In this document: piece after piece, positions 1-64,000 of the stretch
Layout: every line of letters starts with the position of its first letter
Position numbering within the stretch: the first letter of the stretch is position 1
Made by a program: the position numbers and the translations under genes
Source: Syntrophomonadaceae bacterium
GTDB taxonomy: Bacteria; Bacillota; Syntrophomonadia; Syntrophomonadales; DTU052
NCBI GenBank assembly: GCA_012729505.1
Contig: JAAYDA010000072.1
Coordinates: forward strand, 76,162-140,161
Length of the DNA: 64,000 nt
Direction of reading: 5' to 3'
Notes under the pieces: model-generated
What the model was told of the DNA's origin: nothing
The model's input: only the letters and a program-made list of their open reading frames with translations
The model's database searches: none

Positions 1-246
1 TTTCACTGCTTCGATTCCCTGACTGGAACCTCCACCTTGAACGTTTACCCGGGCCTCGGTATACTGGGCCATAAACTCCTCGGCCAAGATTTCGGAGAAG
101 GGCTGTACCGAACTGGAACCGGCTATGGTAATGGAACCCGTCACCTGGCTCCCTCCCGGTTCACCGGAGCTCCCATATCCTGTAATCCATACAAAAAAGC
201 CGATTAGTATCAGAGCCATTACAATCCACAGGGAATTCTTCCTCAC
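1..246 (-). CDS. pstS: Phosphate ABC transporter substrate-binding protein PstS, 5' part only (the gene runs off the window start)
   Basis: Hand translation of the minus strand from GTG at 246, with GGAGG at 257-261, gives VRKNSLWIVMALILIGFFVWITGYGSSGEPGGSQVTGSITIAGSSSVQPFSEILAEEFMAQYTEARVNVQGGGSSQGIEAVK. This is an anchor helix followed by the AGSSSVQP...GGGSSQGI pattern of PstS-type binding proteins. The gene lies directly downstream of phoP-phoR. It is truncated and therefore absent from the ORF track. Confidence 0.75.
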   Translation of the reverse strand, partial: MRKNSLWIVMALILIGFFVWITGYGSSGEPGGSQVTGSITIAGSSSVQPFSEILAEEFMAQYTEARVNVQGGGSSQGIEAVK

Positions 247-332
247 GCCACGCTAACCTCCGCAAATACCTTCCCATCATACCATTCCCAATTCTGCTTA
301 TTGGTAATGATAACTCCCCCAAGTTAATCTCA

Positions 333-382
333 TATTAGGACCAGGTCAAGCTATTATTAAGACTATGTAAAGAAATTGTAAA
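333..382 (-). promoter_or_regulatory. Putative PhoP-box array plus -10 element upstream of pstS
   Basis: The minus strand reads TTTACA-atttc-TTTACA-tagtc-TTAATA-atagc-TTGACC-tggtcc-TAATAT. That is four TT(A/T)ACA-like hexamers with 11-bp periodicity followed by a -10-like TAATAT. This matches the Bacillus-type PhoP-activated promoter layout. Confidence 0.55.
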
Positions 383-513
383 GATCCTCCACTGGCGGGG
401 GGCGATGCCTGCTCAGCACAACCTTTACATTTGCCGGAATACAAAAAAGCAAGCCGGGTTATCATCCCGACCTGCCTATATTTATCTATGTGTTCAACCG
501 GTTACCGGTCAAA

Positions 514-2274
514 TTATTTTTTGGGAAGGGTAAAGAAGAAAGTAGAGCCTTCACCAATCTGACTGCGAAGATCCACATGACCGCCATGGACTTCTATAAT
601 ATGTTTCACTATGGAAAGGCCCAAGCCGCTTCCGCCGCCTTTGCGGCACCGGGCTTTATCCACTCGGTAAAAGCGCTCAAATATACGAGTAGTTTCCTGC
701 TGCGGAATACCGATTCCATGGTCGGTCACTTCAACCAGAACATCTTCATCCCGGTTTTCCACCGTAATCTCAATAAGGTCGCCTTCTTCACTGTAGTTTA
801 TGGCATTATCGATAAGGTTGATCATAACCTGGGTGATGCGATCCCAGTCAGCCGTAACCGGCACCGATTCATCCGGAAATTTAGATTCCACAATTAATTT
901 CTTCTCCGCCAGCTGAAGGTCAAAACGTTCCAACGCTTTGGCAATACAGTCTTTCATATCGAATTCTTCCAGTTCCAGATTAGGATCGATGGATTCGATC
1001 CGTGACAGCTCCAGAAGACTTTCCACCAATCGAGCCAGCCTTAAAGCTTCATCAAAAATAATGCGAGAAAACTCCTGGCAGGTTTGATTTTCGGTTGTTT
1101 CTTCCATAAGAGTTTCGGCAAAGCCGCTGATAGCCGTAATCGGAGTCTTTAGCTCATGAGATACATTGGCCACAAAATCCTTGCGAATAGTCTCCAATCG
1201 CTTCAATTCAGTGATGTCGTTAACGACCACCAAAATTCCCTGCAGGCCCAATTCGTCCTCAATGGGTACTATGGTAGTCTGCACAACCTTTTCCCCAAAA
1301 TTATGGAGGACAAATTCTTGCCGAATAGGTTTTCTGTCCCTCATCACCTGATCGACACATTGAGTAAGCGCATAGCTGCGGGTTACTTCAATTTGGCGTT
1401 TGCCGATTACGTCTTTCTCCCCTACTCCCAAAAGAATGCGCGCCGTAGGATTAATAAATAATATCTGCTCATTGGGGCCGACTAAAATAATACCGTTTAC
1501 GGTGTTCTCCAATACAGTCTCCAGACGACCTTTAACCTCGGATATCTCAGTAATTTTTTCGTCCAGACGGCTGGCCATAGTGTTCATAGCACTGGCCAAA
1601 ATGCCTATTTCGTCGTCGCGGTTGTAAAGGACCCGGCGCTTCAAATCCCCTTCAGCCATGGAACGGGCCACCTGAGTCATGTCGGAGAGGGGTCCTGTCA
1701 TGCGATTTATAAACTTGAGACTGACCATGAGCGCTAATACTCCGGCAGGAATAACGGTAAACAAAATAACCCACCATAACTGGTTAACCAGATTCTTAAC
1801 CCCGGTGGGGGGAACAGCCAGACGTATCACTCCCTGGACCTGGTCATCACTCATAACCGGAGCTGCAACATACATGGTATCTGCTTCACTGACCGGATCG
1901 ACTCTTCGTACGGTGTTGGTTTCCCCCCGGAGAGCCTCCCTTATTTCCGGAAAACTTTTGTGGTTAGCCATTTGTCCGATGTTTTCCTGGGAATCAGCCA
2001 TTACGGCGCCATCAGAAGCCACCAGAGTTACACGGCCGCCAATATCCCCGGCGATTTGTTCAGTCAGAGCGTCGATCTCTGTTTGAGGATGGGCAAAATC
2101 ATAATCCTTCAGGATTTCACCAGCCAGCTTTACCTCCGCCAGCATACTCCGGTTCAGGTTCTGGGCATATAATTCATCAAAATATCGGATTCCTAACAAG
2201 CCTCCCAGGAGGATGAATAATAAAATGAGTGTCATATATGACAGGGTGAGTTTCCATTTAAAAGTATTTATCAT
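514..2274 (-). CDS. phoR: Phosphate-sensing histidine kinase (PhoR-like): TM, HAMP, PAS, HisKA and HATPase domains
   Basis: 586-aa ORF with two N-terminal TM segments. It carries the H-box VSHELKTPIT and the G-boxes DHGIGIP and GGSGLGLSIV. It is adjacent to an OmpR-type response regulator and pstS. Confidence 0.8.
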   Translation of the reverse strand: MINTFKWKLTLSYMTLILLFILLGGLLGIRYFDELYAQNLNRSMLAEVKLAGEILKDYDFAHPQTEIDALTEQIAGDIGGRVTLVASDGAVMADSQENIGQMANHKSFPEIREALRGETNTVRRVDPVSEADTMYVAAPVMSDDQVQGVIRLAVPPTGVKNLVNQLWWVILFTVIPAGVLALMVSLKFINRMTGPLSDMTQVARSMAEGDLKRRVLYNRDDEIGILASAMNTMASRLDEKITEISEVKGRLETVLENTVNGIILVGPNEQILFINPTARILLGVGEKDVIGKRQIEVTRSYALTQCVDQVMRDRKPIRQEFVLHNFGEKVVQTTIVPIEDELGLQGILVVVNDITELKRLETIRKDFVANVSHELKTPITAISGFAETLMEETTENQTCQEFSRIIFDEALRLARLVESLLELSRIESIDPNLELEEFDMKDCIAKALERFDLQLAEKKLIVESKFPDESVPVTADWDRITQVMINLIDNAINYSEEGDLIEITVENRDEDVLVEVTDHGIGIPQQETTRIFERFYRVDKARCRKGGGSGLGLSIVKHIIEVHGGHVDLRSQIGEGSTFFFTLPKK

Positions 2275-2277
2275 TAA

Positions 2278-2967
2278 TCAGACCTCCTCAAACTTGTATC
2301 CTATTCCTCTAACGGTTTTTATATATAGGGGATTTCCCGTATCAGCTTCGATCTTTTCTCTGAGTTTGCTGATGTGCACATCGAGAACTCTGGTATTGCC
2401 GGTACCGCTATAGTCCCATAAGGCATTGAGCAGATAATCTCTCTTCAAGACCTTGCCTTTGTTGCGAACCAGCATTTCCAATAGTTCGAACTCTCTCAAA
2501 GTCAATTCCAGCCGCTGTCCGTTCTTAAAGGCCTCATAGGAGTCGGTCTTAAGCAGAAATTCACCGGTCTCAATGGCCTCCGGGCGCTCCTGTGATTCCT
2601 TACCCCTTCTTCTGAGAATAGCCTTGACCCTGGCCATCAGCTCTCTGACACTAAAAGGCTTGGTTACATAGTCGTCAGCCCCCAGCTCCAGTCCCAGTAT
2701 CCGGTCAATCTCCTCATCTTTGGCGGTCAGCATAATAAGCGGGATAAAAATCTTTTCCTCCCTCATCAATTGACAAATCTCAAGGCCGTCTTTACCGGGC
2801 AGCATAAGATCCAACAGGATCAGATCAAGGGCATCGGTCCTAATTATATCCCAGGCCTCATTGCCATCAAAGGCTTCTATAGTATCATACCCTTCGCGCC
2901 GAAGATTGTGAGTGATGAGCCGTACCAGGGATGCCTCATCATCCACCACCAGTACCCTTGCCTTCAT
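2278..2967 (-). CDS. phoP: OmpR/PhoB-family response regulator (PhoP-like)
   Basis: 229-aa ORF. The receiver domain (VLVVDDE...DLMLPGKDG) is followed by a winged-helix C-terminus (LTLREFELLEML...RGIGYKF). It lies 4 nt upstream of phoR. Confidence 0.8.
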   Translation of the reverse strand: MKARVLVVDDEASLVRLITHNLRREGYDTIEAFDGNEAWDIIRTDALDLILLDLMLPGKDGLEICQLMREEKIFIPLIMLTAKDEEIDRILGLELGADDYVTKPFSVRELMARVKAILRRRGKESQERPEAIETGEFLLKTDSYEAFKNGQRLELTLREFELLEMLVRNKGKVLKRDYLLNALWDYSGTGNTRVLDVHISKLREKIEADTGNPLYIKTVRGIGYKFEEV

Positions 2968-3066
2968 AATTGCTCACCTCGGTTTCCATTTTGCTATCTT
3001 TAATGGATTAAAAGCCGGTGAACCACCAGGCGGGTTCTTAGAAAGTCCTTAATTATGTAAGCTTAT

Positions 3067-3202
3067 TTATCCGATAACTAATCTGCCCTAAGACCCCCCG
3101 CCTCTATAGGCGGCGGGTGCCCAAGGGCAGTTAAGTCCCTGGATCCGTGCGACTAAGATTCAGATGGAGTCAAAACTTCACCTGAATCAAGTCTTACTTT
3201 AT
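3067..3202 (+). repeat. Dispersed structured intergenic repeat, copy a (full length, consensus orientation on the plus strand)
   Basis: TTATCCGATAACTAATCTGCCCTAAGACCCCCCGCCTCTATAGGCGGCGGGTGCCCAAGGGCAGTTAAGTCCCTGGATCCGTGCGACTAAGATTCAGATGGAGTCAAAACTTCACCTGAATCAAGTCTTACTTTAT. The sequence is near-identical to 13485-13620 and 58447-58580 (reverse complement) and to 6481-6582. Confidence 0.85.
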
Positions 3203-3211
3203 CCGCCGCCA

Positions 3212-3619
3212 TTATCTCTCACTATCAACTATAGCCATAGTACAGCGCGAAATACATACCAGCTTCTCCTGCTCATCATAGATACGAATATCCCAGATCA
3301 GAGTGGTACGTCCGATATGCACTGGAATCCCCACAGCTCTCACAACTCCATCTCGTTTGCTGCGGATGTGATTGGCGTTTATCTCTAAACCAACGGCTCT
3401 TTGCCGGGTCGGATCTATGAACTGGTAACTCCCGAAGGATGCAACCGATTCAGCTATTACTACCGAAACACCTCCGTGAAGGAGCCCCAGGGGTTGATGG
3501 GTTTTAGGAGTCACAGGCATAATTGCTGTTACTCTCTCAGGGGTGTATTCGACGAATTCTATTCCCAAGGTCCCTAATACCGAATTTCCGAAATCCATTA
3601 TATCATCATAATCATTCAC
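3212..3619 (-). CDS. PaaI/YbgC-type hotdog-fold thioesterase
   Basis: 135-aa ORF with the LHGGVSVVIAESVASFG motif and the size typical of PaaI-family thioesterases. Confidence 0.7.
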   Translation of the reverse strand: MNDYDDIMDFGNSVLGTLGIEFVEYTPERVTAIMPVTPKTHQPLGLLHGGVSVVIAESVASFGSYQFIDPTRQRAVGLEINANHIRSKRDGVVRAVGIPVHIGRTTLIWDIRIYDEQEKLVCISRCTMAIVDSER

Positions 3620-3732
3620 AGCTATTCCCCCTAGCCTATTTACATCGCCTTAGTTATCATTCTATAGAGTTAGTTGCATTATAGTCAACAAATGTCGAAA
3701 GAGGGGCCGAATCGTGGATATCCCTGCTGAAA

Positions 3733-4575
3733 TTATTTCCTTAGTGCTTTGAACGCAATAGTGCCCAAATAGAGTCCGAAACAGCAGAGCACTATAGTCG
3801 CACCGGTAGCGGTTCCCCATTGATAGGACATAAATAGCCCGACTATACCCGATAATAAACTTATGGATACTGCCAGCAGGTGGTATGTTCTCATGCTTTG
3901 GGCCAAGTTGCGAGCTGCGGCAGCAGGAAGAATGAGCAGGGCATTGATGATCAATATGCCAATCCATTGAATGGATATGGTTACTGTCAAAGCCAAAAGC
4001 ACCGCAAAAGCCGTTTCAACCAAACTGGTTCTGACTCCGCGGCTCCGGGCGACGGTGGCATTGAAACTAAGCAGAAAAAGGCGGTTAAAAAAGAATGCCC
4101 AGAATAACAATACTATCAGCAGGACTATGCCCACCAGGTATATTTCCTGGGGAGAAATACTTAACAGATCACCAATCAGATACTGTGAATAGCGGTTGAA
4201 GGCTCCGCCTCGTGAGAGGATTACCACTCCGAGAGCCACGGTAGCGGAAAAGAAAACTCCGATTACGGTGTCTGCAGATGCTTCCGTATGTCCCCGAGCC
4301 CAGGTTATGGCCACCGCCAGTATGGCCGCAAAAATCAGCATTGCCCACAGTGGATCACACAGTCCGAGAATAACACCGATGGCTATACCGGTTAAAGCAG
4401 CATGACCTATAGCATCAGAAAAGAAAGCCATGCGGTTACTGACTACCATCGTTCCTAACAGGCCAAAAACGGGAGAGACCAATAACACGGCCAATAACGC
4501 ATTTTTCATGAAATCATACTCGATCCAGGAAAAGGGAACCATACTTTCCAGGAGGCTATACCATAATTCAATCAT
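3733..4575 (-). CDS. Metal (Zn/Mn) ABC transporter permease
   Basis: 280-aa polytopic membrane ORF of the ZnuB/MntB-like ABC-3 type. It overlaps the ATPase gene and follows a TroA-like binding protein gene. Confidence 0.8.
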   Translation of the reverse strand: MIELWYSLLESMVPFSWIEYDFMKNALLAVLLVSPVFGLLGTMVVSNRMAFFSDAIGHAALTGIAIGVILGLCDPLWAMLIFAAILAVAITWARGHTEASADTVIGVFFSATVALGVVILSRGGAFNRYSQYLIGDLLSISPQEIYLVGIVLLIVLLFWAFFFNRLFLLSFNATVARSRGVRTSLVETAFAVLLALTVTISIQWIGILIINALLILPAAAARNLAQSMRTYHLLAVSISLLSGIVGLFMSYQWGTATGATIVLCCFGLYLGTIAFKALRK

Positions 4576-5383
4576 TACTAAACCTCACTGCTGGATGGTG
4601 TCGGGTCATGGTCCCGCTTTGATTATGGTAAGTTTCCAAAGTCAACCTGGCCCCAAAAAGCCTTACAAAATTCGGATCATGGAGTACTGCCCGGGGATTG
4701 CCGGCTGCCAGAACAGTCTTATCCAGAAGAACGATGCGGTCGGCAAATTGAGATATCATGGCATGGTCATGGGAAACCATCAGTATCGAAAGATCGTAGT
4801 CTCTGCGCAGATCAGACACCATATTATAAAAAATCTCCAGCCCACGGGGATCGACTCCCGCAACCGGTTCGTCCAGAAGCAATAAATCCGGTATGGGATC
4901 AAGGGCACAGGCCAGGAGAACACGCTGCAGCTCCCCGCCTGACAGGTTGCTGATCCGCCTGTTAATCAGGTGCTCCGCCTGAAATCTAGCCAGATTTTCC
5001 ATAATCCGCTGCTTATCGGTTCGGGTATGGCTTATCCACACCGGAAAACTGGAGATACAGGCCGCACAGAAATCCAGTACACTGGCAGGAGAGCCTTTAT
5101 CAAGATCCAAATGCTGCGGGACATAACCAATCAGCGGATGGCCGGTGCGCAGTTCTTTGGCATCTAAAAAACTGAGTTTGCCGGTGAACGGCAGCTCTCC
5201 GGTCATAGCCTTCAAGAGTGTGGACTTGCCGGCACCGTTGGGGCCAATTAACCCCGTCAATTCACCACAGTGAATATGAAGATCAACGTCGTGAAGCAGC
5301 ACATTTTTTCCTATTTTAACTCCGAATTTCTCCAGCCGAGTACAGCATAAGTCACATTTTGACGTTTTGTTTTTATTAATCAC
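4568..5383 (-). CDS. Metal ABC transporter ATP-binding protein
   Basis: Walker A GPNGAGKST, signature LSGGELQR and Walker B LLLLDEP. Confidence 0.85.
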   Translation of the reverse strand: MINKNKTSKCDLCCTRLEKFGVKIGKNVLLHDVDLHIHCGELTGLIGPNGAGKSTLLKAMTGELPFTGKLSFLDAKELRTGHPLIGYVPQHLDLDKGSPASVLDFCAACISSFPVWISHTRTDKQRIMENLARFQAEHLINRRISNLSGGELQRVLLACALDPIPDLLLLDEPVAGVDPRGLEIFYNMVSDLRRDYDLSILMVSHDHAMISQFADRIVLLDKTVLAAGNPRAVLHDPNFVRLFGARLTLETYHNQSGTMTRHHPAVRFSND

Positions 5384-6315
5384 TAGCTGCCCAATGCCTC
5401 CAACAACACTTGCAGATTCCGGTTCATGATTTCAATGTAGGCTTCCGGCTCTTCGGGTCCGGTAACAGCCGGATCCAGAGTATACACCTGGGCACCGGTT
5501 TCTGTTGCAATAGTTTCCGCCGCCTTAGTTGAGTACTGGGGCTCGACGAAAATAGCCCGCACCCCGGATTGGCGTATAATATCGATAGTCTCTTTCAGCT
5601 CAGCAGCAACAGGCTCCGAACCCGGTTCCCGTTCTACAGTCGCAACAATGTTTAACCCAAACTCCTGGGCAAAATAGGGAAATGCCTCATGAAATGTAAC
5701 TATATTCCGATCTTCCAGGGAATCCAGCTGAGCATGCATTTCACTTTTAAGTTCCTCTAATTTCCGGATATAGTTTTGAGCATTACTCTGGTAACCCTGA
5801 GCATTATTGGGATCTGTTGCGGCCAGTTGATCGGCGATATTCTGAACCTGCTCCATGGCCAAAGAAATACTTACCCAAATATGAGCGTTCTTTTCGTGGT
5901 GATTATCTTCAATAAGCTCAATTCCCTCACTGGCATCTACTATTTTCAGTTCCGGCTGCTGAGCTATGACCTGATCGAGAAAGCTTTCCATATGGGCTCC
6001 ATTGACAACTAATATCTGAGCCTTATGTATTTTTTTCAAGTCATTGGTGGTCAACTGGTAATCATGAAGGCAGCCGGTCACTGTACCCGTCACATTTACC
6101 GCTTCTACCCCAGGTATATCCTGAGTCACATTGAGTACCATAATGTACATGGGATAAAACGAGGTGGCAATTACTAAGTTGTCTGATTCTTCTTGGCTGG
6201 TAGCAGCCGGATCGTTTCCGCATCCGGATAAGACAAAAGTCTGTGCTGCCAGAAAAAAGGCTAGTAGTATTCCAGAACACCATTGTTTTCGTGTCCAAAA
6301 GCGTCTTTTTTTCAT
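5383..6315 (-). CDS. Metal ABC transporter substrate-binding lipoprotein (TroA/ZnuA-like)
   Basis: 310-aa ORF with a signal peptide and lipobox (LSGCG). It has the cluster-9 binding-protein layout and a short His-rich segment (DNHHEKNAH). It is the first gene of the three-gene ABC operon. Confidence 0.8.
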   Translation of the reverse strand: MKKRRFWTRKQWCSGILLAFFLAAQTFVLSGCGNDPAATSQEESDNLVIATSFYPMYIMVLNVTQDIPGVEAVNVTGTVTGCLHDYQLTTNDLKKIHKAQILVVNGAHMESFLDQVIAQQPELKIVDASEGIELIEDNHHEKNAHIWVSISLAMEQVQNIADQLAATDPNNAQGYQSNAQNYIRKLEELKSEMHAQLDSLEDRNIVTFHEAFPYFAQEFGLNIVATVEREPGSEPVAAELKETIDIIRQSGVRAIFVEPQYSTKAAETIATETGAQVYTLDPAVTGPEEPEAYIEIMNRNLQVLLEALGS

Positions 6316-6480
6316 TTTGTTCCTCCTATGAGCAATCTACTAAAAGACCGTGGATATACCCGGCATAATTCAGTCTTTTCGTCAGATAATGCCTTAATCA
6401 CATTATAGCGCAACTTGTCTGCTCTAAACCTCCTTATAAAAATAATTCGCATGAATCCTCCAAATAATATAATTCATAGT

Positions 6481-6582
6481 TTATCCGATGACTAATCTGC
6501 CCTTGGGCAGTTAAGTCCCTGGATCCGTGCGACTAAGATTCTGATGGAGTCAAAACTCCACCTGAATCAAGTCTTATTTTAT
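6481..6582 (+). repeat. Dispersed structured intergenic repeat, copy b (short variant lacking the internal GC hairpin)
   Basis: TTATCCGATGACTAATCTGCCCTTGGGCAGTTAAGTCCCTGGATCCGTGCGACTAAGATTCTGATGGAGTCAAAACTCCACCTGAATCAAGTCTTATTTTAT. It matches copies a, c and d except that about 34 nt (TAAGACCCCCGCCTCTATAGGCGGCGGGTGCC) are absent. Confidence 0.85.
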
Positions 6583-6769
6583 TGAGCTTGGTGATGGCTT
6601 ATGTCTGCCAAATAAACTCTTTTTGCGTACATCCTTTGCTAAACGGGTTCTGGTTCTTTCCCTCTTGTTTTTCGGGCTTTACTATTGTAGATTGAAATGG
6701 ATTGTTGTTTTGAGATTCTTGGTGGTATCATAACTTCTGTGACAATAATTATGAGGCAGGCGTAGTACC

Positions 6770-8176
6770 ATGGCTGAACGTATTGAAGTCCGGAATAAAA
6801 TATTATTGGTGGCAACTCTGGCTGCTTTCCTCAGCCCTTTTATGGGCAGCTCTTTGAATCTAGCAATTCCTGCTATCGGCCAGGATTTAGATGGTAATGC
6901 TATCATGATTAACTGGATAATAACCGCCTTCCTTCTGGTTTCAGCAGCCTTTCTATTGCCTTTCGGCCGTTTGGCCGATATGCGCGGACGTAAAATAATC
7001 TTCGTAAGTGGAGTGGGAGTCTTCGGCACCGCTTCTTTGTTGTGTGGTGCAGCAAATTCCATGATGTTTCTATTATTGGCACGTATCGTACAAGGTCTGG
7101 GCGCCACCATGATGTTTTCCACCAGCATGGCTCTGGTAACGGCCGCTTTTCCCCCCCAGGACCGGGGCAGGGTACTGGGGCTAAATGTTGCCGCAGTATA
7201 TGTGGGCCTTTCGGTTGGACCGGCTCTGGGTGGTTTTGTGACTCAACACCTGGGCTGGCGAAGCATCTTTTATCTGGTAGCCTTTTTGAGCATCCTGGTT
7301 GCGTGGGCTTCTTACAAATGGCTGCCGAATGACCGTCACCGGGCTGAAAACGAAGAGTATGACCTTTTAGGTGCCGGATTGATTGTGGCCAGCCTGATGG
7401 CCTTAATTTATGGAGCATCCACCCTCCATACTGTCTCGGTGGGACCTGTCCTTGCTATCCTGGGCACCATTGGGATAGGAGGATTTGTGTGGCAAGAGCT
7501 TCGGGCGCCCAACCCCATTCTCGACATAAAGAATTTGATTTCTAATACCACCTTCATTATGTCTAATCTAGCCGCCCTCATCAATTTTAGTGCCACCTAT
7601 TCCATTGTCTACTTGTTGTCTCTTTATCTTCAGGTGATTCGTGGCTTTAGTGCTCAGGCGGCAGGTTTCATCCTGTTGATTCAGCCTGTATTAATGGCTA
7701 TTGTCTCACCCTATGCGGGACGGCTTTCTGACCGGTTCGAGCCTCAGATAGTAGCCAGTATCGGTATGTCCTTGACTGCCGTTGGCCTGGCCGTTTTAGT
7801 GACCATCGACTACAACACCAGCATATGGCTTATTGCCGGGGTCTTACTGCTTCAGGGCCTTGGTTTTGCCCTGTTTGGCAGTCCTAACATGAATGCAGTT
7901 ATGAGTTCTGTGGATCGCAGATTTTATGGAGTGGCTTCCTCAACTACCGGGACTATGCGTCTGGTGGGTCAAGCCCTTAGCATGGCCCTGGTGTCATTCA
8001 TCTTTGCCGCTAATCTCGGTGATGCCAAAATAACTTCGGCCATTGCCCCGGAGCTGTTGAGCAGCTCCAAGATGGCTTTCGGGATCTTTACCGTTTTATG
8101 TTTCGCAGGGGTTTTTGCCTCTTTATCCCGGGGAAAAGTGCATACCAGGGAAACTCCTCCCTCTGAAAGTCATTAA
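6770..8176 (+). CDS. MFS transporter, 14-TM DHA2 (EmrB/QacA-like) drug:H+ antiporter family
   Basis: 468-aa ORF with about 14 hydrophobic segments and the MFS motif GRLADMRGRK after TM2. Confidence 0.75.
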   Translation: MAERIEVRNKILLVATLAAFLSPFMGSSLNLAIPAIGQDLDGNAIMINWIITAFLLVSAAFLLPFGRLADMRGRKIIFVSGVGVFGTASLLCGAANSMMFLLLARIVQGLGATMMFSTSMALVTAAFPPQDRGRVLGLNVAAVYVGLSVGPALGGFVTQHLGWRSIFYLVAFLSILVAWASYKWLPNDRHRAENEEYDLLGAGLIVASLMALIYGASTLHTVSVGPVLAILGTIGIGGFVWQELRAPNPILDIKNLISNTTFIMSNLAALINFSATYSIVYLLSLYLQVIRGFSAQAAGFILLIQPVLMAIVSPYAGRLSDRFEPQIVASIGMSLTAVGLAVLVTIDYNTSIWLIAGVLLLQGLGFALFGSPNMNAVMSSVDRRFYGVASSTTGTMRLVGQALSMALVSFIFAANLGDAKITSAIAPELLSSSKMAFGIFTVLCFAGVFASLSRGKVHTRETPPSESH

Positions 8177-8240
8177 CCACAAAAATGATTGTTCCCTGAA
8201 TGATTTCCGGCTGTACAAAGCTTATAAAGGTGTGTTGGGG

Positions 8241-8927
8241 ATGAATGTGAAAATTGAAGCTTGGACTGGAATAAAAGCGGCAGTTCCCGTTATCTTAGCC
8301 TATATGCCCCTGGGGCTGGCTTTTGGGGTACTGGCAAATGAAGTAGGCCTGACCGTATCTGAGGCCACCTTGATGTCGGCTCTGGTCTTTACCGGTGCGG
8401 GCCAATACATTGCCATCGGCCTGCTGGCGGCGGGAGGATCGGCCTTTACAATTATAATGGCCAATTTTCTGGTTAACATCCGGTATCTGTTATTTTCTGC
8501 TTCATTGGTACCGCATCTTAAGAAGATTCCTACCGGTCTGGCTTCTGTTTTGATGTTGGGATTGACTGATGAAACTTATGCAGTTGCCGCAGTTCATCTT
8601 CGCGAAAATGAGGCTACTGTACCTTACCTGGCCGGACTGAATCTTAGTTCTTATCTTTCATGGGTAGCCAGCACCTGTCTGGGGGCCGGCATAGGCCATA
8701 TGATTGCCAATACTGATCAATTAGGGTTAAATTTCGCTCTGCCGGCCATGTATACTATTCTGCTGATTTTGGTTATCAGCAGCCGCAAGCATTTGGCAGT
8801 TGCAATCATAGCGGTTGTGCTGTGTTTGCTAATCGCCTTTTTGTTCCCCTCTACTCTTGGCAACCTTTCAAATATTATTGCAGCCACCCTTGTGGCTGCT
8901 ACGGCAGGGGTGATGATAAAACGATGA
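8241..8927 (+). CDS. azlC: AzlC-family branched-chain amino acid exporter subunit
   Basis: The ORF-track frame 8115-8927 is trimmed to ATG at 8241 (MNVKIEAWTGIKAA...), which is preceded by AAAGG. It is a polytopic membrane protein, and the ATGA overlap with the following small AzlD-like gene is the classic azlCD arrangement. Confidence 0.7.
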   Translation: MNVKIEAWTGIKAAVPVILAYMPLGLAFGVLANEVGLTVSEATLMSALVFTGAGQYIAIGLLAAGGSAFTIIMANFLVNIRYLLFSASLVPHLKKIPTGLASVLMLGLTDETYAVAAVHLRENEATVPYLAGLNLSSYLSWVASTCLGAGIGHMIANTDQLGLNFALPAMYTILLILVISSRKHLAVAIIAVVLCLLIAFLFPSTLGNLSNIIAATLVAATAGVMIKR

Positions 8928-9247
8928 AAATGGAGCTTGTTTGGATCATTATAGGAATGGCCCTGGCTACAGGTATACCGCGTTTTCTGCCGGTAGCGGT
9001 ACTCTCGCGGTTCGAGTTTCCGGAAGTAGTCAAGGAATGGCTGTCATATGTGCCTCCGGCGGTTCTGGCCGCTCTGGTGGCAGTCAGCATCCTGGCTCCT
9101 CAGGGAATAGTAGAAATAACCTTGGCCAACCGCTACATCTGGGTCTTCATCCCCACCCTGGCAGTTGCCGTATATACTAAAAGCCCCTTTTACACGCTGG
9201 TGGCGGGAATAGCCTTAATGGCCTTGCTAAACAATTTATTTGTTTAG
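8924..9247 (+). CDS. azlD: AzlD-family branched-chain amino acid transport protein
   Basis: The frame 8822-9247 is trimmed to ATG at 8924 (MKMELVWIIIGMALATGIPRFLP...), which overlaps the azlC stop codon (ATGA). The product is about 107 aa with 3-4 TM segments. Confidence 0.7.
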   Translation: MKMELVWIIIGMALATGIPRFLPVAVLSRFEFPEVVKEWLSYVPPAVLAALVAVSILAPQGIVEITLANRYIWVFIPTLAVAVYTKSPFYTLVAGIALMALLNNLFV

Positions 9248-9257
9248 CAAGGATTTA

Positions 9258-9947
9258 CTACCTGGCATTAACATCTGATCCCGGCACTATACAATCACAA
9301 TTCTTAATGAGCTGTGGTTCTTCAGGGGATTTCAGCAGAGTCAGAAAGTGATTGAGGATTCGCGCCGTCAAGCCCCAGATGGTATGATCCTGCCACAGAT
9401 AAAAATACTGATCATAAGAGCCATCCTTCCAAGGATAGTCACGGCCATGAGGAATCAGATCATACGGATAATCGGCGGGAATCACCATCTTTACACCCAC
9501 CTGATTGACCAGGGGTTCATAGTCCAGAAGATAATCCAAAGGAGTGTACAATACTGACTGAACCTCGCTGGTATTGGGAGTTATTATGGCTTTCTCACTG
9601 ATCTCACATACAAATGGGTAGATCAAAAGATTAAATGGAGTTAACATAATATCCAAAGGTCCGATATAATCCAGTTCATTCGGCTTGACCCCCAGCTCTT
9701 CACAGGTTTCACGCATAGCAGCTTGCAGGGCCCCGCCATCCTCCGGCTCAATTCTCCCTCCAGGAAAGCAGATTTCTCCTGGATTTATCTTTAACTGATG
9801 CGATCTTTCTTCGAGCACTACGCATTCTTGGCCCTGGTGTTTAATTACGGGGACAATTACGGCAGATTCAAAGTAGCTCTCATGTCCCAAAACTTTGGCA
9901 GGCCGATCTCGCAATGCCCTGACGGCATCGATAGTCATCTGATTCAT
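9258..9947 (-). CDS. NUDIX hydrolase (CoA pyrophosphatase-like)
   Basis: The Nudix box GGRIEPEDGGALQAAMRETCEELG is seen in the 229-aa ORF. Confidence 0.75.
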   Translation of the reverse strand: MNQMTIDAVRALRDRPAKVLGHESYFESAVIVPVIKHQGQECVVLEERSHQLKINPGEICFPGGRIEPEDGGALQAAMRETCEELGVKPNELDYIGPLDIMLTPFNLLIYPFVCEISEKAIITPNTSEVQSVLYTPLDYLLDYEPLVNQVGVKMVIPADYPYDLIPHGRDYPWKDGSYDQYFYLWQDHTIWGLTARILNHFLTLLKSPEEPQLIKNCDCIVPGSDVNAR

Positions 9948-10014
9948 CTCCTGTTGCTGATTATTTCTTCATTATTGATTATACCAGAATTGCATTATTC
10001 CCTCATTAACAGGA

Positions 10015-10057
10015 AAGGTGCTTTTGCGGCCCGACTAAAGCCGGGCGCAAAAGCACC
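10015..10057 (-). terminator. Long hairpin terminator downstream of gdhA
   Basis: AGGTGCTTTTGCG(G)CCCG-loop-C(C)GGGCGCAAAAGCACCT forms a stem with 13 perfect base pairs plus extensions. It lies about 70 nt after the gdhA stop codon. Confidence 0.6.
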
Positions 10058-10126
10058 TCAATCGAATCTATAACTACACTTCCCAGATCAAAAACTCCGC
10101 CGGAGCTTATCCATGGAGATTACTCT

Positions 10127-11470
<1,344 letters not shown>

Positions 11471-11647
11471 CTAATAGCTATTCTCAGCTCCGATTCCACG
11501 TAATGGAATGCCGCTCCGAATGTTTCACTTATAGGGTAACATGATTGCGCTTTCCGGTCAATGGAATTTAGTTTCACATGGCGGAAATTCTCCATGGAAT
11601 TGGGGGGCAGAATAGAAAGGCATTGCCCTTCAGGGTAGCCCTAGCCG

Positions 11648-12901
11648 CTAAGAGGCAGATGCACTTTCGCCGGCCAGGAATCCGGTGCTCCAACACATCT
11701 GCAGATTGTACCCTCCGGTCGGTCCATCTATGTCCAGTATTTCCCCGGCAAAATAAAGATTCGAATAAAGTCTTGAACCCATAGTCCTGGGATTTACTTC
11801 TTTTAAATCAACTCCGCCACAGGTTATTATGGCCTTGTCATAGCCTGACAGCCCAATAACCGTTAATTCCAGACCTTTTAAAAGCCTGACCAGCCTATGA
11901 CGCTCCGCCCGGCTCACACTGTTGGCCTGCTTTTCCGGCATTATCCCTGATAATTCAATAAGGGGCTGAATCAGAGCCCGTGGCAGCAGATCGGTCAGGC
12001 TATTCTTAAACTCCCGGTTACGATATTTCAGAAAATCCCGCTGAACCCTGTCATCCAGTTGTTCGAAGCTCAGAGCGGGCTTGAGATCAATAAATAGCTG
12101 CAGCTTTCCGCTGGACAATAATTCTCCCACTCGTTTACTCAGATCAAGGATAATCGGGCCACTTAATCCAAAATGAGTGAAGAGAGCCTCCCCAAAACGC
12201 GTCTCGATTTTGTGCCCGTCTTTATATAGACTAACCTCCACATTTTTCAGGCTAAGGCCCTGGGCATCCTTTACCCAATCCTCCTTGACCCGAACCGGCA
12301 CCAGTCCCGGCCTTAACGAAATGACCTGATGCCCGATTTCCCTCAGCCAAGCAAAACCCTGCCCGTCCGAGCCGGTGGCAGGATAAGACTGCCCCCCACT
12401 GCACAATATGTATTTTTCGGCAGTAATTGGCTTGCCAGCAGTTTTTACAGCGGTTATTCTGTCTTCCTGGTGATTAATTCCTTGAACTACCGTGTTCAGC
12501 CTGACTGTCACCCCGCCCTTTTCAAGATATCTGACCAGGGCATTGCGAACATCCGCAGCACGATCACTAACCGGGAAAACCCTTTGTCCCCGTTCAATTT
12601 TGACCGGAACCCTGCTGCCCTCAAAAAAATTTATCGCCTCCCGGACTCCGAAGGATGATAGGGACGGCAGCAGAAAGCGGCCCTGCCTTCCATATTGTTC
12701 AATAAGCTGTTGATTATCAAACTCAGCCTGAGTTATGTTGCAACGACCCTTGCCGGTGATCAGAAGCTTTACTCCCAGCTGATTGTTTTTATCCAGGAGC
12801 ACTACCGAGGCCCCTCTTTCTGCGGCCCGGCCAGCCGCCATCATACCTGCGGCACCGCCCCCGATGACCGCCACATCAAACCTTGGATTACTGTTGCTCA
12901 T
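11648..12901 (-). CDS. NAD(P)/FAD-dependent oxidoreductase of the HI0933/BaiN flavoprotein family
   Basis: 417-aa ORF with an N-terminal VAVIGGGAAGMMAA fold and a C-terminal LYFAGEILDIDGPTGGYNLQ motif, both typical of this family. Confidence 0.75.
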   Translation of the reverse strand: MSNSNPRFDVAVIGGGAAGMMAAGRAAERGASVVLLDKNNQLGVKLLITGKGRCNITQAEFDNQQLIEQYGRQGRFLLPSLSSFGVREAINFFEGSRVPVKIERGQRVFPVSDRAADVRNALVRYLEKGGVTVRLNTVVQGINHQEDRITAVKTAGKPITAEKYILCSGGQSYPATGSDGQGFAWLREIGHQVISLRPGLVPVRVKEDWVKDAQGLSLKNVEVSLYKDGHKIETRFGEALFTHFGLSGPIILDLSKRVGELLSSGKLQLFIDLKPALSFEQLDDRVQRDFLKYRNREFKNSLTDLLPRALIQPLIELSGIMPEKQANSVSRAERHRLVRLLKGLELTVIGLSGYDKAIITCGGVDLKEVNPRTMGSRLYSNLYFAGEILDIDGPTGGYNLQMCWSTGFLAGESASAS

Positions 12902-12981
12902 AATCCCCTTTCCCTCTTCCGGCAGAGCAAAAAGAAATCAGATCGCATACACGACCTGATCATGTTACTTTGTGCATCTGT

Positions 12982-13422
12982 CTATTTTATTTTGGCTTTG
13001 ATCTTTTCCCACAGGCCGCTGCCGATCATTTCATCAGCTGAAGCCAGGATCTTTCTCATTACTTCCAAACTATCGCCATCACCGGCCCAGTGTCTGCGTA
13101 AAATCTCGGGACTGGTATCATTGACCATAGTGTTTATCACCCAGGAGGCCAGGGCAACATCATCCAACAAGCCAACAGGTCCCAGTACAACTTCAGGAAG
13201 GATATCAAAAGGAGAAATAAAATACGCTATAGCTGCCAACAGTTTAGCTTTGTGCATAGCTGGAACATCCGGATCCAAGGATAGTTTTACCAGCAAATGA
13301 AAGAGATCAGGCGCATACAGGAGATATTCCGCCCATTTATTGTTTTTGGCCTCATCACTTTTAATCCAATCCTGAACCTTAACCCTTAGCTCCTGATAAA
13401 AATCCATCTCCTGATTATTCAC
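12982..13422 (-). CDS. YkvA/DUF1232-family membrane protein
   Basis: 146-aa ORF containing AAIAYFISPFDILPE...GLLDDVA, the signature I associate with DUF1232. Confidence 0.6.
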   Translation of the reverse strand: MNNQEMDFYQELRVKVQDWIKSDEAKNNKWAEYLLYAPDLFHLLVKLSLDPDVPAMHKAKLLAAIAYFISPFDILPEVVLGPVGLLDDVALASWVINTMVNDTSPEILRRHWAGDGDSLEVMRKILASADEMIGSGLWEKIKAKIK

Positions 13423-13484
13423 TTCATTTCACCCCCCAATAATGACGTACATGGAAAAACAGGCTTTATCGCCTATAGAATACT

Positions 13485-13620
13485 ATAAAGTAAGACTTGA
13501 ATCAGGTGGAGTTTTGACTCCATCTAATTCTTAGTCGCACGGATCCAGGGACTTAACTGCCCTTGGGCACCCGCCGCCTATAGAGGCGGGGGTCTTTAGG
13601 GCAGATTAGTCATCGGATGA
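13485..13620 (-). repeat. Dispersed structured intergenic repeat, copy c (consensus orientation on the minus strand)
   Basis: The reverse complement is near-identical to copy a, including the internal CCGCC-TCTATA-GGCGG hairpin. Confidence 0.85.
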
Positions 13621-13764
13621 ACTCCCGGCCGACTTTGATACTGTATATTATACGTGTTTGACCTCTATTACTTCAATTGTTTGATTATAGATGCCCTCCG
13701 GTCACAACCCGCTTTCTCAATTCACTTTCATTTTTCGGTTTTGCCCTTGGCAGCAGACTTTTTG

Positions 13765-14571
13765 CTAATCTTTAGTATCCTCATTTTTTTGAAGAGAATC
13801 CCTGATATACTGATCCGTTGCCGGTAAAATCTTTCTAAGCTCCAAAGGCAGCGGGAACAACACCGTAGTATTTTGTGAGTTGGCTATCTCAGAAAGAGAA
13901 CGCAGCATTCGCAGAGTGATTCCACCCTCACTGGAGCTAAGGATTGCTGAAGCCTCGGCCAATTTTTCAGATGCCTGCCGCTCACCCTCAGCCTGGATAA
14001 CAGCCGCCCGACGATTTCTCTCTGCCTCTGCCTGGCGAGCAATAGCCCTTTGCATCTCAGTGGGGAGCAGCACATCCTTGATCTCCACGGCAATAACCTT
14101 AATTCCCCAGGGTTCGGTGGATTCATCCACAATCTTCTGAATGGTATGATTGAGCTTATCACGCTCAGACAGCAATTCATCAAGATCAGCAGTTCCGGCC
14201 ACACTCCTTAAAGTAGTCTGGGCCAATTGATTGGTGGCTTCATGATAATTTTCAACGTTGACTATTACTTTATCGGGAAACACTACCCGGAAGAAGAGTA
14301 CCGCAGTTACTTTACAGGTAACATTATCCCGGGTAATTACCTCCTGAGGAATAACATCAACCACCACAATCCGCATAGATACCCGGACTATGCGGTCAAC
14401 TACAGGTATTATCAATATCAGCCCCGGGCCACGGACTCCCATCAGACGACCCAGGCGAAACAAAACCGCTCTTTCATATTCAGGAATAATCTTGATAGAT
14501 GAATAGGCAATTAACACCACAATGACCACCAGAAGTGACCAGTTCCATAGCTCGGCCAACATTTCAATCAT
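13765..14571 (-). CDS. SPFH/Band-7 (stomatin-like) membrane protein
   Basis: 268-aa ORF with an N-terminal TM segment, an SPFH core, and a coiled-coil rich in A, E and R (AIARQAEAERNRRAAVIQAEGERQA). It is paired with an upstream NfeD gene. Confidence 0.85.
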   Translation of the reverse strand: MIEMLAELWNWSLLVVIVVLIAYSSIKIIPEYERAVLFRLGRLMGVRGPGLILIIPVVDRIVRVSMRIVVVDVIPQEVITRDNVTCKVTAVLFFRVVFPDKVIVNVENYHEATNQLAQTTLRSVAGTADLDELLSERDKLNHTIQKIVDESTEPWGIKVIAVEIKDVLLPTEMQRAIARQAEAERNRRAAVIQAEGERQASEKLAEASAILSSSEGGITLRMLRSLSEIANSQNTTVLFPLPLELRKILPATDQYIRDSLQKNEDTKD

Positions 14572-14592
14572 CTGTCAACCCTCCTTGTTTCC

Positions 14593-14937
14593 TTAATTCT
14601 GCTTATTATATGGCTCCACCAGCAGATACATACCCTGTCTGCCTACAACCCGGACCCGCTCTCCCGTAACAATTGGACAATTTTCCGGGGCAATTGCATT
14701 CCAGATCTCACCCTGAACTTTTATTAAACCTTCCGGATCTAAATCTTTAAAAACATAAGCCCGGGCCTTGGCAAATTCCAGATCACCATGAAACGTTTGG
14801 GTGTTACGAATCATCCAGAGTCCTATAATTACCGCTATGAAGAATAAAACTGTAATTACTGCCATACCCAGAGCCAAGGAGCTTACTGCATCTGACCAGG
14901 CGCCAGTCATCATTGACTCCATACCCCCACCTCCCAA
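14593..14937 (-). CDS. NfeD-family protein (short form)
   Basis: 114-aa ORF with a TM region and a C-terminal OB-like segment (VQGEIWNAI...GERVRVV). This is the canonical partner found upstream of an SPFH gene. Confidence 0.75.
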   Translation of the reverse strand: MGGGGMESMMTGAWSDAVSSLALGMAVITVLFFIAVIIGLWMIRNTQTFHGDLEFAKARAYVFKDLDPEGLIKVQGEIWNAIAPENCPIVTGERVRVVGRQGMYLLVEPYNKQN

Positions 14938-15205
14938 GTCGTATCATGTATCTTAACCAGTTATCCAGACAAGGTAATTCTTTTAATTTCCTTATTTTAA
15001 TATTGGCTTAAACGCAAAGAATATACAAGAACAATCATCTGATGCAGACCTTGGATTCTCGAGACTTATTAGCAAAAAGCGGGTCTGCCTTCATTGTTTT
15101 TATCTCTGGAATCTTCCCTTGGTTGACAAAAACATTTGTTATATACCTTCGTTTAAAGATATGATTAAAGTATATTCAGATTATTTTGTAACGGAGGTTG
15201 GAAAA

Positions 15206-16135
15206 ATGAAAGCGGAAGACATAAAGAATATTCTGATCGTTGGATCAGGGACCATGGGCAAGCATATTGGCCTGCAGTGTGCTCTTTTTGATTGTGATGT
15301 TGTATTTTATGATATTGAAGCCGAACTGCTGGAAAAAGCTCGGGTTCATATCGGTAAAATTGCGGCCCGCCTGGTTCGCCAAGGGTTCGTCACCGAAGAG
15401 CAAGCCAAGAAAGCCCTCGAAAGCATGAGCTTCACCACCGATACTTCTCAAGCCTGTAAAGGAACGGCTCTGGTCAGTGAATCGGTGCCCGAAAGTGTGG
15501 CCCTCAAGCAGAAAGTCTGGAAGCAGCTGGATGAATATCTGCCGGCTGATGCCATCCTTACCACCAACACCTCAACCCTGCTTCCTTCTCAATTTGCCGA
15601 TGCCAGTGGCCGCCCAGACCGTTTTTTGGCCTGGCATTTCCATTTGCCCTCTTTCACCGCCAATGTAGTAGATGTTATGCCCCATGCAGGAACCGATCCT
15701 GAAGTGACTCAGACCCTTATGGAGTTTTCTCGCCGGATTCAGCAGACGCCCATATTTATCAAAAATGAATTCCCCCATTATGTGTATAACCGGATGTTTA
15801 CCGCTCTCTTATCCGCTGCCGAAGAACTGGTGGTTAATGATGTAGCCGGTGTCTATGATGTGGACCGAGCCTGGATGACAATCATGAATGTCCCGCTGGG
15901 TCCCTTTGGCATGATGGACAGCCTGGGTCTTGATACCACCCTGCATGTAACCCGGGAAAGCCTTAATCTTGATCCGGAAAATGAAACTTTAAAGAAATCG
16001 GTGCAGTTCCTGCAGGAGAAGTGCGATAAGGGAGAACTGGGCATGAAAACCGGCAAAGGCTTTTATACGTATCCTAACCCCGAGTATGCGTCTCCTGACT
16101 TTATCCACAGACCAAAACCGATTCATAAAAAATAG
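15206..16135 (+). CDS. 3-hydroxyacyl-CoA dehydrogenase family protein (Hbd-like)
   Basis: The frame 15119-16135 is trimmed to ATG at 15206, which is preceded by GGAGG. The product starts MKAEDIKNILIVGSGTMGKHIG (Rossmann fold) and contains NTSTLLPS. The trimmed product is 309 aa. Confidence 0.75.
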   Translation: MKAEDIKNILIVGSGTMGKHIGLQCALFDCDVVFYDIEAELLEKARVHIGKIAARLVRQGFVTEEQAKKALESMSFTTDTSQACKGTALVSESVPESVALKQKVWKQLDEYLPADAILTTNTSTLLPSQFADASGRPDRFLAWHFHLPSFTANVVDVMPHAGTDPEVTQTLMEFSRRIQQTPIFIKNEFPHYVYNRMFTALLSAAEELVVNDVAGVYDVDRAWMTIMNVPLGPFGMMDSLGLDTTLHVTRESLNLDPENETLKKSVQFLQEKCDKGELGMKTGKGFYTYPNPEYASPDFIHRPKPIHKK

Positions 16136-16197
16136 CCTGGAGATTTCTGAGGTCAGAATGAAAAAAGGTGTGCTTCCCAGCACACCTCAAATAATCA

Positions 16198-16271
16198 TGG
16201 CTGGGGCGGTAGGATTTGAACCCACGATGCGGGAGTCAGAGTCCCGTGCCTTACCGCTTGGCGACGCCCCA
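16198..16271 (-). tRNA. tRNA-Gln (anticodon CTG) with encoded CCA
   Basis: The reverse complement is TGGGGCGTCGCCAAGCGGTAAGGCACGGGACTCTGACTCCCGCATCGTGGGTTCAAATCCTACCGCCCCAGCCA. It folds by hand into a cloverleaf with a 7-bp acceptor stem, an anticodon stem CGGGA/TCCCG, an anticodon loop CTCTGAC and a T-loop TTCAAAT. Confidence 0.9.
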
Positions 16272-16363
16272 TTATTGTGTTTGCAAGTTTAAATTTTAAA
16301 GGAATCTGCTTCGTTTGTCAAATCCCTCAACGGAGCTTGGATTTTAATAGAAAGGGTGATTTT

Positions 16364-16777
16364 GTGGGGCCTTGTTGCGTATGCAAAAAACCTTTTGACC
16401 AACATGCTTTTCCAGTAGGGAATTCAGGCTGGTGTGCAGCCTGTGCCGCTTCAGTTCTTGACTGGATTAACGATGAAATCCTGCCTGGCCTCAAGGAGCT
16501 GGGGGAGTCTACCGGCCTCGAAAGAATCGAGCCGGACGCCTACTATGAAGTAAGTATGCAATGGTTCATCGGCGGTGAAATCAGAGTAGAGTACACCATA
16601 TTCGGTGAAACATATGAACCGGCCGATGACGAAGATTCCGAAGGCATCTATTCGGGACTTGAACTGGCGGTTCAAATGGATCGAACCAACCGGGGCAACA
16701 TAATCAACATTTTTACCTGCATCTGCTGTGACAGCGGGAGAGTAATACCAATTAACGAAGTATGTGCGGAGTGGTAA
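16364..16777 (+). CDS. Hypothetical Cys-rich protein (putative zinc-ribbon ends); start uncertain
   Basis: The frame 16277-16777 is trimmed to GTG at 16364, after AAGGGTGA. The N-terminus contains CCVC...C..C and the C-terminus contains C.CC...C. I recognise no family. Confidence 0.35.
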   Translation: MGPCCVCKKPFDQHAFPVGNSGWCAACAASVLDWINDEILPGLKELGESTGLERIEPDAYYEVSMQWFIGGEIRVEYTIFGETYEPADDEDSEGIYSGLELAVQMDRTNRGNIINIFTCICCDSGRVIPINEVCAEW

Positions 16778-16795
16778 CCCCCCCTGTCAATTCTG

Positions 16796-18631
16796 CTATC
16801 TTCTGCGCTTAAAAAGCCAGGCCAGTACTATTGCGGCAATGATTGCAGCCGTTGACGGAATCAACCAACCAGCCGGCTGAACGTCAGAATCAGATGCTCT
16901 ATCCTTTTTGCCTCCCGGCTGCATACCATCCGGCCTGAATCTATCTTCGCCATCCCCCGGTCTCATGTTTCCTTGGTCACCGGCCATCATCTCCAGAAGC
17001 TCATCTGGAATGCCTAACTCCTTCGCCTCTTCCTTAAGCTGATCAGTCAGACTGCCTTCTTCCTGAATCTTGTGGCGAAATTCCTCCAGCTCTTCCCGCC
17101 CTATATCATCAGGCAGTGCCATGCCAGGAGGAGCTGCCTGCATATTAGGCCTTTGATTGCCCTCGTTGTTCCGGCCCGCCGGAGGTCGTCCGCCTTCCAT
17201 GGCCGGGAATTGCTGTCCGCCAGTCCCTTCTCCTTCCGGCATTGGCCGTTGTTGATCCCCGCCTTTGCCTTTCATGCCATCTGAACCATTGCCACTATTT
17301 GTTGAGGGCATCTCCCCCCTGAGCTGTTTCAAAATGCTATCGCCGGCGGTGGCCGCCAGTTCCATGATTCCAGGAACATTCTTGCCCAAGCCACCTGCTC
17401 CGGAAGGGGCCTGAAGGAAATTCTGCTCCTCTTCTTCGGCCATGACTCCGCCTTCAATGGTACCGGCAATACTTTCCTCAAACTGTTGATAGGTATAAAA
17501 AGCTGTAGGATCAGTTTTCACATATTCGCTGATCAAGTCAAAAAGGCGCGATGTTTCATCCTGCAAATATTCACCCTGTAAATACCCGGTAACCATCTGC
17601 AGCAGATATTCATGATATGTTTCCCGATATTTTTCGTTCTCTAACAGCTTGGCGACCAGTGGTCTGTCAGCCACCGTCCCCTGAACAGGCTCATCGATAT
17701 ATATTCCGCCAGAGCCGCCAAACCCGCCAAAAGACATGTTTAAGTCCCAGGGCAGAATGGTAAAGACCCCGCCCTGTTCATACAGATAGTAATTATGACC
17801 GAAATTGCCCAGATAGCTGTCAAAGTTGGCCAGAGCAGTGTTAACTGCAATATATTTTAAGGCCTGATCAACATCCAGGTATTTTTCTATATCATCACCG
17901 CCATTGTTTAACACATCCAGCATCTTGATAAGCTTTGACCAATCGGCATTTTTCAGGCTGCTCTTGACCTCTAAGCCGCTATAATCAGATTTACTGTCAC
18001 CGTTGTACTTCAGGGTGTTGCCCACAGACTTATACAGATCCCCAGTCACATCACCGAAGTTTTGAGCCAGATACGGCTCCAGAATACTCTCAACCGCTAA
18101 ATAAAGCCCGAAATACTCTCCATTCACATAAACTGCCGCATAAGCGAAAGCAGGCACAGGCACTCCCATTTCCTCAAATATCTGATATGACAGATACTCA
18201 CGCATATATGACAGATCAGAAAAGCAGTTGTTCAGGTTTAGCTGGGTCAGTCCCTCCAGGGTCTGATTCTCGATGAGATCGCCAAAGTTTATCTTAAAGC
18301 TATAGCGGCTGCTGTCACTATGTGCTACCGATGAAAGGCTGGAATTACCTTTAGCTCTGACGTTAACCAACGGATACACATCCCCATTGACCACCACCGT
18401 CCCAGTCTTGTATTCTTCCAGGGAGGCATTGGCCAGAATGTCATCCCAATCATCCTCACTGATTTGTATATCCACCGTCATCACTTTATCTTTTTGAAAA
18501 TACTTCTCAATATATTGCTGATTCGATAATGACATAACACCTGACTTGGTATATTGGCCGGAGGCGGCAAGTATAAGTCCTGTGAAAAGCACCATTACCA
18601 TAACCAGCGGTATGAATCCGCGCTTATACAT
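16796..18631 (-). CDS. cotH: CotH-family (atypical kinase fold) protein with an N-terminal signal/anchor, a Gly/Pro/Glu-rich linker and a C-terminal hydrophobic anchor
   Basis: 611-aa ORF. The region VNVRAKGNSSL...YSFKINF...LNLNNCFSDLSYMREYLSYQIFEEMGVPVPAFAYAAVYVNGEYFGLYLAVE matches the CotH domain pattern I know. The C-terminus is ...WLIPSTAAIIAAIVLAWLFKRRR. Confidence 0.75.
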   Translation of the reverse strand: MYKRGFIPLVMVMVLFTGLILAASGQYTKSGVMSLSNQQYIEKYFQKDKVMTVDIQISEDDWDDILANASLEEYKTGTVVVNGDVYPLVNVRAKGNSSLSSVAHSDSSRYSFKINFGDLIENQTLEGLTQLNLNNCFSDLSYMREYLSYQIFEEMGVPVPAFAYAAVYVNGEYFGLYLAVESILEPYLAQNFGDVTGDLYKSVGNTLKYNGDSKSDYSGLEVKSSLKNADWSKLIKMLDVLNNGGDDIEKYLDVDQALKYIAVNTALANFDSYLGNFGHNYYLYEQGGVFTILPWDLNMSFGGFGGSGGIYIDEPVQGTVADRPLVAKLLENEKYRETYHEYLLQMVTGYLQGEYLQDETSRLFDLISEYVKTDPTAFYTYQQFEESIAGTIEGGVMAEEEEQNFLQAPSGAGGLGKNVPGIMELAATAGDSILKQLRGEMPSTNSGNGSDGMKGKGGDQQRPMPEGEGTGGQQFPAMEGGRPPAGRNNEGNQRPNMQAAPPGMALPDDIGREELEEFRHKIQEEGSLTDQLKEEAKELGIPDELLEMMAGDQGNMRPGDGEDRFRPDGMQPGGKKDRASDSDVQPAGWLIPSTAAIIAAIVLAWLFKRRR

Positions 18632-18721
18632 ATTTTCCCCTCCTTCCGGGGGCAGTTGTCTTCTCTGTTAGTCCAAACCCAGCGCCGGAGAGCCGGTACT
18701 CCCCTTTTGCGTGGTTAGCCG

Positions 18722-19399
18722 CTAAGATGCATATTCGCCGTTGTAGCTTACCAAAGCAGTATTGGTAATCCCGGGAAGGGCTGCCATCTCGTTAATAAAT
18801 GAAGTCTCCCCATTCCTCATGCGAACTTCAAATACCAATTCCACACCTCGGGCAGGTGCAACAGTTTTCGACTTAACCCGGTACTTGGGAAAAACTCTTT
18901 TTACCAGAGACACAGCACCTGATTCAGCCTCCTCATCAATACAATTAACCATCAGGATGTAGGGGGTATCTGCCACATTATTGCCCGCAAAAGCTATTAA
19001 GAGCAAACCGATTACTACTGAACCCAATACTGCCAAAGGGATAAATCCCGCACCCAAAACTATTCCTCCGCCTATGGCCCAAAACAGAAAGACCAGATCC
19101 ATAGGGTCTTTGATAGCGGTACGGAATCGCACAATTGACAATGCGCCAACCATCCCCAGCGACAGAACAATATTGGATGTCACCGCAAGGATGATGAAGG
19201 TAGTCAGCATGGTCAAGGCCACCAGAGAAATATTAAATGGCCGCGAATACATAATCCCCGAAAAGGTCTTTTTGTAAATCAGATAAATAAACATGCCGAT
19301 AAGGAAAGCCGCGGCTAAAGCTATCCCTGCATCAGCCAGGGAAAAGGATGCCGCCTTTTCCAAAAAACTTGATTTAAATATGTCGTTGAATGTGGTCAT
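18722..19399 (-). CDS. DUF4956-like polytopic membrane protein
   Basis: 225-aa ORF with 4-5 TM segments and a cytoplasmic C-terminal domain. It contains the motif VRFRTAIKDPMDLVFLFWAI. It sits between the VTC and CotH genes, as in the conserved triad I recall from Clostridia. Confidence 0.55.
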   Translation of the reverse strand: MTTFNDIFKSSFLEKAASFSLADAGIALAAAFLIGMFIYLIYKKTFSGIMYSRPFNISLVALTMLTTFIILAVTSNIVLSLGMVGALSIVRFRTAIKDPMDLVFLFWAIGGGIVLGAGFIPLAVLGSVVIGLLLIAFAGNNVADTPYILMVNCIDEEAESGAVSLVKRVFPKYRVKSKTVAPARGVELVFEVRMRNGETSFINEMAALPGITNTALVSYNGEYAS

Positions 19400-19429
19400 T
19401 ATCTTTCCTCCTTTTGTTATGAGTAGGGA

Positions 19430-20143
19430 CTACATATAGGCCCGGCAGGCAGCATATTTGGAAAGGGCTGCCGAAGTGCATTTATTTAGCTGAATTAAAT
19501 CCTGAATGAAATCAGGCAGAAATTCATCATACTTGACCTCCAATACACACCGGCCGTCCAAAACAGGCACACTGGGCAAATCATTATCAAAGATATCCAG
19601 GGAAGTAACCGATGCTCTGATATCCCGATCAATAGTTACCCGCACATTTCCCGGCGGGAAATAGTAAGCCTCTCGTCTATAATCTACTACTGTTTTAGGC
19701 GCCAGCCTTTCCGTCCGGAGCTTGACATAAAAATGTCTAAGTAAGGCCTGCTCCGAGTTAGCCAGGAAAGATGTGTCGCCATGCAAAATCCATTGCACCT
19801 CTTCCTTTTGCAGCCTGGCTTTTTCCTTAAAGCCATGGTTAAAATGTTTGATCTTTTTCTCCAGGCGGATAAAATCAGGGTCGTGATTATAAAAGCGGAT
19901 ACGAAATTTTTCCTTTATCGGGATTCCGTCAATCTTATCATAAAGAGCCCGGTCTTCCGGGGTATCAAAATAAAGACTGCGGATATGATATTGACCATCA
20001 CTTCCCGCACTCTGATCCCGGGGCAGAATACCGGATAATCTCCTGCCTGTTATCAGAGCGTCGCCCTCCGAAATTACATGTTTCAACTCATAACGATACT
20101 TAAGAGCTTTCATATCTTTCTCCATCCGGCCATAAAAAGCCAT
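19430..20143 (-). CDS. VTC-domain (polyphosphate polymerase / CYTH-like tunnel fold) protein
   Basis: 237-aa ORF with RYELKH near the N-terminus, IRSLYFDT, RIRFY and LEVKYD-type beta-strand motifs. These are typical of VTC/CYTH tunnel enzymes. Confidence 0.6.
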   Translation of the reverse strand: MAFYGRMEKDMKALKYRYELKHVISEGDALITGRRLSGILPRDQSAGSDGQYHIRSLYFDTPEDRALYDKIDGIPIKEKFRIRFYNHDPDFIRLEKKIKHFNHGFKEKARLQKEEVQWILHGDTSFLANSEQALLRHFYVKLRTERLAPKTVVDYRREAYYFPPGNVRVTIDRDIRASVTSLDIFDNDLPSVPVLDGRCVLEVKYDEFLPDFIQDLIQLNKCTSAALSKYAACRAYM

Positions 20144-20269
20144 CTTTTGCTGTTATGATTGTATCCGAATATCCAAATTATATCGCCGAAAACGAACGGG
20201 AAATGTGAGGTAAAACTGCGGCAGGAGAATATCTGTACCAACAGTTCTGACAAGAGAACCGTTGCCGCG

Positions 20270-21865
20270 TCAGGAGGGATTTGCATTCATAAACCGTACC
20301 AAAAAACCGGTTCCATTGGGTCCGGTGTCGATGTCTATTTTGGCATTGTGCCGATTGGCAATACTGTAGCATATGGCCAGACCCAAACCCGTTCCACTAT
20401 CTTTAGTGGTAAAAAAGGGAGTGCCTATTTTATCAGCTATAGCCGGGTCTATTCCTTTGCCCTCATCTTGTACCGCTAAAACAACTTCATCTTCTTCAAC
20501 ATATGTTTTTATGGTTAAGATACATTTCGTATCCATTGCTTCAATACCATTTCTGACCAGGTTTAAAATTACTTGCCGTATTTCACCTTGATCCATTAGC
20601 ATGTCGGGAATCTCCCCTAATAATATCTTTAATTCCATGCCTTCCTTGAGGGCGGCGGAACGTAATAAAGGCTCCATGGAAATGATAATATCGTTTAAAT
20701 TTAACAGGGTTTTTTCCACGATTTTGCTTTTAGCCATATTCAAAAACTCTGTAATTATTGAATTTGCCCGGTCAAGCTCTTCGATCATTAAATTAAAAAG
20801 CTCGCCTTCCTGCTTAAACTCCTCACGGGTACCCATAAGCTGCAAGAATCCCCGTACCGTAGTCATAGGATTCCTGATTTCATGACCTATTCCGGCAGCA
20901 ATTTCCCCTACCATATGCAATCTGTCTACCCGTGCCATTTCTTTCTCAATTTCTTTATCGGAGGTAATGTCCTCTGATACTCGCAAATAACTGGTTAACT
21001 GTTCGTTATCAAATATCGGTATTATGGAAACCATTTCCGAGATGACTTCTCCGTCCTTGCGAATCGATTCAAATTCCCCGCTCCATTCATTAGTCTCCGC
21101 AACTTTTTTTAGTATGTCTTCGATTTCCTGCATATAGGCAGGATTGAGAAAATACATGGGTTTACCTTGGGCATCTGCCCTTTGGTATCCGGTGATATCA
21201 CCGAATTTCTTGTTTACATATTCAATAATTCCGTTTTTATCGGTTATCATCACCAGGCTGGGGCTCTGTTCGACCGCACAGGTAAGCCGATAAAGACTTT
21301 TTATATTATTCTTCAAAGCATTTCTGGATAGTCTCTCCATTTCTACAGTATTGCCGATATACCAGCCCGTAACTAAAATGATGCCGATAAAAACCAGATT
21401 ACTTTCTATTATGTTAGCCACCGGCATAGCCGGATAAATTATTTTCTGATGTGATATCTGAATTATTACACAGGCAATAGCTGTTATGAGACCGCCTCGC
21501 AGCCCCAAGGATGAAGCCGCAAAAAGCACCGGAAGAATCAGGGCCAGGGAAAAAAAAGTGGAATCATGGCGTGATAAAAAAATAGCAACAATAGTAACTG
21601 CCATTAAGATCACAATATAAACGATATTGTTAAATAACGAGTACTCATTATCTTTCATGATATAGGTGTTAAAGTAGATCGATACAATTACTACCCCAAC
21701 AAAAACAGCAATTATATATCCCCTCAAGCCGTATGCTGGAAAAATGTCTCCGGTAAAATCATTGCTTAACACTAAACCCAAACCTAGAATGAACATGCTT
21801 ATAAAATGAGCCAGTTCCAGAGTGTCATAGGTCTTTTGTTCATATTTCTTGTCTAATCTGTTCAT
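20270..21865 (-). CDS. Orphan sensor histidine kinase: about 6 TM segments, PAS, HisKA and HATPase, with a sporulation-kinase-like H-box
   Basis: The ORF-track frame 20270-21985 is trimmed to ATG at 21865 (MNRLDKKYEQ...). The upstream 120 nt are occupied by agrD and a terminator hairpin. The H-box is GIGHEIRNPMTTVRGFLQLM, and DEGKGI and GTGLGLAI motifs are present. No response regulator is adjacent. Confidence 0.8.
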   Translation of the reverse strand: MNRLDKKYEQKTYDTLELAHFISMFILGLGLVLSNDFTGDIFPAYGLRGYIIAVFVGVVIVSIYFNTYIMKDNEYSLFNNIVYIVILMAVTIVAIFLSRHDSTFFSLALILPVLFAASSLGLRGGLITAIACVIIQISHQKIIYPAMPVANIIESNLVFIGIILVTGWYIGNTVEMERLSRNALKNNIKSLYRLTCAVEQSPSLVMITDKNGIIEYVNKKFGDITGYQRADAQGKPMYFLNPAYMQEIEDILKKVAETNEWSGEFESIRKDGEVISEMVSIIPIFDNEQLTSYLRVSEDITSDKEIEKEMARVDRLHMVGEIAAGIGHEIRNPMTTVRGFLQLMGTREEFKQEGELFNLMIEELDRANSIITEFLNMAKSKIVEKTLLNLNDIIISMEPLLRSAALKEGMELKILLGEIPDMLMDQGEIRQVILNLVRNGIEAMDTKCILTIKTYVEEDEVVLAVQDEGKGIDPAIADKIGTPFFTTKDSGTGLGLAICYSIANRHNAKIDIDTGPNGTGFLVRFMNANPS

Positions 21866-21880
21866 CTTCGGCCTCTTGAT

Positions 21881-21904
21881 AAAAGGTGGGCGAACCCACC
21901 TTTT
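21881..21904 (-). terminator. Hairpin terminator immediately after agrD
   Basis: AAAAGGTGGG-TTCG-CCCACCTTTT is a perfect 10-bp stem with a tetraloop, flanked by A and T runs. It starts 5 nt after the agrD stop codon. Confidence 0.7.
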
Positions 21905-21908
21905 ATCC

Positions 21909-22040
21909 TTACTTTCTAAGGGTTGGCGGAACTTCTGGCTGATATGCTGATACTGCGCAGGCACTGGCGGAAAACACTTGTGCAAAAAGGGTTAGCAGCA
22001 TAATGGCTAATGCAAGCAGCTTAGGAGTCATTTTTCTCAT
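21909..22040 (-). CDS. agrD: AgrD-like cyclic autoinducing-peptide precursor (43 aa), absent from the ORF track
   Basis: Hand translation gives MRKMTPKLLALAIMLLTLFAQVFSASACAVSAYQPEVPPTLRK. GGAGG lies 8 nt upstream of the ATG. The ORF overlaps the last 20 nt of agrB in another frame. It has a single Cys, and the Cys-to-Pro spacing (10 residues) and the EVP motif match S. aureus AgrD-I (YSTCDFIMDEVEVP). Confidence 0.75.
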   Translation of the reverse strand: MRKMTPKLLALAIMLLTLFAQVFSASACAVSAYQPEVPPTLRK

Positions 22041-22686
22041 CCTGTTCACCTCCTTTATTTAATTTACCTACAAACAACAGGTCAATTTGCTGCAGGGCTT
22101 TAAAGCCCATCTTATGCACCAGGAAGCTTACCCACAGCACACTAAGGCCTGTGACCGCCTGTATTTCGTAATTTAACTGCAGCTGCATTACAACCGCCGC
22201 TAAAAACAGTATCAGAGTTATGATAATGGATAGTATCTTCAGCCTTTTTCTTCTTAAATCGGAAACGATGGGGGCTTTGTGATTTTCCGCCGGGGCCAGG
22301 TAAAGCATGGTCAACAGGCCGATCAATAAAGAAGCATAGGCAAATATAGGAGTAAAGCCACCCAATGACCGGGCAAGCAGCTTGCCGGTTATGGCTATGA
22401 TCGGAAAGATTGAAATGGTAATTACCGAACAGCAGTATACTGATTCACTATGGGCGCCTCCGGCAGTATGCCGGTAAGCGAAGACAATCAAGCAACTGAT
22501 AATAGTGCCGGTCACTACTCCCAGCAGCCAGCCCACCAAAATGGCCAAGGCCACATTCAGAATATTAAGAGCCAGCATATCAAGGGCATAGGCCAGCACC
22601 AGCCGCGTTTCCTCATTGCTATTGGTTTTTTCCGCTAAGTAACCTGCAATACGGCTGCTGATCATGGAATAGCTCAAACACTCCAC
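22021..22686 (-). CDS. agrB: AgrB-family membrane peptidase (AgrD processing and export); start codon uncertain (GTG 22686 or ATG 22665)
   Basis: 221-aa polytopic ORF containing FAYRHTAGGAHSESVYCCSV. This corresponds to the conserved R-H-x-A-x-G-x-H...C catalytic His/Cys region of AgrB. Confidence 0.8.
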   Translation of the reverse strand: MECLSYSMISSRIAGYLAEKTNSNEETRLVLAYALDMLALNILNVALAILVGWLLGVVTGTIISCLIVFAYRHTAGGAHSESVYCCSVITISIFPIIAITGKLLARSLGGFTPIFAYASLLIGLLTMLYLAPAENHKAPIVSDLRRKRLKILSIIITLILFLAAVVMQLQLNYEIQAVTGLSVLWVSFLVHKMGFKALQQIDLLFVGKLNKGGEQDEKNDS

Positions 22687-23135
22687 TCCCCATGTGATTT
22701 CTTTTTGGTTTTAGCTATGATAAAGGCCAGCAAAAACATTACCAAGATCTGTGGTGTAGCCACCATCTTCCAGATAAGCTCATTTTCTTTTATAATGCTG
22801 GGATCCAGGCCGGTTACGGCAAATACAGTTTGTACGCAAATATATTCTACAATTAGGATGGTTACAAAGGTAATCATACTGAAGGTAAAGGCTTGCTTGG
22901 GACTGATGGTTGTGGTCTTTAATAGAATAAAGGTCAGCAACAGGGTGGCCAGCAAAGTATGAAGGCCAAAATGCATTTGCAGCATCCGGATCAGGTATAT
23001 GGCGACAGTCAGTACTAAACCTATTGGAATAACCTTTTTCCAGTGCAAAGGAATGCCGGCCAAGGCCAGGCAGAAAGCTGCACATGCCGTTAATTCCGGT
23101 ATTCCATGTATAAAAAACAATAAAAAATTCTTCAT
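22674..23135 (-). CDS. Hypothetical 5-TM membrane protein, first gene of the agr-like operon
   Basis: The frame 22674-23147 likely starts at the second ATG (23135, MKNFLLFFIHG...), because AAAGGATGGG then serves as the RBS. It has five hydrophobic segments and no family I recognise. Its stop codon overlaps the agrB start region. Confidence 0.5.
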   Translation of the reverse strand: MKNFLLFFIHGIPELTACAAFCLALAGIPLHWKKVIPIGLVLTVAIYLIRMLQMHFGLHTLLATLLLTFILLKTTTISPKQAFTFSMITFVTILIVEYICVQTVFAVTGLDPSIIKENELIWKMVATPQILVMFLLAFIIAKTKKKSHGEWSV

Positions 23136-23326
23136 ATCTTGTCCCATCCTTTATTATATAAAATATGACATTATGCTCAATTATTCCTTTTAAATGTTGA
23201 CAAAATCTTCCGACATATTGTGATGTTTAGTGTCACATTTCACTATCCTAGACTCCCCAAACATCCCCAAAATGTCGAAATACAAGGGTCTCGCCCCCTT
23301 GTTTTTTTCTGTGGTTTCTTTATTGG

Positions 23327-24781
23327 TTAATGGGATTGTTTTCCTGGCAAGGATGGAAATCTGATGATAAAGGAAGCTCCCTGGTGGGTGTCAGCTGCCT
23401 CGATTGTTCCGTGATGCTGTTCCACTACCGATTTTACAATGGACAGGCCGATGCCGTTAATGCCTCCCCGGCCTTTGTAAAATCGATCGAAGATATGGGG
23501 CAGGTCGGTTGGAGATATGCCTTCTCCGTCGTCGATTACTGCCACGACAATCTGGTCGTCATGGCGATGACATACCAGCGTAATCTTGCTGTCAGCATAG
23601 CGAATTCCATTAGATATCAGGTTGGTGAATGCCCGGGTAAGGAATTTTTCATCACAGTAGATTTCCACCGGCCGCTCATCAAAATCAAAACTGATCTGAA
23701 TTTCTTCCTTGTGAGCCTGTCTTACCAGCCGCTCAGCCGCATTGGACAAAAGCTCCCGCAGGTCCTGCTCCTCCCACTGGCCGTCAGGAGATATGTTGTG
23801 AATGCGGGAAATACAGAGAAGCTCTTCCACCATTTCGCTCAATCTGTCGGTTTCGCTGATTATGACCGCACTGGATTTATCATTATTTATAATTCCCCGT
23901 TGAATACCTTCGGCGTTATTTCGTATTGCTTGCAGGGGAGTTCTTAATTCGTGGGATACGTTCTGAAAAAACGTCTTCTGCTCCCGTTCATAGGCTTCGA
24001 GTTGAGCGGCCGCTTTGTTCATGCTGTCTGATAGCTGGGCCAATTCCAAATCCCGATACTCGTTATCACCGGTAGTGAAATCACCTTGCCCAATGCGTAT
24101 TGCAAAGTCGGTCAGCTCTCGAACAGGCCGGGCGATTTTTCCGGATAACAAAACAGTCATAACCATAGCCATTATTCCTCCCAGACCCATGACTACCAGC
24201 AAAACCATATTAATCCGGGACGCGAAGCCGGCCAGGGAGGTCATATCCATGTAATAAACCATATAGATTCTGTTCTCAGTCTTATTTTCTGCTGTCGGAC
24301 TAATAACCAGACGGTACTCTCTGGAGACAGCGCTGATACTAATGATTTCACCGCTATGCAAATCAGCCTTATTCTTCTTCAGCTCCTGGGAGATGGCCAC
24401 AATTTCATCATAATTACGGATAAAAATCATATCCACAGTTGGATAAACCAGCTCGTAATCCTGGTTGATTACTATTGTCTCCGCTTTGCCTACAGGACCT
24501 CGGGGGAGCTTTCCCATATCGGGAACAGATGTGGAAGGGACAGGAAAGAAGATTGACCCCTCTGGAGACACCCAGGGCCGGTTTCTCATGTCGCCCATAA
24601 TCCTGACGGTTTCTTCCAGCTGTGCCCTGACGTTGCTGTTGATATACTCCCCTACCAGCACATTGAATACAGCTATAATCACCAGAAATATGGCGACAAT
24701 AAGTGATAATACCATAACCATAATCCTGGTCCGGATACTGATTTTACCCTTCAGAACCTTACTCATCTGCTTCAACTTCAT
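23327..24781 (-). CDS. Sensor histidine kinase (2 TM, HAMP, HisKA and HATPase)
   Basis: 484-aa ORF with H-box VSHELRTPLQAI and motifs DDGEGI and GIGLSIV. Confidence 0.8.
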   Translation of the reverse strand: MKLKQMSKVLKGKISIRTRIMVMVLSLIVAIFLVIIAVFNVLVGEYINSNVRAQLEETVRIMGDMRNRPWVSPEGSIFFPVPSTSVPDMGKLPRGPVGKAETIVINQDYELVYPTVDMIFIRNYDEIVAISQELKKNKADLHSGEIISISAVSREYRLVISPTAENKTENRIYMVYYMDMTSLAGFASRINMVLLVVMGLGGIMAMVMTVLLSGKIARPVRELTDFAIRIGQGDFTTGDNEYRDLELAQLSDSMNKAAAQLEAYEREQKTFFQNVSHELRTPLQAIRNNAEGIQRGIINNDKSSAVIISETDRLSEMVEELLCISRIHNISPDGQWEEQDLRELLSNAAERLVRQAHKEEIQISFDFDERPVEIYCDEKFLTRAFTNLISNGIRYADSKITLVCHRHDDQIVVAVIDDGEGISPTDLPHIFDRFYKGRGGINGIGLSIVKSVVEQHHGTIEAADTHQGASFIIRFPSLPGKQSH

Positions 24782-25487
24782 GTTCCTTTAAGCGAAAACC
24801 AAAACCCCATACCGTGTCGATTCGCATTTTACTGTTCACCAGCTTTTTACGCAGTCTTCTGACGGTGTCGTCTGCAGCCCTGGTTTCCGCTTCACTGTTG
24901 TATCCCCATAGCTTGTTAAGCAGTTCATCACGGGAAACGGCCCGGTGTTTATTGTCTATAAGGTAGCAGAGCAAATTAAATTCATTAGGAGTCAGCTCCA
25001 GCTTAATATCTCCCATCATAACAGTTTTGTTGTTTACATTTATTATTATATCCGCATACTCCAATACCGCTGCAGATTGGTTTGCGGGACTGTTTTTTTC
25101 AAATTCGATCCGGCGGAAAATAGCCTTGACTCGCATTACAAGAGACATGGCGGAAAATGGTTTGGTAAAATAGTCGTCACTGCCCAGATTTATACCGGTG
25201 GCGTAATCGATATCAGCATCGCGGGCGGTCAGCATAATGACAGGCACGGTACTGATCTTCCGCAATTCGGAACATACCTGAAATCCGCTCATCCCCGGCA
25301 TCATCACATCCAATATCACCAGGTCACAAGGTTCTTGCCCAAACCGGGCCAGCAGCTTTTCTCCATCCTCGAAAGCAGTTACTTGGTAGCCTTCACTTTC
25401 CAGAAAAGCCTTGACCACTTCGCGGATATTTTCTTCATCATCGGCAATATAAATGTGCAGACTAATACTGAACACCTCCATTTTCAC
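24759..25487 (-). CDS. OmpR-family response regulator
   Basis: 242-aa ORF. The receiver domain (IYIADDEENIRE...DVMMPGMSG) is followed by a winged-helix domain (LTPNEFNLLCYL...WGFGFRL). It overlaps the downstream kinase gene. Confidence 0.8.
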   Translation of the reverse strand: MKMEVFSISLHIYIADDEENIREVVKAFLESEGYQVTAFEDGEKLLARFGQEPCDLVILDVMMPGMSGFQVCSELRKISTVPVIMLTARDADIDYATGINLGSDDYFTKPFSAMSLVMRVKAIFRRIEFEKNSPANQSAAVLEYADIIINVNNKTVMMGDIKLELTPNEFNLLCYLIDNKHRAVSRDELLNKLWGYNSEAETRAADDTVRRLRKKLVNSKMRIDTVWGFGFRLKEHEVEADE

Positions 25488-25666
25488 TTTTTATTCTAAC
25501 CCATGTATTTAATTATAATCTCCGCACATCTGCCGGAACTTTTCCGCAATACTCCAGCAGTATTTCGGCCCGGCGGTTAAGGGTGAGAGCAGCCTTTGGC
25601 ACGACAGCAGAACAATGGTTGCGCTTATACTATCGCCCTGTAAAAGCTTATATCCTGGTGTATAGT

Positions 25667-25693
25667 AAAAAATAAGCCGCCTTATCAGGCGGC
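25667..25693 (-). terminator. Rho-independent terminator after the glycerate kinase gene
   Basis: The minus strand reads GCCGCC-TGATAA-GGCGGC followed by TTATTTTTT, 10 nt after the stop codon. Confidence 0.7.
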
Positions 25694-25702
25694 CCTTACA
25701 GC

Positions 25703-26866
25703 TCAGGAAAGCAGGTTGATCAGGCGCATGGCCCGAACCGTAGCATCTTCAAGGAACTCAGAAGCCCTGTCCATGGCTTGAGCAAGGGGGATTGGACCCG
25801 GTACTATAGTCATTACAGAGTCTATACCCGCCTCATATATCTTATCAGCCTCGGACCCGATGGAGCCAACCATAGCAAAAACCGGAACATCATACTTCTT
25901 AGCCAATCGGGCCACCCCTACCGGCACCTTTCCATACAGGCTCTGACCGTTTATTTGTCCTTCCCCGGTTATTATCAGGTCAACTCCTTCCGCCACTCGC
26001 TCCTCGAAAGCCAGCATATCCAGCACCAATTCCAAACCGGAACGGAGCTTACCGCCGGCGAATGCCATGAGTCCGGCACCCATTCCACCTGCGGCACCGG
26101 CCCCCTTCTCCTGGGCAACCTCTATATTCAAATCACGGTAAATTACTGCCGCCAGTTTTTGCAGAGCCTGGTCCAGGACCGGAACCATGGCCTCATCAGC
26201 GCCCTTCTGGGGGCCATAAATATAGGCCGCCCCGGTGGGACCCACCAAAGGATTAGTCACATCACTTGCCACCAGTATCTCTGTCTCGAAAATGCGAGGG
26301 TCCAGGGACGCCATATCTATTGAATCCAATTTCAGCAGACCCTCTGCCCCCCAGGTGATCTTTTGTCCTGCCTGGTCAAAAAGTCCTACCCCCAAGGCCT
26401 GGGCCATACCTGCTCCCCCATCATTGGTGGCACTGCCTCCTATTCCTACGATCAGGCGGCGGCATCCCTGATCAAGAGCGGCCCGAATCAGCTCCCCCGT
26501 GCCGAAGGAAGTAGCCCTCATCGGATTCCGCTGTTGGCGGGGAACCAGGGTCAGTCCTGAGGCTTCGGCCATTTCAATTACCCCTGTTCGGCCATCGCCA
26601 AGAATCCCGAATTTAGCTGCAACCTTATTCCCCAGCGGGCCGGTCACCTGATGTTGAATAAGCCGTCCCTCAGTTCCCCCAATCAAGCAATCCAGCAATC
26701 CCTCGCCGCCATCTGACAAAGGAATCTCTATCACCTTAGCCCCGGGAAATACTTTGTATATCCCCCCGGCAATAGACCTGGCTGCCTGTGCCGCCGTCAA
26801 GCTCTCCTTGAAAGAATCCGGGGCCACAATAACAATCGGAAAATGAATTGAATCCTTTTTTGCCAT
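25703..26866 (-). CDS. glxK: Glycerate kinase
   Basis: 387-aa ORF with IVIAPDSFKESL near the N-terminus, GIGGSATNDGGAGM and ITGEG motifs. Confidence 0.85.
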   Translation of the reverse strand: MAKKDSIHFPIVIVAPDSFKESLTAAQAARSIAGGIYKVFPGAKVIEIPLSDGGEGLLDCLIGGTEGRLIQHQVTGPLGNKVAAKFGILGDGRTGVIEMAEASGLTLVPRQQRNPMRATSFGTGELIRAALDQGCRRLIVGIGGSATNDGGAGMAQALGVGLFDQAGQKITWGAEGLLKLDSIDMASLDPRIFETEILVASDVTNPLVGPTGAAYIYGPQKGADEAMVPVLDQALQKLAAVIYRDLNIEVAQEKGAGAAGGMGAGLMAFAGGKLRSGLELVLDMLAFEERVAEGVDLIITGEGQINGQSLYGKVPVGVARLAKKYDVPVFAMVGSIGSEADKIYEAGIDSVMTIVPGPIPLAQAMDRASEFLEDATVRAMRLINLLS

Positions 26867-26878
26867 TCTTATTACCCC

Positions 26879-28234
26879 TCAATCATTCCATTCACACTGG
26901 AGCTCAGGTTTACACCGGCCTGCACTTCTGCCTGATGTTTGCTTCTTCCAGTAACGGCGAAAAAAAGGATTGCCTCTAAATTGAGGCGGATTAGCTTTGT
27001 TGTCGTCGATGATGCGGGTAACCAAAGCATCCTCCTCCTGCCAGGCCTTCTCCACAATTGACTTCAATCGGTCCGGGCCACCCTGGTCGTCGTCATCCAT
27101 CACTTCCCGAATCATCTGCTGCCAGGATTCTTCCAACCTATCACGCTCCCTAAGGTATGAATCCAGATTAGAGATCTGATTAGCCAAGGCCATGCGATGA
27201 ATCAATTCCCTTTTATTCCAAAACTCAACTGCCGCAGGAGTATCCTCTTCCCTGAAGATGATCCCTTCGGCAGTGTCCAGTGAAATCGGTTTGAATATGG
27301 ACAAACAAGGCGTCGAGCTGCCCGTAACCCAATAGATCTGGGGCTCCTCCATAGACACAATATAGCTGCCGGTGGTATGATCACCGATAGGCCCTCCTCC
27401 ATGCATACATACGCTTTTCAACGAAGCACCGGCAAATTGCCGACCTTCAATGGAAGAGTGATGCGACCGGAGAATCCTCTTCATTACATCAACATCAATA
27501 TTTCCCTGATACTTTTCCAATTGTGACTGGGTACTTTGACAGCGGGCCTTCGAGCCACTGAAAAAAGTATATAGCGGATCACTGTAACAACGGGCAAAAT
27601 CAAAATCCTCCTCCGACTTGCACCAGCCCTTCTCAATAGCGTGAGTTATTAATTCCGGATGAGCCATATCAAAGGATTTCCCTATGGACAGGGAATTTGA
27701 TATGCTTCTCACCCCTTCTACCCGTTCAGCCGCCCAAAATTGCCCGGCGGTTTCCAGGACCCAGGCAGAATCGAGATCAGCGATAAGGAAAGAGTTGTGA
27801 TAGGTGAAATCCTTCTCATATCCGCAGTTTCCTCCCTGCCCGTACTTGCCAAGCAGAAAAATGATGAAATAGACTGCCTCCTCCGCTGTCCGGCACCTTT
27901 CCAGAGCCAAGCGCAGCATATCCATTCCAATCAAGGCCGGTTCCCCGTATTTTTCCTTGGTAAAAACCGCCTCATTGCCTATGTTGAGGCCAAACTCATT
28001 ACCTCCCATCTCACAACCCCAAATCCAACTGGGCTTGAGAAGGAATACTTCATAAGTCTCTTCCACCTGATCTATGGTGATATAAGTGCATTCCAGAACA
28101 GTACCTGGCTCATAACGCCGTCGAGGAACGTGGATCAGAACATGAGGTTCATTTGGCTGACGGTCACTATTTTTGGCAAACAGCACCCTTTTGCACCGGG
28201 TGGCAGAACCAAGCGCCACCATAGTATCACACAT
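26879..28234 (-). CDS. Secernin-like C69-family Ntn peptidase
   Basis: The frame is trimmed to MCDTMVAL..., so that Cys2 is the N-terminal nucleophile. FAKNSDRQPNEP, ECTYITIDQV, WIWGCEMGGNEFGLNIGNEA and GQGGNCGY align in my memory with the same blocks of eukaryotic secernin and C69 dipeptidases. Confidence 0.65.
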   Translation of the reverse strand: MCDTMVALGSATRCKRVLFAKNSDRQPNEPHVLIHVPRRRYEPGTVLECTYITIDQVEETYEVFLLKPSWIWGCEMGGNEFGLNIGNEAVFTKEKYGEPALIGMDMLRLALERCRTAEEAVYFIIFLLGKYGQGGNCGYEKDFTYHNSFLIADLDSAWVLETAGQFWAAERVEGVRSISNSLSIGKSFDMAHPELITHAIEKGWCKSEEDFDFARCYSDPLYTFFSGSKARCQSTQSQLEKYQGNIDVDVMKRILRSHHSSIEGRQFAGASLKSVCMHGGGPIGDHTTGSYIVSMEEPQIYWVTGSSTPCLSIFKPISLDTAEGIIFREEDTPAAVEFWNKRELIHRMALANQISNLDSYLRERDRLEESWQQMIREVMDDDDQGGPDRLKSIVEKAWQEEDALVTRIIDDNKANPPQFRGNPFFRRYWKKQTSGRSAGRCKPELQCEWND

Positions 28235-28374
28235 CTGCAATCCCCCTTCCCGCCGAAAATATATACTGAACCTAACTTAATAATACTAAAAAATCGCACA
28301 GCCACCACTATTGACTGTGCGAAATAATAATCCTTAGACGTTTTTTGTCTGCCCATGCCCCGAACCCGAACCTG

Positions 28375-28932
28375 CTAGACGATATCTATGACAAACTTAT
28401 CGGGGTAACGGGGAGTAACGGTACGATAGAATTCTACAACCTGTTCCATATCTTTAGCATAATCACCAGTGGGATAAAAATGAATCCCCACATTGGCAAT
28501 TTTTTTCTTGTAATCCAATGATGCCAGGACTATTGGCACCTTTGCCTTCATCGCCGCTTGATAGAATCCAGTTTTCCACTTGCCCTTTAGTTTGCGGCTT
28601 CCTTCCGGGGCCAACATAATAATCATCTCTGAAGAATTATTAAAAAGCTCCACCATTCGGTCCACCATATTGGCAGACTTATCCCTCTCCACACTAATAC
28701 CCCCTGTCAGCCGAAAAATGAATCCTAAGGGGGAGTTAAACAGCTCCTTTTTGGCCAGATATTTTACACGAGCATTTAAGATATAAAGAGCGGCCCTCGA
28801 GTAACCAAAATCATAATTACTGGTATGAGGAGCAGCCACCAAAATACACTTCTGAGTATCCGGTGGTATCTGACCAATAAGCTTCCAGCCGGTCACAAAG
28901 AAATAAAACCTGGAAATATTTCTCATTATCAA
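28375..28932 (-). CDS. Lysophospholipid (1-acyl-sn-glycerol-3-phosphate) acyltransferase family protein
   Basis: 185-aa ORF with the HX4D motif (HTSNYD) and an APEGSR block. Confidence 0.75.
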   Translation of the reverse strand: MIMRNISRFYFFVTGWKLIGQIPPDTQKCILVAAPHTSNYDFGYSRAALYILNARVKYLAKKELFNSPLGFIFRLTGGISVERDKSANMVDRMVELFNNSSEMIIMLAPEGSRKLKGKWKTGFYQAAMKAKVPIVLASLDYKKKIANVGIHFYPTGDYAKDMEQVVEFYRTVTPRYPDKFVIDIV

Positions 28933-29377
28933 AATTATCGTTCTCCTTTACCCCCGATATTTCACAACGTCATGGATATTCGCTAAACAATTGTTTTCTC
29001 CTCTAATTTCCGCAATTATTAATTGTAAATCTTTCTGTTATCTTCCTCAATAGTCGCGGGACACTTCTAAACAACAATAAGGCCAATTTTGGGAAATATT
29101 TTGCTGCTCACCGTATGCCAACATGCTAAGAATCGGAAACCTCGAATCCCCTAAAATGAAAAAAGCACCTGCAAGACCATGGGAGGTTCCCCCTGAAAAA
29201 TCCGGTAAAAATCAACCAATGTTCTATAGAAATTCCAATAATAAGGCATAAATAGCAGGAGTCACCTCATAGCACTCGAATATTGTTAATAACGACAACA
29301 GACGATTGCCTAAAGACTTAAGACAAGATTAACGACATCGTCCAGAGAATAATGGAATTGGGGAGGGAGCATGACAA

Positions 29378-30040
29378 ATGAACGAGATCCCCTACGAAAT
29401 AATACGTTCCAATCGCAAAACCCTCGCCCTGACCATAGACAGTGAAGCAAGGCTTATTGTCCGTGCTCCGATGCAGTTGGGTGAGGATGTTATTCGTGAC
29501 TTCATAAAAAAGAAATCGCGCTGGATAAGCGACAAGCAACGGTACGTGAGAGACTTCGCTTCGAAGCAAAGTGAGTTTCTATTAGAGGACGGCGAAAATG
29601 TCCTTTATTTGGGGAAGTCTTACACTGTTCTCCGTAAGGACGTTCAGGAAGTCTCGACGGTGGGCAGCTTCCTAATTGTGCCTAAGAACATGACTCTTGA
29701 GGGCTACGCCGATTGGATGAAGATACAGTGCGACAACATAATTCGTGAACGGGTCGCCCATTTTGCTAATCTGATGGATGCGAAGTATTCTTCTGTTAAA
29801 ATGTCCAATGCAAAACGGCGGTGGGGTTCCTGTGGAGCGCGCAACACTCTGAACTTCGCCTGGCGTCTTGTGATGTGTCCACAATGGGTTATAGACTATG
29901 TGGTGGTTCACGAACTTTCCCATATCACTTATAAAGATCACAGTGCGAGGTTCTGGGCGCGGGTTGCCACGTTCATGCCTAACTATAGAGAGGCACGGGA
30001 CTGGTTGCGGTTGAACCGTAGAATAATGGAAGTTATTTAA
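29378..30040 (+). CDS. YgjP-like (DUF45/M48-type) zinc metallohydrolase
   Basis: 220-aa ORF with HELSHITYKDH (HExxH...H) near the C-terminus, plus the size and layout of the YgjP family. GGGGAGGGAG RBS is present upstream. Confidence 0.7.
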   Translation: MNEIPYEIIRSNRKTLALTIDSEARLIVRAPMQLGEDVIRDFIKKKSRWISDKQRYVRDFASKQSEFLLEDGENVLYLGKSYTVLRKDVQEVSTVGSFLIVPKNMTLEGYADWMKIQCDNIIRERVAHFANLMDAKYSSVKMSNAKRRWGSCGARNTLNFAWRLVMCPQWVIDYVVVHELSHITYKDHSARFWARVATFMPNYREARDWLRLNRRIMEVI

Positions 30041-30062
30041 TGGATGCATAGTTATGGATAAC

Positions 30063-30154
30063 TCATTTCAATGGGTGCAGTTTGCCTGCTATCTGCTTTT
30101 CGATCTCTCCTGCCATCCACACGTCCCCCGGGCGACTTAAGTGGCAATGATCAC
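30063..30154 (-). pseudogene. Relic 3' fragment of a paralog of the SGNH-like gene at 32314-33249
   Basis: Coordinates 30084-30154 match 32323-32393 at 66 of 71 positions. The fragment translates on the minus strand as ..DHCHLSRPGDVWMAGEIEKQIAGKLHPLK*, compared with CDHCHLSRPGAVWMVREIEKQIAGRV* in the intact gene. No upstream coding continuation exists. Confidence 0.7.
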
Positions 30155-30277
30155 TATTGACAAGCCACCCCATCAAGACTATAATGGTATCTCAAACTGA
30201 ATAAATTTATAATATATCATATCTTTTATGTTTTGTCAAGCTCTATTGTAATATTATCTTACGACGAGGTGGTTTTT

Positions 30278-30751
30278 TTGGCTGACGTCTCAAAATTTAT
30301 TGTGAATCTGGAGCCCATGTCCAGGCAGAACGCCATCAGCAAGCTGGTCAGTACAAATCAGCAGTCCCAAAAACACGGCCTGGTATTGAGCGAAAGGAAC
30401 GCCCTCCAAATAATTGATGCCCGAAACGAAGCCCTTATAACTACGGGGCGTATTGAACTGGGCTTTGAGATTATTAATAAGATAATAAGGATGTTTTGCC
30501 AATCACTCTACATTAACCAGGCAAATTATGCGGACACAATATGTGAACTGTTAGCGGCTTTTTACTACATGAAAAACGAGACCCGGGAGCAGATAGGTGA
30601 TGATGACCTGATTTGTATCATGAGAGATAGCTTCGATAACCGCTGTTTTGGCTCAATTGAACTTTTAATCGGGCGTGAGTTGGAGCAACTGGTGGCTGAG
30701 ATCCGCTCTGGCCGTTACTACGGCCGACATGACGATAGTGAAGAGGTGTAG
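30278..30751 (+). CDS. Hypothetical protein (about 157 aa), first gene of a coupled pair; start uncertain
   Basis: The frame 30233-30751 has its best start at TTG 30278, after GAGGTGG. An alternative start is ATG 30317. I find no motif I can name with confidence. Confidence 0.45.
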   Translation: MADVSKFIVNLEPMSRQNAISKLVSTNQQSQKHGLVLSERNALQIIDARNEALITTGRIELGFEIINKIIRMFCQSLYINQANYADTICELLAAFYYMKNETREQIGDDDLICIMRDSFDNRCFGSIELLIGRELEQLVAEIRSGRYYGRHDDSEEV

Positions 30752-30753
30752 GC

Positions 30754-32166
30754 GTGGAAAAATCCCTGGTCAGACAAACCGGCTTTAACCCGCAAAATAC
30801 TGACGCCGGCAACTATATGCTATCTCTTCTGGATGAAGCACTGCTGGCAGGATTAATCAGTGAATCCGCTTTGCAAGATATCCAAATACAGATCATGGAA
30901 TTACTGAAAGACCTGATAATAAAGTATACCAGTAGCGAGAGCAGTTCTATTCCCACAGAAACCGCCCAGAACCTACTTTTGTCAATCTTCTTCTGCATGG
31001 ATACATTCTGCATCAGTTCCCCCACACCCGCCGACTGTTTAGACGAACTGATGAACAGGAGCATGAAAGAAGTCTGCCAGGAAGGCCTGGCTTTGGTTAA
31101 ATCCAAGGTTAGCGAAGCCAAAAGACTTTTTGGAGAGGTTAAATCTACAAGAATCAAAACGTCTCTTGTTGCCTATAACTCTACTATTAATGAGGCCATC
31201 CCCGGCTTTTTTAAGAACTATGACACTGCCTTTAATGCCCACGACACACCAGCCAGCATTGATTACCCTCTGGCCGATGATGTTTTGGATTCCACAGGTG
31301 TTTCATACATGCTGCAGTACATTGAAAGAATGAAGATAGAAAACCAGTTCTGCCAGCGGTTCGCCGAGGAAGCAATAGATCAGCTTATGGAAAACTACGG
31401 CCGGGTATACCACATCCATTATCCCGATTTCCTGATTAATATCTTTGAGGTTGTCCTCACCAATGCGATATTTTCGGTGATGCTCGGAGAAAAGGCTGCC
31501 AACCTGACTATTCGCCAAAGCCAAATCGTTCTGTTAAGAGAAAGGCTTAAAGGGCTTGAATCCTCGGAAGCGGCTAGCCTGTTAAGATCAGCAGTAGAAA
31601 GGACAGTCGGAGAACTGGGAATAACGGATCCCAAGATAAGGGCGTACGCCCTTCACTGTGGGGAGAACCTACTTCCACGATTAATTAATGCCGTGCAGCA
31701 GGACACCTTACAGCGGCTTGCTATTCCGGTTATGGGCGCTGAACCTGAGCCTGAAGTCCTGTTCGTGCTGGGCGAGAACATGGATAATGAAGCCTTTCGC
31801 CGGCTGGTGGAAGACCTGCTTGAATGCAGGAACCCGGCTGAAAAAGCGCAGATGTTCTTGTCCCGGGTCAGGTCGCTGATCGATTTTATTGATATTTTCG
31901 AAGCCGATTGCCTGTTTGACGATGATTACCCGGCACTGTTTGATCTACTGAGCGATATTGAGTTATCGATCCTGGCCCGAATCATCTTCGCTGATAAATT
32001 ACGGGACCAGCCGGAGCAATTCTTATTATCTCAAGCCATTTCCGACATCCCTTCGTCAGAAAGGGAATGGGTTAACCAGCTAATCGGCTTTTTGCAGCAG
32101 CTCAGCAAAGGAAGGCAACAAGCTATTGAGATTCTGCTCAAAACCAAAACTGGTATCGATATTTAA
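30754..32166 (+). CDS. Hypothetical protein (470 aa), predicted all-helical and soluble
   Basis: The GTG start is preceded by GAAGAGGTG and lies 2 nt after the upstream stop codon, indicating translational coupling. There are no TM segments and no catalytic motif I recognise. Confidence 0.55.
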   Translation: MEKSLVRQTGFNPQNTDAGNYMLSLLDEALLAGLISESALQDIQIQIMELLKDLIIKYTSSESSSIPTETAQNLLLSIFFCMDTFCISSPTPADCLDELMNRSMKEVCQEGLALVKSKVSEAKRLFGEVKSTRIKTSLVAYNSTINEAIPGFFKNYDTAFNAHDTPASIDYPLADDVLDSTGVSYMLQYIERMKIENQFCQRFAEEAIDQLMENYGRVYHIHYPDFLINIFEVVLTNAIFSVMLGEKAANLTIRQSQIVLLRERLKGLESSEAASLLRSAVERTVGELGITDPKIRAYALHCGENLLPRLINAVQQDTLQRLAIPVMGAEPEPEVLFVLGENMDNEAFRRLVEDLLECRNPAEKAQMFLSRVRSLIDFIDIFEADCLFDDDYPALFDLLSDIELSILARIIFADKLRDQPEQFLLSQAISDIPSSEREWVNQLIGFLQQLSKGRQQAIEILLKTKTGIDI

Positions 32167-32313
32167 CCATCCGGATTGGATGTCACAGCGGGATTCTGTG
32201 CCCACTTAAGCTGATGGCTGTCCGCCTGGACACAGAATTCTCTTGCATGATGGTACCGTTACTTCTTTGAGAAAGTACTGCAATATGAAACAATTTCAGG
32301 CTCTGTCACATAA

Positions 32314-33249
32314 CTATACTCTGCCTGCTATCTGCTTTTCGATCTCTCTTACCATCCACACGGCCCCCGGTCGGCTTAAGTGGCAATGATCACAGTAGTT
32401 GCTGTGTTCTCTGGTAAAGAACTCGTACTCTGGGGTATTAAAGTCCCAGACATAGTCGCTACTGTCAAACAGGGGATCGAGATCCTGGTGCATTTCCTCA
32501 TAAAACTCACGTTTCTGGTCATAGATCTCATATGGACGCGGGTAATAGTAGGCAAAAACCTTGATTTCGTTTGCGTGAGCCAAATCAATAATGGCTTTCA
32601 AGTCCTTTTTAGCCTGTTCCGTTACCTTGAACTGATCAGTTCCCCACTTACGGCTCTTGGTCAGAGCCGCAGCAATGGCCTGCTCCACGTCCTGCTTGTC
32701 TTTATACCGGTTAAAGTCGTAGTGCCCATATTCATTGTAGTAATTCCTGGTCCCCCGGTATTGATTTACGATCTTATCGTAATAATAGCGGTATAAATCT
32801 ACCGAACCCAGCGCACTCCAATAATCCTTTCGGCTGAGATAGCTGGTCTTTCGCCCCGAATCCTTGGTCAGGTAGGGGTCCAGACAGATGATGAAGAACT
32901 TGACCTTTCGATTGTGAGCAACTATGCTTTCTGCCATAATTCTCAATTCTGTGAAATTGCCGCCGTTGATCGAGGCATTGTAGACTTTCAAGTTCTCGAA
33001 TAGTGCCGGATCAAGGTTGTCAGCCAGTGAAGGTCCCCAAATCACGCCTTCGAAATTGGCGGGGATGTAGTTATAGGTGTATAGATACTTGGCCCAACGC
33101 TCCCAGTCCCGGGAGACCGGTTCCCTTTTCAACCCCGCAGCATCCCCTATCAGGGCAAACTCATTCACATAGCTGGTGAACAGCACTATTAATAACAACC
33201 CGAAGACGGTTATTATCATGGATCTAGTTAAAAATTGCTTAAAAGTCAT
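32314..33249 (-). CDS. SGNH/GDSL-like protein with an N-terminal TM anchor, putative partner of the MBOAT acyltransferase
   Basis: 311-aa ORF overlapping the MBOAT gene by 11 nt. Candidate SGNH blocks are WGPSLADN (Ser), NASINGGN (Gly/Asn) and CDHCH (DxxH). The family assignment is an inference. Confidence 0.5.
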   Translation of the reverse strand: MTFKQFLTRSMIITVFGLLLIVLFTSYVNEFALIGDAAGLKREPVSRDWERWAKYLYTYNYIPANFEGVIWGPSLADNLDPALFENLKVYNASINGGNFTELRIMAESIVAHNRKVKFFIICLDPYLTKDSGRKTSYLSRKDYWSALGSVDLYRYYYDKIVNQYRGTRNYYNEYGHYDFNRYKDKQDVEQAIAAALTKSRKWGTDQFKVTEQAKKDLKAIIDLAHANEIKVFAYYYPRPYEIYDQKREFYEEMHQDLDPLFDSSDYVWDFNTPEYEFFTREHSNYCDHCHLSRPGAVWMVREIEKQIAGRV

Positions 33250-34651
33250 TGTAGATAAACTCCTTGGGGATGCTGGAATTTAGGAACAGCACACTGACAA
33301 TAACCAGTATCGCAAGAGGGAAAATCTTGCGGTTCATGGGTGTTATATCAAAGGTGAAGCTGTTCGAGTTTTGTTTAAACAAGAGCATAACAACTGCAAT
33401 AATCGCAATGGGAATGGTTATATAGAGATCAGCTGCACTTATTGATGTAAAAACTGAAAACTCTCCCCATGCTGACGGTAAAAACATGCCTTGTAAAACC
33501 CGGAGCGCGCCAGCAAAATCAGGTGCGCGGAAGAATACCCAGGCCACATTGACAAAGTTAAAGGTAATAAACCATGCCAGCAACCGGGGGAGCTTAATTC
33601 CCAGCTTCTGCCACAACCTCTGGATAACCATAGCCGAACCGTGCATAAAGCCCCAAAATACGAAGGTCCAGCTGGCACCATGCCATAACCCGCTGAGGAG
33701 GAAGGTGATCATAATATTGCGGAGGGTTTTCATTTCTCCCTCTCTGCTCCCCCCTAGTGGGATGTACAGGTAGTCGGTTAAAAACTTAGTCAGGGTGATG
33801 TGCCACCTGCCCCAGAAGTCCCGAATATTTAGGGCCCGGTATGGTGAGTTGAAGTTAAATGGCAGCTTGATATTCAGCATCAGGGCCACACCTATAGCCA
33901 TATCGGTGTACCCGCTGAAGTCAAAGTAGATCTGGCCGGTGTAGCTGAGGGAGGTAATCCATCCCTCAAGCATGGAAAGCCCCGCATTGGTATCAAAACC
34001 CGCACCTGCCAGCGTAGCCAGACTATCAGCAATGACCACCTTTTTAAATAGCCCGATACAAAAAACGTACAGGCCCTTGGCTAAATTCTCTGAATGAAGG
34101 CCCTTTAACTCCTGCAGTTGGGGCACTAGATAACCATAGCGGGTAATAGGGCCACTGACAATTTTGGGGAAAAAGGTGATGTAGATGAGATAGTCTCCTA
34201 GATTATAGCTTTCCACCTGCCCGTGGTAAGCATCAATCAGGTAGGCTATCTGTTGAAAGGTAATAAAACTGATACCCAGCATCATGAACGGTTGCGGGGG
34301 ATGAAAGCTCAGGTTCACCAGTCCGCCCAGAGCCGAAAGTGCAAAATCAAAATACTTAAGATAAGCCAGCAATCCTACGTTCACACCAATGCAGGCGATC
34401 AGCCACCTCTTCGCAGCGTTGGTTCTCGTCTCCCCCGGCGGGAAGAACCGACGCGGTACCAGGTAGTTCACCAGCATCGAAACAACCAGGACCGCCAGCG
34501 CGGACAATCCCGCGTATCCATAGAAAATGAGTGAAGCTGCTACCAGCCATAGTTTCGCTTCCCTGTTCCGGTTTTTGCGGATCAGCAACTGATATACAAT
34601 AAGCATCACCGGCAGAAAAGCCAGGATAAATGAAAATGAATTAAAGCTCAA
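33239..34651 (-). CDS. MBOAT-family membrane O-acyltransferase (AlgI/DltB-like)
   Basis: 470-aa polytopic ORF with FWGRWHITLTKFLTDYLYIPLGGS, which carries the conserved MBOAT His motif. Confidence 0.85.
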   Translation of the reverse strand: MSFNSFSFILAFLPVMLIVYQLLIRKNRNREAKLWLVAASLIFYGYAGLSALAVLVVSMLVNYLVPRRFFPPGETRTNAAKRWLIACIGVNVGLLAYLKYFDFALSALGGLVNLSFHPPQPFMMLGISFITFQQIAYLIDAYHGQVESYNLGDYLIYITFFPKIVSGPITRYGYLVPQLQELKGLHSENLAKGLYVFCIGLFKKVVIADSLATLAGAGFDTNAGLSMLEGWITSLSYTGQIYFDFSGYTDMAIGVALMLNIKLPFNFNSPYRALNIRDFWGRWHITLTKFLTDYLYIPLGGSREGEMKTLRNIMITFLLSGLWHGASWTFVFWGFMHGSAMVIQRLWQKLGIKLPRLLAWFITFNFVNVAWVFFRAPDFAGALRVLQGMFLPSAWGEFSVFTSISAADLYITIPIAIIAVVMLLFKQNSNSFTFDITPMNRKIFPLAILVIVSVLFLNSSIPKEFIYNDF

Positions 34652-34870
34652 CGGAATATCTCCCGGTTTGATTCCGGTAGATGCTCACCGGTACAGGAAA
34701 ATTCGACACGACAAAAGGGAATACCTTTATGAACAAAAGGTCAGGCGATTTTGGGTGAATACCTTAGAAAAGTACTCTTAAAACAGAAAGAGAGATGCTA
34801 TCTCTTGCGGGACAGCGGCTCTCTTCTTTGCTTTTCCATATCCTTTTCCAGTGCCTTTCGGGTCCGGCAG

Positions 34871-36310
34871 TCAGCGCTCTTTTCTTCCCTTCCGCGAGGC
34901 TCGGTTAGGATCCCGGGAGGATTTCGGACTGCGCCGGTCGCTCTTGCCTGGATATCCTATATCCCGGGGACGCGGTTTAGGTGCCCGAGGCTGATATTGC
35001 CTCTCTTCTGTTAAATAGACCGGAGTTTGGTCAGGTAATTTGGTTAGCAGCCGAAGTGCGGCCGACACCAATGCTACCGAATCATGTTCTTCCAAGAGGT
35101 TTTCAGCCATCCCTTTAAATGAGGATAAATCCTCGGAATCAGCAGTCTGGGTCAGCCTTTCCACTGCCTGGCGCTGGTGTCCTCGTACAACCTCCATCAG
35201 GGACGGTAAAGGACGGCGGGCAATGGGGCGCCGGGTCAGAGCTTCAATAGTCCTCAGATAAGCTATCTCCCTGGGCTTAACAAAAGTTATAGCCTCCCCA
35301 GTCTTACCCATGCGCCCGGTTCGGCCAATACGATGGACATAACTCTCGGGGTCCTGAGGAATATCAAAATTATACACGTGAGAAACCCCGGTAATATCAA
35401 GGCCTCGGGAAGCCACATCAGTAGCCACCAGAATATCGATAGTACCTTCCCGAAACTGGCGCATCACTGAGTCACGACGGGATTGGGTAAGGTCACTGTG
35501 AATCCCTTCCGCTGAATAACCTCGTTTTGACAGCCCTTCCGCAATCTCATCCACCCGTCTCTTGGTCCGGGCAAAAACTATAGCCAAATCAGGCGACTGT
35601 ATATCCAGCAGACGGCAAAGAGCATCAAATTTATTGTATTCGCCGACTTCGAAGTAGCTTTGACGGATAGTAGGGACGGTTACTTCTTTAGCTTGAATGG
35701 TGACAAAAACCGGATCCTTGAGAAACCTATTAGCCAGGTTTTTAATTTGCGCCGAAATGGTGGCCGAAAAAAGCATGGTTTGACGCTCTTCCGGTATCTG
35801 GCCTAAAATGCTTTCGATGTCTTCAATAAATCCCATATTCAGCATCTCATCAGCCTCATCCAGGACCACCGTTTCAATGTGAGCCATTCGCAGGGTGCGA
35901 CGCCTCATATGGTCCATAAGCCTTCCCGGTGTTCCCACCACAATCTGAGGACGTTTAGCCAAGGCCCTAATCTGACGTTCGATATCCTGTCCGCCATATA
36001 TAGGAAGGGTCCTGACACCCTTGAATTGTCCTATTTTATTCAGCTCTTCAGCAACCTGAACCGCTAACTCCCGAGTGGGAGTAATAACCAGCCCCTTGAC
36101 TCCATCAGTGTCACCACTGATTTTTTCCGCCATAGGTATAGCAAACGCCACGGTTTTTCCCGTGCCGGTCTGGGCTCTGCCCACTAAATCCCGACCTTCC
36201 ATAGCCAACGGAATCGTCTGTAATTGAATAGGGGTGGGCTCTTCAAATCCCATATTGATAACCGCTTGCAAGACCCCTTCACTGAGACCCATGTCTCCAA
36301 AAGAAATCAA
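34871..36310 (-). CDS. DEAD-box ATP-dependent RNA helicase (CshA-like) with a basic C-terminal tail
   Basis: The TTG start at 36310 follows AAAGGAGAG. A Q-motif region is present, along with [15 protein letters not shown] and HRIGRTGR motifs. Confidence 0.9.
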
Positions 36311-36375
36311 CTTTTCACTCTCCTTTTTATATAAGCCACCATTAATAATGCAGGTGACGCCATCTCCACAGACAA

Positions 36376-36410
36376 AAACTCCCCGGATTCACAGTCGAAC
36401 CCAGGGAGTC
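36376..36410 (-). terminator. Strong hairpin terminator between the zinc-ribbon gene and the helicase gene
   Basis: The minus strand reads ACTCCCTGGGTTCGA-CTG-TGAATCCGGGGAGT followed by TTTTTGT, forming a stem of about 13 bp that includes G-T wobble pairs. Confidence 0.7.
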
Positions 36411-36423
36411 TTTCTTTACCTAA

Positions 36424-36732
36424 CTACCAACTACGCCGGGGCTGACTCTGGAAACAATCCCGACAATAGACGGGCTTTTCACCACTCGGCTGAAAGGGAA
36501 CTGTGGTATCGTTTCCACATGATGCGCAAACCGCCGGGTACATTTGGCGCTCGGAGCGTCCATATCCGCCACGGTTACCGCCTCTCTGCTCTGCTTTACG
36601 GGCCGCACGGCATTCCGGGCAACGGCCAGGCTCATTAGTAAAGCCTTTCTGCGCGTAAAATTCCTGTTCAGATGCACTGAATAAGAAATCGTTTGAGCAA
36701 TCCTTACAGCTTAGGGTTTTGTCATTGTACAT
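36424..36732 (-). CDS. Double CxxC zinc-ribbon protein
   Basis: 102-aa ORF with CKDC...CPEC and CASC...CRDC pairs separated by an RGG-rich linker. Confidence 0.65.
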   Translation of the reverse strand: MYNDKTLSCKDCSNDFLFSASEQEFYAQKGFTNEPGRCPECRAARKAEQRGGNRGGYGRSERQMYPAVCASCGNDTTVPFQPSGEKPVYCRDCFQSQPRRSW

Positions 36733-36984
36733 TAAAAAACCTCCTCATAATTGCCCATTCCTGGGGAAGCAGCTGTTCTCTTACTTCCCTAGCCGAGGCG
36801 ATCGAGAAGGGCTAACATCAGTCCACAAGCATGGAACATATAGCTATTTTAGTTTATATCAAAGGAAAAAGCAAATATTTAGTTTGATTTTTCCCAGCCG
36901 GCCACCAATTAATACTTGCTGTTAAAATATTATATAAATTGAAATCTTGCCCTTAACTTATGCCAAGCGAACTTTACACCAATG

Positions 36985-37327
36985 TCAATGTTCAGGGAAA
37001 GTGTCATGTCAGGACTAGCAGGAGGCACAAATAATTTAGCAGAGATTTAGCTCCCGGATTCGGCACGGGATGAATTCCAGCGTAGTGACCGTAGGGATGA
37101 GAACCGAGCAAACACCTGCGAAGGTGAGGCAGAAGAGCAGCCGAGGGACAGGAGGTCCCAAGTCCGCCTCCTGAGCCATGGAGGGCGAATTGGCGGTGTG
37201 CTGCTCGGATGCCGAACTTGAGCTAGTTGTATTTGCCGGTTCTCATTCCGGGAGCAAGTGGAATTCATCCCGTGTCTCCGCACCCAACTTCAGAATTGTT
37301 GGGATGACATTATCGCTGATTAACAAC
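36985..37327. mobile_element. Non-coding composite element with terminal inverted repeats (MITE-like), copy 1, with a 211-bp core bounded by inverted repeats (37064-37274)
   Basis: The left end is TCAGGGAAAGTGTCAT (36992-37007). The core is bounded by a perfect 16-bp inverted repeat, CACGGGATGAATTCCA at 37064-37079 and 37259-37274. The right end is ATGACAT at 37304-37310. About 90 percent identical to 50536-50908, with the arms swapped and inverted. Confidence 0.8.
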
Positions 37328-37367
37328 AGCAAGCTTTACTTCAGGAGCCCGCCCTCGAAAAATATCG

Positions 37368-38693
37368 TTATATAAAGCCCAGTTTTTTTGCCCCGAAGCG
37401 CAGCTCATCGCGGAAATCAGGATGGGCAATGGAAATCAGCGATTCCACTCGGGTTTTTATGTTCTGGCCTTTAATCAGCACCGCCCCGTATTCAGTTACT
37501 ACCCAATGAGCATCGGCGCGGGGAGTTGATACAAAGCTGCCGTAATCAAGAGACGGCACTATCTTGGATCTTGGCTGTCCGTTCTTATCTTCATAAGTGG
37601 ATGGCAAGGCTATAAATGACTTTCCACCTTTGGAGAGCCACGCACCCATAACAAAATCAGCCTGTCCACCCACCCCCGAGAACTGAACCGGCCCCACCGC
37701 CTCGGAAGCACACTGGCCTGCTAAATCTATCTGCATGGTAGAATTGACCGAAATCATTTTGTCGTTCTTGGCAATCAGGAAAGGATCGTTTACAATCCCA
37801 CAGGTATGCATTTCGATCAAGGGATTTTCGTGCAGGAAATCATACAGTCTTTGGGTTCCCCAGGCAAAAGCCGCCACCCACTTGTAAGGCATGAAAGTCT
37901 TTTTGCTGGAAGTGATAACTCCGGCCTCATATAAATCCAGCATACTCTCAGTAATCATTTCCGTATGTACGCCCAAATCCCGTTTATTCATCAAAGCTCG
38001 CCCTACCGCATTGGGTATTCCCCCGATTCCCAACTGGATGGTAGCTTCATCTGGAACCATCTCCGCTATATTCTCACCTATTCTGATTTCTACATCAGTC
38101 AGAGGGATGTCAGGTATATAAGGCAAGGGAACATGGTGTTCCACCAAAATATCCACTTCCGAAACATGAACATGATTGGTCCCATTGGTCCTGGGCATAT
38201 AGCTGTTCACCTCCAGAATGAACAAACGCCGTTCAGGATTGGCTTTGGCCTGCCCCCATCCATAATCCACATTGATTCCGGTACTGAAAAATCCATGCTG
38301 GTCCATGGGAGATACTCTGAGAATGTAAACATCTCCGGTACGCAATTTCTGGAGTGAAATAGCATCCATGTCACTTAACTTAATGGGTGAATAAGTAAAA
38401 TATCCCGCTTGGGTTTGGGCACGAGTATATGGACCCACAAAAGGAGTATCAAAATCAATTTTATCGGTTATGTCGGGATCATTCAGGGAGGTAGGCACCA
38501 CAACATTGCCGGCAAAAACTGAAGGCTTAATCAATTTCCCAGCCTTAACCCGATTCCCGATGGCTTCAAACATCCCGAAAGGTTGTCCGCCACCCAATGC
38601 ACAACAAATTTGTTCTCCATCTCTAATCTTAGCGGCGGCTTCATCCATAGTCCTTAACTTGGATTTATACATTTCCTCATATTTGTTTCCCAT
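37368..38693 (-). CDS. Acetyl-CoA hydrolase/transferase family protein (4-hydroxybutyrate or butyryl-CoA:acetate CoA-transferase-like)
   Basis: 441-aa ORF with SGVGGQADF and HTEMITE motifs typical of the family. Confidence 0.8.
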   Translation of the reverse strand: MGNKYEEMYKSKLRTMDEAAAKIRDGEQICCALGGGQPFGMFEAIGNRVKAGKLIKPSVFAGNVVVPTSLNDPDITDKIDFDTPFVGPYTRAQTQAGYFTYSPIKLSDMDAISLQKLRTGDVYILRVSPMDQHGFFSTGINVDYGWGQAKANPERRLFILEVNSYMPRTNGTNHVHVSEVDILVEHHVPLPYIPDIPLTDVEIRIGENIAEMVPDEATIQLGIGGIPNAVGRALMNKRDLGVHTEMITESMLDLYEAGVITSSKKTFMPYKWVAAFAWGTQRLYDFLHENPLIEMHTCGIVNDPFLIAKNDKMISVNSTMQIDLAGQCASEAVGPVQFSGVGGQADFVMGAWLSKGGKSFIALPSTYEDKNGQPRSKIVPSLDYGSFVSTPRADAHWVVTEYGAVLIKGQNIKTRVESLISIAHPDFRDELRFGAKKLGFI

Positions 38694-38826
38694 AACTTCC
38701 CTCTTTTCCGTTAATAATTAAATTGCAAAAAATTGAAATGTTCCAGCATCTTTTAATTATGTCCTAAATAATAATCATTTTCAATCGTATATTCCGTTTC
38801 GGACTTTTTGGAAAAAATGTCTCCCA

Positions 38827-38859
38827 CTAAAACAGGGCTTGCCAATACTAGCAGCCCTG
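38827..38859 (-). terminator. Putative terminator after the 38895-39374 gene
   Basis: CAGGGCT-loop-AGCCCTG forms the hairpin, followed on the minus strand by TTTTAG. Confidence 0.45.
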
Positions 38860-38894
38860 CTTTTAATATACATATATTTTTGTGAATTAGCTTC

Positions 38895-39374
38895 TCAAGC
38901 GACTTTTTTCTCCAGACGTCGCTGGAAATATAGAAAAATCGGCAGTGGTATTATTATCCATCCCATGCTTTTGATTAACGAATTCTGGGCCCGTGCCATC
39001 TGCCGCTCCTGCTCACTGACAACAATAGCATCATATCGTTCTTGCAACTCTGCTTCCGTCGGTTTGACAGCAGGCTCATCAGGTGCAATTTCACGTTTTA
39101 TGTCGCCATTGTTTAATTTGAACTCCTCAAAGGATGTATAGTATGGCGTCGGCGCCACCATGTCCGCAATGGCCATAAAGGCCGAAACCGTTCCTCCAAT
39201 AGTCATCATCAAGGTAGCAAACAATACCAGATATACATATATGTTTTTGATCATATCTTCCCCTCCTTCTGCCATTTCATCCTTATTATTCCGCACCACA
39301 ATAGCCGCTACAATAATGAAAACCAATCCTGCTAACACAATACCGAATATAGTAATACTGGCGATAGCACCCAC
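38895..39374 (-). CDS. Hypothetical membrane protein (3 TM segments)
   Basis: 159-aa ORF with two N-terminal hydrophobic helices and one C-terminal hydrophobic helix. I recognise no motif. Confidence 0.5.
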   Translation of the reverse strand: MGAIASITIFGIVLAGLVFIIVAAIVVRNNKDEMAEGGEDMIKNIYVYLVLFATLMMTIGGTVSAFMAIADMVAPTPYYTSFEEFKLNNGDIKREIAPDEPAVKPTEAELQERYDAIVVSEQERQMARAQNSLIKSMGWIIIPLPIFLYFQRRLEKKVA

Positions 39375-39538
39375 CTCACTTCTGCAATTTGCTTCTGCCC
39401 TTGTGCTCAGCTATTTTATTTACGCCTGTTCCCGGAATACCTTACACCCGCACGGAAACTAAAATAAAAAAGGAACTCATCATTACGTACTTATTTACGC
39501 ATAATATTCGTGTTAAGGCAATCAAATAATATGATGAG

Positions 39539-41113
39539 GTGATTATTGTTTCCGCGAAAAGGAGTAGATTTATTACCCCCCCCAGCCCTTACTGGATCAA
39601 ATCAACACCGGAAACTAGCTTCCCAGAGCTTGGTGAAGATATCCAAACCGATATAGCCATTGTGGGAGGAGGAATTGTCGGCCTTACTGCCGCTTACTTA
39701 TTGGCGAAGCATAACCTGAAAATAGTGGTACTTGAAGCCGGCCGAATTCTTCAGGGCACCACCGGACACACCACCGCTAAAATAACCTCTCAGCATTCTC
39801 TTATTTATGCCCGGCTTAAAAACCAGCTGGGAGAGGAACCGGCCCGTCAATATGCCGAAGCCAACGAGAACGCTATCAAATTCATAGCCGACACGGTTCA
39901 GGAGAATCAAATCGACTGTGATTTCCAGTGGCGTTCGGCTTATGTTTATACTCAGTCCGATCAATATATAAAACAAATCGAGGATGAAAACCAGGCGGCC
40001 GTCAGTTTTGGAATCAAATCCACAGTCAGCGGCAACTGCCCTTTGCCTTTTCCCGTCAAAGCCGCTTTGCGTTTTGATCATCAGGCTCAGTTCCATCCTC
40101 TGAAATATCTCAAATCTCTGGTCAGGCTGCTGCCTGAATCGTGTCGAATTTTTGAGCATACCAGGGCCGTAAACATTGAAGGGGAGCAGATCCCCACTAT
40201 TATTACCGGGCAAGGACGAAGAGTATCTGCTGCCAAAGTCATTATCGCCTCCCACTATCCTTTTTTTGATGGAGGAGGATTGTATTTTGCCAGAGTTTAC
40301 CCAACTCGTTCCTATATTACCGGAATCACCATCACAGAAAAGTTCCCGGAAGGAATGTATATATCGGCTGAATCCCCGGCCCGCTCGCTGCGTTCCACTC
40401 CTTTCCATGATAATGAATTGATTTTGATAGGGGGGGAAAATCATAAAACCGGACAGTCAGCTAACACCAGCATCCATTATGATAACCTGCTCACCTTCGC
40501 CGGCGACACCTTTCAGGTCCAGGATACCCTTTTCCGGTGGTCCACCCAAGACTATACCACCCTGGACGGGATTCCTTATGTGGGTCTGCTCACATTCAAT
40601 CATCCCCGTCTTTACACAGCAACCGGCTTCGGCAAGTGGGGCATGACTAACGGCACCAATGCCGCCATCATTATAAAAGACCTGATAATTTCCGGAAACA
40701 ACTCCTATGCCAAAGTTTTCAGTCCCCTGCGCTTTACTCCTAAAGCCTCAGCAGCCACATTTGTCACCGAGAACGCTAATGTAGCCAAACACTTTCTTCT
40801 GGGAAAATTGAGTCCGGCATTGGCAGAACAAAATATACCGGCAGGTGACGCCAGAATCATTAACCACGAAGGAGAAAAGCTGGGAGTCTTCAAGGATGAT
40901 AACAACCGGCTCCACATAGTAGATGTAATTTGTCCTCACGTCGGTTGTGAGCTGAGCTGGAATGAAGCTGAACGTTCCTGGGACTGTCCCTGTCACGGCT
41001 CCAGGTTTACCTATGAAGGTGATATTATTGAAGGGCCCGCTCTCAGTCACCTGCATCATCCCGGCGAAGGTCAAAATCAAGTGGAGCCCAATGTCTTCCC
41101 CACTCCCGAATGA
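39539..41113 (+). CDS. FAD-dependent oxidoreductase fused to a C-terminal Rieske [2Fe-2S] domain (YhfW-like)
   Basis: 524-aa ORF with IAIVGGGIVGLTAAYLL (FAD fold) and CPHVGC...CPCHGSRF (Rieske motif). Confidence 0.8.
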   Translation: MIIVSAKRSRFITPPSPYWIKSTPETSFPELGEDIQTDIAIVGGGIVGLTAAYLLAKHNLKIVVLEAGRILQGTTGHTTAKITSQHSLIYARLKNQLGEEPARQYAEANENAIKFIADTVQENQIDCDFQWRSAYVYTQSDQYIKQIEDENQAAVSFGIKSTVSGNCPLPFPVKAALRFDHQAQFHPLKYLKSLVRLLPESCRIFEHTRAVNIEGEQIPTIITGQGRRVSAAKVIIASHYPFFDGGGLYFARVYPTRSYITGITITEKFPEGMYISAESPARSLRSTPFHDNELILIGGENHKTGQSANTSIHYDNLLTFAGDTFQVQDTLFRWSTQDYTTLDGIPYVGLLTFNHPRLYTATGFGKWGMTNGTNAAIIIKDLIISGNNSYAKVFSPLRFTPKASAATFVTENANVAKHFLLGKLSPALAEQNIPAGDARIINHEGEKLGVFKDDNNRLHIVDVICPHVGCELSWNEAERSWDCPCHGSRFTYEGDIIEGPALSHLHHPGEGQNQVEPNVFPTPE

Positions 41114-41132
41114 AGCTGTGTTTCGGTGACAT

Positions 41133-41945
41133 TCATACTGATTTGAGAATGCCCAGTATGCTGTCCACCGTATTCTGTTTGGAATAGTGACCTGCTGTGA
41201 GCTGGGTCATCTGATTCTCCTCCCCGAGAACCTGAAGGCATATCTCCGCGGGCGAAAGTCCCTGCTGATGAAGCTCCATAACAGAATCTCTTAAACGCTG
41301 CATGAAATCTACCTTGGCCGTCAGCATAGAGTGTCCTTCAGGGACAGCGCCAATCAGGCTGCAGAATATTGTATCAATAGGCAGGCTCAGCAGGTTTTGC
41401 AAGGATTCCAGAATTTGATGATAATCCTCGTCCGCCCGCAGAAATTTAAATCCTTTTCCGCAGAAAATATCTCCGGAAAAGAGCCATTTTTGGGTCGGCT
41501 CGTAAAAACAAACATGAGCGTCACAGTGCCCCGGGGCAGGTATGACCTGCAGGGTGTATTCCCCGGCCTGCACCCGCTCCCCCAGAGGAAGCCCTGAAGA
41601 TGGCTCCGGGTATTCCCAGGAATAAAGCTGATAAGGTAAAAGCTTCAGCTCCTGAGGTCTTTCTAAAAACGAAAGAGAAGCCCGGGGGGCATATATTGGA
41701 GCGCCAAATTTCCGTTGTACCGCCAGGTTGTTGCCGGTGTGGTCCTCATGGTGGTGAGTATTGATTATTTTTGCAATAGTCTCACCTTCCAGGGCCGCCA
41801 GCAACTCAGACCTGACCCAGGCACAACCGGTATCGATCAGCACATCTTCAATCAGAAAAGAATGAACATAATACGGCACAAAGTCACCGACACTCCTGCC
41901 GGAGCGATACAATGTCACCGGTCCAAATCTGGTTCTTTCCAGCAT
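41133..41945 (-). CDS. MBL-fold metallo-hydrolase
   Basis: 270-aa ORF with HHHEDHTGN (the HxHxDH motif) and downstream His and Asp ligands. Confidence 0.8.
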   Translation of the reverse strand: MLERTRFGPVTLYRSGRSVGDFVPYYVHSFLIEDVLIDTGCAWVRSELLAALEGETIAKIINTHHHEDHTGNNLAVQRKFGAPIYAPRASLSFLERPQELKLLPYQLYSWEYPEPSSGLPLGERVQAGEYTLQVIPAPGHCDAHVCFYEPTQKWLFSGDIFCGKGFKFLRADEDYHQILESLQNLLSLPIDTIFCSLIGAVPEGHSMLTAKVDFMQRLRDSVMELHQQGLSPAEICLQVLGEENQMTQLTAGHYSKQNTVDSILGILKSV

Positions 41946-42103
41946 TTCAAGTTCACTCCTTCAATAGTCCGCATAACGGCCATGCATCCGGACAACTTTT
42001 TATTATGGTATGACCCCGATTACTCTCAAAGCAATTATGATTAATCAGACCCCTCATGAATACTGTTGGTTCAATTTTCGCCATAGTATGTTTTTTCCCT
42101 GCT

Positions 42104-42337
42104 TTATTCCTCCAACCCCAGATCCAGATCACTGATCAGCTCTCTCAGTTTTTGCACTTCTCCGTCACTTAAGGTGACACCTTTACCCATCTTCTCATGA
42201 TCCGGGCTCCAATCCCGAATATCATATTTGGGCTTGCGTTCATTCCAGCTCACCAGGTTTATCTCCTTCTGCCACCCTTTAGACCCCTCGGAAAGAACGC
42301 CGATGGACCTCACAATCTCAAATTTCAAATCTGCCAT
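42104..42337 (-). CDS. YdbC/PC4-like single-stranded DNA-binding family protein
   Basis: 77-aa ORF. The pattern ...GWQKEINLVSWNERKPKYDIRDWSPDHEKMGKGVTL is the one I associate with the YdbC family. Confidence 0.65.
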   Translation of the reverse strand: MADLKFEIVRSIGVLSEGSKGWQKEINLVSWNERKPKYDIRDWSPDHEKMGKGVTLSDGEVQKLRELISDLDLGLEE

Positions 42338-42425
42338 AGAAGTAACCCCTTCCCTAATAGTTATATGTCTATATTAGCATTTTTTTACATTTAGAACAAG
42401 TGTTCGCAAGAAATCTTTATAATAT

Positions 42426-43016
42426 TTATTTCTGTAAGTAGGCACGTACGATCAGACGGTCATACTGTCCGTTCACAGGACGCAAAGGGGTACACGTGGT
42501 CAGAGTTAATGCAGGGTCGCTGGTGGGCCCTACCACACTCCAGTCCCGATCATGAGTCACAAAAACTTCTTCCACCTGGTAGACAAAATGCTGTTCGTCA
42601 TAATCCAGCTGGATGATATCACCTTTCTCCAATATGTTAAGATCCATGAAGGGATTGCCGTAGGCGTTGCGGTGACCGGCAATGCTCACATTGCCGATGG
42701 TGGGATAACCACTCTGGGGATAAAAACCGGGGCCTTTTTTCAGATCTTCGTCTTCCACCCCATACCCTACTTCAAGATCCAAATCTAAACTGGCAATAAC
42801 CAGCCGACCACCTATAGGTTTAAAGGTTTTATCAATTGCCTCTTCATCCGGTGGGGCAGACTCGAGCTCAGGCTCCACGGGCTGAACCCGCTCAATCGGC
42901 TGAACCCGTTCATGATAAGCGCTTTCCAATAACGGAAAAACCAATACCAGCAGGCCCATGAGCAGCAGAATGTTTCCCACCTTTTTGCGGTTTATGTTTG
43001 ATTTTAATTTGCTCAT
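42426..43016 (-). CDS. Sortase-family transpeptidase
   Basis: 196-aa ORF with an N-terminal TM anchor, IAGHR (catalytic His region) and LTLTTCTP (TLxTC catalytic Cys motif). Confidence 0.8.
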   Translation of the reverse strand: MSKLKSNINRKKVGNILLLMGLLVLVFPLLESAYHERVQPIERVQPVEPELESAPPDEEAIDKTFKPIGGRLVIASLDLDLEVGYGVEDEDLKKGPGFYPQSGYPTIGNVSIAGHRNAYGNPFMDLNILEKGDIIQLDYDEQHFVYQVEEVFVTHDRDWSVVGPTSDPALTLTTCTPLRPVNGQYDRLIVRAYLQK

Positions 43017-43260
43017 TTTCTTGCTGTCCCCTCCCCATTAACCGCCTGTCTTACGAAAAACCAGTCATAAAACAAGTATAACACTTCTATTGTTGTCCAA
43101 ATTGACAGATTGTAGCCCGGGTTTCCTTTGTGCAAGGCAGGTGACAACTTAGAAATAAATTCGATATCCAAAGCCATGCAGAGCTAATCGACATCATATC
43201 GAAAAAATAGGATGCGACTCTGGCAAATAGTCAATCTGCCGATTAAATAACACTTTTACG

Positions 43261-43325
43261 GCCCCTACCCGAAAAGGGTGAGGCTTTTTTTGCGCAGACC
43301 ACCCGATTCGGGTGATTCCTTTTAT
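43261..43325 (+). terminator. Two tandem plus-strand terminator hairpins with no annotated upstream plus-strand gene
   Basis: The first is GCCCCTACCC-GAAAA-GGGTGAGGC followed by TTTTTTT (43261-43291). The second is CACCCG-ATT-CGGGTG followed by ATTCCTTTTAT (43300-43325). Confidence 0.55.
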
Positions 43326-43603
43326 CGGAACCTTTGCTATGCTTTTAAACGGATAAAACCTTTTTGTGTGGCGCGTCGGCCTTCGGCCAATCTGAATAAG
43401 AAAAATTTTGTGCCAGCCTAACTGATTACGAGTGCTATTATGCCACTATCCGGATCGCCGCCGAAGGGCCCATCACGGGTACCTCGGACAGCATCATGGG
43501 CGGTTATTATTAAACCGATTATGGAAGGGGGAATGAGAAAACAGGCTCATTATATCCAGTTATATCACAAAAATATGATATTGGGAAAAAGGAGTGAGGT
43601 TCC

Positions 43604-44131
43604 ATGGGAAAAAAGAAATTCGTTACCCTTTTGGCTTTTATCTTGGTGGGAACCGTATCCGTATTGATCCTTACCTCTTGCGGAGACGCCCCGGAAAAAA
43701 ACCCCGGCGGCCAAACGGCGGATTCAAAGCAAACATCCGTATCCGAAAAAAGCAGCACACGTATAAATGACCTGGTTAAGGCATGGGGCACGGCCGGAAT
43801 CAATGCTGAAGTTAAGGAGAAAAGCAGCAGTTCCACCCTTAATTCCATGTACGGTTGTAGCAATCAGTATACGGTATTACTGGATAATGAACAATTCATG
43901 CTCCTCGAGTACGATCTTAAAAATCTCAACAGTACTGCTGAAAGATATCTGAAATTTATTGATGAGAACGGATATGATTCAAAAAACAATGATCCCGTTT
44001 GGCATAATGAAGAATTTGTTCTGCCAAACTCTTTCTCGCTTATCGAAAACGGAGAGGTTGTCGCTGAATACTTAATTACGGAACATCCGCAAAGCGAGCA
44101 GATACTGGATATTTTTCAATCTTTTAAGTAA
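43604..44131 (+). CDS. Hypothetical lipoprotein
   Basis: 175-aa ORF with a signal peptide and lipobox (LILTSCGD), preceded by AAAGGAG RBS. Confidence 0.6.
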   Translation: MGKKKFVTLLAFILVGTVSVLILTSCGDAPEKNPGGQTADSKQTSVSEKSSTRINDLVKAWGTAGINAEVKEKSSSSTLNSMYGCSNQYTVLLDNEQFMLLEYDLKNLNSTAERYLKFIDENGYDSKNNDPVWHNEEFVLPNSFSLIENGEVVAEYLITEHPQSEQILDIFQSFK

Positions 44132-44137
44132 TTGCAT

Positions 44138-44506
44138 ATGCTGAAGATATTTTTTAACCGCATAAGGTTCAGGCATTTGATCGCCGCCGCGCTTTTGACG
44201 GTGCTATTGATCTTTTCCTGTGCGCCGTTTTCGCCCACGCCTGACAATGAACAGATTCTTGAAGCTATAACATCCTCCAATAATATCCAGACAGAGCCGC
44301 TGGAACTGGTCTACAAGGAGATGCAGGTTCCCAACCGCTTTCCCGGAAAGGCTTCTGCGGTGATATGGACGGGAGATAAAAGCATCCAGAGAAATTATAT
44401 TATCGCCTACGACAGAAAAGCAAAATCCTTTTATGTCGAGGATTTTATCACGTTGTGGCTTGGAAAAGATGGCGTCTACCGGAAAAAACACGCCCCCTAT
44501 GATTAA
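44138..44506 (+). CDS. Hypothetical exported or lipoprotein-like protein
   Basis: The frame 44132-44506 has an ATG at 44138. It has an N-terminal hydrophobic segment ending in IFSCAP (lipobox-like) and lies immediately downstream of the preceding lipoprotein gene. Confidence 0.5.
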   Translation: MLKIFFNRIRFRHLIAAALLTVLLIFSCAPFSPTPDNEQILEAITSSNNIQTEPLELVYKEMQVPNRFPGKASAVIWTGDKSIQRNYIIAYDRKAKSFYVEDFITLWLGKDGVYRKKHAPYD

Positions 44507-44651
44507 AAACATCTGGACGTGTTTTTTGTATTTTCTGTACCTGTTTGCCATGGGGGCTATCCCTGCGGGGGTTACCCCTTGGCATGATTGGTTTTTTCTT
44601 AAATCTAACCTAGGAATTAGGTTCCGGCCTATTGCAAAAGGGCTTTTTCTC

Positions 44652-46265
44652 TTAGTCCGAATACATTTTTTTCAGATCCTGTTTAAGCACCTTGCCGGAG
44701 GGGTTCTTCGGTAATTCGGCGACGAATTCCACGAACTCCGGAACCTTGTATTTTGCGATCTTATCGCTCAGGTAGTCTTTCACCTCCTGGGCGGTCATGC
44801 TTTCACCCGGATTTAAGGCGATGCAGGCCCGGACGCGTTCACCCAGAGCAGTATCTGGTGCTCCAATGACAGCCACTTCTAATATTTTCGGATGCTTTTC
44901 CAGCGGTATTTCAATCTCCCTCGGATAAATGTTTTCACCGCCGCGGTTAATCATTTCTTTCTTGCGGCCGGAAATATAGAGGAAGCCCTGTTCATCCATC
45001 CAGCCCATATCTCCGGTGTGCAGCCAGCCATCCTTGACGGTCTCGGCAGTTGCTTCCGGCTTGTTGAGATAGCCGATCATGACAGCGTCGCCTTTCATGC
45101 AGATCTCACCCTTTTCACCGTAAGGAAGAATATTATTATCATCATCCATGATCTCTATTTCCTGGGAGGCGTAGGCAGTTCCAACTGCGGCCCAGTTCTC
45201 AGGAGTGCCATAACCGGAAGTAGAAACGCCGCAAACTTCAGTAAGACCATAACCGTCTATAACGCGAACCCCGAACTTATCTTTGAAAGATTGCACTATA
45301 TCCAACGGCATGGGAGCGGCTCCGGAAAAAGCGTAACGCAGCTTTACCTTGTCCATTTCAATCGTCGAGGGGTCTACCGAGTTTACAATGTATTGGTACA
45401 TGGCCGGAACCCCCATCACAATAGTAACACCGTACCTGGTGCAGGAGGGCCAGAATTCGTCCGGAGAGAAGATTCTGCGAATAACAAAGGAAATCCCTTG
45501 GTAGCTGTAGGGATACGTCCATACACACAGGGGATTAGTATGAAACATGGGCAGGAGTATCATCATGACATCCTCTGCAATATTGGCGCCCATGGAGGCC
45601 ATGTCCTTACATATGGAAAACTCGCCCTTGTTAGACAACAATATGCCTTTAGGCATACCCGTAGTTCCCGAGGAATAAAGGAGCAGGAACGGATCATCCG
45701 GTGACTGCGGAACCAGGCATTCGTCAGCGGGGTAGGTGTCCATAATAGCCTTGAGAGTTGTCTGGGCAATATCAGTATCATGGGGAATACCGGTTTCTAC
45801 TTCAACAACGATGGGCTTGTGAGCTGACATTTGGTAACCGCGGGCAAACTCGGCCATGAACTCGCTGCAGACAAAAGCGACCTTGGGTTTGGAATCTTCG
45901 AGAACGTAAGCTATTTCAGGCCCTTTCAGCATGTAGTTGACACCGCCGGCTATGGCGCCCAGCTTCTGTGCGCCAAAGGTTGTGTACCAAACATCGGGAG
46001 AGTTAAGGATCATGATGGAAACGATATCTCCTTTGACAACCCCTTTTTCCTTGAGATAGTTGCCTATTTTATTGGAGCGCTCGTTGGTCTGGCGGTAGGT
46101 AATGACTTCATCGTAGTAGTAACAGTGGATCTTGTCAGGGATTTCCTGACATCGGGTGGTGATCATTTCCGCCATGCTGTCAAACTCCAGCCGCAGACCC
46201 TTCATGTGCTCGACTCCCTCAATCGGGAAAACCTCTCTGATGAATCGTTTGCTTTTGTCGATCAT
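44652..46265 (-). CDS. AMP-dependent acyl-CoA synthetase/ligase
   Basis: 537-aa ORF with YSSGTTGMPKG, GYGLTE, TGDMG and PKNPSGKVLK motifs. Confidence 0.85.
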   Translation of the reverse strand: MIDKSKRFIREVFPIEGVEHMKGLRLEFDSMAEMITTRCQEIPDKIHCYYYDEVITYRQTNERSNKIGNYLKEKGVVKGDIVSIMILNSPDVWYTTFGAQKLGAIAGGVNYMLKGPEIAYVLEDSKPKVAFVCSEFMAEFARGYQMSAHKPIVVEVETGIPHDTDIAQTTLKAIMDTYPADECLVPQSPDDPFLLLYSSGTTGMPKGILLSNKGEFSICKDMASMGANIAEDVMMILLPMFHTNPLCVWTYPYSYQGISFVIRRIFSPDEFWPSCTRYGVTIVMGVPAMYQYIVNSVDPSTIEMDKVKLRYAFSGAAPMPLDIVQSFKDKFGVRVIDGYGLTEVCGVSTSGYGTPENWAAVGTAYASQEIEIMDDDNNILPYGEKGEICMKGDAVMIGYLNKPEATAETVKDGWLHTGDMGWMDEQGFLYISGRKKEMINRGGENIYPREIEIPLEKHPKILEVAVIGAPDTALGERVRACIALNPGESMTAQEVKDYLSDKIAKYKVPEFVEFVAELPKNPSGKVLKQDLKKMYSD

Positions 46266-46414
46266 TACTATTCCCCTTTCCCATTTGATACTATTTAATG
46301 ACTGTAATGAAATTTACGCACGAAGTTCAATATGCATGTATTTCTAGAACCCATTATTAGTCGGGCACCGCTGCTAAAGGTTCTGTTCTGCTAACGGATT
46401 CTGGTTTTCTGACC

Positions 46415-47908
46415 CTATACCCCCAATATCTTTATTTTTGGATCCGCAACTGACATGCCGGCCAGCTTATAAACCGCTTCTCTTCTTTTCTTTATATCGT
46501 ACTGGCTGGTGATGGCGATCTGTTCCATAATCGGGGATCCTCCGCCATGATAGTTGCCGTAATTTCCCGATCCGGCGGAATGGGATGTGGTAGCGTCCAC
46601 AAACATCAGCCAGAATTTCCACTGATCCTCCACGGGAATATTGGGATTGCGGTTGATGTATTTTTCCAAAAACGGCCTCAGTTCAGGATTCAGCAGATCC
46701 TTTTCAGTAGGGAAGGTGGCCGGAATACCGCCCGCGATATTACAAAGAATCTCCTGTTCGTGGAAAACGGCTTCTCCGGTCAAACACCGGCCCACATTGG
46801 CGTAAATGGAATTGGGGATGTAGCTGCCGGGGCCGTAAGGGACCGGACCGTATCCCGGCACATATACCTCGGGTTTGCCCAGGGAGGATGCCGTGAATCC
46901 TGCGGCATATCCTAATTCAGCAGTCATAATCAGTTCCGAAAGCATTGCTCTCACATGATCCGTCTTTTCAATGCCGTTAATATGCGCAGCTCCCGCCGCC
47001 AGTCCCAGGATAAAGTCCAGGCAGGCCGGTTTGCAGCCGGAATAGCTATGGCGATGGAACAGAGCAAACAGCAAAGCCGCTATTCCGCCGTGGTTTACCT
47101 CTCCACACAAGAATACCCGCTCCCAGGGAATGAAGGTATCGTCAAAAATGATGTAGGAATCAGTATAGCCTGATCTCTTGGCACTGGGCAGAAGTTCCCG
47201 TTTGGAAGCATTGTGGAAGGAAACAACCTGCTTGATTTCCGGATGATCAGATGGGATAGCGAAGCATACCGCATAATCACTCTCATCTTTGGTCAGGGCG
47301 CGGTTAGGCACTACCAAGATCTCGTCCGAAATGGACGCTTCCGAGATATGGACTTTGCAGCCTCGCACCACTATACCATCGCTCTTTCTCTCCACCACCC
47401 GCAGATACTGGTCCGGGTCTGTCTGCTGGGACGGCCTTTTCAGCCTTTCGCCCTTGACATCGGTCTGAGCGCAGCTGGCTACCAGGTCGTTGGCCTGAAA
47501 ATATTCCAGCCACTTGAGCCAATTGGTATAATAATCGGTTCCCCGGTCAGGAATTTTGCTCGCCTCGAAAGAAACGGCATTTATGGCATTGGCGGCGTCA
47601 ATGCCCATACATCTCTGGATACAAGTGCCGACCTGGTTGCAGAGGAGCCTGGTCATATCTTGCTTCTTGTGCAGGTCATCAGTACTTTGATGGATGTGAT
47701 TGAACCGGTTGATGGTCTGACCGTTCAAATGGGAGGTGGCGGTACACAGATCCTTGAACTCCGGATCAAAGGCAGCCTCAAATGTTAATCCCATCACATT
47801 GATGGCGCCTTCCTGCATGGGATCGAGCCGGTCGATTTTCGCTCCGTTAAAATAAAGATTAGAATTCTTCTTCCCCAAATCCGCAATATATTGGGCTTTG
47901 GTTCTCAT
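46415..47908 (-). CDS. abfD: 4-hydroxybutyryl-CoA dehydratase / vinylacetyl-CoA isomerase-like protein (4-hydroxyphenylacetate 3-hydroxylase superfamily)
   Basis: 497-aa ORF. Its overall layout, and a CIQRC Cys pair at the position where AbfD carries [4Fe-4S] ligands, support the call. The substrate assignment is an inference. Confidence 0.65.
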   Translation of the reverse strand: MRTKAQYIADLGKKNSNLYFNGAKIDRLDPMQEGAINVMGLTFEAAFDPEFKDLCTATSHLNGQTINRFNHIHQSTDDLHKKQDMTRLLCNQVGTCIQRCMGIDAANAINAVSFEASKIPDRGTDYYTNWLKWLEYFQANDLVASCAQTDVKGERLKRPSQQTDPDQYLRVVERKSDGIVVRGCKVHISEASISDEILVVPNRALTKDESDYAVCFAIPSDHPEIKQVVSFHNASKRELLPSAKRSGYTDSYIIFDDTFIPWERVFLCGEVNHGGIAALLFALFHRHSYSGCKPACLDFILGLAAGAAHINGIEKTDHVRAMLSELIMTAELGYAAGFTASSLGKPEVYVPGYGPVPYGPGSYIPNSIYANVGRCLTGEAVFHEQEILCNIAGGIPATFPTEKDLLNPELRPFLEKYINRNPNIPVEDQWKFWLMFVDATTSHSAGSGNYGNYHGGGSPIMEQIAITSQYDIKKRREAVYKLAGMSVADPKIKILGV

Positions 47909-48004
47909 AATAAATACCTCCTTATTAAAAGATTGATTATAAGCTAACAGAACTTCTTTTTATTCCGCCAGAACATTATGAAAATACTCCCGATGATATT
48001 TATG

Positions 48005-48020
48005 TGCAATTATTATGCCA
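48005..48020 (-). promoter_or_regulatory. Sigma-54 (-24/-12) promoter for the abfD-acyl-CoA ligase operon
   Basis: The minus strand reads TGGCAT-AATAA-TTGCA, with the GG and GC elements correctly spaced. It lies 97 nt upstream of the abfD ATG and is divergent from a sigma-54 activator gene. Confidence 0.75.
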
Positions 48021-48070
48021 ATAGTAAAAGGCCTATTCCAGGCTTCTTTACCGCCTGGCGCCAAAATAAC

Positions 48071-48135
48071 TGTCCTTTTTTAGGACATCAATTTATGATA
48101 TTATTAAGAATAGGACATGTGTCGAATAAGGGACA
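48071..48135. promoter_or_regulatory. Candidate enhancer (UAS) sites for the sigma-54 activator
   Basis: TGTCC-TTTTTT-AGGACA lies at 48071-48087, GGACA-TG-TGTC at 48113-48123, and a further GGGACA half-site at 48130-48135. These are 50-130 bp upstream of the -24/-12 element. Confidence 0.45.
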
Positions 48136-48195
48136 TTTCTTGCCTGAAAAATAATTCAATTTTGGTTTAACCCATAGATTTTCGTCCGGGTAATA

Positions 48196-50424
48196 ATGCG
48201 GGAGGGAGTGGACTTTGTGCAGGGAAATCCCTTGAAAATGCATCAAATTTGGAAAATGGTACATCAAAACGGTCATTGTGATGGTATATCCATTTCCGAT
48301 GATATAAGACAATCCTGGGCTCGCAGTAAAGCGGCCGGCGTTGACCAATACAAACGTTATTGTGATTATGTTTTGGATGCCAGAGAATTAGAAACCCTCA
48401 AGAACAATAACCGAACCCTCTTGGAACAAGCTGAAATCATGCTGGGACACCTGAATCAGTTTTTGGGAGAAACGGGTTTTGTTTTCGTGTTATCCGATTA
48501 CAAGGCAGGCTGCATTCTCATAAGGGTTGGCGGGCAAGCCGCAATGGATTTTGCCAACCATTCCAATATGGTGGAGGGTTCAGTTTGGACAGAGGAGACG
48601 ATGGGAACTACCAGCGGTTTGATGGCCAGCATTTTGAAAAAACCGGTGCAGTTTTTCGGATATGAAAACTACTGCCGGGTGGCCTCATTTGCCTGCAGCG
48701 CCTCATCGCCAATTTTTGATGAAGATGGCGAAGTAGTAGGGATTATTACCCTTTCCGGACCATACCATCTGGTAAATCATCATACCCTGGGAATGGTGGT
48801 GGCGGCTTCGCGAGCAATTGAACGCCAGATGGCCCTTAAAGATGCCTATGAAAAAAGCGAAATCGCGTATCAGAACAGTGAAATGGAAAACCTTTTCAAA
48901 ACCACCATAATGGACTCCATGTCAGAGGGAGTATTAACCTTGGACCCGGAAGGCAGGTTGACCCATATCAATCAAATTGCAGCTGAATGCCTGGGCATTA
49001 ATTATAAGAAATCCATCGGGGCTAAACTGGCGGACTTGATGGCTCCGGAAAACGAACGGTTCTTCTTTGATATTTCCAGCAACCATAGAATGTCAAACGA
49101 AACCAGATTAATTAAACACAAAGATGAAATGGTGAAACTGGCGGTCAGCTGCACTCCCCTGATTGGTAAGAAAGGCCGCAATATGGGGAACGTAGTAATC
49201 CTGCAGCAAATGAAGCAATACAAACGTTTGATTGAACGGCTTTCCGGTTCCCAAGCCAACATTACTTTTGATAACATCATCGGAGAAAGTAAGGAATTTC
49301 AGTTTGTCGTTCAATCAGCCAAAATAGCTGCCGAGTCGGATTCCAACGTTTTATTGCTGGGCGAGAGCGGTGTTGGCAAGGACATGTTCGCCCAAGCCAT
49401 TCACAACGCCAGCAGCCGGTCCGGGGAACCTTTCTTTGCCATAAACTGTGCCGCCCTTCCCAGGGAGCTAATATCCAGCGAGCTTTTCGGATATGAGGAA
49501 GGCGCTTTTACAGGCGCTCGCAAAGGGGGAAATCCAGGCAAGTTCGAGCTCGCAGATCAGGGCACCATTTTTCTCGATGAGATCGGTGAAATGCCACTGG
49601 ACCTTCAAGGTACTCTTTTGCGATTTATTGAGGAAGGAACGTTAATAAGATTGGGCGGCAGAGAGGTAATACCGATAAATGTTCGAATTATCGCCGCTTC
49701 CAACAAGGATCTGCTGGAAGAGGTCAAAAAAGGCAGTTTCAGGCTAGACCTCTATTATAGATTAGATGTAATTAACATTAAAATTCCGCCTTTGCGTGAT
49801 CGAAAAGATGATATTCCCCGTTTGAGCCAGCATTTTATAGAGGTTATCGGCCCCAAGCTCCGTAAGAGGATCGAAGGCATTGAAGAACAGGCCCTTGAAC
49901 TCTTAATAAAATATAATTGGCCGGGCAACATCAGAGAACTTAGCAATGTTCTTGAACGGGCCATTAATTTTACCAACAGCGAGGTACTAACATTGCATGA
50001 TATTTCAGCGGAAGTAAAAGAAAACGGCCCGGAAGGAAAGTTTAAAGGGGAAACACATATAGGCAGAGACGAAATTGTGGGGTTGATAGAATATTTAGCG
50101 TCAATAATCAATCCTGTTACAAACTTCATTGACGAACAACCTGTTGAAAGCGGTACCGGCAGAGAAGAATACGGCAATACCAATGTGGGTAACATTAATA
50201 GCCGGCCATTGCCCGGAAACGATTTCTCCCGGCAAGGCAAAACCAATGACATTATAATTTTGCCAAAATCAAAATTAGAGCGGAACAAGGAACTGCTGGA
50301 AGCTGAAATAATCAAGAATTGCCTGCAAAAGCATAAGGGGAATAAAAAGAAAGCCGCCCATGATCTGGGGATTTCCCGCAGCAGTCTCTACCGAAAAATC
50401 GATAAACTTTCAATTGATACGTAG
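48196..50424 (+). CDS. Sigma-54-dependent transcriptional activator (N-terminal sensory domain, PAS, AAA+ and Fis-type HTH)
   Basis: 742-aa ORF with GESGVGKD (Walker A), GAFTGA (the sigma-54 contact loop), FLDEIGEM and a C-terminal HTH (KKKAAHDLGISRSSLYRKI). The start codon is uncertain (48196, 48217 or 48238). Confidence 0.9.
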   Translation: MREGVDFVQGNPLKMHQIWKMVHQNGHCDGISISDDIRQSWARSKAAGVDQYKRYCDYVLDARELETLKNNNRTLLEQAEIMLGHLNQFLGETGFVFVLSDYKAGCILIRVGGQAAMDFANHSNMVEGSVWTEETMGTTSGLMASILKKPVQFFGYENYCRVASFACSASSPIFDEDGEVVGIITLSGPYHLVNHHTLGMVVAASRAIERQMALKDAYEKSEIAYQNSEMENLFKTTIMDSMSEGVLTLDPEGRLTHINQIAAECLGINYKKSIGAKLADLMAPENERFFFDISSNHRMSNETRLIKHKDEMVKLAVSCTPLIGKKGRNMGNVVILQQMKQYKRLIERLSGSQANITFDNIIGESKEFQFVVQSAKIAAESDSNVLLLGESGVGKDMFAQAIHNASSRSGEPFFAINCAALPRELISSELFGYEEGAFTGARKGGNPGKFELADQGTIFLDEIGEMPLDLQGTLLRFIEEGTLIRLGGREVIPINVRIIAASNKDLLEEVKKGSFRLDLYYRLDVINIKIPPLRDRKDDIPRLSQHFIEVIGPKLRKRIEGIEEQALELLIKYNWPGNIRELSNVLERAINFTNSEVLTLHDISAEVKENGPEGKFKGETHIGRDEIVGLIEYLASIINPVTNFIDEQPVESGTGREEYGNTNVGNINSRPLPGNDFSRQGKTNDIIILPKSKLERNKELLEAEIIKNCLQKHKGNKKKAAHDLGISRSSLYRKIDKLSIDT

Positions 50425-50535
50425 TGTCACCAGCGCATCATCCTCAAGGAGGCAGATCAGCAACCAGTCCGGGAGAATATTGCACTCCATTTTACATCAT
50501 ATGCACGATAATACAATACACTGCACGAAAAACAT

Positions 50536-50908
50536 GTTGTTAATCAGCGATAATGTCATGGTATTACTCATCAGGGAAAATGTCATCCCGACAATTCGGA
50601 ATTTGGGTGCGAGACACGGGATGAATTCCAGCGTAGCGACCGTGGGGATGAGAACCGAGCAAACCTCTGCAAAGGTGAGGCAAAAGAGCAGCCGAAGGAC
50701 AGGATGTCCTGAGTCCGCCTCCTGAGCCATGGAGGGCGAATTGGCGGTGTGCTGCTCGGAGGCCGAACCTGAGCAGTTGTTTTTGCCGGTTCTCATTCCG
50801 GGAGCAAGTGGAATTCAATCCGGGTCGAATCCGGGAATCAAATCTCTGCTAAAGTATTTGTGTCTCCCACTAGTCCTAACATGACATTTTCCCTGACCAT
50901 GACAAACA
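50536..50908. mobile_element. Non-coding composite element with terminal inverted repeats, copy 2 (core 50615-50824)
   Basis: The terminal inverted repeats are TCAGGGAAAATGTCAT (50571-50586) and ATGACATTTTCCCTGA (50881-50896). The core is in the same plus-strand orientation as copy 1, but the flanking arms are the reverse complement of the copy 1 arms. Confidence 0.8.
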
Positions 50909-50941
50909 CAGCACTAATAGCAACGTTATGTGTACACATTC

Positions 50942-52759
50942 CTACTCCACAGTCACTGATTTGGCTAGATTTCTGGGTTTATCAACATCACAGCCCCGGG
51001 CAACAGCAATATTATAGGCCAGAAGCTGCAAAGGCACTACTGACACCAGGGGCGAAAATATGGATTTCACCACCGGGATTAGAATTACTTCGTCACATTC
51101 CCGGATGGTTTCGGTCATATCCCGTTTGGTTACTCCGATTATCGTCCCTTTACGGGCCTTAACTTCTTTGATGTTGGACATCATTTTGTCCTCCAAGTCT
51201 TCCTGGGTGATCAGAGATATAACCGGCACCCCTTCTTCAATCAGGGCTAACGTCCCATGCTTCAGCTCCCCGGCCGCATATGCTTCAGCATGAATATAAG
51301 ATATCTCCTTTAATTTCAAAGCACCCTCCAGGACCAGCATGTAGTCCAGGCCCCGTCCCAAAAAGAACGCGCTGGAAGCTTGACTATACTTGTCAGCAAT
51401 TGCTTCAACGGAGCTGACATCCTCCAGGAATTCTTCAATTTTCTCCGGAATCGCCGCCAAATCTTGAACCATATCCTCAATAGCCGCTGAATCCATCACA
51501 TTTCTGCGTTCAGCCAAAAAGATGGCCAGCATATACATGATCAGCAGCTGAGTAGAGTATGCCTTGGTGGAGGCCACCGAGATTTCCGGGCCGGCCCAGG
51601 TATGGATAACTGCGTCAGACTCGCGGGCCACCGAGCTTCCCACCACATTGGTCACCGCCAGGACCTTGATCCCTTTCCTCTTAGCTTCCCTTAGGACCGC
51701 CAAGGTATCGGCAGTCTCTCCGGATTGACTGACTACGATCAGAATGGAATCCTGGGGCCACAAAACCTCCCGGTAGCGAAATTCGGAAGCAATATCTACT
51801 TCAACCGGAATTTTGGCCAGTTTTTCAATCAGGTGCTTACCGACCATACCCGCATGATAAGCAGTGCCACAAGCTACGATAAATATTTTGCTGACCCGAT
51901 CCAGGAATTTATCCAGTTTCAGCTCCGAGAAGTCCACCCGGTTGTCCACGATTCGTCCCCGCATAGTATCCCTCAAAGCTCGGGGTTGTTCATTAATTTC
52001 CTTTATCATAAAATGCGGATATCCATTTTTCTCAGCCTGATGCGGGTCCCAGTCCACCAGGAAAACCTCCTTGGTGATCCCATTGCCCTTGGCGTTTAAT
52101 AGGCTAACTCCCTCCGAAGTCAAGACGGCCATTTCTCCATCATCTAAAATATAGAATTTATTAGTGCGGCTTAATACCGCCGGGATATCCGAAGCCAGAA
52201 AGTATTCTCCCTCACCTAAGCCAACTACCAGCGGACTATCCTTGCGAACCGCTACAATTTTATGAGGATCCTTCCGGCTGACTACCGCCAAAGCATAGGA
52301 ACCCTGCAAATGTCCGACTACTTCCTGTACCGCTGTCAGCAAATTCCCCCGAAAACAATCTTCAACCAAATGAGCCAGAACTTCGGTATCGGTCTGGGAT
52401 GTAAAAGTATGACCTTTCTCTATCAATCTCTGGCGAAGGCGAGCATAGTTTTCAATTATACCATTGTGGATCACTGCAAAGTCCCGGCTACAGTCTACAT
52501 GGGGATGAGCATTTTCATCACTGGGCACACCATGAGTAGCCCAGCGAGTGTGTCCTATGCCAATATTGGAATAAGGAGCATCCTCCAGGTGCTCCTCCAG
52601 TATAGCTAATCGGCCTTCTTTTTTTTGAAACCACAGCTTCTCTTCGGCGAGAACTGCCACTCCGGCTGAATCATAACCTCTGTATTCCAGTTTCCTTAAT
52701 CCCGCAATAATTTCCGGGATAGCATCCCGGTTGCCTATATACCCAATTATTCCGCACAA
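50942..52759 (-). CDS. glmS: Glutamine--fructose-6-phosphate aminotransferase
   Basis: The ORF-track frame 50942-52972 is trimmed to TTG at 52759, with GGAGGA 9 nt upstream. The protein then begins (M)CGIIGYIG, giving the obligatory N-terminal Cys nucleophile. The sequence upstream is the glmS ribozyme. Confidence 0.9.
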   Translation of the reverse strand: MCGIIGYIGNRDAIPEIIAGLRKLEYRGYDSAGVAVLAEEKLWFQKKEGRLAILEEHLEDAPYSNIGIGHTRWATHGVPSDENAHPHVDCSRDFAVIHNGIIENYARLRQRLIEKGHTFTSQTDTEVLAHLVEDCFRGNLLTAVQEVVGHLQGSYALAVVSRKDPHKIVAVRKDSPLVVGLGEGEYFLASDIPAVLSRTNKFYILDDGEMAVLTSEGVSLLNAKGNGITKEVFLVDWDPHQAEKNGYPHFMIKEINEQPRALRDTMRGRIVDNRVDFSELKLDKFLDRVSKIFIVACGTAYHAGMVGKHLIEKLAKIPVEVDIASEFRYREVLWPQDSILIVVSQSGETADTLAVLREAKRKGIKVLAVTNVVGSSVARESDAVIHTWAGPEISVASTKAYSTQLLIMYMLAIFLAERRNVMDSAAIEDMVQDLAAIPEKIEEFLEDVSSVEAIADKYSQASSAFFLGRGLDYMLVLEGALKLKEISYIHAEAYAAGELKHGTLALIEEGVPVISLITQEDLEDKMMSNIKEVKARKGTIIGVTKRDMTETIRECDEVILIPVVKSIFSPLVSVVPLQLLAYNIAVARGCDVDKPRNLAKSVTVE

Positions 52760-52782
52760 CTTGTTTATTCCTCCTAACAATA

Positions 52783-52940
52783 GCCAGAAGCCGCACCCTT
52801 TGTCTCCTCCATTACCGGAGGTTTTTGCAGAGCGGCTAACGATGCCGGCACACCGTGGGGCATCCGCCGATAATTCGATAAACCCCACCCTCGTCAACCT
52901 ATCAATATAAGCCATTTCTGATAGGTCCAGGCGCTTGCTT
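52783..52940 (-). ncRNA. glmS: glmS ribozyme (glucosamine-6-phosphate activated self-cleaving riboswitch)
   Basis: The minus strand reads AGCGCCTGGAC...GGTTGACGAGGGTGGGGTTTATCGAATTATCGGCGGATGCCCCACGG...GCCGGC.... This matches the B. subtilis core AGCGCCAGAAC...GTTGACGAGGAGGAGGTTTATCGAATTTTCGGCGGATGCCTCCCGG. The boundaries are approximate. Confidence 0.85.
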
Positions 52941-52980
52941 TGTTGAGCAATAGTCAATATTCTACTGCCCAACCCAGATT

Positions 52981-54324
52981 TTATTCCGCTTTTAAAACTA
53001 CATCCTTTATCCCGTTTACCACCTCCTGCAGCAAAAATTCATCGGGCCCCTGAGCCATAATCCGAATTTTAGGCTCGGTGCCTGAAGGCCGTACCAGGAC
53101 TTTGCCATTCTCCCCCAGTCTTTTTTCAGCCTCCGCTATGGCCTGAACGATTTCCATATTATTAAGAATAGAACCCTTGTTTTTAATGTCAACGTTAATT
53201 AATACCTGTGGATGCTTTTCCATTTCCCGGGCCAGGGCCGACAGAGGCATACCCGTCTCCCGTATAACCTCCGCTAATTTAAGAGAAGAAAGCAATCCAT
53301 CTCCGGTAGTGGCATGATCCAGAAAAATAATGTGTCCCGACTGTTCTCCGCCAATCCGGGCGCCGCTCTCCTGCATTTTCTCCAGCACATACCGGTCCCC
53401 CACCTGAGTGGACAAAACCTCTACATTTTCCCGGCGGAAGGCGATATTCAGGCCAATATTGCTCATAACCGTGACAACTATTTTAGGTGGTCTCAAGCGC
53501 CCATTGCGGTGCATATGCAGTCCGCATACCGTCATTAATTGATCACCATCAATAATATTACCCCTCTCATCCACCGCAATCAACCGGTCGGCATCTCCAT
53601 CGTAGGCTATCCCCAAGTCGGCATGACATTCCAATACCGCTTTTCGCAGGGAACCAGGGTGAGTAGATCCACAACGCTCATTTATATTCAAGCCGGTGGG
53701 CTGGTTATGGATTGGAATTACCCGGGCCCCCATTTCCTCCCACATCCGCACCGCTACCTGGTAGGCCGCACCATTGGCACAATCCACGACTACCGCCAAA
53801 CCACATAAATCACTTTCCCCTCGATAGCATCTTATAAGATAATCCAGGTAATTCTGCTCCGCATCCCGGAGATCGTACACCCGGCCAATATCTGCCCCAT
53901 AGGGTCGGGCTATATCAACATCCCCGCTAATAACCAGCTTCTCAATTTCTTCTTCAGTCTCATCCGGCAGTTTAAACCCAAAAGGTCCAAAAAATTTGAG
54001 GCCATTATACTCAGTCGGGTTGTGTGAAGCCGAAATCACAATACCACAGGAAGCTTGATACTTCTGGGTCAGATAGGCCACTCCCGGAGTCGGAATCACG
54101 CCCGCCTTCAAAACATCCGCTCCTACCGAACAAATCCCCGCCACCAGTGCCGACTCCAACAAATCTCCCGACACCCGGGTGTCCCTGCCCACCAGAATCT
54201 GAGGACGTTGGCTTTCCCTGGAAAGCACATGGCTTCCTGCCCGCCCCAGTTGAAAAGCCATTTCCGGAGTCAGCTCCTGATTAGCTAGTCCCCGAACGCC
54301 ATCGGTACCAAATAATTTGCTCAC
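52981..54324 (-). CDS. glmM: Phosphoglucosamine mutase
   Basis: 447-aa ORF starting MSKLFGTDGVRG, with SASHNP (the phosphoserine loop) and GDGDADR motifs. Confidence 0.92.
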   Translation of the reverse strand: MSKLFGTDGVRGLANQELTPEMAFQLGRAGSHVLSRESQRPQILVGRDTRVSGDLLESALVAGICSVGADVLKAGVIPTPGVAYLTQKYQASCGIVISASHNPTEYNGLKFFGPFGFKLPDETEEEIEKLVISGDVDIARPYGADIGRVYDLRDAEQNYLDYLIRCYRGESDLCGLAVVVDCANGAAYQVAVRMWEEMGARVIPIHNQPTGLNINERCGSTHPGSLRKAVLECHADLGIAYDGDADRLIAVDERGNIIDGDQLMTVCGLHMHRNGRLRPPKIVVTVMSNIGLNIAFRRENVEVLSTQVGDRYVLEKMQESGARIGGEQSGHIIFLDHATTGDGLLSSLKLAEVIRETGMPLSALAREMEKHPQVLINVDIKNKGSILNNMEIVQAIAEAEKRLGENGKVLVRPSGTEPKIRIMAQGPDEFLLQEVVNGIKDVVLKAE

Positions 54325-54413
54325 CTGAATGTCCTCCCTTATCCAACTCTGTAATATTAATTATTTGAATATAAGCAAATCCCGGCATCAATGAAACCTG
54401 GTCAGACCATATA

Positions 54414-55331
54414 TTAATCTTCTTCTGCCGGTACAGGTATTTCTCTGATTTCGACCAAACAGGTGACCTTATTGGGAACAGCTTCGATCCCGGAAAGTGC
54501 TGTCAAATCCACTTCCTGCTGAAAGGACTTATCCTTTCCCATAATGTCCAAAGGTTTGGTCTGAACTTCGGTAATCCCCTTTACCGCTTGGGTCTTGCCC
54601 AATAAAGTTACTTTCTGAGGTTCCACCGTCACTTTGACCACCTCATATCCTTCCGCAGGCGCTCCGGTCACTATGGGAGTAACGGCAGCCTCGCCAAATC
54701 CCCGTAGTTCCTGGGTGACCACATAAGCCTGGACATATGCAGGCATCACCTCAACCTCAGTCAGGGCCAATCCGTTTCTGTCCACGGCCATAACCTTGCT
54801 TCTAATGGCAGATGTGCCTTGGGCAGAGCTTAAATCCAAACGGATTACCAGATCATCGACCCGATCAATTCCCTCCCGATCCCCTCTGACAACGCAACTG
54901 GCCGGAGAAATTTCCACTGCAGCCACTTGGAACCCTGATGAGGGAGGCTTTTCCACTTCGTAGGATACCGGGAATACTATTTCCTTATTCTCCGTTATCT
55001 CCACCAAGACTTCCTCCGGAGAAATGGTCAGAACGCGAGTTCCTTGCATTGGTTTTACTTCGACTTCAACCTGATGAGTCCCGGCACCTTTGTCTTTTAA
55101 ATCAACATATGCATCTATTTCCTCAGCGGTGCGAGGAGTTCCTACTATACCAACCCGCACTGTCTCAGAATACGCAACAACCAACCCCGAACTTACATTA
55201 ACAGCCTCCAGTTTAACCCCTGAGACCATCTGTTGTTTCAGGATAACACTCTCATTGGTAACGAAGACCCACAATAAAACTGCCATCAAAACCGAGATTG
55301 CTTTTAAATGCCAGGTTCCTCCTTTAGCCAT
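54414..55331 (-). CDS. cdaR: YbbR-domain protein CdaR (regulator of the diadenylate cyclase)
   Basis: The frame 54414-55445 is trimmed to ATG at 55331 (MAKGGTWHLKAISVLMAVLLWVF...), overlapping the cdaA stop codon by 8 nt. It has an N-terminal TM segment and repeated YbbR-like beta modules. Its position between cdaA and glmM is canonical. Confidence 0.8.
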   Translation of the reverse strand: MAKGGTWHLKAISVLMAVLLWVFVTNESVILKQQMVSGVKLEAVNVSSGLVVAYSETVRVGIVGTPRTAEEIDAYVDLKDKGAGTHQVEVEVKPMQGTRVLTISPEEVLVEITENKEIVFPVSYEVEKPPSSGFQVAAVEISPASCVVRGDREGIDRVDDLVIRLDLSSAQGTSAIRSKVMAVDRNGLALTEVEVMPAYVQAYVVTQELRGFGEAAVTPIVTGAPAEGYEVVKVTVEPQKVTLLGKTQAVKGITEVQTKPLDIMGKDKSFQQEVDLTALSGIEAVPNKVTCLVEIREIPVPAEED

Positions 55332-56157
55332 TTTCTTCCCCTCGCTTTCGCCAGATAGTTTTCTTGCGGGGGTCAGCATTGACCATCTCCCGGTCCAGCA
55401 ACTCCCTGAGACCGGACTCATCCAAAGGCCTGATAATCTTGCCATCCTTGGCCAGAGATATCTCTCCAGTCTCCTCTGACACTACTATCACCAGGGCATC
55501 ACTAACTTCGGTTATTCCAATGGCCGCCCGATGACGGGTGCCCAATTGTTTGCTGATATTGGGATTATCACTGAGAGGCAGGAAAGCTGCTGCCCGCTGA
55601 ATCCGGCCATCTTTGATGATTACCGCTCCATCATGCAAGGGAGTATTAGGGGTAAAAATACTCATCAGCAAATCAGAAGAGATATTGGAATCCAGAGGCA
55701 CTCCAACGTTGGAATACTCCTCTATCCCCGTTTCTTTTAACCAGACTATTAAAGCTCCGGTTCGATGAGTACCCAGATTAATAACCGCCTTGATAACTTC
55801 TTCTATTGAGCTGGTTTTCTCAGTAGTTTTTTCCACCAAACGAACCGGAAAAAGACTTCCCCTCCCTAGCTGCTCCAGGGCCCGGCGCAATTCCGGCTGA
55901 AATACGATAGGAAGGGCAATAAAAATCCCGGTCCACAGTTTGTTTATGAGCCAATTAACCGCACTAAACCCCATCCATCGAGAAATCGCGGAGAAAACCA
56001 GCAGAACAATTACCCCTTTTAAGAGCTGCTCCGCCCGGGTGTTCCTGATTAGCAAAAGCAAGCGATAACATACATAGGAAACAATTAAAATGTCTGCAAG
56101 GTTGATCAGTAATTTAGTTGGGTCAGAGGCCAGTGCCCCTAATACTTCTAAATTCAC
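55324..56157 (-). CDS. cdaA: Diadenylate cyclase CdaA (three TM segments plus a DAC domain)
   Basis: 277-aa ORF with DGAVII, GTRHRAA and VVSEETG motifs of the DisA_N/DAC domain. Confidence 0.9.
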   Translation of the reverse strand: MNLEVLGALASDPTKLLINLADILIVSYVCYRLLLLIRNTRAEQLLKGVIVLLVFSAISRWMGFSAVNWLINKLWTGIFIALPIVFQPELRRALEQLGRGSLFPVRLVEKTTEKTSSIEEVIKAVINLGTHRTGALIVWLKETGIEEYSNVGVPLDSNISSDLLMSIFTPNTPLHDGAVIIKDGRIQRAAAFLPLSDNPNISKQLGTRHRAAIGITEVSDALVIVVSEETGEISLAKDGKIIRPLDESGLRELLDREMVNADPRKKTIWRKRGEENG

Positions 56158-56176
56158 AAGTCATTCCTCAACAGTC

Positions 56177-56746
56177 CTATAATTTTTCTCTTGAAAACCC
56201 GTAGACCCCCAGCTCTTCAGCTAATGCCCAGTACTTGTGGGTCCCATATCCCAAGGGCTTTGCCCGGCTCATATCAAGACGACCCTTATCATTCAATACC
56301 TCTTCATCAATGTGGTTGGCTACGATTTCCGCCAGGAAAAGATCATGGGATGCCAATTTTATTATCTGTTTTACTTCACATTCGACATTTACCGGACACT
56401 CCTTGATTAAAGGGGCATTAACCAAGCTGGCCGGTATCGGGGTCAGTCCGGTCTTTTTAAACTTATCCACCTCACGTCCCGAAACCATCCCGCAATAATC
56501 AACCGCTTCCACCTGGTCCGTAGTGGGTATATTAATTACAAAATGGCCGGATTTGCTTATTAGCTTATGGGAATAGCGATCTGGTCTGACCGAAATACTC
56601 ACCATGGGAGGTACTGAACATACCGTACCGGTCCAGGCAATAGTAATGATGTTAAAATTGCCTGCCTCATCCTGACATGTGACCATAACTGCCGGTACCG
56701 GGTACAGAATCGTGGCAGGTTTCTTCTCCACCTTCATACGGCCCAC
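56177..56746 (-). CDS. Flavin reductase-like (FMN-binding split-barrel) protein
   Basis: 189-aa ORF. The pattern ...NIITIAWTGTVCSVPPMVSISVRP... is typical of the flavin reductase-like domain. Confidence 0.7.
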   Translation of the reverse strand: MGRMKVEKKPATILYPVPAVMVTCQDEAGNFNIITIAWTGTVCSVPPMVSISVRPDRYSHKLISKSGHFVINIPTTDQVEAVDYCGMVSGREVDKFKKTGLTPIPASLVNAPLIKECPVNVECEVKQIIKLASHDLFLAEIVANHIDEEVLNDKGRLDMSRAKPLGYGTHKYWALAEELGVYGFSREKL

Positions 56747-56853
56747 CCTCCAATCTAAAAAATGCCCCGGGGATATAACCTTTTTTCCCCGGGGAAGAGT
56801 TTAATCTAGTATATTACATTTTGGCTTATCCAAGCTAAAATGTATCCAAGAAA

Positions 56854-58407
56854 TTATTTGCTCATTGCCTGATACTCCTGAATCCTTTTAACTTCGGTCA
56901 TTTCACGAATAGTTTCCACTGCCCCCAACAGCAATCCATTATGGTCATACAAAGGTACTGCTTTACACCAGATCTGGTGTTTTTCGCCTCTCAAGACCGG
57001 TGCTTCCACTAAGGCCGTTAATACATAGTGTTCCTGTTTTATTCTGGTATAATCCCGCTCAATATCCTCCGGCCGCAAAACCTGATCGATCACAATCGGC
57101 CTTCTCTTACCATAGAAAGGCAGCGAATACTCATAATTGCCTTTACCTATCATTTTCTCCGCCGGGACTCCGGTAAGTTCTTCCATGGCATTATTCCAAA
57201 TAAATACTTTGCCATTAGTATCTATGGCCATTAACGCATCCGGCAAATACTCCAGCAAATCCGCCATCATCTGTTGAGACTCTCTGATGGAGGTTTCCTC
57301 CAGCTTGCGAGCCGTAATATCCCGGGCGATTCCCTGAATGGCTATGGGCTCCAGATTCCTGTATATGAGCCAGGTGCTTACTTCCAGAAACCCTCTGTCG
57401 CCATGTTTAGTTTCTATCTCAACTTCGTAGCTGATGGGCCGGTGCTTGCCTTTTTTTTGCTGTGCCATCCGGCGCCCCAGTTCTTTGTACCGATAATGAG
57501 TATTCTTGCTATCCTCGGCAATCAGCTCGCTAATGTTCATATCTAGAAGCTCTTCCTGCCAATAGCCGGTGATTTTCTCCGCCATTTTATTAACCCGAAT
57601 AAAGTTTCCATCCAGATCATGAACATAAATCATATCACCGGAATTCTCAAACAGATCCAGATACCGCTCCGAGCTTTCCCGCAGCCGGCGCTGAGTCTCC
57701 TTGGACTCCGTAATATCCCGAACCACTACCAGCAAGTGTTCTCTTTCTTCAAAGTAGGTACTGATAGTCTTTAGCTCAATCCAGAATTTTCTTCCTGACT
57801 TGTCCCGGGTCAGCCATTCTGCTACTTGAGGCTCGGGATTGTTGGAGGCCACCTTTTTTATCCAATGAGCAACATTCTCTTTCGTAAATGGAGGTTCTTC
57901 GGCACTTAAATCCCCTAATTGAATTTGGAGAATCTCGGAAAGGTCGTAGCCAAACATCTGGGAGGCTTGTCGATTGGCATCAACGATACTGTTAGAATTC
58001 ACATCAAACACAAACAAGGCGTCGTTTACTTCCTCAAACATAGCCCGATAGGCCGATTTTGAGGTCCTCATTTCATCTCTGATCCGTGGAGTTTCTTGAA
58101 TTATAGAAATGAATCCTCCCTGAGCCGGATAAATATTTTCCCTAAAGATCCGTCCCCCGGATTCGAATTCGATACACTTGGGCTGCATAGTTTCTAATAC
58201 CTGTAAGTATCCCGAATAAGAAGGAGTTCCTACCTTGTCGGGAAACAGCTCCAGTAATTTGCGTCCTTCCAATTCAGCGACCGAACGATCTGCCATGTCA
58301 GCATAAGCTTCATTGACATAACTGATTTTCCATTCTTTGTTAAGGGAAATCACGGGCACCCCGATGTTATCCAATAGAGCGCGGTAGTTCACCCTGCTCT
58401 TAAACAT
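56854..58407 (-). CDS. Multi-PAS protein (about 4 PAS/PAC modules) with no recognisable output domain
   Basis: The frame 56854-58485 is trimmed to ATG at 58407, after a GGGGGG run. The first 26 codons of the track ORF lie inside repeat copy d. PAS-like blocks are repeated (e.g. ISYVNEAY..., IVDANRQASQMFGY..., FIRVNKMAEKITGY..., FIWNNAMEELTG...). Confidence 0.75.
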   Translation of the reverse strand: MFKSRVNYRALLDNIGVPVISLNKEWKISYVNEAYADMADRSVAELEGRKLLELFPDKVGTPSYSGYLQVLETMQPKCIEFESGGRIFRENIYPAQGGFISIIQETPRIRDEMRTSKSAYRAMFEEVNDALFVFDVNSNSIVDANRQASQMFGYDLSEILQIQLGDLSAEEPPFTKENVAHWIKKVASNNPEPQVAEWLTRDKSGRKFWIELKTISTYFEEREHLLVVVRDITESKETQRRLRESSERYLDLFENSGDMIYVHDLDGNFIRVNKMAEKITGYWQEELLDMNISELIAEDSKNTHYRYKELGRRMAQQKKGKHRPISYEVEIETKHGDRGFLEVSTWLIYRNLEPIAIQGIARDITARKLEETSIRESQQMMADLLEYLPDALMAIDTNGKVFIWNNAMEELTGVPAEKMIGKGNYEYSLPFYGKRRPIVIDQVLRPEDIERDYTRIKQEHYVLTALVEAPVLRGEKHQIWCKAVPLYDHNGLLLGAVETIREMTEVKRIQEYQAMSK

Positions 58408-58446
58408 AGAACCCCCCCTTTTTAAAGGAACCCGATCTGAAAGAAG

Positions 58447-58580
58447 ATAAAGTAAGACTTGATTCAGGTGGAGTTTTGACTCCATCTGAATCTTAGTCGC
58501 ACGGATCCAGGGACTTAACTGCCTTTGGGCACCCGCCGCCTATAGAGCGGGGGTCTTAGGGCAGATTAGTCATCGGATCA
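58447..58580 (-). repeat. Dispersed structured intergenic repeat, copy d (consensus orientation on the minus strand)
   Basis: The reverse complement is near-identical to copies a and c. It lies between the cimA stop codon and the multi-PAS gene start. Confidence 0.85.
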
Positions 58581-58665
58581 ATTTGTTCTCCGCTAATAAC
58601 CCATATAGAATACTATTCTGCCAATGCTTGCTTGTTCCTCCAAAAAGACGTGAAGTTTTTCCTGG

Positions 58666-60243
58666 TTACTGTTTTTTTCTTTCCTGCTCCTCTTTCATGA
58701 GCAGATAATTGAGGCTGTCAACCAGGGCCTGCCAGCTGGCTTCAATAATGTTCTCCGACACCCCTACGGTGCTCCACTTGTCGGTTCCACTGGTGGATTC
58801 GCTCAATACTCTAACCCGGGCCGATGTGCCCGCCGTTCCATCCAGAACTCGAACTTTATAATCACTGAGATGCATCCGGTCAACACCGGGATAAAAATCC
58901 AGCAGTGCTTTGCGTAAAGCGTTGTCTACTGCATTAACCGGGCCATCTCCCTCAGCTGCGGTATGGACCATCTGATCATTAACCCGCAGTTTAATTATCG
59001 CCTCTGAAGTAATACCGTTATTCTCGCGTTTCTCTACGATTATTTTTAAATTATCCAAGTGGAAAAAGTCATGATGCCGGCCAAATGCTTTATTAAGCAA
59101 TAGCTCCAGGGATGCCTCCGCCCCTTCAAATTGAAATCCCTCATTTTCCAGCTCTTTGATTTCTTTAATTATCTGACGACTGGTGGCATCATACATGTTC
59201 ACATCCAGATCTAATTCACGAGCTTTGTAGAGCAGATTGGAAACCCCGGATAATTCCGACACCAGTACCCGGCGATGATTTCCAACTAACTCCGGTGAAA
59301 TATGTTCATAAGTCAAAGAGTTCTTCAACAGTGCGCTGACATGAATTCCCCCTTTGTGAGCAAAAGCAGCGTGTCCTACATAGGGCTGGTTGTTGGCGTG
59401 AGGAAGATTGGCAACCTCGCTTATATAGCGGGATGTCTCTGTAATACGCTTCAACCTTCCCGGCGGCAGGCAGACGGCTTTCATCTTTAATTCCAGATTA
59501 GGAATTATCACTGCCAGATCCGCATTGCCACAGCGTTCTCCATAGCCGTTCATAGTGCCCTGGACCTGGGTACAGCCACAGTGAATAGCTGCCATGCTGT
59601 TGGCTACAGCACATCCCCCATCATTATGAACATGGATACCCAAGGGAATTCCTATAACTTCACGAGTCTTGAGAATTATTGCTTCGATTTCCCAAGTCAT
59701 GCAGCCCCCATTGGTATCACATAATATTATCCAGTCGGCCCCGGCCTCCTGGGCCGCCAGACACACCTGAAGTGCATATTCCTCGTTGTTTTTGAATCCG
59801 TCGAAGTAGTGCTCGGCATCGAACACTACTTCTAAGTTCCGCTCTTTCAGATATCTTATCGTATCTTGAACCATAGCGATGTTCTCTTCCAGAGTGGTCT
59901 CCAATGCTTTTAACACATGAAAATCCCAAGTTTTACCCACAATAGTAGCCACCGGAGCACCACTGTCGATGAGAGCCTTGACATTAGCATCTTCATTGAC
60001 ACGAACACCTGGCTTGCGGGTACTGCCAAAAGCCGACACTTTGGCAAACTCTAGGTTCAGTTCCCCTACTCTGCGGAAGAATTCTATATCCTTGGGGTTA
60101 CTGCCCGGCCAGCCACCTTCAATATATGATATCCCCAACTTATCCAGTCGCCGGGCAATTTTTAATTTGTCGTCTACAGAAAGAGACATGCCCTCCCCCT
60201 GAGTGCCATCTCTTAAAGTTGTATCATAGATGTGAACGATCAA
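58666..60243 (-). CDS. cimA: Citramalate synthase (LeuA-family, CimA type)
   Basis: 525-aa ORF starting MIVHIYDTTLRDGTQGEGMSLSVDDKLKIARRLDKLGISYIEGGWPGSNPKD, which is the CimA-type N-terminus. It has a C-terminal LeuA-dimer regulatory domain. Confidence 0.75.
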   Translation of the reverse strand: MIVHIYDTTLRDGTQGEGMSLSVDDKLKIARRLDKLGISYIEGGWPGSNPKDIEFFRRVGELNLEFAKVSAFGSTRKPGVRVNEDANVKALIDSGAPVATIVGKTWDFHVLKALETTLEENIAMVQDTIRYLKERNLEVVFDAEHYFDGFKNNEEYALQVCLAAQEAGADWIILCDTNGGCMTWEIEAIILKTREVIGIPLGIHVHNDGGCAVANSMAAIHCGCTQVQGTMNGYGERCGNADLAVIIPNLELKMKAVCLPPGRLKRITETSRYISEVANLPHANNQPYVGHAAFAHKGGIHVSALLKNSLTYEHISPELVGNHRRVLVSELSGVSNLLYKARELDLDVNMYDATSRQIIKEIKELENEGFQFEGAEASLELLLNKAFGRHHDFFHLDNLKIIVEKRENNGITSEAIIKLRVNDQMVHTAAEGDGPVNAVDNALRKALLDFYPGVDRMHLSDYKVRVLDGTAGTSARVRVLSESTSGTDKWSTVGVSENIIEASWQALVDSLNYLLMKEEQERKKQ

Positions 60244-60260
60244 CTTCTTATCCCCAATAG

Positions 60261-61337
60261 TTATTTCCCCTCTCCGATTTTTCTAGCCACCAGATCTCCC
60301 ATCTCTTCGGTGTTTACCAGCTTATCTCCCTGTTTGTACAGATCAGGAGTCCGGTAACCTTCCGCGAGAACCTGGCGAACTGCCTGCTCCACATCCCGAG
60401 CCTCCTGGTCCAGATCAAAAGAATAATCCATCATCATGGCAGCTGAAAGAATAGTCGCCAGAGGATTTGCCTTCTTCTGACCCGCAATATCAGGCGCCGA
60501 TCCATGGGAAGGCTCATACATGCCGACGGTTCCGCCAATGGATGCTGAAGGCAGCATACCTATGGAACCGGTCAGCATAGAAGCTTCATCAGTCAAAATG
60601 TCTCCAAACAAGTTCTCGGTCACAATTACGTCAAACTGCCGGGGATTACGGACCAGCTGCATGGCACAGTTGTCAACATACATATGTTCAAGCTCCACAT
60701 CCGGATATTCTTTACCCAGGCGGGATACTACATCTCTCCACAAACGTGAGGTCTCCAAAACATTAGCCTTGTCCACCGATGTCAGGTGTTTGCGCCTTTT
60801 ACGGGCCCTCTCAAAGGCCAGACGGCAAATTCTCTCGATTTCCACAGTAGAGTATTCACAAAGATCTGAGGCCACCTCACCCTGTTCGTTGACAAATCTT
60901 TTCTTCTCTCCGAAATACAGCCCGCCGGTCAATTCCCGTACCACCAGGATGTCAACCCCTTCGATGATTTCCTTTTTAAGGCTGGATGCATCAATCAGAT
61001 CCGGAAATAAAAAGGCCGGACGAAGATTTCCATATAACCCTAGTTTTTTGCGCAGCGGTAGCAAAGCTCCCACCTCAGGGCGAAGCTCCACCGCAATATT
61101 TTCCCATTTGGGTCCGCCGATAGCTCCTAATAAAACCGCCTGACTCTCCAGACAAAGGCTGAGAGTCTCGTCGGGGAGCGGTACCCCCACAGCATCGATA
61201 GCCGCCCCGCCTATCAGGGCATCCTGAAAATCAAAAGAATGACCATATTTTTTACCTATTGCCTCCAGAGTTTTGATGGCTTCAGGTACGATCTCCACCC
61301 CAATTCCATCGCCTGGCAAAACTGCGATTTTATACAA
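60261..61337 (-). CDS. leuB: 3-isopropylmalate dehydrogenase
   Basis: 358-aa ORF starting [13 protein letters not shown], with [25 protein letters not shown]. Confidence 0.92.
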
Positions 61338-61829
61338 TTATTTCACCTTCTCCCTGACATATTCGATTAATCCGCCTTTGTCCATAATTCCTTGCATAAA
61401 ATCCGGAAAAGGCTGGGCCTGATAAGTCTTTCCGGTAGAATTATTCTTAATTTCTCCTTTGATCAAATTTACTTCCAGCCGGTCGCCGGTCTGAATCTCA
61501 TCTATACAGTCAGGACATTCCAGGATAGGAAGTCCGATATTGACTGAATTTCTATAGAAGATTCGAGCAAATGAACGGGCAATAACCAAAGAAACCCCGG
61601 CTGCTTTAATGGCTATGGGAGCATGCTCACGTGAGCTTCCACACCCGAAGTTTTTATCGGCCACGATAATGTCGCCCTGCTGAACCACCGAGGGGAAATT
61701 CGGGTCTGCGTCCTCCATACAATGGCGGGCCAGCTCCTGAGGATCGCTGGTATTCAGATAACGTGCCGGAATGATGGCATCAGTATCAATATCTGAACCA
61801 AATTTATAAACCTTGCCGACAAAATTCAT
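61338..61829 (-). CDS. leuD: 3-isopropylmalate dehydratase small subunit
   Basis: 163-aa ORF with GSSREHAP (in [16 protein letters not shown]) and an archaeal-type short LeuD layout. Confidence 0.9.
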
Positions 61830-63091
61830 TACGCCACCTCCCAGGGAGGAGTTATTTTTCCGGTAATAGCTGAAGCTGCTGCCACCGCAGGTGAAGAAAG
61901 ATAGACCTCACTGGCCGGGTCGCCCATACGCCCCTTAAAATTGCGATTAGTAGTAGCCAGTGCCCGCTCTCCCTTGGCCAGGATTCCCATGTGTCCTCCC
62001 AGACAAGGCCCGCAGGTGGGAGTGCTGACTGCGGCGCCCGCCTCGATCATAGCTTCAATATATCCTTTTCTCAGGGCCTCCAAATAAATTTCCTGAGTCC
62101 CCGGGAACACTATCAGCCGAATCTCCGGGTGGACCTTCTTCCCTTTAATAATTCCTGCCGCTATTGCCAGGTCTTCAATGCGGCCATTAGTACAGCTGCC
62201 GATAACCACCTGGTCAATAGAAGTGCCTGCCACCTCGCTGACCTTTTTAGTGTTTTCCGGCAGATGAGGCAAAGCAACGATGGGCTCCATGTTGGTTACA
62301 TCATATTCCCGAATCTGGCTGTAAACCGCATCAGGGTCACTGGCATATACCTTATAAGGACGCTTGTTCCGTCCCTGAACATAATCAAGGGTTATTCTGT
62401 CCGGGGCAATAATTCCGTTTTTCCCGCCTGCTTCGATGGCCATATTGGCCATAGTGAAGCGGTTATCGATGGAAAGGGTGTCAATCACCGGTCCGGTAAA
62501 CTCCATCGCCATATAACGGGCGCCATCCACTCCAATATCACCTATTACCCGGAGTATCAAGTCTTTGCCGCCTACCCAGGGGGGCAGCTCCCCATAGAAT
62601 ACGAATTTAATCGTTTCCGGCACTTTGAACCAAGCCTCACCGGTAGCCATAGCCGCTGCCATATCAGTAGAGCCTACCCCGGTGGAAAAGGCGCCCAAGG
62701 CCCCATAAGTACAGGTATGGCTATCTGCGCCGATGACTAAGTCGCCGGGCAGCACTAATCCTTCCTGTGGCAAGAGACAGTGCTCAATACCCATCCGGCC
62801 AATCTCGAAATAATTTACAATACCGTGTTTCCGCGAAAAATCACGAATCCGCTTGGTTTGCTCCGCCGATTTTATATCCTTATTAGGAGCAAAGTGATCC
62901 GGTACGATGACTACGCGATTGGGGTCAAACACCTGGTCCATATTTAATTTTTCGAACTCCTCGATAGCTACCGGGGCCGTAATGTCATTACCCAATACTA
63001 CGTCAACTTTACAGTTTAACAATTCACCCGGCCGCACTTCTTGTCTGTCTGCATGGGCCGCCAGAATTTTTTCAGTTATTGTCATTCCCAT
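61829..63091 (-). CDS. leuC: 3-isopropylmalate dehydratase large subunit
   Basis: The frame is trimmed to ATG at 63091 ([13 protein letters not shown]...), after GGGAGGAG. It carries aconitase-family Cys ligands (GSCTNGR and the CGPCLG motif). Confidence 0.9.
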
Positions 63092-64000
63092 CAGGAACAG
63101 CTCCTCCCTTGTGAACCTCGTCATGCTTAATGATTTCATGGGCCGCCTTGTTTATCGCATTAACATAAGCTCTTACACTGGCCTCAATAACATCGGTAGA
63201 TAAACCGCGTCCCAAAATTTTCAGGTTTCCTACCGTTACCTTGACTACTACCTCCCCTTGAGCATCCTTTCCTTCAGTCACCGCATTCAATTTGTATTCC
63301 TCCAAAATCCCCGGAATTCCTGTAATGCTGTCAATGGCATTACAAGCAGCTTCAACCGGTCCGGTGCCGCAGGCGGCCTCTTCCACCAATCCTTTGCTCC
63401 CAATCAAACCCACCGTTGCCGTTGGAACTACGGTGCTACCTCCGGTAAAATGCAGGTACTGGAGCTTAAAACGCTCGGGAACCGTCCAGATCTGATCTCT
63501 GACCAAGGCTTCTATATCGTAGTCGGTCACATCTTTCTTACGGTCCGCCAAATCCTTGAAACGAGTGAAGGCCTGGGCCAGTTCCTCTTCGGACAAAATA
63601 TACCCCAGCTCTTTCAAGCGTTCATTGAAGGCATGACGTCCCGAGTGTTTCCCTAATACCAGATTGATCTTGGGCAATCCAATCAATTCGGGGCTCATAA
63701 TCTCATAAGTGGTTCTTTCTTTCAGCACTCCATCCTGATGTATCCCCGACTCATGAGCAAAAGCGTTTTTGCCCACTATGGCTTTGTTGGCTTGAATGGG
63801 CATCCCGGTTATGGAACTAACCATGCGAGAAGTCCGGTAGATTTGACTGTAGTCAATGCCAACTTCTTTATTATAAGTAGCCTTACGAGTGTAAAGCGCC
63901 ATTATCACTTCTTCCAGACTGGCATTCCCGGCTCGTTCACCAATGCCGTTAATAGTGCCCTCCACCTGGCGGGCTCCATTTTTTATTGCGGCCAGGGAAT
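63072..64000 (-). CDS. leuA: 2-isopropylmalate synthase, C-terminal about 300 aa (the gene continues beyond the window end)
   Basis: The open frame runs to the window edge and contains [22 protein letters not shown] and a LeuA-dimer C-terminal domain. Confidence 0.85.

Follow-up and report, generated by a model that had tools for sequence, protein, structure and literature searches.

The agrBDCA operon of Staphylococcus aureus encodes an HPK10 kinase and a LytTR regulator next to AgrB and AgrD. Orphan agrBD loci with the receptor elsewhere also exist, and the receptor of Clostridium perfringens is VirS/VirR. To our knowledge, no link to agr genes has been described for sporulation kinases, most of which still lack an assigned signal. 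Bacillus subtilis KinB is a multi-pass membrane sporulation kinase that depends on a small polytopic membrane protein, KbaA, and we know of no peptide signal for this pair. In C. perfringens, two uncharacterised genes, CPE1563 and CPE1562, are co-transcribed upstream of agrBD (PMC2706048), which bears out the extra gene mentioned for this species in the first-pass annotation of the present locus. The peptide of C. difficile agr1 promotes sporulation, and the route from AgrD1 was described as unknown (PMC11210211).

The locus analysed here lies on the minus strand of a 64 kb stretch of Syntrophomonadaceae DNA (hereafter the window). From 5′ to 3′, the order is a promoter-like site, a gene for a 153-aa protein with five transmembrane (TM) helices (the 5-TM protein), agrB, agrD, a strong hairpin and a gene for a 531-aa kinase with 6-TM, PAS and HisKA domains, laid out as follows.

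23282..23302, minus strand: hairpin at the end of the OmpR-type two-component operon that lies upstream; sets the 5′ limit of the cassette without belonging to it
23153..23180, minus strand: promoter-like site TTGAGC-16 nt-TATAAT, directly 5′ of the 5-TM gene; 10 of 12 consensus positions match, a consensus match only, such sites being no more numerous in the region than expected from shuffling
22674..23135, minus strand: 5-TM protein gene, 153 aa, ATG start with a ribosome-binding site (RBS)
22021..22677, minus strand: agrB, 218 aa, Pfam AgrB PF04647, TTG start
21909..22040, minus strand: agrD, 43 aa, TIGR04223
21878..21907, minus strand: GC-rich hairpin, dG -19.3 kcal/mol, directly 3′ of the agrD stop codon
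20270..21865, minus strand: orphan sensor kinase, 531 aa, identified by its Pfam domains
21296-21865, minus strand: kinase domain TM_A, six hydrophobic helices, recurring beside agrBD in relatives
20960-21274, minus strand: kinase PAS domain, PAS_9 at 6.2e-15
20726-20908, minus strand: kinase HisKA domain, H-box GHEIRNPMTTVRGFLQL, with His328 at 20882-20884
20294-20593, minus strand: kinase HATPase_c domain, Pfam

Every element of the non-canonical order proposed in the first-pass annotation was recovered. The OmpR-type pair upstream (23327-25487), also read then as set apart, is terminated by its own hairpin at 23282-23302. The genes after the kinase encode VTC, DUF4956 and CotH proteins, with no response regulator downstream of the kinase. 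The six-frame translation of the window was searched with the AgrA sequence of S. aureus and an HMM of LytTR regulators, neither of which found an AgrA/LytTR protein, and with an HPK10-core HMM, which found no AgrC/HPK10 kinase; only weak generic receiver or ATPase matches were returned, in the OmpR-type pairs. The earlier statements that no response regulator follows the kinase and that the window has no LytTR protein are upheld by the neighbouring genes and these searches. Unlike S. aureus agrBDCA, the cassette thus has neither an HPK10 kinase nor a LytTR regulator, and its own kinase is of the HisKA/HATPase_c type. It resembles the orphan clostridial agrBD loci (C. perfringens, C. difficile agr1) in having agrBD without adjacent agrCA. 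However, those operons hold no candidate receptor, whereas a sensor homologue and a transducer are present here.

The 5-TM gene overlaps agrB, whose TTG start is embedded in the 5-TM stop codon (TTGA), and agrB overlaps agrD. An alternative 5-TM start, an ATG at 23147, is less likely than the RBS-bearing ATG. The kinase was taken to start at the ATG at 21865, which has an AAGAGG RBS, in place of the TTG (21985) that opens the mechanically called ORF. On sequence grounds, the balance tips slightly towards the four genes (5-TM, agrB, agrD and kinase) forming a single operon for both production and perception of an agr-type cyclic peptide, with a receptor that is split and rewired.

AgrB matched Pfam PF04647 at 2.9e-31 and has the catalytic His and Cys of its S. 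aureus counterpart; R69, G73, G74, A75, H76 and C83 were invariant in the alignment. AgrD scored 26.4 bits against TIGR04223 (cut-off 19). It consists, in order, of MRKMTPKLLALAIMLLTLFAQVFSASA, CAVSA and YQPEVPPTLRK, that is, a leader ending in ASA, the predicted ring (CAVSA, encoded at 21945-21959) and the conserved C-terminal recognition tail. As in S. aureus AgrD, the Cys lies five residues ahead of a conserved proline-rich tail. Since a signal-peptidase-like A-S-A immediately precedes the Cys at the end of the leader, the ring is probably tail-less. The AgrDs of 49 relatives show the same pattern, with variable rings and a nearly invariant tail, YQPEVPxSLR[KR]; a hypervariable ring is likewise shared with S. 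aureus agr. Judging from family membership, AgrB would process AgrD into the five-residue ring Cys-Ala-Val-Ser-Ala.

The hairpin between agrD and the transducer gene, a feature unlike S. aureus agrBDCA, has the stem-loop GATAAAAGGTGGG-TTCG-CCCACCTTTTATC and ends 12 nt before the kinase ATG, in a gap that holds the RBS. Equivalent hairpins with a dG of -10 or lower were found in 40 of 49 related loci, with differing stem sequences. Because the 12-nt gap leaves no space for a separate promoter, the kinase must be transcribed through the hairpin, which would therefore be an attenuator or stabiliser, probably one that terminates leakily or stabilises the mRNA. The terminator hairpin placed earlier at 21881-21904 is real, being the core of 21878-21907, but it is not a full stop, as the kinase is read through it. 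By passing only part of transcription, it may keep the receptor kinase low relative to agrBD.

The conservation of this arrangement was assessed in 52 AgrB-anchored loci from species-representative genomes of different species (Pelotomaculum, Desulfoscipio, Syntrophomonas and others). Among the loci with enough sequence, a stand-alone 5-TM gene lay directly upstream of agrB in 42 of 48 and a TM_A-domain protein directly downstream in 41 of 45. A canonical AgrC and AgrA (LytTR) pair was nearby in only one of the 52. The association persists where the order is rearranged: in L014 (Dehalobacter) and in L046 the kinase is on the other side, and L052, L053 and L061 have a TM_A kinase upstream as well as a TM_A-GGDEF/HD-GYP protein downstream. 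A few loci, L016 and L044, are missing one component. When closer relatives were looked up through the 5-TM gene, all six adjoined agrB, and the sole full-length kinase relative found in a metagenome scan (L069) has the cassette arrangement as well. The layout is therefore a conserved cassette, a variant of the Gram-positive agr operon, and not a one-off; we found no published description of this agr variant.

The TM_A domains were joined to different outputs: 19 PAS-kinases, 10 kinases without PAS and 12 GGDEF+HD-GYP proteins. The constant partner of the cassette is thus the 6-TM domain TM_A and not the kinase as such. The coupling of the same input set (5-TM protein, AgrB, AgrD and 6-TM domain) to GGDEF/HD-GYP proteins elsewhere suggests a portable peptide-input module with exchangeable outputs. 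It should be noted that the partner kinases of L005 and L014 have a different N-terminus, consisting of two TM helices and an extracellular domain, so a single fixed interface between the 5-TM protein and TM_A cannot be universal.

The 5-TM family comprises 746 representatives at 50% identity and has no Pfam or NCBIfam match or model. The AlphaFold2 model of the window protein has five helices (pLDDT 95.7), and a Foldseek search against the PDB gave no match. Conserved polar residues are P13/E14 (QGIPE), R50, G57/H59 (FGxHT), E97 and Q129. In our own reading of the positive-inside rule, which is not a computed prediction, the protein would have an N-out, C-in topology; read together with the alignment and the AlphaFold2 model, this would place the invariant residues (E, R, H, E and Q) towards the outer face, in the distal halves of the helices. 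Among the top 150 family members, 149 are stand-alone proteins of ~150 aa, and the window protein likewise has no covalent kinase core.

A library-wide profile search with the 5-TM family matched the AgrC-like kinase P0154 (78.5 bits, E 5.5e-17). P0154 and P0157-P0165, from uncultured Bacillota and Thermoanaerobacteraceae, begin with a homologous domain of five TM helices, which two more TM helices join to an HPK10/AgrC-like core. Their genes sit in agrB-agrD-agrC(-LytTR) operons (L010, L011, L012 and L021), with the LytTR regulator following in L010 and L021. HHalign of the stand-alone proteins with the N-termini of these fused kinases gave 99.8% (E 1.9e-28) over all 147 columns, and E14, R50, G57, H59 and E97 are kept between the two forms. 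By profile alignment, the 5-TM protein is homologous over its whole length to the sensor region formed by TM helices 1-5 in AgrC-like kinases of genuine agrBDCA operons. This homology gives specific support to the earlier suggestion that the 5-TM protein may sense the peptide. The locus would therefore share with S. aureus agrBDCA an operon-encoded sensor module related to AgrC-type TM domains, although here the sensor-type domain is a separate 153-aa protein whose gene lies ahead of agrB.

The homology targets belong to a deep-branching AgrC-like clade, whose AgrBs are 19-23% identical to the window AgrB. In this clade (L010-L012, L021), Ser replaces the ring Cys of AgrD and, unlike in the window, no hairpin follows agrD. 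Alignment of the NCBIfam model of S. aureus AgrC with the fused relatives was colinear and began at about position 27-44; the model gave no match to the stand-alone 5-TM protein at E <=0.01. No locus combines the fused with the stand-alone form. In a further locus (L067), the 5-TM gene overlaps a PAS kinase gene and agrBD are absent within 6 kb, which ties the 5-TM protein to the transducer and not to biosynthesis.

The TM_A domain of the kinase is unrelated to the 5-TM family. DUF4118 (PF13493, KdpD-type 4-TM) aligned to the TM region of the kinase, and recurrently to the last four helices in several relatives, at 17.6-25.2 bits, below the gathering cut-off of 28.4. Unlike AgrC of S. aureus, the transducer here is a PAS kinase of the HisKA type, and its 6-TM domain is unrelated. 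The whole kinase core scored best against the AtoS and ZraS models; it reached 143 bits against the NCBIfam KinD equivalog, far under the cut-off of 775, and corresponds to no named Kin equivalog. At the six specificity positions of its DHp domain (H+7, 8, 11, 12, 14 and 15), the window kinase carries TTGFQL. The pattern (T/S)xG(F/L)Q(L/I/M) is present in all 41 agr-linked kinases, and TTGFQL itself in 27 of them, the window kinase included; neighbouring paired kinases have the differing residues QANNEG, TTGNEL and TAGFET.

By a rule that is degenerate and predictive only, TTGFQL is the Spo0F-phosphorelay signature; it is identical in the biochemically validated D. acetoxidans Spo0F kinase Dtox_1918, while the broader pattern agrees with KinA-E (Davidson et al. 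2018, PMC6136694 Table 1). The other two predictors used in that study, orphan status and a PAS domain, both apply to the window kinase (PMC6136694): no regulator lies next to it in the window, and none is consistently adjacent in the 52 loci. The H-box had been assigned at first sight to the sporulation (Kin) type, and its identity to Dtox_1918 at these positions agrees with that. As an orphan kinase with a PAS domain and a TTGFQL H-box, it is like KinA-E of B. subtilis and Dtox_1918, but unlike known sporulation kinases it sits in a peptide-signal operon. An N-terminal PAS domain is common among Spo0F-directed kinases, though not required. If the signature holds, its direct target would be Spo0F rather than Spo0A; of the earlier idea that the signal may feed a phosphorelay such as Spo0A, the phosphorelay part is supported and the direct target would change.

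Our best reading of the locus is a putative split AIP receptor feeding the sporulation phosphorelay. The free-standing 5-TM protein would be a detached AgrC-type sensor module, serving as the peptide-binding subunit, and would act, inside the membrane, on the 6-TM domain of its co-encoded partner, which in this locus is the orphan PAS-HisKA kinase as signal transducer. The kinase, judged by its specificity residues, would then phosphorylate Spo0F and pass cell density into the sporulation phosphorelay and not into an AgrA regulon. More specifically, we propose tentatively, rating it somewhat short of even, that a heteromeric, split peptide receptor of AgrC-like character is built from the 5-TM protein together with the 6-TM domain, with a separately encoded ligand-binding subunit and a transducing subunit that became fused in evolution to Spo0F-type kinases or to c-di-GMP enzymes. 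Such a pairing of a multi-pass sporulation-type kinase with a separate small polytopic membrane protein would be like KinB/KbaA, although there is no sequence relationship (no Pfam KbaA match). In partial Mantel tests, the ring sequence showed weak co-variation with the 5-TM protein (r 0.17, p 0.011) and TM_A (r 0.13, p 0.026), and none with AgrB after controlling for both; a signal this weak does not tell the 5-TM protein and TM_A apart as specificity determinants.

It is unlikely, though worth serious attention, that the 6-TM domain of the kinase is the sole peptide receptor and that the 5-TM protein assists AgrB in producing the peptide, for instance by removing the AgrD leader at the outer face of the membrane, by exporting the ring, or by protecting or tuning AgrB. 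A domain that stays constant while its outputs vary is what one classically expects of a sensor, the ring co-varies with TM_A too, and the 5-TM gene is translationally coupled to agrB. Intramembrane proteases, such as those of the CPBP family, work through Glu and His motifs in a comparable context, and AIP leader removal has been attributed to different proteases in different species; we count both in favour of a production role, together with the invariant polar residues that our topology reading puts in the outer helix halves. However, the 5-TM protein matched no Pfam protease family, and the Foldseek search offered no protease either. The same domain, with the same residues, makes up five of the seven sensor helices in the AgrC-like kinases of agrBDCA operons; a stand-alone copy is lacking there, so it is not needed by AgrB and AgrD in those operons. 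The 5-TM gene of L067 also accompanies a kinase where agrBD are absent.

We consider it quite improbable that the kinase is instead the output of the operon, with hairpin read-through raising the level of a sporulation kinase (or c-di-GMP enzyme), the peptide receptor elsewhere and the 5-TM protein a vestigial or decoy sensor. The kinase can be transcribed only through the hairpin, orphan agrBD loci with a distant receptor have precedents, C. perfringens with VirS/VirR among them, the route by which AgrD1 of C. difficile acts on sporulation was still described as unknown, and the window spans just 64 kb of the genome. Such a scheme leaves unexplained why a conserved 6-TM domain stays beside agrBD despite a swapped catalytic output, why L052, L053 and L061 have a TM_A protein on either side of the cassette, and why the ring co-varies with TM_A and the 5-TM protein; moreover, AgrC/AgrA are nearby in a single related locus. 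A chance neighbourhood without functional link, to which the intervening hairpin and the missing response regulator might point, has a negligible probability and was refuted by synteny. A lack of synteny between kinase and agrBD had been set beforehand as the outcome that would refute the working hypothesis; the 5-TM gene, agrBD and a TM_A-domain protein adjoin one another in ~90% of the 52 species-level loci, across several families and with rearranged versions included, and the arrangement holds in L069 too.

If the split-receptor reading is true, agr-type peptides would directly gate the initiation of sporulation in spore-forming syntrophs and sulfate reducers, and would gate c-di-GMP turnover in Syntrophomonas.

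The first-pass annotation had claimed a non-canonical agr layout on the minus strand of the window, with a five-helix membrane protein (5-TM protein), agrB, agrD, a hairpin and an orphan kinase but neither AgrC nor AgrA. Gene calls and HMM searches confirmed this layout, which comprises the following features:

23180-23153, minus strand: promoter-like site TTGAGC-16 nt-TATAAT, preceding the 5-TM ORF
22674-23135, minus strand: 5-TM ORF encoding a 153-aa membrane protein, with an AGGA-type RBS before the second ATG
22021-22677, minus strand: agrB, Pfam AgrB match at 2.9e-31
21909-22040, minus strand: agrD, 43 aa, scoring 26.4 bits with TIGR04223 against a cut-off of 19
21878-21907, minus strand: hairpin with a 13-bp stem, dG -19.3 kcal/mol, directly 3' of the agrD stop codon
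20270-21865, minus strand: kinase of 531 aa with six hydrophobic helices (the N-terminal domain TM_A, residues 1-190), PAS, HisKA and HATPase_c

The agrB gene starts with a TTG that overlaps the stop codon of the 5-TM gene, agrD overlaps the end of agrB by 20 nt, and the kinase ATG lies 12 bases beyond the hairpin, preceded by an AAGAGG RBS. No response regulator gene was found 3' of the kinase, where the next genes are VTC, DUF4956 and CotH. The biosynthetic side of an agr system is therefore present, whereas AgrC (HPK10) and AgrA (LytTR) were absent from the six-frame translation of the window when searched with a LytTR-regulator HMM, an HPK10-core HMM and an AgrA query.

The VTC-domain, DUF4956 membrane and 611-aa CotH-family genes downstream (16796-20143) are not conserved beside the cassette in relatives, and terminator prediction gave none between them and the kinase. 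The CotH-family protein has a C-terminal TM anchor and a long tail rich in Gly, Pro and Glu. An OmpR-type two-component pair (23327-25487; HAMP-HisKA kinase, specificity residues QANNEG) lies immediately upstream of the cassette, and a second such pair (sCache-HAMP-PAS kinase, TAGFET) occupies 514-2967. Elsewhere in the window, a 543-aa protein (56854-58485) consists almost wholly of PAS domains (four stretches matched by Pfam PAS), with no output domain detected within its ORF. A PAS-containing sigma-54 activator (48196-50424) adjoins genes for 4-hydroxyphenylacetate-hydroxylase-like and AMP-binding enzymes (44652-47908), and the genes from 44652 to 50424 may form an aromatic-acid catabolic cluster.

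Scanning one genome per species with an AgrB alignment of three sequences yielded 52 loci from Pelotomaculum, Desulfoscipio, Desulfotruncus, Desulfocucumis, Desulfovirgula, Syntrophomonas, Candidatus Syntrophopropionicum, D. copahuensis and many MAGs, and the six-frame ORFs of each locus were scored with HMMs built in this analysis. Of the 48 loci that offered enough sequence, 42 had a stand-alone 5-TM gene immediately upstream of agrB and in the same orientation, and two more loci carried one elsewhere. Directly downstream of agrBD, a TM_A protein was encoded in 41 of 45 loci. Only one of the 52 (L021) carried a canonical HPK10 kinase with a LytTR regulator. Look-ups anchored on 5-TM relatives (25-41% identity) agreed with this layout; they covered, among others, a Dehalobacter MAG (L014) and the completely sequenced Desulfoscipio gibsoniae (L013, CP003273), whose cassette is identical. 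The kinase was on the opposite side of the cassette in L014 and L046, and L065 had two TM_A kinases with the 5-TM gene between them. In L052, L053 and L061, a TM_A-GAF-PAS kinase preceded the cassette and a second TM_A protein followed it. The association of 5-TM protein, agrBD and TM_A thus survives changes in gene order, and the hypothesis of the first-pass annotation withstood the synteny check that it had proposed. The set constant across all locus variants was 5-TM protein, AgrB and AgrD.

In four Pelotomaculum loci (L019, L040, L042, L065), an unrelated kinase-regulator pair (TTGNEL) lies divergently upstream of the cassette. A kinase-anchored metagenome scan returned generic PAS kinases at 79 of 80 loci (≤31% identity, without TM_A, 5-TM protein or AgrB); it says little because the search patterns fell in the PAS region. 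The one full-length kinase relative in that scan (L069) was accompanied by the full cassette. No 5-TM homologues were found in the phages and plasmids searched. A tblastn match to an unannotated stretch of Klebsiella pneumoniae plasmid NZ_CP061968.1 (14006-14389; 29.5% identity over 84% of the query, E 2e-3) was rejected as probably a chance similarity of hydrophobic helices.

AgrD followed a common plan in 49 loci, consisting of a hydrophobic leader, a Cys plus four variable residues (the predicted ring) and a nearly invariant tail, YQPEVPxSLR[KR]. Rings included CAVSA (window), CAISH, CLISQ, CFFGH and CWAWH. Immediately preceding the ring Cys, most leaders had A-S-A or a related A-x-A motif (window 21960-22040), which resembles a signal-peptidase I site. 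This resemblance suggests that the predicted product is a ring without an exocyclic tail. Clostridial tail-less ring peptides have been reported to rearrange to homodetic cyclopeptides (PMC8251862).

The 5-TM protein had no match in Pfam or NCBIfam, and its family is named "hypothetical" in the sources that name members; the divergent members looked up were almost all metagenome proteins without a name. An exhaustive profile search gave 746 representatives at 50% identity, nearly all of ~150 aa. An AlphaFold2 model based on 107 sequences showed five long helices (pLDDT 95.7, pTM 0.90), for which Foldseek found no match in the PDB. The nearly invariant residues are polar: P13/E14 (QGIPE), R50, G57/H59 (FGxHT), E97 and Q129. 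Following the positive-inside rule, we read the C-terminal KTKKK as probably cytoplasmic and the N-terminus as outside, which would put the conserved polar residues in the outer half of the bundle.

Relatives of this protein occur fused to AgrC-like kinases. In P0154 (451 aa), the 5-TM domain at residues 4-141 is followed by two helices and a kinase core whose best PDB match is S. aureus AgrC. At least ten such proteins (P0154 and P0157-P0165; 37-59% identity) form this fused family, encoded in operons of the order agrB-agrD-kinase-LytTR (L010) or agrB-agrD-kinase (L011, L012), with L021 of the same type. HHalign related stand-alone 5-TM proteins to the fused N-termini over all 147 columns (99.8% probability, E 1.9e-28), with E14, R50, G57, H59 and E97 retained, and the staphylococcal AgrC model of NCBIfam could be aligned colinearly with the fused proteins, starting near position 27-44 and continuing to the end. 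The 5-TM protein therefore corresponds to helices 1-5 of an AgrC-type sensor, encoded as a protein of its own.

In the main alternative reading, the peptide would be sensed by TM_A alone, with the 5-TM protein helping AgrB in a step such as leader removal or export. Co-variation with the ring does not discriminate the 5-TM protein from TM_A and is at most suggestive: ring divergence correlated weakly with that of both (partial Mantel r 0.17, p 0.011 and r 0.13, p 0.026, respectively), and not with that of AgrB once the two were controlled. The existence of the fused AgrC forms argues against this alternative, as does the finding that fused and stand-alone forms are mutually exclusive within loci. 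Moreover, in L067 (6001-8456) a divergent 5-TM gene (175 aa) overlaps the gene of a PAS-HisKA kinase of 653 aa, which has the specificity residues ASGFQL and a weak TM_A match. No agrB or agrD lies within 6 kb, and the two may be an orphan receptor pair. Mutual exclusivity and L067 point to a role of the 5-TM protein in perception rather than in peptide production.

Twelve loci carried tandem 5-TM copies, namely L005 (4876-6110), L007, L008, L017, L018, L022, L026, L029, L032, L043 (1966-3842), L068 and L069. Most had two copies, and Desulfocucumis palustris (L043) had three, with only a single agrD downstream; the copies could form heteromeric sensors or serve several peptide specificities. 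One 247-aa protein (P0254) matched both the 5-TM profile and Pfam AgrB, which could reflect either a fusion of the two or an error in gene calling.

TM_A showed no relation to the 5-TM family or to AgrC-like N-termini by HHalign, and we rejected it as a relative of either. Its last four helices gave recurrent matches to Pfam DUF4118, below threshold. TM_A was fused to PAS-HisKA-HATPase in 19 loci, to HisKA-HATPase without PAS in 10, and to GGDEF plus HD-GYP in 12; in a further four the partner was cut by the contig end. Pfam searches bore out the GGDEF+HD-GYP assignment for eight of these proteins, and all complete ones have the GYP motif. In four Syntrophomonas-group proteins (L041, L050, L055, L060) GGDEF is degenerate and the GYP motif is kept, so that phosphodiesterase action on c-di-GMP would be their only predicted activity. 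Proteins of the GGDEF/HD-GYP type are concentrated in Syntrophomonas-type genomes, which would fit a change of output in organisms for which sporulation is not the response that matters. As an exception, the kinases of L005 and L014 carry two TM helices plus an extracellular domain on the same DHp/CA core. The second TM_A protein of L052 (468-5838), L053 and L061 (3186-8569), downstream of 5-TM-agrB-agrD, is of the TM_A-GGDEF-HD-GYP type, and the flanking pair suggests one peptide input with two outputs.

Since TM_A is constant while the catalytic outputs are swapped, always beside 5-TM-agrBD, it appears to couple the peptide system to the cell. A second alternative holds that the kinase is simply a co-expressed output and that the peptide receptor is encoded elsewhere, but this leaves the conservation of TM_A across different outputs unexplained. 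Chance adjacency of the agr genes and the kinase is excluded.

A stable hairpin (dG -10 or lower) was found 3' of the agrD stop codon in 40 of 49 loci, with stems that vary in sequence (for example GGTGGG/CCCACC, GAGGTGG/CCACCTC and GGGGGG/CCCCCC); the canonical operons of L010 and L011 lack it. The hairpin is followed at once by the start of the next gene, and because there is no room for a promoter between the hairpin and the kinase RBS, the kinase must be expressed by read-through. The simplest reading is that the hairpin acts as a leaky terminator or 3' stabiliser, which would give a high agrBD:receptor ratio.

Kinase specificity residues were read at H+7, 8, 11, 12, 14 and 15, positions calibrated on the KinA H-box. 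TTGFQL is the combination in the window kinase. Among 41 agr-linked kinases, 27 had TTGFQL, eight TTGFQI/M, two TSGFQL, and one each STGFQL, TVGFQL, TTGLQI and TTGLQL, whereas nearby paired kinases differ (QANNEG, TTGNEL or TAGFET). Davidson et al. 2018 (PMC6136694) tabulated the six specificity residues in the HisKA domain of Spo0F-feeding kinases, including KinA (TAGFQL), KinB (TVGFQL), KinC (TSGFQI) and KinD (TGGFQL), and of D. acetoxidans orphan kinases (TTGFQL, TTGFQM, TTGFQF), of which Dtox_1918 (TTGFQL) was shown to phosphorylate Spo0F; kinases acting directly on Spo0A have NVSAQV, NISAQL or SVGLQL. The window kinase is also an orphan and bears a PAS domain, the other two predictors of that study. 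Together, these three properties support the prediction that it transfers phosphate to Spo0F.

The analysis establishes by computation the gene content and conservation of the cassette, both homologies and the signature of specificity residues. The best-supported model has four steps, in which we infer the binding, protein-protein contact, phosphotransfer and attenuation. AgrB and AgrD would produce a cyclic pentapeptide, which the 5-TM protein, as a detached AgrC-type sensor, would bind. The 5-TM sensor would then modulate the TM_A-bearing transducer within the membrane, and the window transducer, as a putative Spo0F-type kinase, would pass quorum information into the sporulation phosphorelay.

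The closest relatives of the window locus are the canonical operons with fused 5-TM-type AgrC, and orphan clostridial agrBD loci resemble it functionally. In C. perfringens, where the first-pass annotation had mentioned one hypothetical gene upstream of agrBD, agrB is preceded by two uncharacterised genes of the same transcript (PMC2706048). In C. difficile, AgrD1 promotes sporulation by a route described as unknown (PMC11210211). In the literature searched, whose coverage was incomplete, neither the cassette nor a stand-alone homologue of the AgrC sensor was described, nor any link of agrBD to GGDEF/HD-GYP c-di-GMP enzymes. The cassette contains two undescribed membrane modules, the 5-TM family and the agr-linked 6-TM domain.

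The cassette offers a concrete, genetically linked candidate answer to two questions: how the peptide is perceived in the many agrBD loci without agrCA, and which signals activate sporulation kinases. A single operon, conserved in at least 50 species, encodes the peptide, a sensor-domain homologue and a kinase with a Spo0F-type partner signature, and the cassette indicates that agr input can also be wired to c-di-GMP enzymes. Its hosts Pelotomaculum, Syntrophomonas, Desulfoscipio and Dehalobacter are syntrophs and dehalogenators of key importance in anaerobic digesters and sediments, so that a control of dormancy or attachment by cell density could be of practical relevance.

Follow-up and report, generated by a model that had tools for sequence, protein, structure and literature searches.

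The 64-kb window (the whole stretch of DNA analysed, 64,000 nt) contains two copies of a small repeated element, both intergenic. The genes on either side of copy 1 encode a treble-clef zinc-finger protein (36424-36732, minus strand) and an acetyl-CoA hydrolase/transferase (37368-38693, minus strand), and copy 2 lies between a sigma-54 activator gene (48196-50424, plus strand) and glmS (from 50942, minus strand). The initial annotation had described two intergenic copies, each directly past stop codons, and the mapped neighbours and gene coordinates agree. No further copies or solo arms occur in the 64-kb window, and the tested window ORFs of at least 250 aa include no transposase or recombinase, as the annotation had also reported for the vicinity of the element. 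BLAST of the element against plasmid and phage collections gives no match. The core is open in a minus frame, and its translation, compared with a protein database as a check for a spurious ORF, likewise matches nothing.

Each copy has a GC-rich core flanked by two dissimilar arms (Table 1). The cores (37064-37276 and 50615-50826, about 213 nt) match each other in the same orientation with 92-93% identity, whereas the arms match as swapped reverse complements: 36988-37079 pairs with 50809-50900 (92 nt, 85%) and 37304-37328 with 50535-50559 (25 nt, 100%). The layout is A-core-B in copy 1 and rcB-core-rcA in copy 2; thus, the core of copy 1 is inverted relative to its arms. This inversion was missed in the original picture of two arms and a core, and the claimed identity of about 90% over more than 300 bp shrinks accordingly to the 213-nt core, the only co-linear part.

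Table 1. Features of the two element copies (window coordinates; L numbers denote retrieved loci).
Feature	Coordinates	Strand	Description
Copy 2, element read as a complete MITE	50535..50904	+	370 bp; alignment with L063, L050, L044, L041, L055; canonical order: left end, arm hairpin, sense RNA module, right arm, right end
Copy 2, left TIR	50535..50559	+	TGTTGTTAATCAGCGATAATGTCAT, outer bases TGT; 100% match to the reverse complement of 37304-37328
Copy 2, inner TIR box repeated internally	50570..50586	+	ATCAGGGAAAATGTCAT, 10 nt inside the terminal TIR
Copy 2, arm hairpin	50587..50607	+	CCCGA-N11-UUGGG, GGA in loop
Copy 2, RNA module (TwoAYGGAY-like core)	50615..50826	+ (sense)	GGA-loop hairpins 50696-50710, 50726-50737
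Copy 2, right TIR	50880..50904	+	CATGACATTTTCCCTGACCATGACA, outer bases ACA
Copy 2, target-site duplication remnants	50518..50534 and 50906..50922		about 12-13 of 16-17 positions identical
Copy 1, element read as a MITE	36983..37328	-	346 bp; canonical left-to-right order reads on the - strand
Copy 1, left TIR	37304..37328	-	TGTTGTTAATCAGCGATAATGTCAT read on the - strand; lacks the 27-nt spacer and second box of copy 2
Copy 1, arm hairpin	37283..37303		CCCAAC-N9-GTTGGG; loop GGA lost (UCUGAAG)
Copy 1, RNA module	37064..37276	+ (sense)	antisense to own MITE ends; GGA-loop hairpins 37145-37159, 37175-37186
Copy 1, basal stem of RNA module			perfect, 16 bp, CACGGGATGAATTCCA / TGGAATTCATCCCGTG
Copy 1, right TIR	36983..37007	-	TGTCAATGTTCAGGGAAAGTGTCAT read on the + strand
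Copy 1, target-site duplication remnants	36967..36982 and 37329..37344		11-12 of 16 identical

A scan of the window at Rfam gathering thresholds returns a glmS ribozyme and one tRNA only. The ribozyme (110 bits; 52780-52946, minus strand) lies upstream of glmS; the genes after it have phosphoglucomutase/phosphomannomutase and YbbR domains and are interpreted as a glmM and cdaR-like arrangement. This arrangement and a CotH gene at 16796-18631 point to a spore-forming Bacillota host. The window also harbors a second dispersed repeat family of 85-137 nt with 92-96% identity, present in both orientations at 3066-3202, 6478-6582, 13485-13621, and 58446-58582; the Rfam gathering scan finds nothing there. 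Its hairpin, GATTCAGrTGGAGTCAAAACTyCACCTGAATC, recurs at L046 3520-3560 and, in L063 and L020, on the downstream side of the element. A 72-nt direct repeat with 93% identity occurs 2.2 kb apart (30083-30154 and 32322-32393) around a DUF6179 gene region.

The arms are limited to a subfamily comprising copy 1 (W1), copy 2 (W2), L063, L050, L044, L041, L055, L064, and L060. In seven of eight aligned elements, the left end reads TGTTGTTGATCAGCGATAATGTCAT and the reverse-complemented right end TGTCAATGGTCAGGGAAAATGTCAT, forming imperfect TIRs of about 25 nt with the tips 5'-TGT...ACA-3'. A duplicate inner TIR box is conserved inside the left end of W2, L063, L050, L044, and L050b; it is absent from W1 and L041 and not seen at the right end. 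The two 16-mers that the initial annotation took for the terminal repeats of copy 2 do lie at the positions given there, yet the one at 50571-50586 is this internal box and not the left TIR. Copy 1, credited with a single end, keeps both (36983-37007 and 37304-37328), and the CCCAAC-N9-GTTGGG hairpin noted earlier is its arm hairpin. The loop of that hairpin carries GGA or GGGA in six of seven copies with arms, copy 1 being the one in which it is lost.

Target-site duplications of 16-18 bp that differ from copy to copy abut these ends, with 16 of 16 positions identical in L041, 15-16 of 16 in L063, an exact 16 nt in L050, 13 of 16 in L055, and 12 of 16 in both W1 and W2. When the left flank of one copy is instead compared with the right flank of another, the maximum is 10 of 16 and the mean 7.2 (n = 42). 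A local-alignment test separates the two sets in the same way, the same-copy flanks scoring 16, 16, 13.5, and 10.5 versus a cross-copy mean of 5.2 (SD 1.1, maximum 9). Insertion duplicated about 16 bp of target. The earlier description of the element as MITE-like is supported by the TIRs, the long copy-specific target-site duplications, and the many dispersed copies. A 180-bp core-deleted derivative (L050 1882-2058, L050b) and a solo end in L046 are what one would expect of a transposon family in decay. A pair of boxes 2 kb apart in L046 was considered and rejected, one box being a chance match at the start of a gene (an ORF read as thyX) and the other the solo MITE end.

Two side observations concern the flanks of these elements. 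The heptamer TGTCAAT, the reverse complement of the right tip of the element, stands directly 5' of the left target duplication in L041, L044, and L050, and copy 2 has a weaker form, TACAAT, at window 50512-50517; the motif may be a target-site preference. At L055 3695-3770, the IS1202-type left TIR is followed by the ACGCTGATT / TATGAT module of another subfamily, which replaces the second box and the arm hairpin, a mosaic showing that flank types have recombined by way of the core they share.

In the IS1202 family, the imperfect TIRs are 24-26 bp long and tipped with TGT/ACA, and the TIR is repeated internally, 7-10 bp further in (PMC10132070). Its ISTde1 subgroup, found in Firmicutes, generates target repeats of 15-17 bp (bioRxiv 10.1101/2022.12.17.520857). 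The TIR length, tips, internal box, and target-site duplication length of the present elements agree with this group, which employs a TnsB-like DDE transposase and has been reported from Firmicutes as well as from phyla that typify anaerobic reactors. The elements differ from it in lacking a transposase gene, in size (346-370 bp as opposed to about 1.5 kb), and in having the internal box at the left end only and not in every copy. Neither the tested ORFs of the window nor about 600 kb of retrieved loci yielded a cognate autonomous IS or a transposase with the same TIRs. The match of the ends to a catalogued IS family signature removes much of the novelty claimed for the element at the outset. 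A literature search turned up no MITE of the IS1202 family. The Coxiella elements QMITE1/2 are likewise small, non-autonomous, and bounded by TIRs, and their stable hairpin transcripts yield small RNAs (PMC10969869); in contrast, the interior described here belongs to an independently conserved RNA class that also occurs outside transposons, and transcription would have to be assumed.

The family of cores was retrieved with an exact metagenome scan for a 19-mer from the core apex, which yields 54 loci with about 35 full-core instances at 81-98% identity and 22 distinct full copies. One bioreactor sample contains at least 18 cores on 13 contigs. Related bioreactor bacteria carry the same RNA module in dozens of copies, of which only a part lies within this MITE. 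Conservation starts and stops at the inverted repeat that bounds the core. This repeat varies between copies and stays complementary (e.g., ACGTAATAGATTC / GAATCTATTACGT in L016), such that the core bounded by inverted repeats recognized in the initial annotation stands, while its nature changes: it is a strand-specific structured RNA module, and the bounding repeat is its covarying basal helix.

The consensus fold from RNAalifold comprises 64 pairs, 23 of them with compensatory changes, and 96% of the alignment cells are paired. Double-sided changes in 23 pairs compare with 10.7 +/- 1.9 in shuffled alignments (0 of 500 reaching the observed value) and with 5-8 when the pairing partners are slid. 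The sense strand has 100 G·U cells and the antisense strand 19, and the fold energy is -151 kcal/mol on the plus strand versus -126 kcal/mol on the minus strand. The asymmetry and the stabler plus-strand fold place the structure on one strand, which is the plus strand in both window copies. Counted across the entire MITE, GGA is equally frequent on the two strands (11 versus 11). Within the module, GGA is invariant in both apical loops (22 of 22 copies), a figure inflated by the retrieval with an exact apical 19-mer, which biases the sample toward apical conservation; in two internal loops, it is kept in 18 and 22 of the 22 copies. The module is one long irregular hairpin with a covarying basal helix and two adjacent apical GGA stem-loops.

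A hairpin this large, placed after stop codons, could act as a transcription terminator or as a stabilizer of 3'-UTRs. The position of both window copies and the very stable fold would fit such a role. The family as a whole does not: no U-tract follows the hairpin, no terminator is called, and across 39 loci the copies are all intergenic and take every orientation relative to their neighbors, often between divergent genes, so that the module is not a consistent leader or terminator. This role is hardly credible.

TwoAYGGAY (RF01731, clan CL00106) has been an orphan RNA class since 2010. Copy 2 aligns with positions 1-168 of its Rfam model with 22.9 bits (E = 0.37 over 451 nt), which lies below the gathering threshold of 43 bits, and copy 1 gives no match at E <= 10. 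That threshold is passed by none of about 22 members, including those on 20 further loci and both window copies. An exact-pattern scan of a genome collection returns three loci, all bona fide TwoAYGGAY RNAs, and the genome of the window is not among the matches. The 19-mer is part of a 23-24-nt stretch (GAGCCAUGGAGGGCGAAUUGGC) over the second loop that is common to three such RNAs. Eleven bona fide TwoAYGGAY RNAs were retrieved at full length, three from the genome collection and eight from metagenomes, and score 98-107 bits in Rfam; one further metagenome match is truncated and scores 68.7 bits.

The reverse comparison employs a model, R1, built from the GC-rich core family only. R1 matches all 11 bona fide RNAs over their full length and with the Rfam boundaries (37-42 bits, E 4e-8 to 9e-7, model positions 1-171), although part of this score is inflated by the apical 19-mer retrieval; loci that share just the 19-mer score 12-21 bits. 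In the AYGGAY loops, loop 2 reads AUGGAG (5 of 6 positions), whereas loop 1 reads CAGGAG or CAGGAU, which keeps GGA and lacks the Y; the enclosing helix is present and covaries. Both RNAs have in common a long irregular helix that encloses a pair of neighboring apical GGA hairpins (CA-GGAKG and CAUGGAGG), the identical 23-24-nt stretch, full-length alignment in both directions, and an occurrence in Clostridia-like Bacillota. They differ in GC content (58% in the module and 42% in the classical RNA), in an extra covarying basal helix that extends the module to about 215 nt from about 165, in the hairpin 1 loop without the Y of AYGGAY, and in distribution, the module being multi-copy, dispersed, and partly transposon-borne where the classical RNA is a single syntenic gene. 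Judged from these comparisons of sequence and predicted fold, the module is a divergent, GC-rich relative of the TwoAYGGAY class. The initial annotation had recognized no standard RNA family; the relationship holds, though below the curated threshold.

In Lachnospiraceae, the classical RNA is single-copy and occupies one syntenic locus, 83 nt upstream of an N-acetylmuramoyl-L-alanine amidase gene (L065 920-1082 and equivalents in L001, L025, L029, L057, and L066). It lies at the edge of a 3.4-kb block of 98% identity whose flanks vary between genomes. A mobile element was considered for this block and rejected because the block encodes the amidase, an AsnC regulator, and glutamate dehydrogenase. 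In L001 and L002, a second short match about 1.9 kb from the RNA is weak (E = 0.1). A divergent TwoAYGGAY-like RNA from another metagenome (L017 7726-7859, plus strand, 52% GC) scores 43 bits with the model built from the core family and falls below Rfam gathering. More undetected variants of the TwoAYGGAY class probably exist.

On this evidence, each copy is probably a non-autonomous MITE of 346-370 bp with IS1202-type ends of the ISTde1 subgroup and a structured RNA module of about 215 nt in its interior. A TnsB-like DDE transposase encoded at another site would mobilize such an element in trans. The element represents an unusual version of what is already known and not a new kind of system.

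A purely selfish palindromic MITE would account for the hairpin as a DNA-level mobility feature (cruciform or single-strand) without RNA function, with the likeness to TwoAYGGAY being convergent or trivial. TIRs and target-site duplications, multiple intergenic copies in any orientation relative to genes, scans that found neither promoter nor terminator, and the existence of deleted and rearranged derivatives all agree with an element of this kind. Set against it are the 100:19 asymmetry of G·U versus A·C, loops that are invariant while the stems covary, the occurrence of most cores without these TIRs, and the reciprocal full-length match to a single-copy syntenic RNA gene of Lachnospiraceae outside any transposon, and a DNA-only role is therefore unlikely.

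Copy 1 departs from the canonical layout in that its RNA module is inverted relative to its own ends and its left end is single-box. The eight other distinct copies with arms have the canonical orientation and an imperfect 3' stem strand, GGAATTCAATCCGGGTC, so that copy 1 is the only inverted one (1 of 9). The arm-core breakpoints of copy 1 fall inside the basal stem, and only in this copy is the stem perfect, its 3' strand being the exact complement of the 5' strand. Copy 1 may be a rearranged derivative whose module flipped through an event spanning the inverted repeat of its basal stem, and the simplest cause of the perfectly complementary stem would be template switching at a quasi-palindrome. 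In its present orientation, the RNA of copy 1 lies antisense to the left end of the element.

The two orientations might also reflect an inverton, in which a site-specific recombinase flips the core between the 15-16-bp inverted repeats and toggles between sense and antisense RNA. The core does lie between inverted repeats and, within a single 64-kb window, is found both ways round with respect to the arms; however, the repeats vary from copy to copy with the covariation of an RNA helix, unlike a conserved recombinase site, only one in nine distinct copies with arms is inverted, and the tested window ORFs contain no recombinase. The copy 1 junction is found on eight independent contigs from different assemblies (L004-L009, L011, and L012; six spanning and two junction-only), all in the same orientation with 100% identity, as consensus assemblies in which minor orientation variants are invisible. 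An in-situ inversion polymorphism at copy 1 was rejected, all eight contigs being identical to the window, and copy 1 is read as a fixed rearrangement and not as a switch. An inverton is very improbable.

Most cores lack these arms and occur in other repeat contexts with flanking duplications of 20 or 36 nt; thus, the IS1202-type ends do not explain the spread of the whole family. In L034 (approximately 5368-5404 and 5674-5710), a unit of 25 nt, core, and 32 nt lacks a terminal inverted repeat and has a perfect 36-nt direct repeat on its two sides. In L043, a 14-nt perfect inverted repeat and a 20-nt direct repeat surround the core, and L059 has two cores in a 287-nt tandem duplication. Copies outside the MITE also have a conserved 3' tail with three to five AAGGAA repeats, followed by tandem units of about 58 nt with a long hairpin (GCGGGAAGCACGAATCTC...GAGATTCGGCTCCCGC); examples are L016 ~4800-5100, L031 ~8000-8350 (minus strand), and the 3' sides of the cores in L014, L037, and L067. 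Arrays of 7-nt repeats (GTGAGGC / GGGAGGC or the complement) flank many cores on either side, as at L030 ~6640-6740, L014 ~6950-7060, and the flanks of L037 and L059.

These contexts bear on the possibility that what primarily moves or duplicates is the RNA module, through an unspecified mechanism with variable long duplications, and that it is nested in an unrelated IS1202-type MITE, the two orientations then representing two independent insertions. Cores in several unrelated flank contexts, the direct repeats of L043 (20 nt) and L034 (perfect, 36 nt), the tandem duplication of L059, and mosaic copies such as L055 would be consistent with this. The core-less derivative speaks against it: the first ~23 nt of the core are kept at a junction common to L050b and L024, which marks a deletion and not an empty target. 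Moreover, the junctions of copy 1 lie exactly inside the basal stem, which is homogenized, and fit in-place inversion better than re-insertion, and all eight other copies with arms have one orientation. Independent movement of the module is accordingly improbable, and a MITE carrying the RNA module as its interior is the preferred reading.

The CsrB/RsmZ small RNAs offer a functional comparison. Like the module, with its several loop-exposed GGA motifs, they present GGA in hairpin loops and are encoded by multiple gene copies per genome; they differ from the module, which has only two to four conserved single-stranded GGA sites per RNA and for which CsrA binding is putative. The sequence ACAGGAUGU of copy 2 matches the high-affinity CsrA consensus. 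The known CsrA antagonist in Firmicutes is a protein, FliW. TwoAYGGAY has been predicted bioinformatically to bind CsrA (PMC4333381), and no validation of this binding was found in the literature. A tblastn search with a Bacillus subtilis CsrA sequence finds no csrA in the window and the retrieved loci, which cover a tiny fraction of any genome. Promoter and terminator scans of both window copies, a non-MITE family member, and the classical locus remain at chance level with nothing convincing. A candidate -10 element in the left end (TGGTATTAC or TATAAC) is weak, does not end in the conserved T, and is not present in single-box copies.

Expression of the module and its binding by CsrA are inferred. 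The RNA would be transcribed inward from the left end, where a parent IS would carry its transposase promoter, and could act as a decoy by titrating a GGA-binding protein, for example CsrA, as proposed for TwoAYGGAY; transposition and duplication would then set the decoy dosage. It is a tentative and rather doubtful proposal that a Firmicute amplified a GGA-loop decoy of the TwoAYGGAY class to dozens of copies, partly as cargo of an IS1202/ISTde1-type MITE under a left-end promoter, with transposition setting the dosage of an RNA that antagonizes CsrA or a different GGA-binding protein.

Within the IS1202 family, the long-TSD branch has received little study, and the element appears to be a MITE of that branch that has not been described before; annotation pipelines would take elements of this kind for plain repeats. 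Its interior represents a divergent TwoAYGGAY subfamily that the curated Rfam model misses and that numbers dozens of copies per genome, and it adds sequence diversity for defining the conserved core of the class. The variation in copy number constitutes a natural dosage series for testing the decoy idea. If true, that idea would give Firmicutes their first RNA sponge for CsrA and provide a case in which a transposon spreads a regulatory RNA as its cargo.

What the first reader, a model, noticed from the sequence alone, without database searches (positions are those of the whole stretch)
50615..50824. The 211-bp core is flipped relative to the element arms between the two copies (inverton-like configuration)
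On the plus strand, copy 1 reads armA, core, then armB. Here armA is ...TTTAGCAGAGATTTAGCTCCCGGATTCGGCACGGG and armB is CCCGTGTCTCCGCACCCAACTTCAGAATTGTTGGG. Copy 2 reads the reverse complement of armB (CCCGACAATTCGGAATTTGGGTGCGAGACACGGG), then the core in the same plus-strand orientation, then the reverse complement of armA (...CCGGGTCGAATCCGGGAATCAAATCTCTGCTAAAG). When the two copies are oriented by their arms and terminal repeats, the core is therefore inverted.

The core is bounded by inverted repeats. In copy 1 they are a perfect 16-bp pair, CACGGGATGAATTCCA (37064-37079 and 37259-37274). In copy 2 they match at 13 of 16 positions. The segment shared by all four junctions is TGAATTCCA and its complement, which contains a GAATTC palindrome.

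This is the footprint expected from DNA inversion between inverted repeats, either by a site-specific invertase or by homologous recombination. The alternative explanation is a small MITE nested at the identical site in both orientations, which seems less likely.
Basis: seen in the sequence. Interest (0 to 1): 0.72.

Follow-up and report, generated by a model that had tools for sequence, protein, structure and literature searches.

The report
Flipped RNA-like hairpin inside a MITE
The two repeats are old copies of a small non-coding mobile element whose body is a 210-base hairpin found about 20 times in this bacterium's genome; in one copy the hairpin was turned around once, long ago, and nothing indicates a working genetic switch.

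Summary
The 211-bp core (37064-37274 and 50615-50824) is a direct repeat. Its flanking arms are inverted. The core is bounded by a 16-bp inverted repeat.

The inverton reading is not supported:
- The core is one member of a dispersed family: 18 distinct copies, 11 of them without these arms. Every locus whose neighbouring protein was looked up (9) belongs to the window's own Syntrophomonadaceae MAG.
- The core is a long hairpin with an almost invariant apex carrying two GGAG-containing loops. Its stems covary, and G-U pairs favour the + strand.
- The "16-bp inverted repeat" is the basal helix of this hairpin. Its sequence changes between copies with compensation, so it is not a conserved recombinase site.
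- The arms are the ends of a 346-370 bp MITE with 5'-TGT...ACA-3' termini, roughly 25-bp imperfect inverted ends and 16-17-bp target duplications. This is the signature of the ISTde1 subgroup of the IS1202 family.
- Five of six arm-bearing copies have the copy-2 arrangement. Only window copy 1 is flipped.
- Each locus is identical and in one orientation in 4-5 independent assemblies. The flipped junction was absent from JGI contigs. No recombinase domain was found in the window.

The flip is best explained as a single ancient inversion across the hairpin's own basal repeat. The apex resembles the orphan TwoAYGGAY RNA motif but fails its Rfam model.

The parts
36966..36982 (.). Left flanking direct repeat (decayed target-site duplication) of MITE copy 1: AGCGAACTTTACACCAA
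   Evidence: Matches the right flank at 12/17 when read as a 17-mer. Matched-flank alignment score is 8, against 3-7 for mismatched-flank controls. Boundary uncertain by 1 nt.
36983..37063 (+). Arm A of MITE copy 1. Starts 5'-TGTCAATG... and includes the inverted-end motif CAGGGAAAGTGTCAT (36993-37007).
   Evidence: Inverted relative to 50825-50904, 86% identical. End motif located.
37064..37274 (+). Core, copy 1: 211-nt hairpin element, + strand being the structured strand. Its orientation relative to the arms is opposite to that of all five other arm-bearing copies.
   Evidence: MFE -112 kcal/mol, z -8.7. Covariance model 247.7 bits on +, 34 bits on -. Stems covary.
37064..37079 (+).
   Evidence: Pairs perfectly with 37259-37274. 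Helix 1 has 7 of 11 pairs with compensatory changes across 15 copies.
37259..37274 (+). 3' half of the basal helix (TGGAATTCATCCCGTG)
   Evidence: The five copy-2-type arm-bearing copies whose 3' terminus is covered (W50615, L019, L020, L021, L022) carry divergent 3' termini instead: TGGAATTCAATCCG[G/A][G/A] in the first four, TGGAATTCACCCGGGG in L022.
37145..37159 (+). Apical hairpin 1, GGGAC-AGGAG-GUCCC (GGA/SD-like loop)
   Evidence: Closing pair covaries A-U in 8 copies and G-C in 6. Loop invariant.
37164..37196 (+). Apical hairpin 2, CCGCC..GCC-AUGGAG-GGC..GGCGG (second GGA loop, at 37178-37183)
   Evidence: Its 8 paired positions, the apical loop and the 3' internal loop are invariant in all 15 aligned copies; three copies differ in the 5' internal loop (ATT for TCCT). 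Aligns with hairpin 2 of the TwoAYGGAY consensus.
37275..37328 (+). Arm B of MITE copy 1. Ends ...ATGACATTATCGCTGATTAACAACA-3'.
   Evidence: Inverted relative to 50535-50614. Outer 25 nt are 100% identical. Lacks a 27-bp internal unit that copy 2 has.
37329..37345 (.). Right flanking direct repeat of MITE copy 1
   Evidence: Boundary uncertain by 1 nt.
50518..50534 (.). Left flanking direct repeat of MITE copy 2: ACACTGCACGAAAAACA
   Evidence: 13/17 match to 50906-50922.
50535..50614 (-). Arm B of MITE copy 2 (reverse complement). Starts 5'-TGTTGTTAATCAGCGATAATGTCAT, followed by a second internal copy of the end motif, CAGGGAAAATGTCAT, at 50572-50586.
50615..50824 (+). Core, copy 2 (210 nt), in the majority orientation relative to the arms
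   Evidence: 92-93% identical to copy 1. 248.3 bits on the + strand. MFE -104.9 kcal/mol, z -6.7.
50825..50904 (-). Arm A of MITE copy 2 (reverse complement). Ends ...ATGACATTTTCCCTGACCATGACA-3'.
50906..50922 (.). Right flanking direct repeat of MITE copy 2: ACACAGCACTAATAGCA

Best explanation
Both window copies are old insertions of a non-autonomous transposon (a MITE of 346 and 370 bp).

Arms. The arms are the transposon ends. They have 5'-TGT...ACA-3' termini and roughly 25-bp imperfect inverted ends. They are flanked by 16-17-bp target duplications. This is the signature of the ISTde1 subgroup of the IS1202 family, so a transposase supplied in trans presumably moved them.

Core. The body of the MITE is a hairpin of about 210 nt. 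It belongs to a lineage-specific, roughly 20-copy family. It has a long covarying stem containing two tandem G.A motifs. The stem is capped by a nearly invariant three-way junction. The two hairpin loops of that junction read (C)AGGAG and AUGGAG. This design resembles the orphan TwoAYGGAY RNA motif. Selection appears to act on the + strand as RNA, possibly because the loops bind a GGA-recognising protein such as CsrA. That function is inferred, not shown.

The 16-bp repeat.

The flip. The arms-plus-core composite multiplied as a unit in the copy-2 arrangement. In the lineage of copy 1 the body was turned over once. Either recombination or replication template-switching between the two halves of the basal helix could have done this, and the same event made that helix perfect. 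The result is fixed and is not a regulated switch.

Shown: the anatomy, the family, the covariation, the target duplications, the fixed orientation. Inferred: the inversion mechanism, the source of the transposase, and any RNA function.
For: Family and independence of the core:
- 21 related loci were recovered, giving 18 distinct copies.
- 11 copies have no arm motif within 400 nt.
- Neighbouring proteins carry accessions NLV15594-NLV17840. This is the same Syntrophomonadaceae MAG series as the window's NLV17635-49.

Structure:
- 63 pairs; 97.1% of cells are paired.
- 18 pairs show compensatory changes, against 8.0 +/- 1.8 in shuffles (0 of 500 reach the observed value) and at most 7 in the slid controls.
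- G.U pairs fill 66 cells against 11 for A.C.
- The apex is near-invariant.

MITE:
- Flanking direct repeats: 17/17 (L019), 16/17 (L014/L020), 11/12 (L021), 13/17 (copy 2), 12/17 (copy 1). Controls score 3-7.
- Termini are TGT...ACA.
- The ISTde1 subgroup makes 16-17-bp repeats, has ends starting TGT, and occurs in Firmicutes (bioRxiv 10.1101/2022.12.17.520857).

Orientation:
- 5 of 6 arm-bearing copies have the copy-2 arrangement.
- Copy 1's core groups with the composite cores at 90-93.5% identity (against 81-87% to arm-less copies). It shares derived states with them, to the exclusion of L021, at alignment columns 51, 63 and 83. It does so to the exclusion of L021 and L014/L020 at columns 180-181.
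- Arm identities broadly agree: arm A of copy 1 is closest to copy 2, at 86%.
- The breakpoints lie inside the 16-bp repeat.
- On the arm-A side of copy 1, 4 substitutions clustered within 8 nt make the repeat perfect.

No switching:
- Searches show fixed orientation and no flipped junction.
- No recombinase domain was found.
- A relative MAG, about 83-87% identical in flanking genes, lacks the element at the two orthologous loci that can be read through (locus 1 and the L031 locus). At the L024 locus its contig ends about 180 nt past the homology without a core.
Against: - The position of copy 1 inside the copy-2 clade is only moderately supported. Five to six scattered sites favour nesting. 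Three clustered sites in the 3' terminal repeat (columns 220, 221, 225) and column 42 place copy 1 outside.
- Different segments give partly conflicting groupings. This suggests gene conversion among copies.
- A simple crossover within TGAATTCCA does not by itself yield copy 1's perfect repeat. Extra conversion must be assumed.
- No autonomous IS with matching ends was found.
- No expression data exist. Promoter-like and terminator-like sites are no commoner than chance.
- The resemblance to TwoAYGGAY fails the Rfam threshold: 16.3 bits against 43. It was not reproduced on a divergent copy.
- Consensus assemblies cannot exclude low-frequency inversion in the population.
- The sample of loci was retrieved by similarity to the core, so arm-only elements could have been missed.
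Confidence: 0.6

Rival explanations
1. Independent nesting. The hairpin core is itself mobile, or is reshuffled by recombination among repeat modules. It entered an arms-only MITE twice, at the same position, once in each orientation. Alternatively, it was replaced by ectopic conversion from another core aligned in antiparallel.
For: - The core is an independent unit found in many other contexts. It is bounded by its own duplications at some sites: a 17-20-bp direct repeat around L023 and a 36-bp perfect repeat around L030.
- It is absent from the orthologous sites of a relative that can be read through (the L024 comparison stops at a contig end).
- Repeat modules in this genome are clearly mosaic. 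An arm-A-like hairpin lies inside the L022 core and downstream of the L018 cores.
- Copy 1 has its own perfect terminal helix, whereas the copy-2-type composites with a readable 3' end carry divergent ones (four share AATCCGRR, L022 differs).
Against: - No arm-only element occurs in about 116 kb of non-redundant sequence.
- Arm/core boundaries are identical to the nucleotide in both arrangements, yet arm-less copies show no common target sequence.
- Copy 1's core and arms are each closest to those of copy-2-type composites.
Confidence: 0.27
2. Live invertible switch (inverton). A serine or tyrosine invertase encoded elsewhere flips the core between the 16-bp repeats, changing which strand of the core is transcribed from an arm promoter.
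For: - Inverted repeats bound the segment, and both arrangements exist within the family.
- A weak sigma-70-like site in arm A (37006-37035, + strand) points into the core in copy 1. In the copy-2 arrangement it would read the opposite strand of the core.
Against: - One fixed orientation was seen at locus 1 in 5 assemblies and at locus 2 in 4.
- The flipped junction has no match in JGI contigs.
- All loci sampled in several metagenomes keep one orientation.
- The repeat sequence is not conserved across the family.
- No recombinase domain is encoded in the window.
- Promoter-like sites are no more frequent than in shuffles.
- The two cores differ by 7-8%, and both target duplications are decayed, so these are old, static copies.
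Confidence: 0.04
3. Assembly artefact. The assembler traversed a repeat-bounded hairpin in the wrong orientation.
For: Contigs often end inside the element (L010-L012, L014, L015, L020, L028, L039). This shows the repeat does disturb assembly.
Against: - The bounding repeat is only 16 bp, shorter than the k-mers used.
- Five assemblies of locus 1 made with different assemblers (JGI, SPAdes NODE_, MEGAHIT k141_) are 100% identical. Locus 2 is identical in three and 99.8% identical in a fourth, partial contig.
- Contig breaks coincide with the 36-nt stretch that is identical in both copies.
Confidence: 0.01

Closest known systems
TwoAYGGAY RNA motif (Rfam RF01731; Weinberg et al. 2010, PMC2864571)
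   Same: - A long, variable closing stem capped by a three-way junction with two hairpins whose loops carry GGA. Hairpin 2, GCC-AUGGAG-GGC, compares with the consensus GCC-aUGGAu-GGC.
- An AAGU linker between the two hairpins.
- Two tandem G.A motifs in the stem.
- Many copies per genome, intergenic, with no fixed gene partner.
- Reported in Clostridia.
- In two of the three Rfam searches run over copy 1's core (501-nt and 211-nt stretches) the motif was not listed and then was the highest in bits, with a full-length alignment; on a divergent copy it was not listed either.
   Different: - Scores 16.3 bits against the gathering score of 43. The hit is not reproduced on copy L027b.
- Loop 1 is AGGAG, lacking the Y. 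Both loops end in G rather than Y.
- The apex sequence occurs in none of 185,579 species-representative genomes as an exact 20-mer.
- Here it is carried inside MITE shells.
MITEs derived from the ISTde1 subgroup of the IS1202 family
   Same: - 16-17-bp flanking direct repeats.
- Termini begin 5'-TGT.
- Imperfect terminal inverted repeats.
- The subgroup is reported in Firmicutes.
- Small, non-coding and multi-copy.
   Different: - No transposase and no full-length parent IS was found.
- The end logos of the subgroup could not be compared with these ends.
- The body is a conserved structured hairpin rather than remnant IS sequence.
Invertons / phase-variable DNA inversion switches (for example fimS; PhaseFinder-type invertons)
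   Same: A segment bounded by short inverted repeats that is found in both orientations relative to its flanks.
   Different: - The two orientations occur at different loci, not at one locus.
- The repeats are part of a covarying hairpin stem.
- No invertase is nearby.
- No heterogeneity is seen among assemblies.
RNA-structured intergenic repeats and mosaic repeats (ERIC, Correia/NEMIS, Bacillus cereus bcr1, E. coli BIMEs) - comparison from general knowledge
   Same: - Dispersed intergenic imperfect palindromes.
- Modular, mosaic combinations of hairpin units in varying orientations.
- Evidence of selection on the folded strand.
   Different: - No sequence relationship.
- This family has a strongly conserved branched apex and is much longer than REP- or Correia-type units.

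Membership tests
Inverton (phase-variable invertible DNA segment) | Segment bounded by inverted repeats | tested here: met
   16/16 in copy 1 and 13/16 in copy 2.
Inverton (phase-variable invertible DNA segment) | Both orientations present at the same locus within a population | tested here: not met
   Locus 1 is identical in 5 assemblies and locus 2 in 4. The flipped junction gives 0 hits in JGI contigs. Raw reads could not be examined.
Inverton (phase-variable invertible DNA segment) | Site-specific invertase (serine or tyrosine recombinase), usually nearby | tested here: not met
   No recombinase or transposase domain in the 49 window ORFs of 110 aa or more scanned against Pfam, nor in the precomputed annotations covering the other 4. 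The rest of the genome was not searched.
Inverton (phase-variable invertible DNA segment) | Inverted-repeat sequence conserved as a recombination site across family members | tested here: not met
   7 of the 11 basal-helix pairs change on both sides between copies.
Inverton (phase-variable invertible DNA segment) | Invertible segment carries or faces a promoter or coding switch | tested here: inconclusive
   There is one weak promoter-like site in arm A. The counts do not exceed those of shuffles.
TwoAYGGAY RNA (RF01731) | Score at or above the Rfam gathering threshold (43 bits) | tested here: not met
   16.3 bits, E = 5.4, full-length alignment for copy 1. No hit for L027b. No hit at gathering level.
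TwoAYGGAY RNA (RF01731) | Two terminal loops with AYGGAY | tested here: not met
   The loops are AGGAG and AUGGAG. GGA is present in both, but Y is missing in loop 1 and the final Y is G in both.
TwoAYGGAY RNA (RF01731) | Long closing P1 stem and tandem G.A pairs in the stem | tested here: met
   About 41 stem pairs lie below the junction. GA opposite GA occurs at alignment columns 63-64/163-164 and 69-70/157-158.
MITE of the IS1202 family, ISTde1 subgroup | 16-17-bp target-site duplication | tested here: met
   17/17, 16/17, 13/17 and 12/17, plus 11/12 over the part that can be aligned. Mismatched-flank controls score 3-7.
MITE of the IS1202 family, ISTde1 subgroup | Terminal inverted repeats beginning 5'-TGT | tested here: met
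   The ends are TGTTGTTAATCAGCG... and TGTCAATG.../TGTCATGG.... Boundaries are uncertain by 1 nt in two copies.
MITE of the IS1202 family, ISTde1 subgroup | Matching autonomous IS with an IS1202-type DDE transposase in the genome | not testable with these tools
MITE (general) | Small, non-coding, multi-copy, with terminal inverted repeats and target duplications | tested here: met
   346-370 bp; 6 arm-bearing copies; ORFs are not conserved between copies because of frameshifts.

The most novel reading that the evidence does not exclude
The core is an undescribed class of multi-copy structured RNA, a remote relative of the orphan TwoAYGGAY motif. Its two invariant GGAG-containing loops would bind CsrA or another GGA/SD-recognising factor. 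It would spread as the body of ISTde1-type MITEs. Its basal inverted repeat would let it flip at low frequency relative to a promoter in the MITE arm. Some copies would then express the sense RNA and others the antisense.
Probability: 0.1. Interest if true: 0.6.

Novelty: new variant of a known kind. Interest (0 to 1): 0.33.

Why it matters
As a candidate phase-variation switch it does not hold up, so it should not be counted as an inverton.

What remains is of moderate interest for two reasons:
- It is a clear case of a strongly structured, apex-conserved hairpin forming the cargo of MITEs with the unusual 17-bp target duplication of ISTde1-type elements. This hairpin is built like the function-less TwoAYGGAY motif, for which CsrA binding has been proposed.
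- It shows how such foldback bodies can be inverted through their own stem.

If the RNA is expressed, about 20 copies with two GGA loops each would be a sizeable protein- or ribosome-binding pool in a syntrophic Firmicute. No CsrA-antagonist RNAs are known in that group.

Tried and rejected
- Known RNA families. At gathering level Rfam found only the glmS ribozyme and one tRNA in the window. Permissive searches gave only sub-threshold hits.
- Twister ribozyme. A Twister-P5 hit of 13.7 bits rests on GGUCCCAAGUCC. Fourteen of the other 15 complete copies read CCUGAG, CCCGAG or UCGGAG there instead, so this was rejected.
- Coding potential. ORFs through the core differ by frameshift between the two copies, so this was rejected.
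- Genome-wide exact 20-mer from the invariant apex. It gave 4 hits, all chance matches in GC-rich genomes.
- Six-frame concatenated pseudo-protein query.
- Viral contigs. No relatives.
- Large chromosomal inversion between the two copies as the cause of the flip. Worked through on paper: recombination between repeats of different copies leaves each element's internal arrangement unchanged, so this was rejected.
- Own promoter or terminator for the core. Counts do not exceed those of shuffles.
- Consistent orientation relative to neighbouring genes (a cis-regulatory role). None found.
- Literature search for 17-bp duplications. It gave nothing useful. The IS1202 lead came from memory and was then checked.

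Full report
**Observation.**
- The core at 37064-37274 recurs at 50615-50824 on the same strand. The alignment covers 213 columns at 92% identity with one indel.
- The sequences on either side recur as reverse complements. Arm A (36983-37063) matches 50825-50904. Arm B (37275-37328) matches 50535-50614.
- The core is bounded by CACGGGATGAATTCCA and its complement. The pair is perfect in copy 1 and 13/16 in copy 2.
- It is not an assembly artefact. Locus 1 is 100% identical in five independent assemblies. Locus 2 is identical in three and 99.8% identical over the part covered by a fourth contig.

**What the core is.**
- It folds into one long imperfect hairpin. MFE is -112 kcal/mol for the + strand and -96 for the - strand, with z about -8.7.
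- I used the spurious 78-aa ORF that crosses it as a probe against metagenome contigs. This recovered 21 loci.
- After removing the same locus seen in several samples, there are 18 distinct full or near-full copies and two degenerate ones.
- Proteins encoded next to nine of these loci carry NCBI accessions NLV15594-NLV17840. All are named "Syntrophomonadaceae bacterium", the same series as the window's NLV17635-49. The tested loci therefore belong to one genome, that of the window.
- Fifteen complete copies were aligned (A1). An apex of about 80 nt is almost invariant, while the stems vary.
- The consensus structure has 63 pairs, with 97.1% of cells paired. Eighteen pairs carry compensatory double changes. 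Shuffles give 8.0 +/- 1.8 such pairs (0 of 500 reach 18), and structures slid by 1-3 columns give at most 7.
- G.U pairs outnumber A.C mismatches 66 cells to 11. A covariance model scores the + strand at about 248 bits and the - strand at 34-39 bits. The + strand is therefore the one under structural constraint.
- The apex is a three-way junction with two hairpins, GGGAC-AGGAG-GUCCC and GCC-AUGGAG-GGC. The stem below it carries two tandem G.A motifs.
- The copies are all intergenic. They show no consistent orientation towards neighbouring genes. Promoter-like and terminator-like sites are no more frequent than chance.

**Consequence for the 16-bp inverted repeat.**
- It is the basal helix of this hairpin.
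- Other copies have different but still complementary sequences there. Examples are GCACGAGTTAATTCC/GGAATTAACTCGTGC and CACGTAATAGATTC/GAATCTATTACGTG. G.U pairs are also tolerated.
- A recombinase site would be conserved in sequence. This one is conserved in pairing.

**What the arms are.**
- Six copies carry the arms: window copies 1 and 2, L014+L020 (two halves of one locus, 100% identical in their overlap), L019, L021, and a variant, L022.
- The end motif CAGGGAAAATGTCAT occurs only next to cores. It is never found alone in about 116 kb of non-redundant sequence.
- The full ends read 5'-TGTTGTTAATCAGCGATAATGTCAT... and 5'-TGTCAATGATCAGGAAAATGTCAT... on the complementary strand. That is TGT...ACA termini with imperfect inverted repeats of about 25 bp.
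- Each copy is flanked by a direct repeat that abuts the ends:
  - L019: 17/17, TAACTATTTTAAAATAA.
  - L014/L020: 16/17.
  - L021: 11/12.
  - Window copy 2: 13/17.
  - Window copy 1: 12/17.
  - Mismatched left/right flank pairs, used as controls, score only 3-7.
- A 16-17-bp duplication with TGT ends is the stated hallmark of the ISTde1 subgroup of the IS1202 family. That subgroup is reported in Firmicutes among other phyla (bioRxiv 10.1101/2022.12.17.520857).
- The composite is thus a MITE of 346 bp (36983-37328) and 370 bp (50535-50904).
- The decayed duplications of both window copies indicate old insertions.
- No transposase or recombinase domain was found in the window. Of the 53 ORFs of 110 aa or more, 49 were scanned against Pfam. 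The other 4 have precomputed annotations.

**The flip.**
- Oriented by the arms, five of the six arm-bearing copies have the copy-2 arrangement. Only window copy 1 has the other.
- Arm/core boundaries are at the same nucleotides in both arrangements. The switch of sequence occurs at the inner edge of the 16-bp repeat.
- Copy 1's core is 90-93.5% identical to the composite cores, against 81-87% to arm-less copies.
- It shares derived states with them to the exclusion of L021 at columns 51, 63 and 83. It does so to the exclusion of L021 and L014/L020 at columns 180-181. One of these states is half of a compensatory pair shared with L019.
- Its arms are closest to those of copy 2.
- Against nesting stand three clustered differences in the 3' terminal repeat, plus column 42.
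- The most economical history has two steps. The composite arose once in the copy-2 arrangement and multiplied as a unit. Then the hairpin body was inverted once in copy 1's lineage, across its own basal repeat.
- On the arm-A side of copy 1, four substitutions fall within 8 nt (GACCCGGATT to GGCACGGGAT) and make the repeat perfect. That is what conversion or template switching within a quasi-palindrome would produce. This step is inferred.
- I checked on paper that recombination between repeats of different copies cannot change an element's internal arrangement.

**No sign of a live switch.**
- Locus 1 (5 assemblies) and locus 2 (4 assemblies) each have one orientation. So do L016-18, L024-26, L033-34 and L014-15, which were sampled in several metagenomes.
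- The junction expected from flipping locus 1 has no exact match in JGI metagenome contigs.
- Caveat: consensus assemblies would not reveal a minority orientation.

**Mobility and age of the family.**
- A related MAG (GCA_012511475.1) is about 83-87% identical in the flanking genes. It lacks the element at locus 1, where 434 nt of the window are replaced by an HTH_3 + DUF2178 gene pair. It also lacks it at the L031 locus, where an empty site can be read. Its contig at the L024 locus ends 180 nt past the homology without a core.
- The model finds no core in 28 kb of that relative's sequence.
- An invariant apex 20-mer is absent from 185,579 species-representative genomes.
- Other copies sit in other shells. 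L023 has a short inverted-repeat shell with a 17-20-bp duplication. L030 is flanked by a 36-bp perfect duplication.
- Many copies are embedded in a mosaic of other hairpin modules.

**Comparison with known families.**
- The only Rfam family that aligns end to end is TwoAYGGAY (RF01731). It scores 16.3 bits against a threshold of 43. The hit is lost on a divergent copy. Membership is therefore not met.
- The design nevertheless matches published descriptions and sequences. These describe a very long, variable P1, two GGA loops, an AAGU linker, tandem G.A pairs, many copies per genome and presence in Clostridia. The human-gut examples are themselves long foldbacks with outer inverted repeats.
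- TwoAYGGAY has been proposed, without test, to sequester CsrA (PMC4333381). The same guess applies here and is equally untested.

**Verdict.**
- The inverton interpretation is not supported.
- The parts are a hairpin repeat (TwoAYGGAY-like, a new variant) carried in an ISTde1-type MITE.
- The flip is a fixed, probably single, inversion mediated by the inverted repeat.

Noticed in passing
window 52780-52946 (-): A glmS ribozyme (110 bits, full length) lies directly upstream of glmS. The listed 676-aa ORF 50942-52972 over-extends through it. The annotated GlmS is 605 aa (NLV17648.1).
   Followed up: partly
window 3066-3203, 6498-6582, 13485-13621 (rc), 58446-58553 (rc); also L020 about 2140-2183 rc: A second dispersed intergenic repeat of about 135 nt, with copies 92-96% identical. 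It folds into two hairpins (MFE -57.5 kcal/mol, z -7.5). The copy at 6498 lacks the inner 34-nt G+C-rich hairpin, another case of nested hairpin modules. No Rfam match at gathering level.
   Followed up: partly
window 30083-30154 and 32322-32393: A 72-nt direct repeat, 93% identical and 2.2 kb apart, brackets a DUF6323 + DUF6179 gene pair. The second copy overlaps the 3' end of an SGNH-like ORF on the other strand. Not explained.
   Followed up: no
L030 about 1883-1918 and 2183-2218 (locus coordinates, core on the - strand): A 36-bp perfect direct repeat, TTCCTCGTTTCCTGTGTCGCGCCTTAAGGAAGTTCG, flanks a core unit (core plus 23-nt and 32-nt leaders). It is much longer than the 17-bp duplications of the arm-bearing MITEs. 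The mechanism is unknown.
   Followed up: partly
L023 about 1905-1924 and 2203-2222: This core sits in a different, much shorter inverted-repeat shell (ATCTGATGTTGATC...GATCAACATCAGAT). It is flanked by a 17-20-bp direct repeat, TT(G/T)TATTTATTTAGTTTTCA. Part of the shell resembles the arm-B end (GATGTTGATCAGCAATAAAAT against TGTTGTTGATCAGCGATAATGT).
   Followed up: partly
L018 1860-3400, L027, L030, L032, L033, L024, L029 flanks: Core copies are embedded in a mosaic of other short repeat modules. These include GTTCAGCGCTCCACGCTGAAC hairpins, GAGCACGAATCTCTTTAGGAGATTCGGCTCCCGCC hairpins (arm-A-like), CTGCTGAAGTAAACTTGTAAGGAATTAAGG, and GGCGTGAGGCG/CGCCTTTCGCC simple repeats. None of these modules occurs in the 64-kb window.
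   Followed up: partly
L022 about 2208-2290 (within the core, locus coordinates): One arm-bearing copy has a 78-nt insertion in the 5' internal loop of the core. The insertion consists of an arm-A-like hairpin plus a GTTCAGCG...CGCTGAAC hairpin, and this copy has a different right arm.
   Followed up: no
L031 1670-1978: About 2.7 tandem copies of a 112-nt unit lie immediately beside the core. The related MAG has a single, diverged copy of the unit and no core.
   Followed up: partly
window 36933-37366 compared with L035 4620-5319: Between the acetyl-CoA hydrolase gene and the zinc-ribbon gene, the window's strain has the MITE. A related MAG has instead a 700-nt HTH_3 + DUF2178 two-gene cassette. 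Homology stops 1 nt after the hydrolase stop codon.
   Followed up: yes
window 22021-22686 (-) and 20270-21985 (-): An AgrB-like protein lies next to a PAS histidine kinase, a possible agr-type peptide signalling locus in a syntroph.
   Followed up: no
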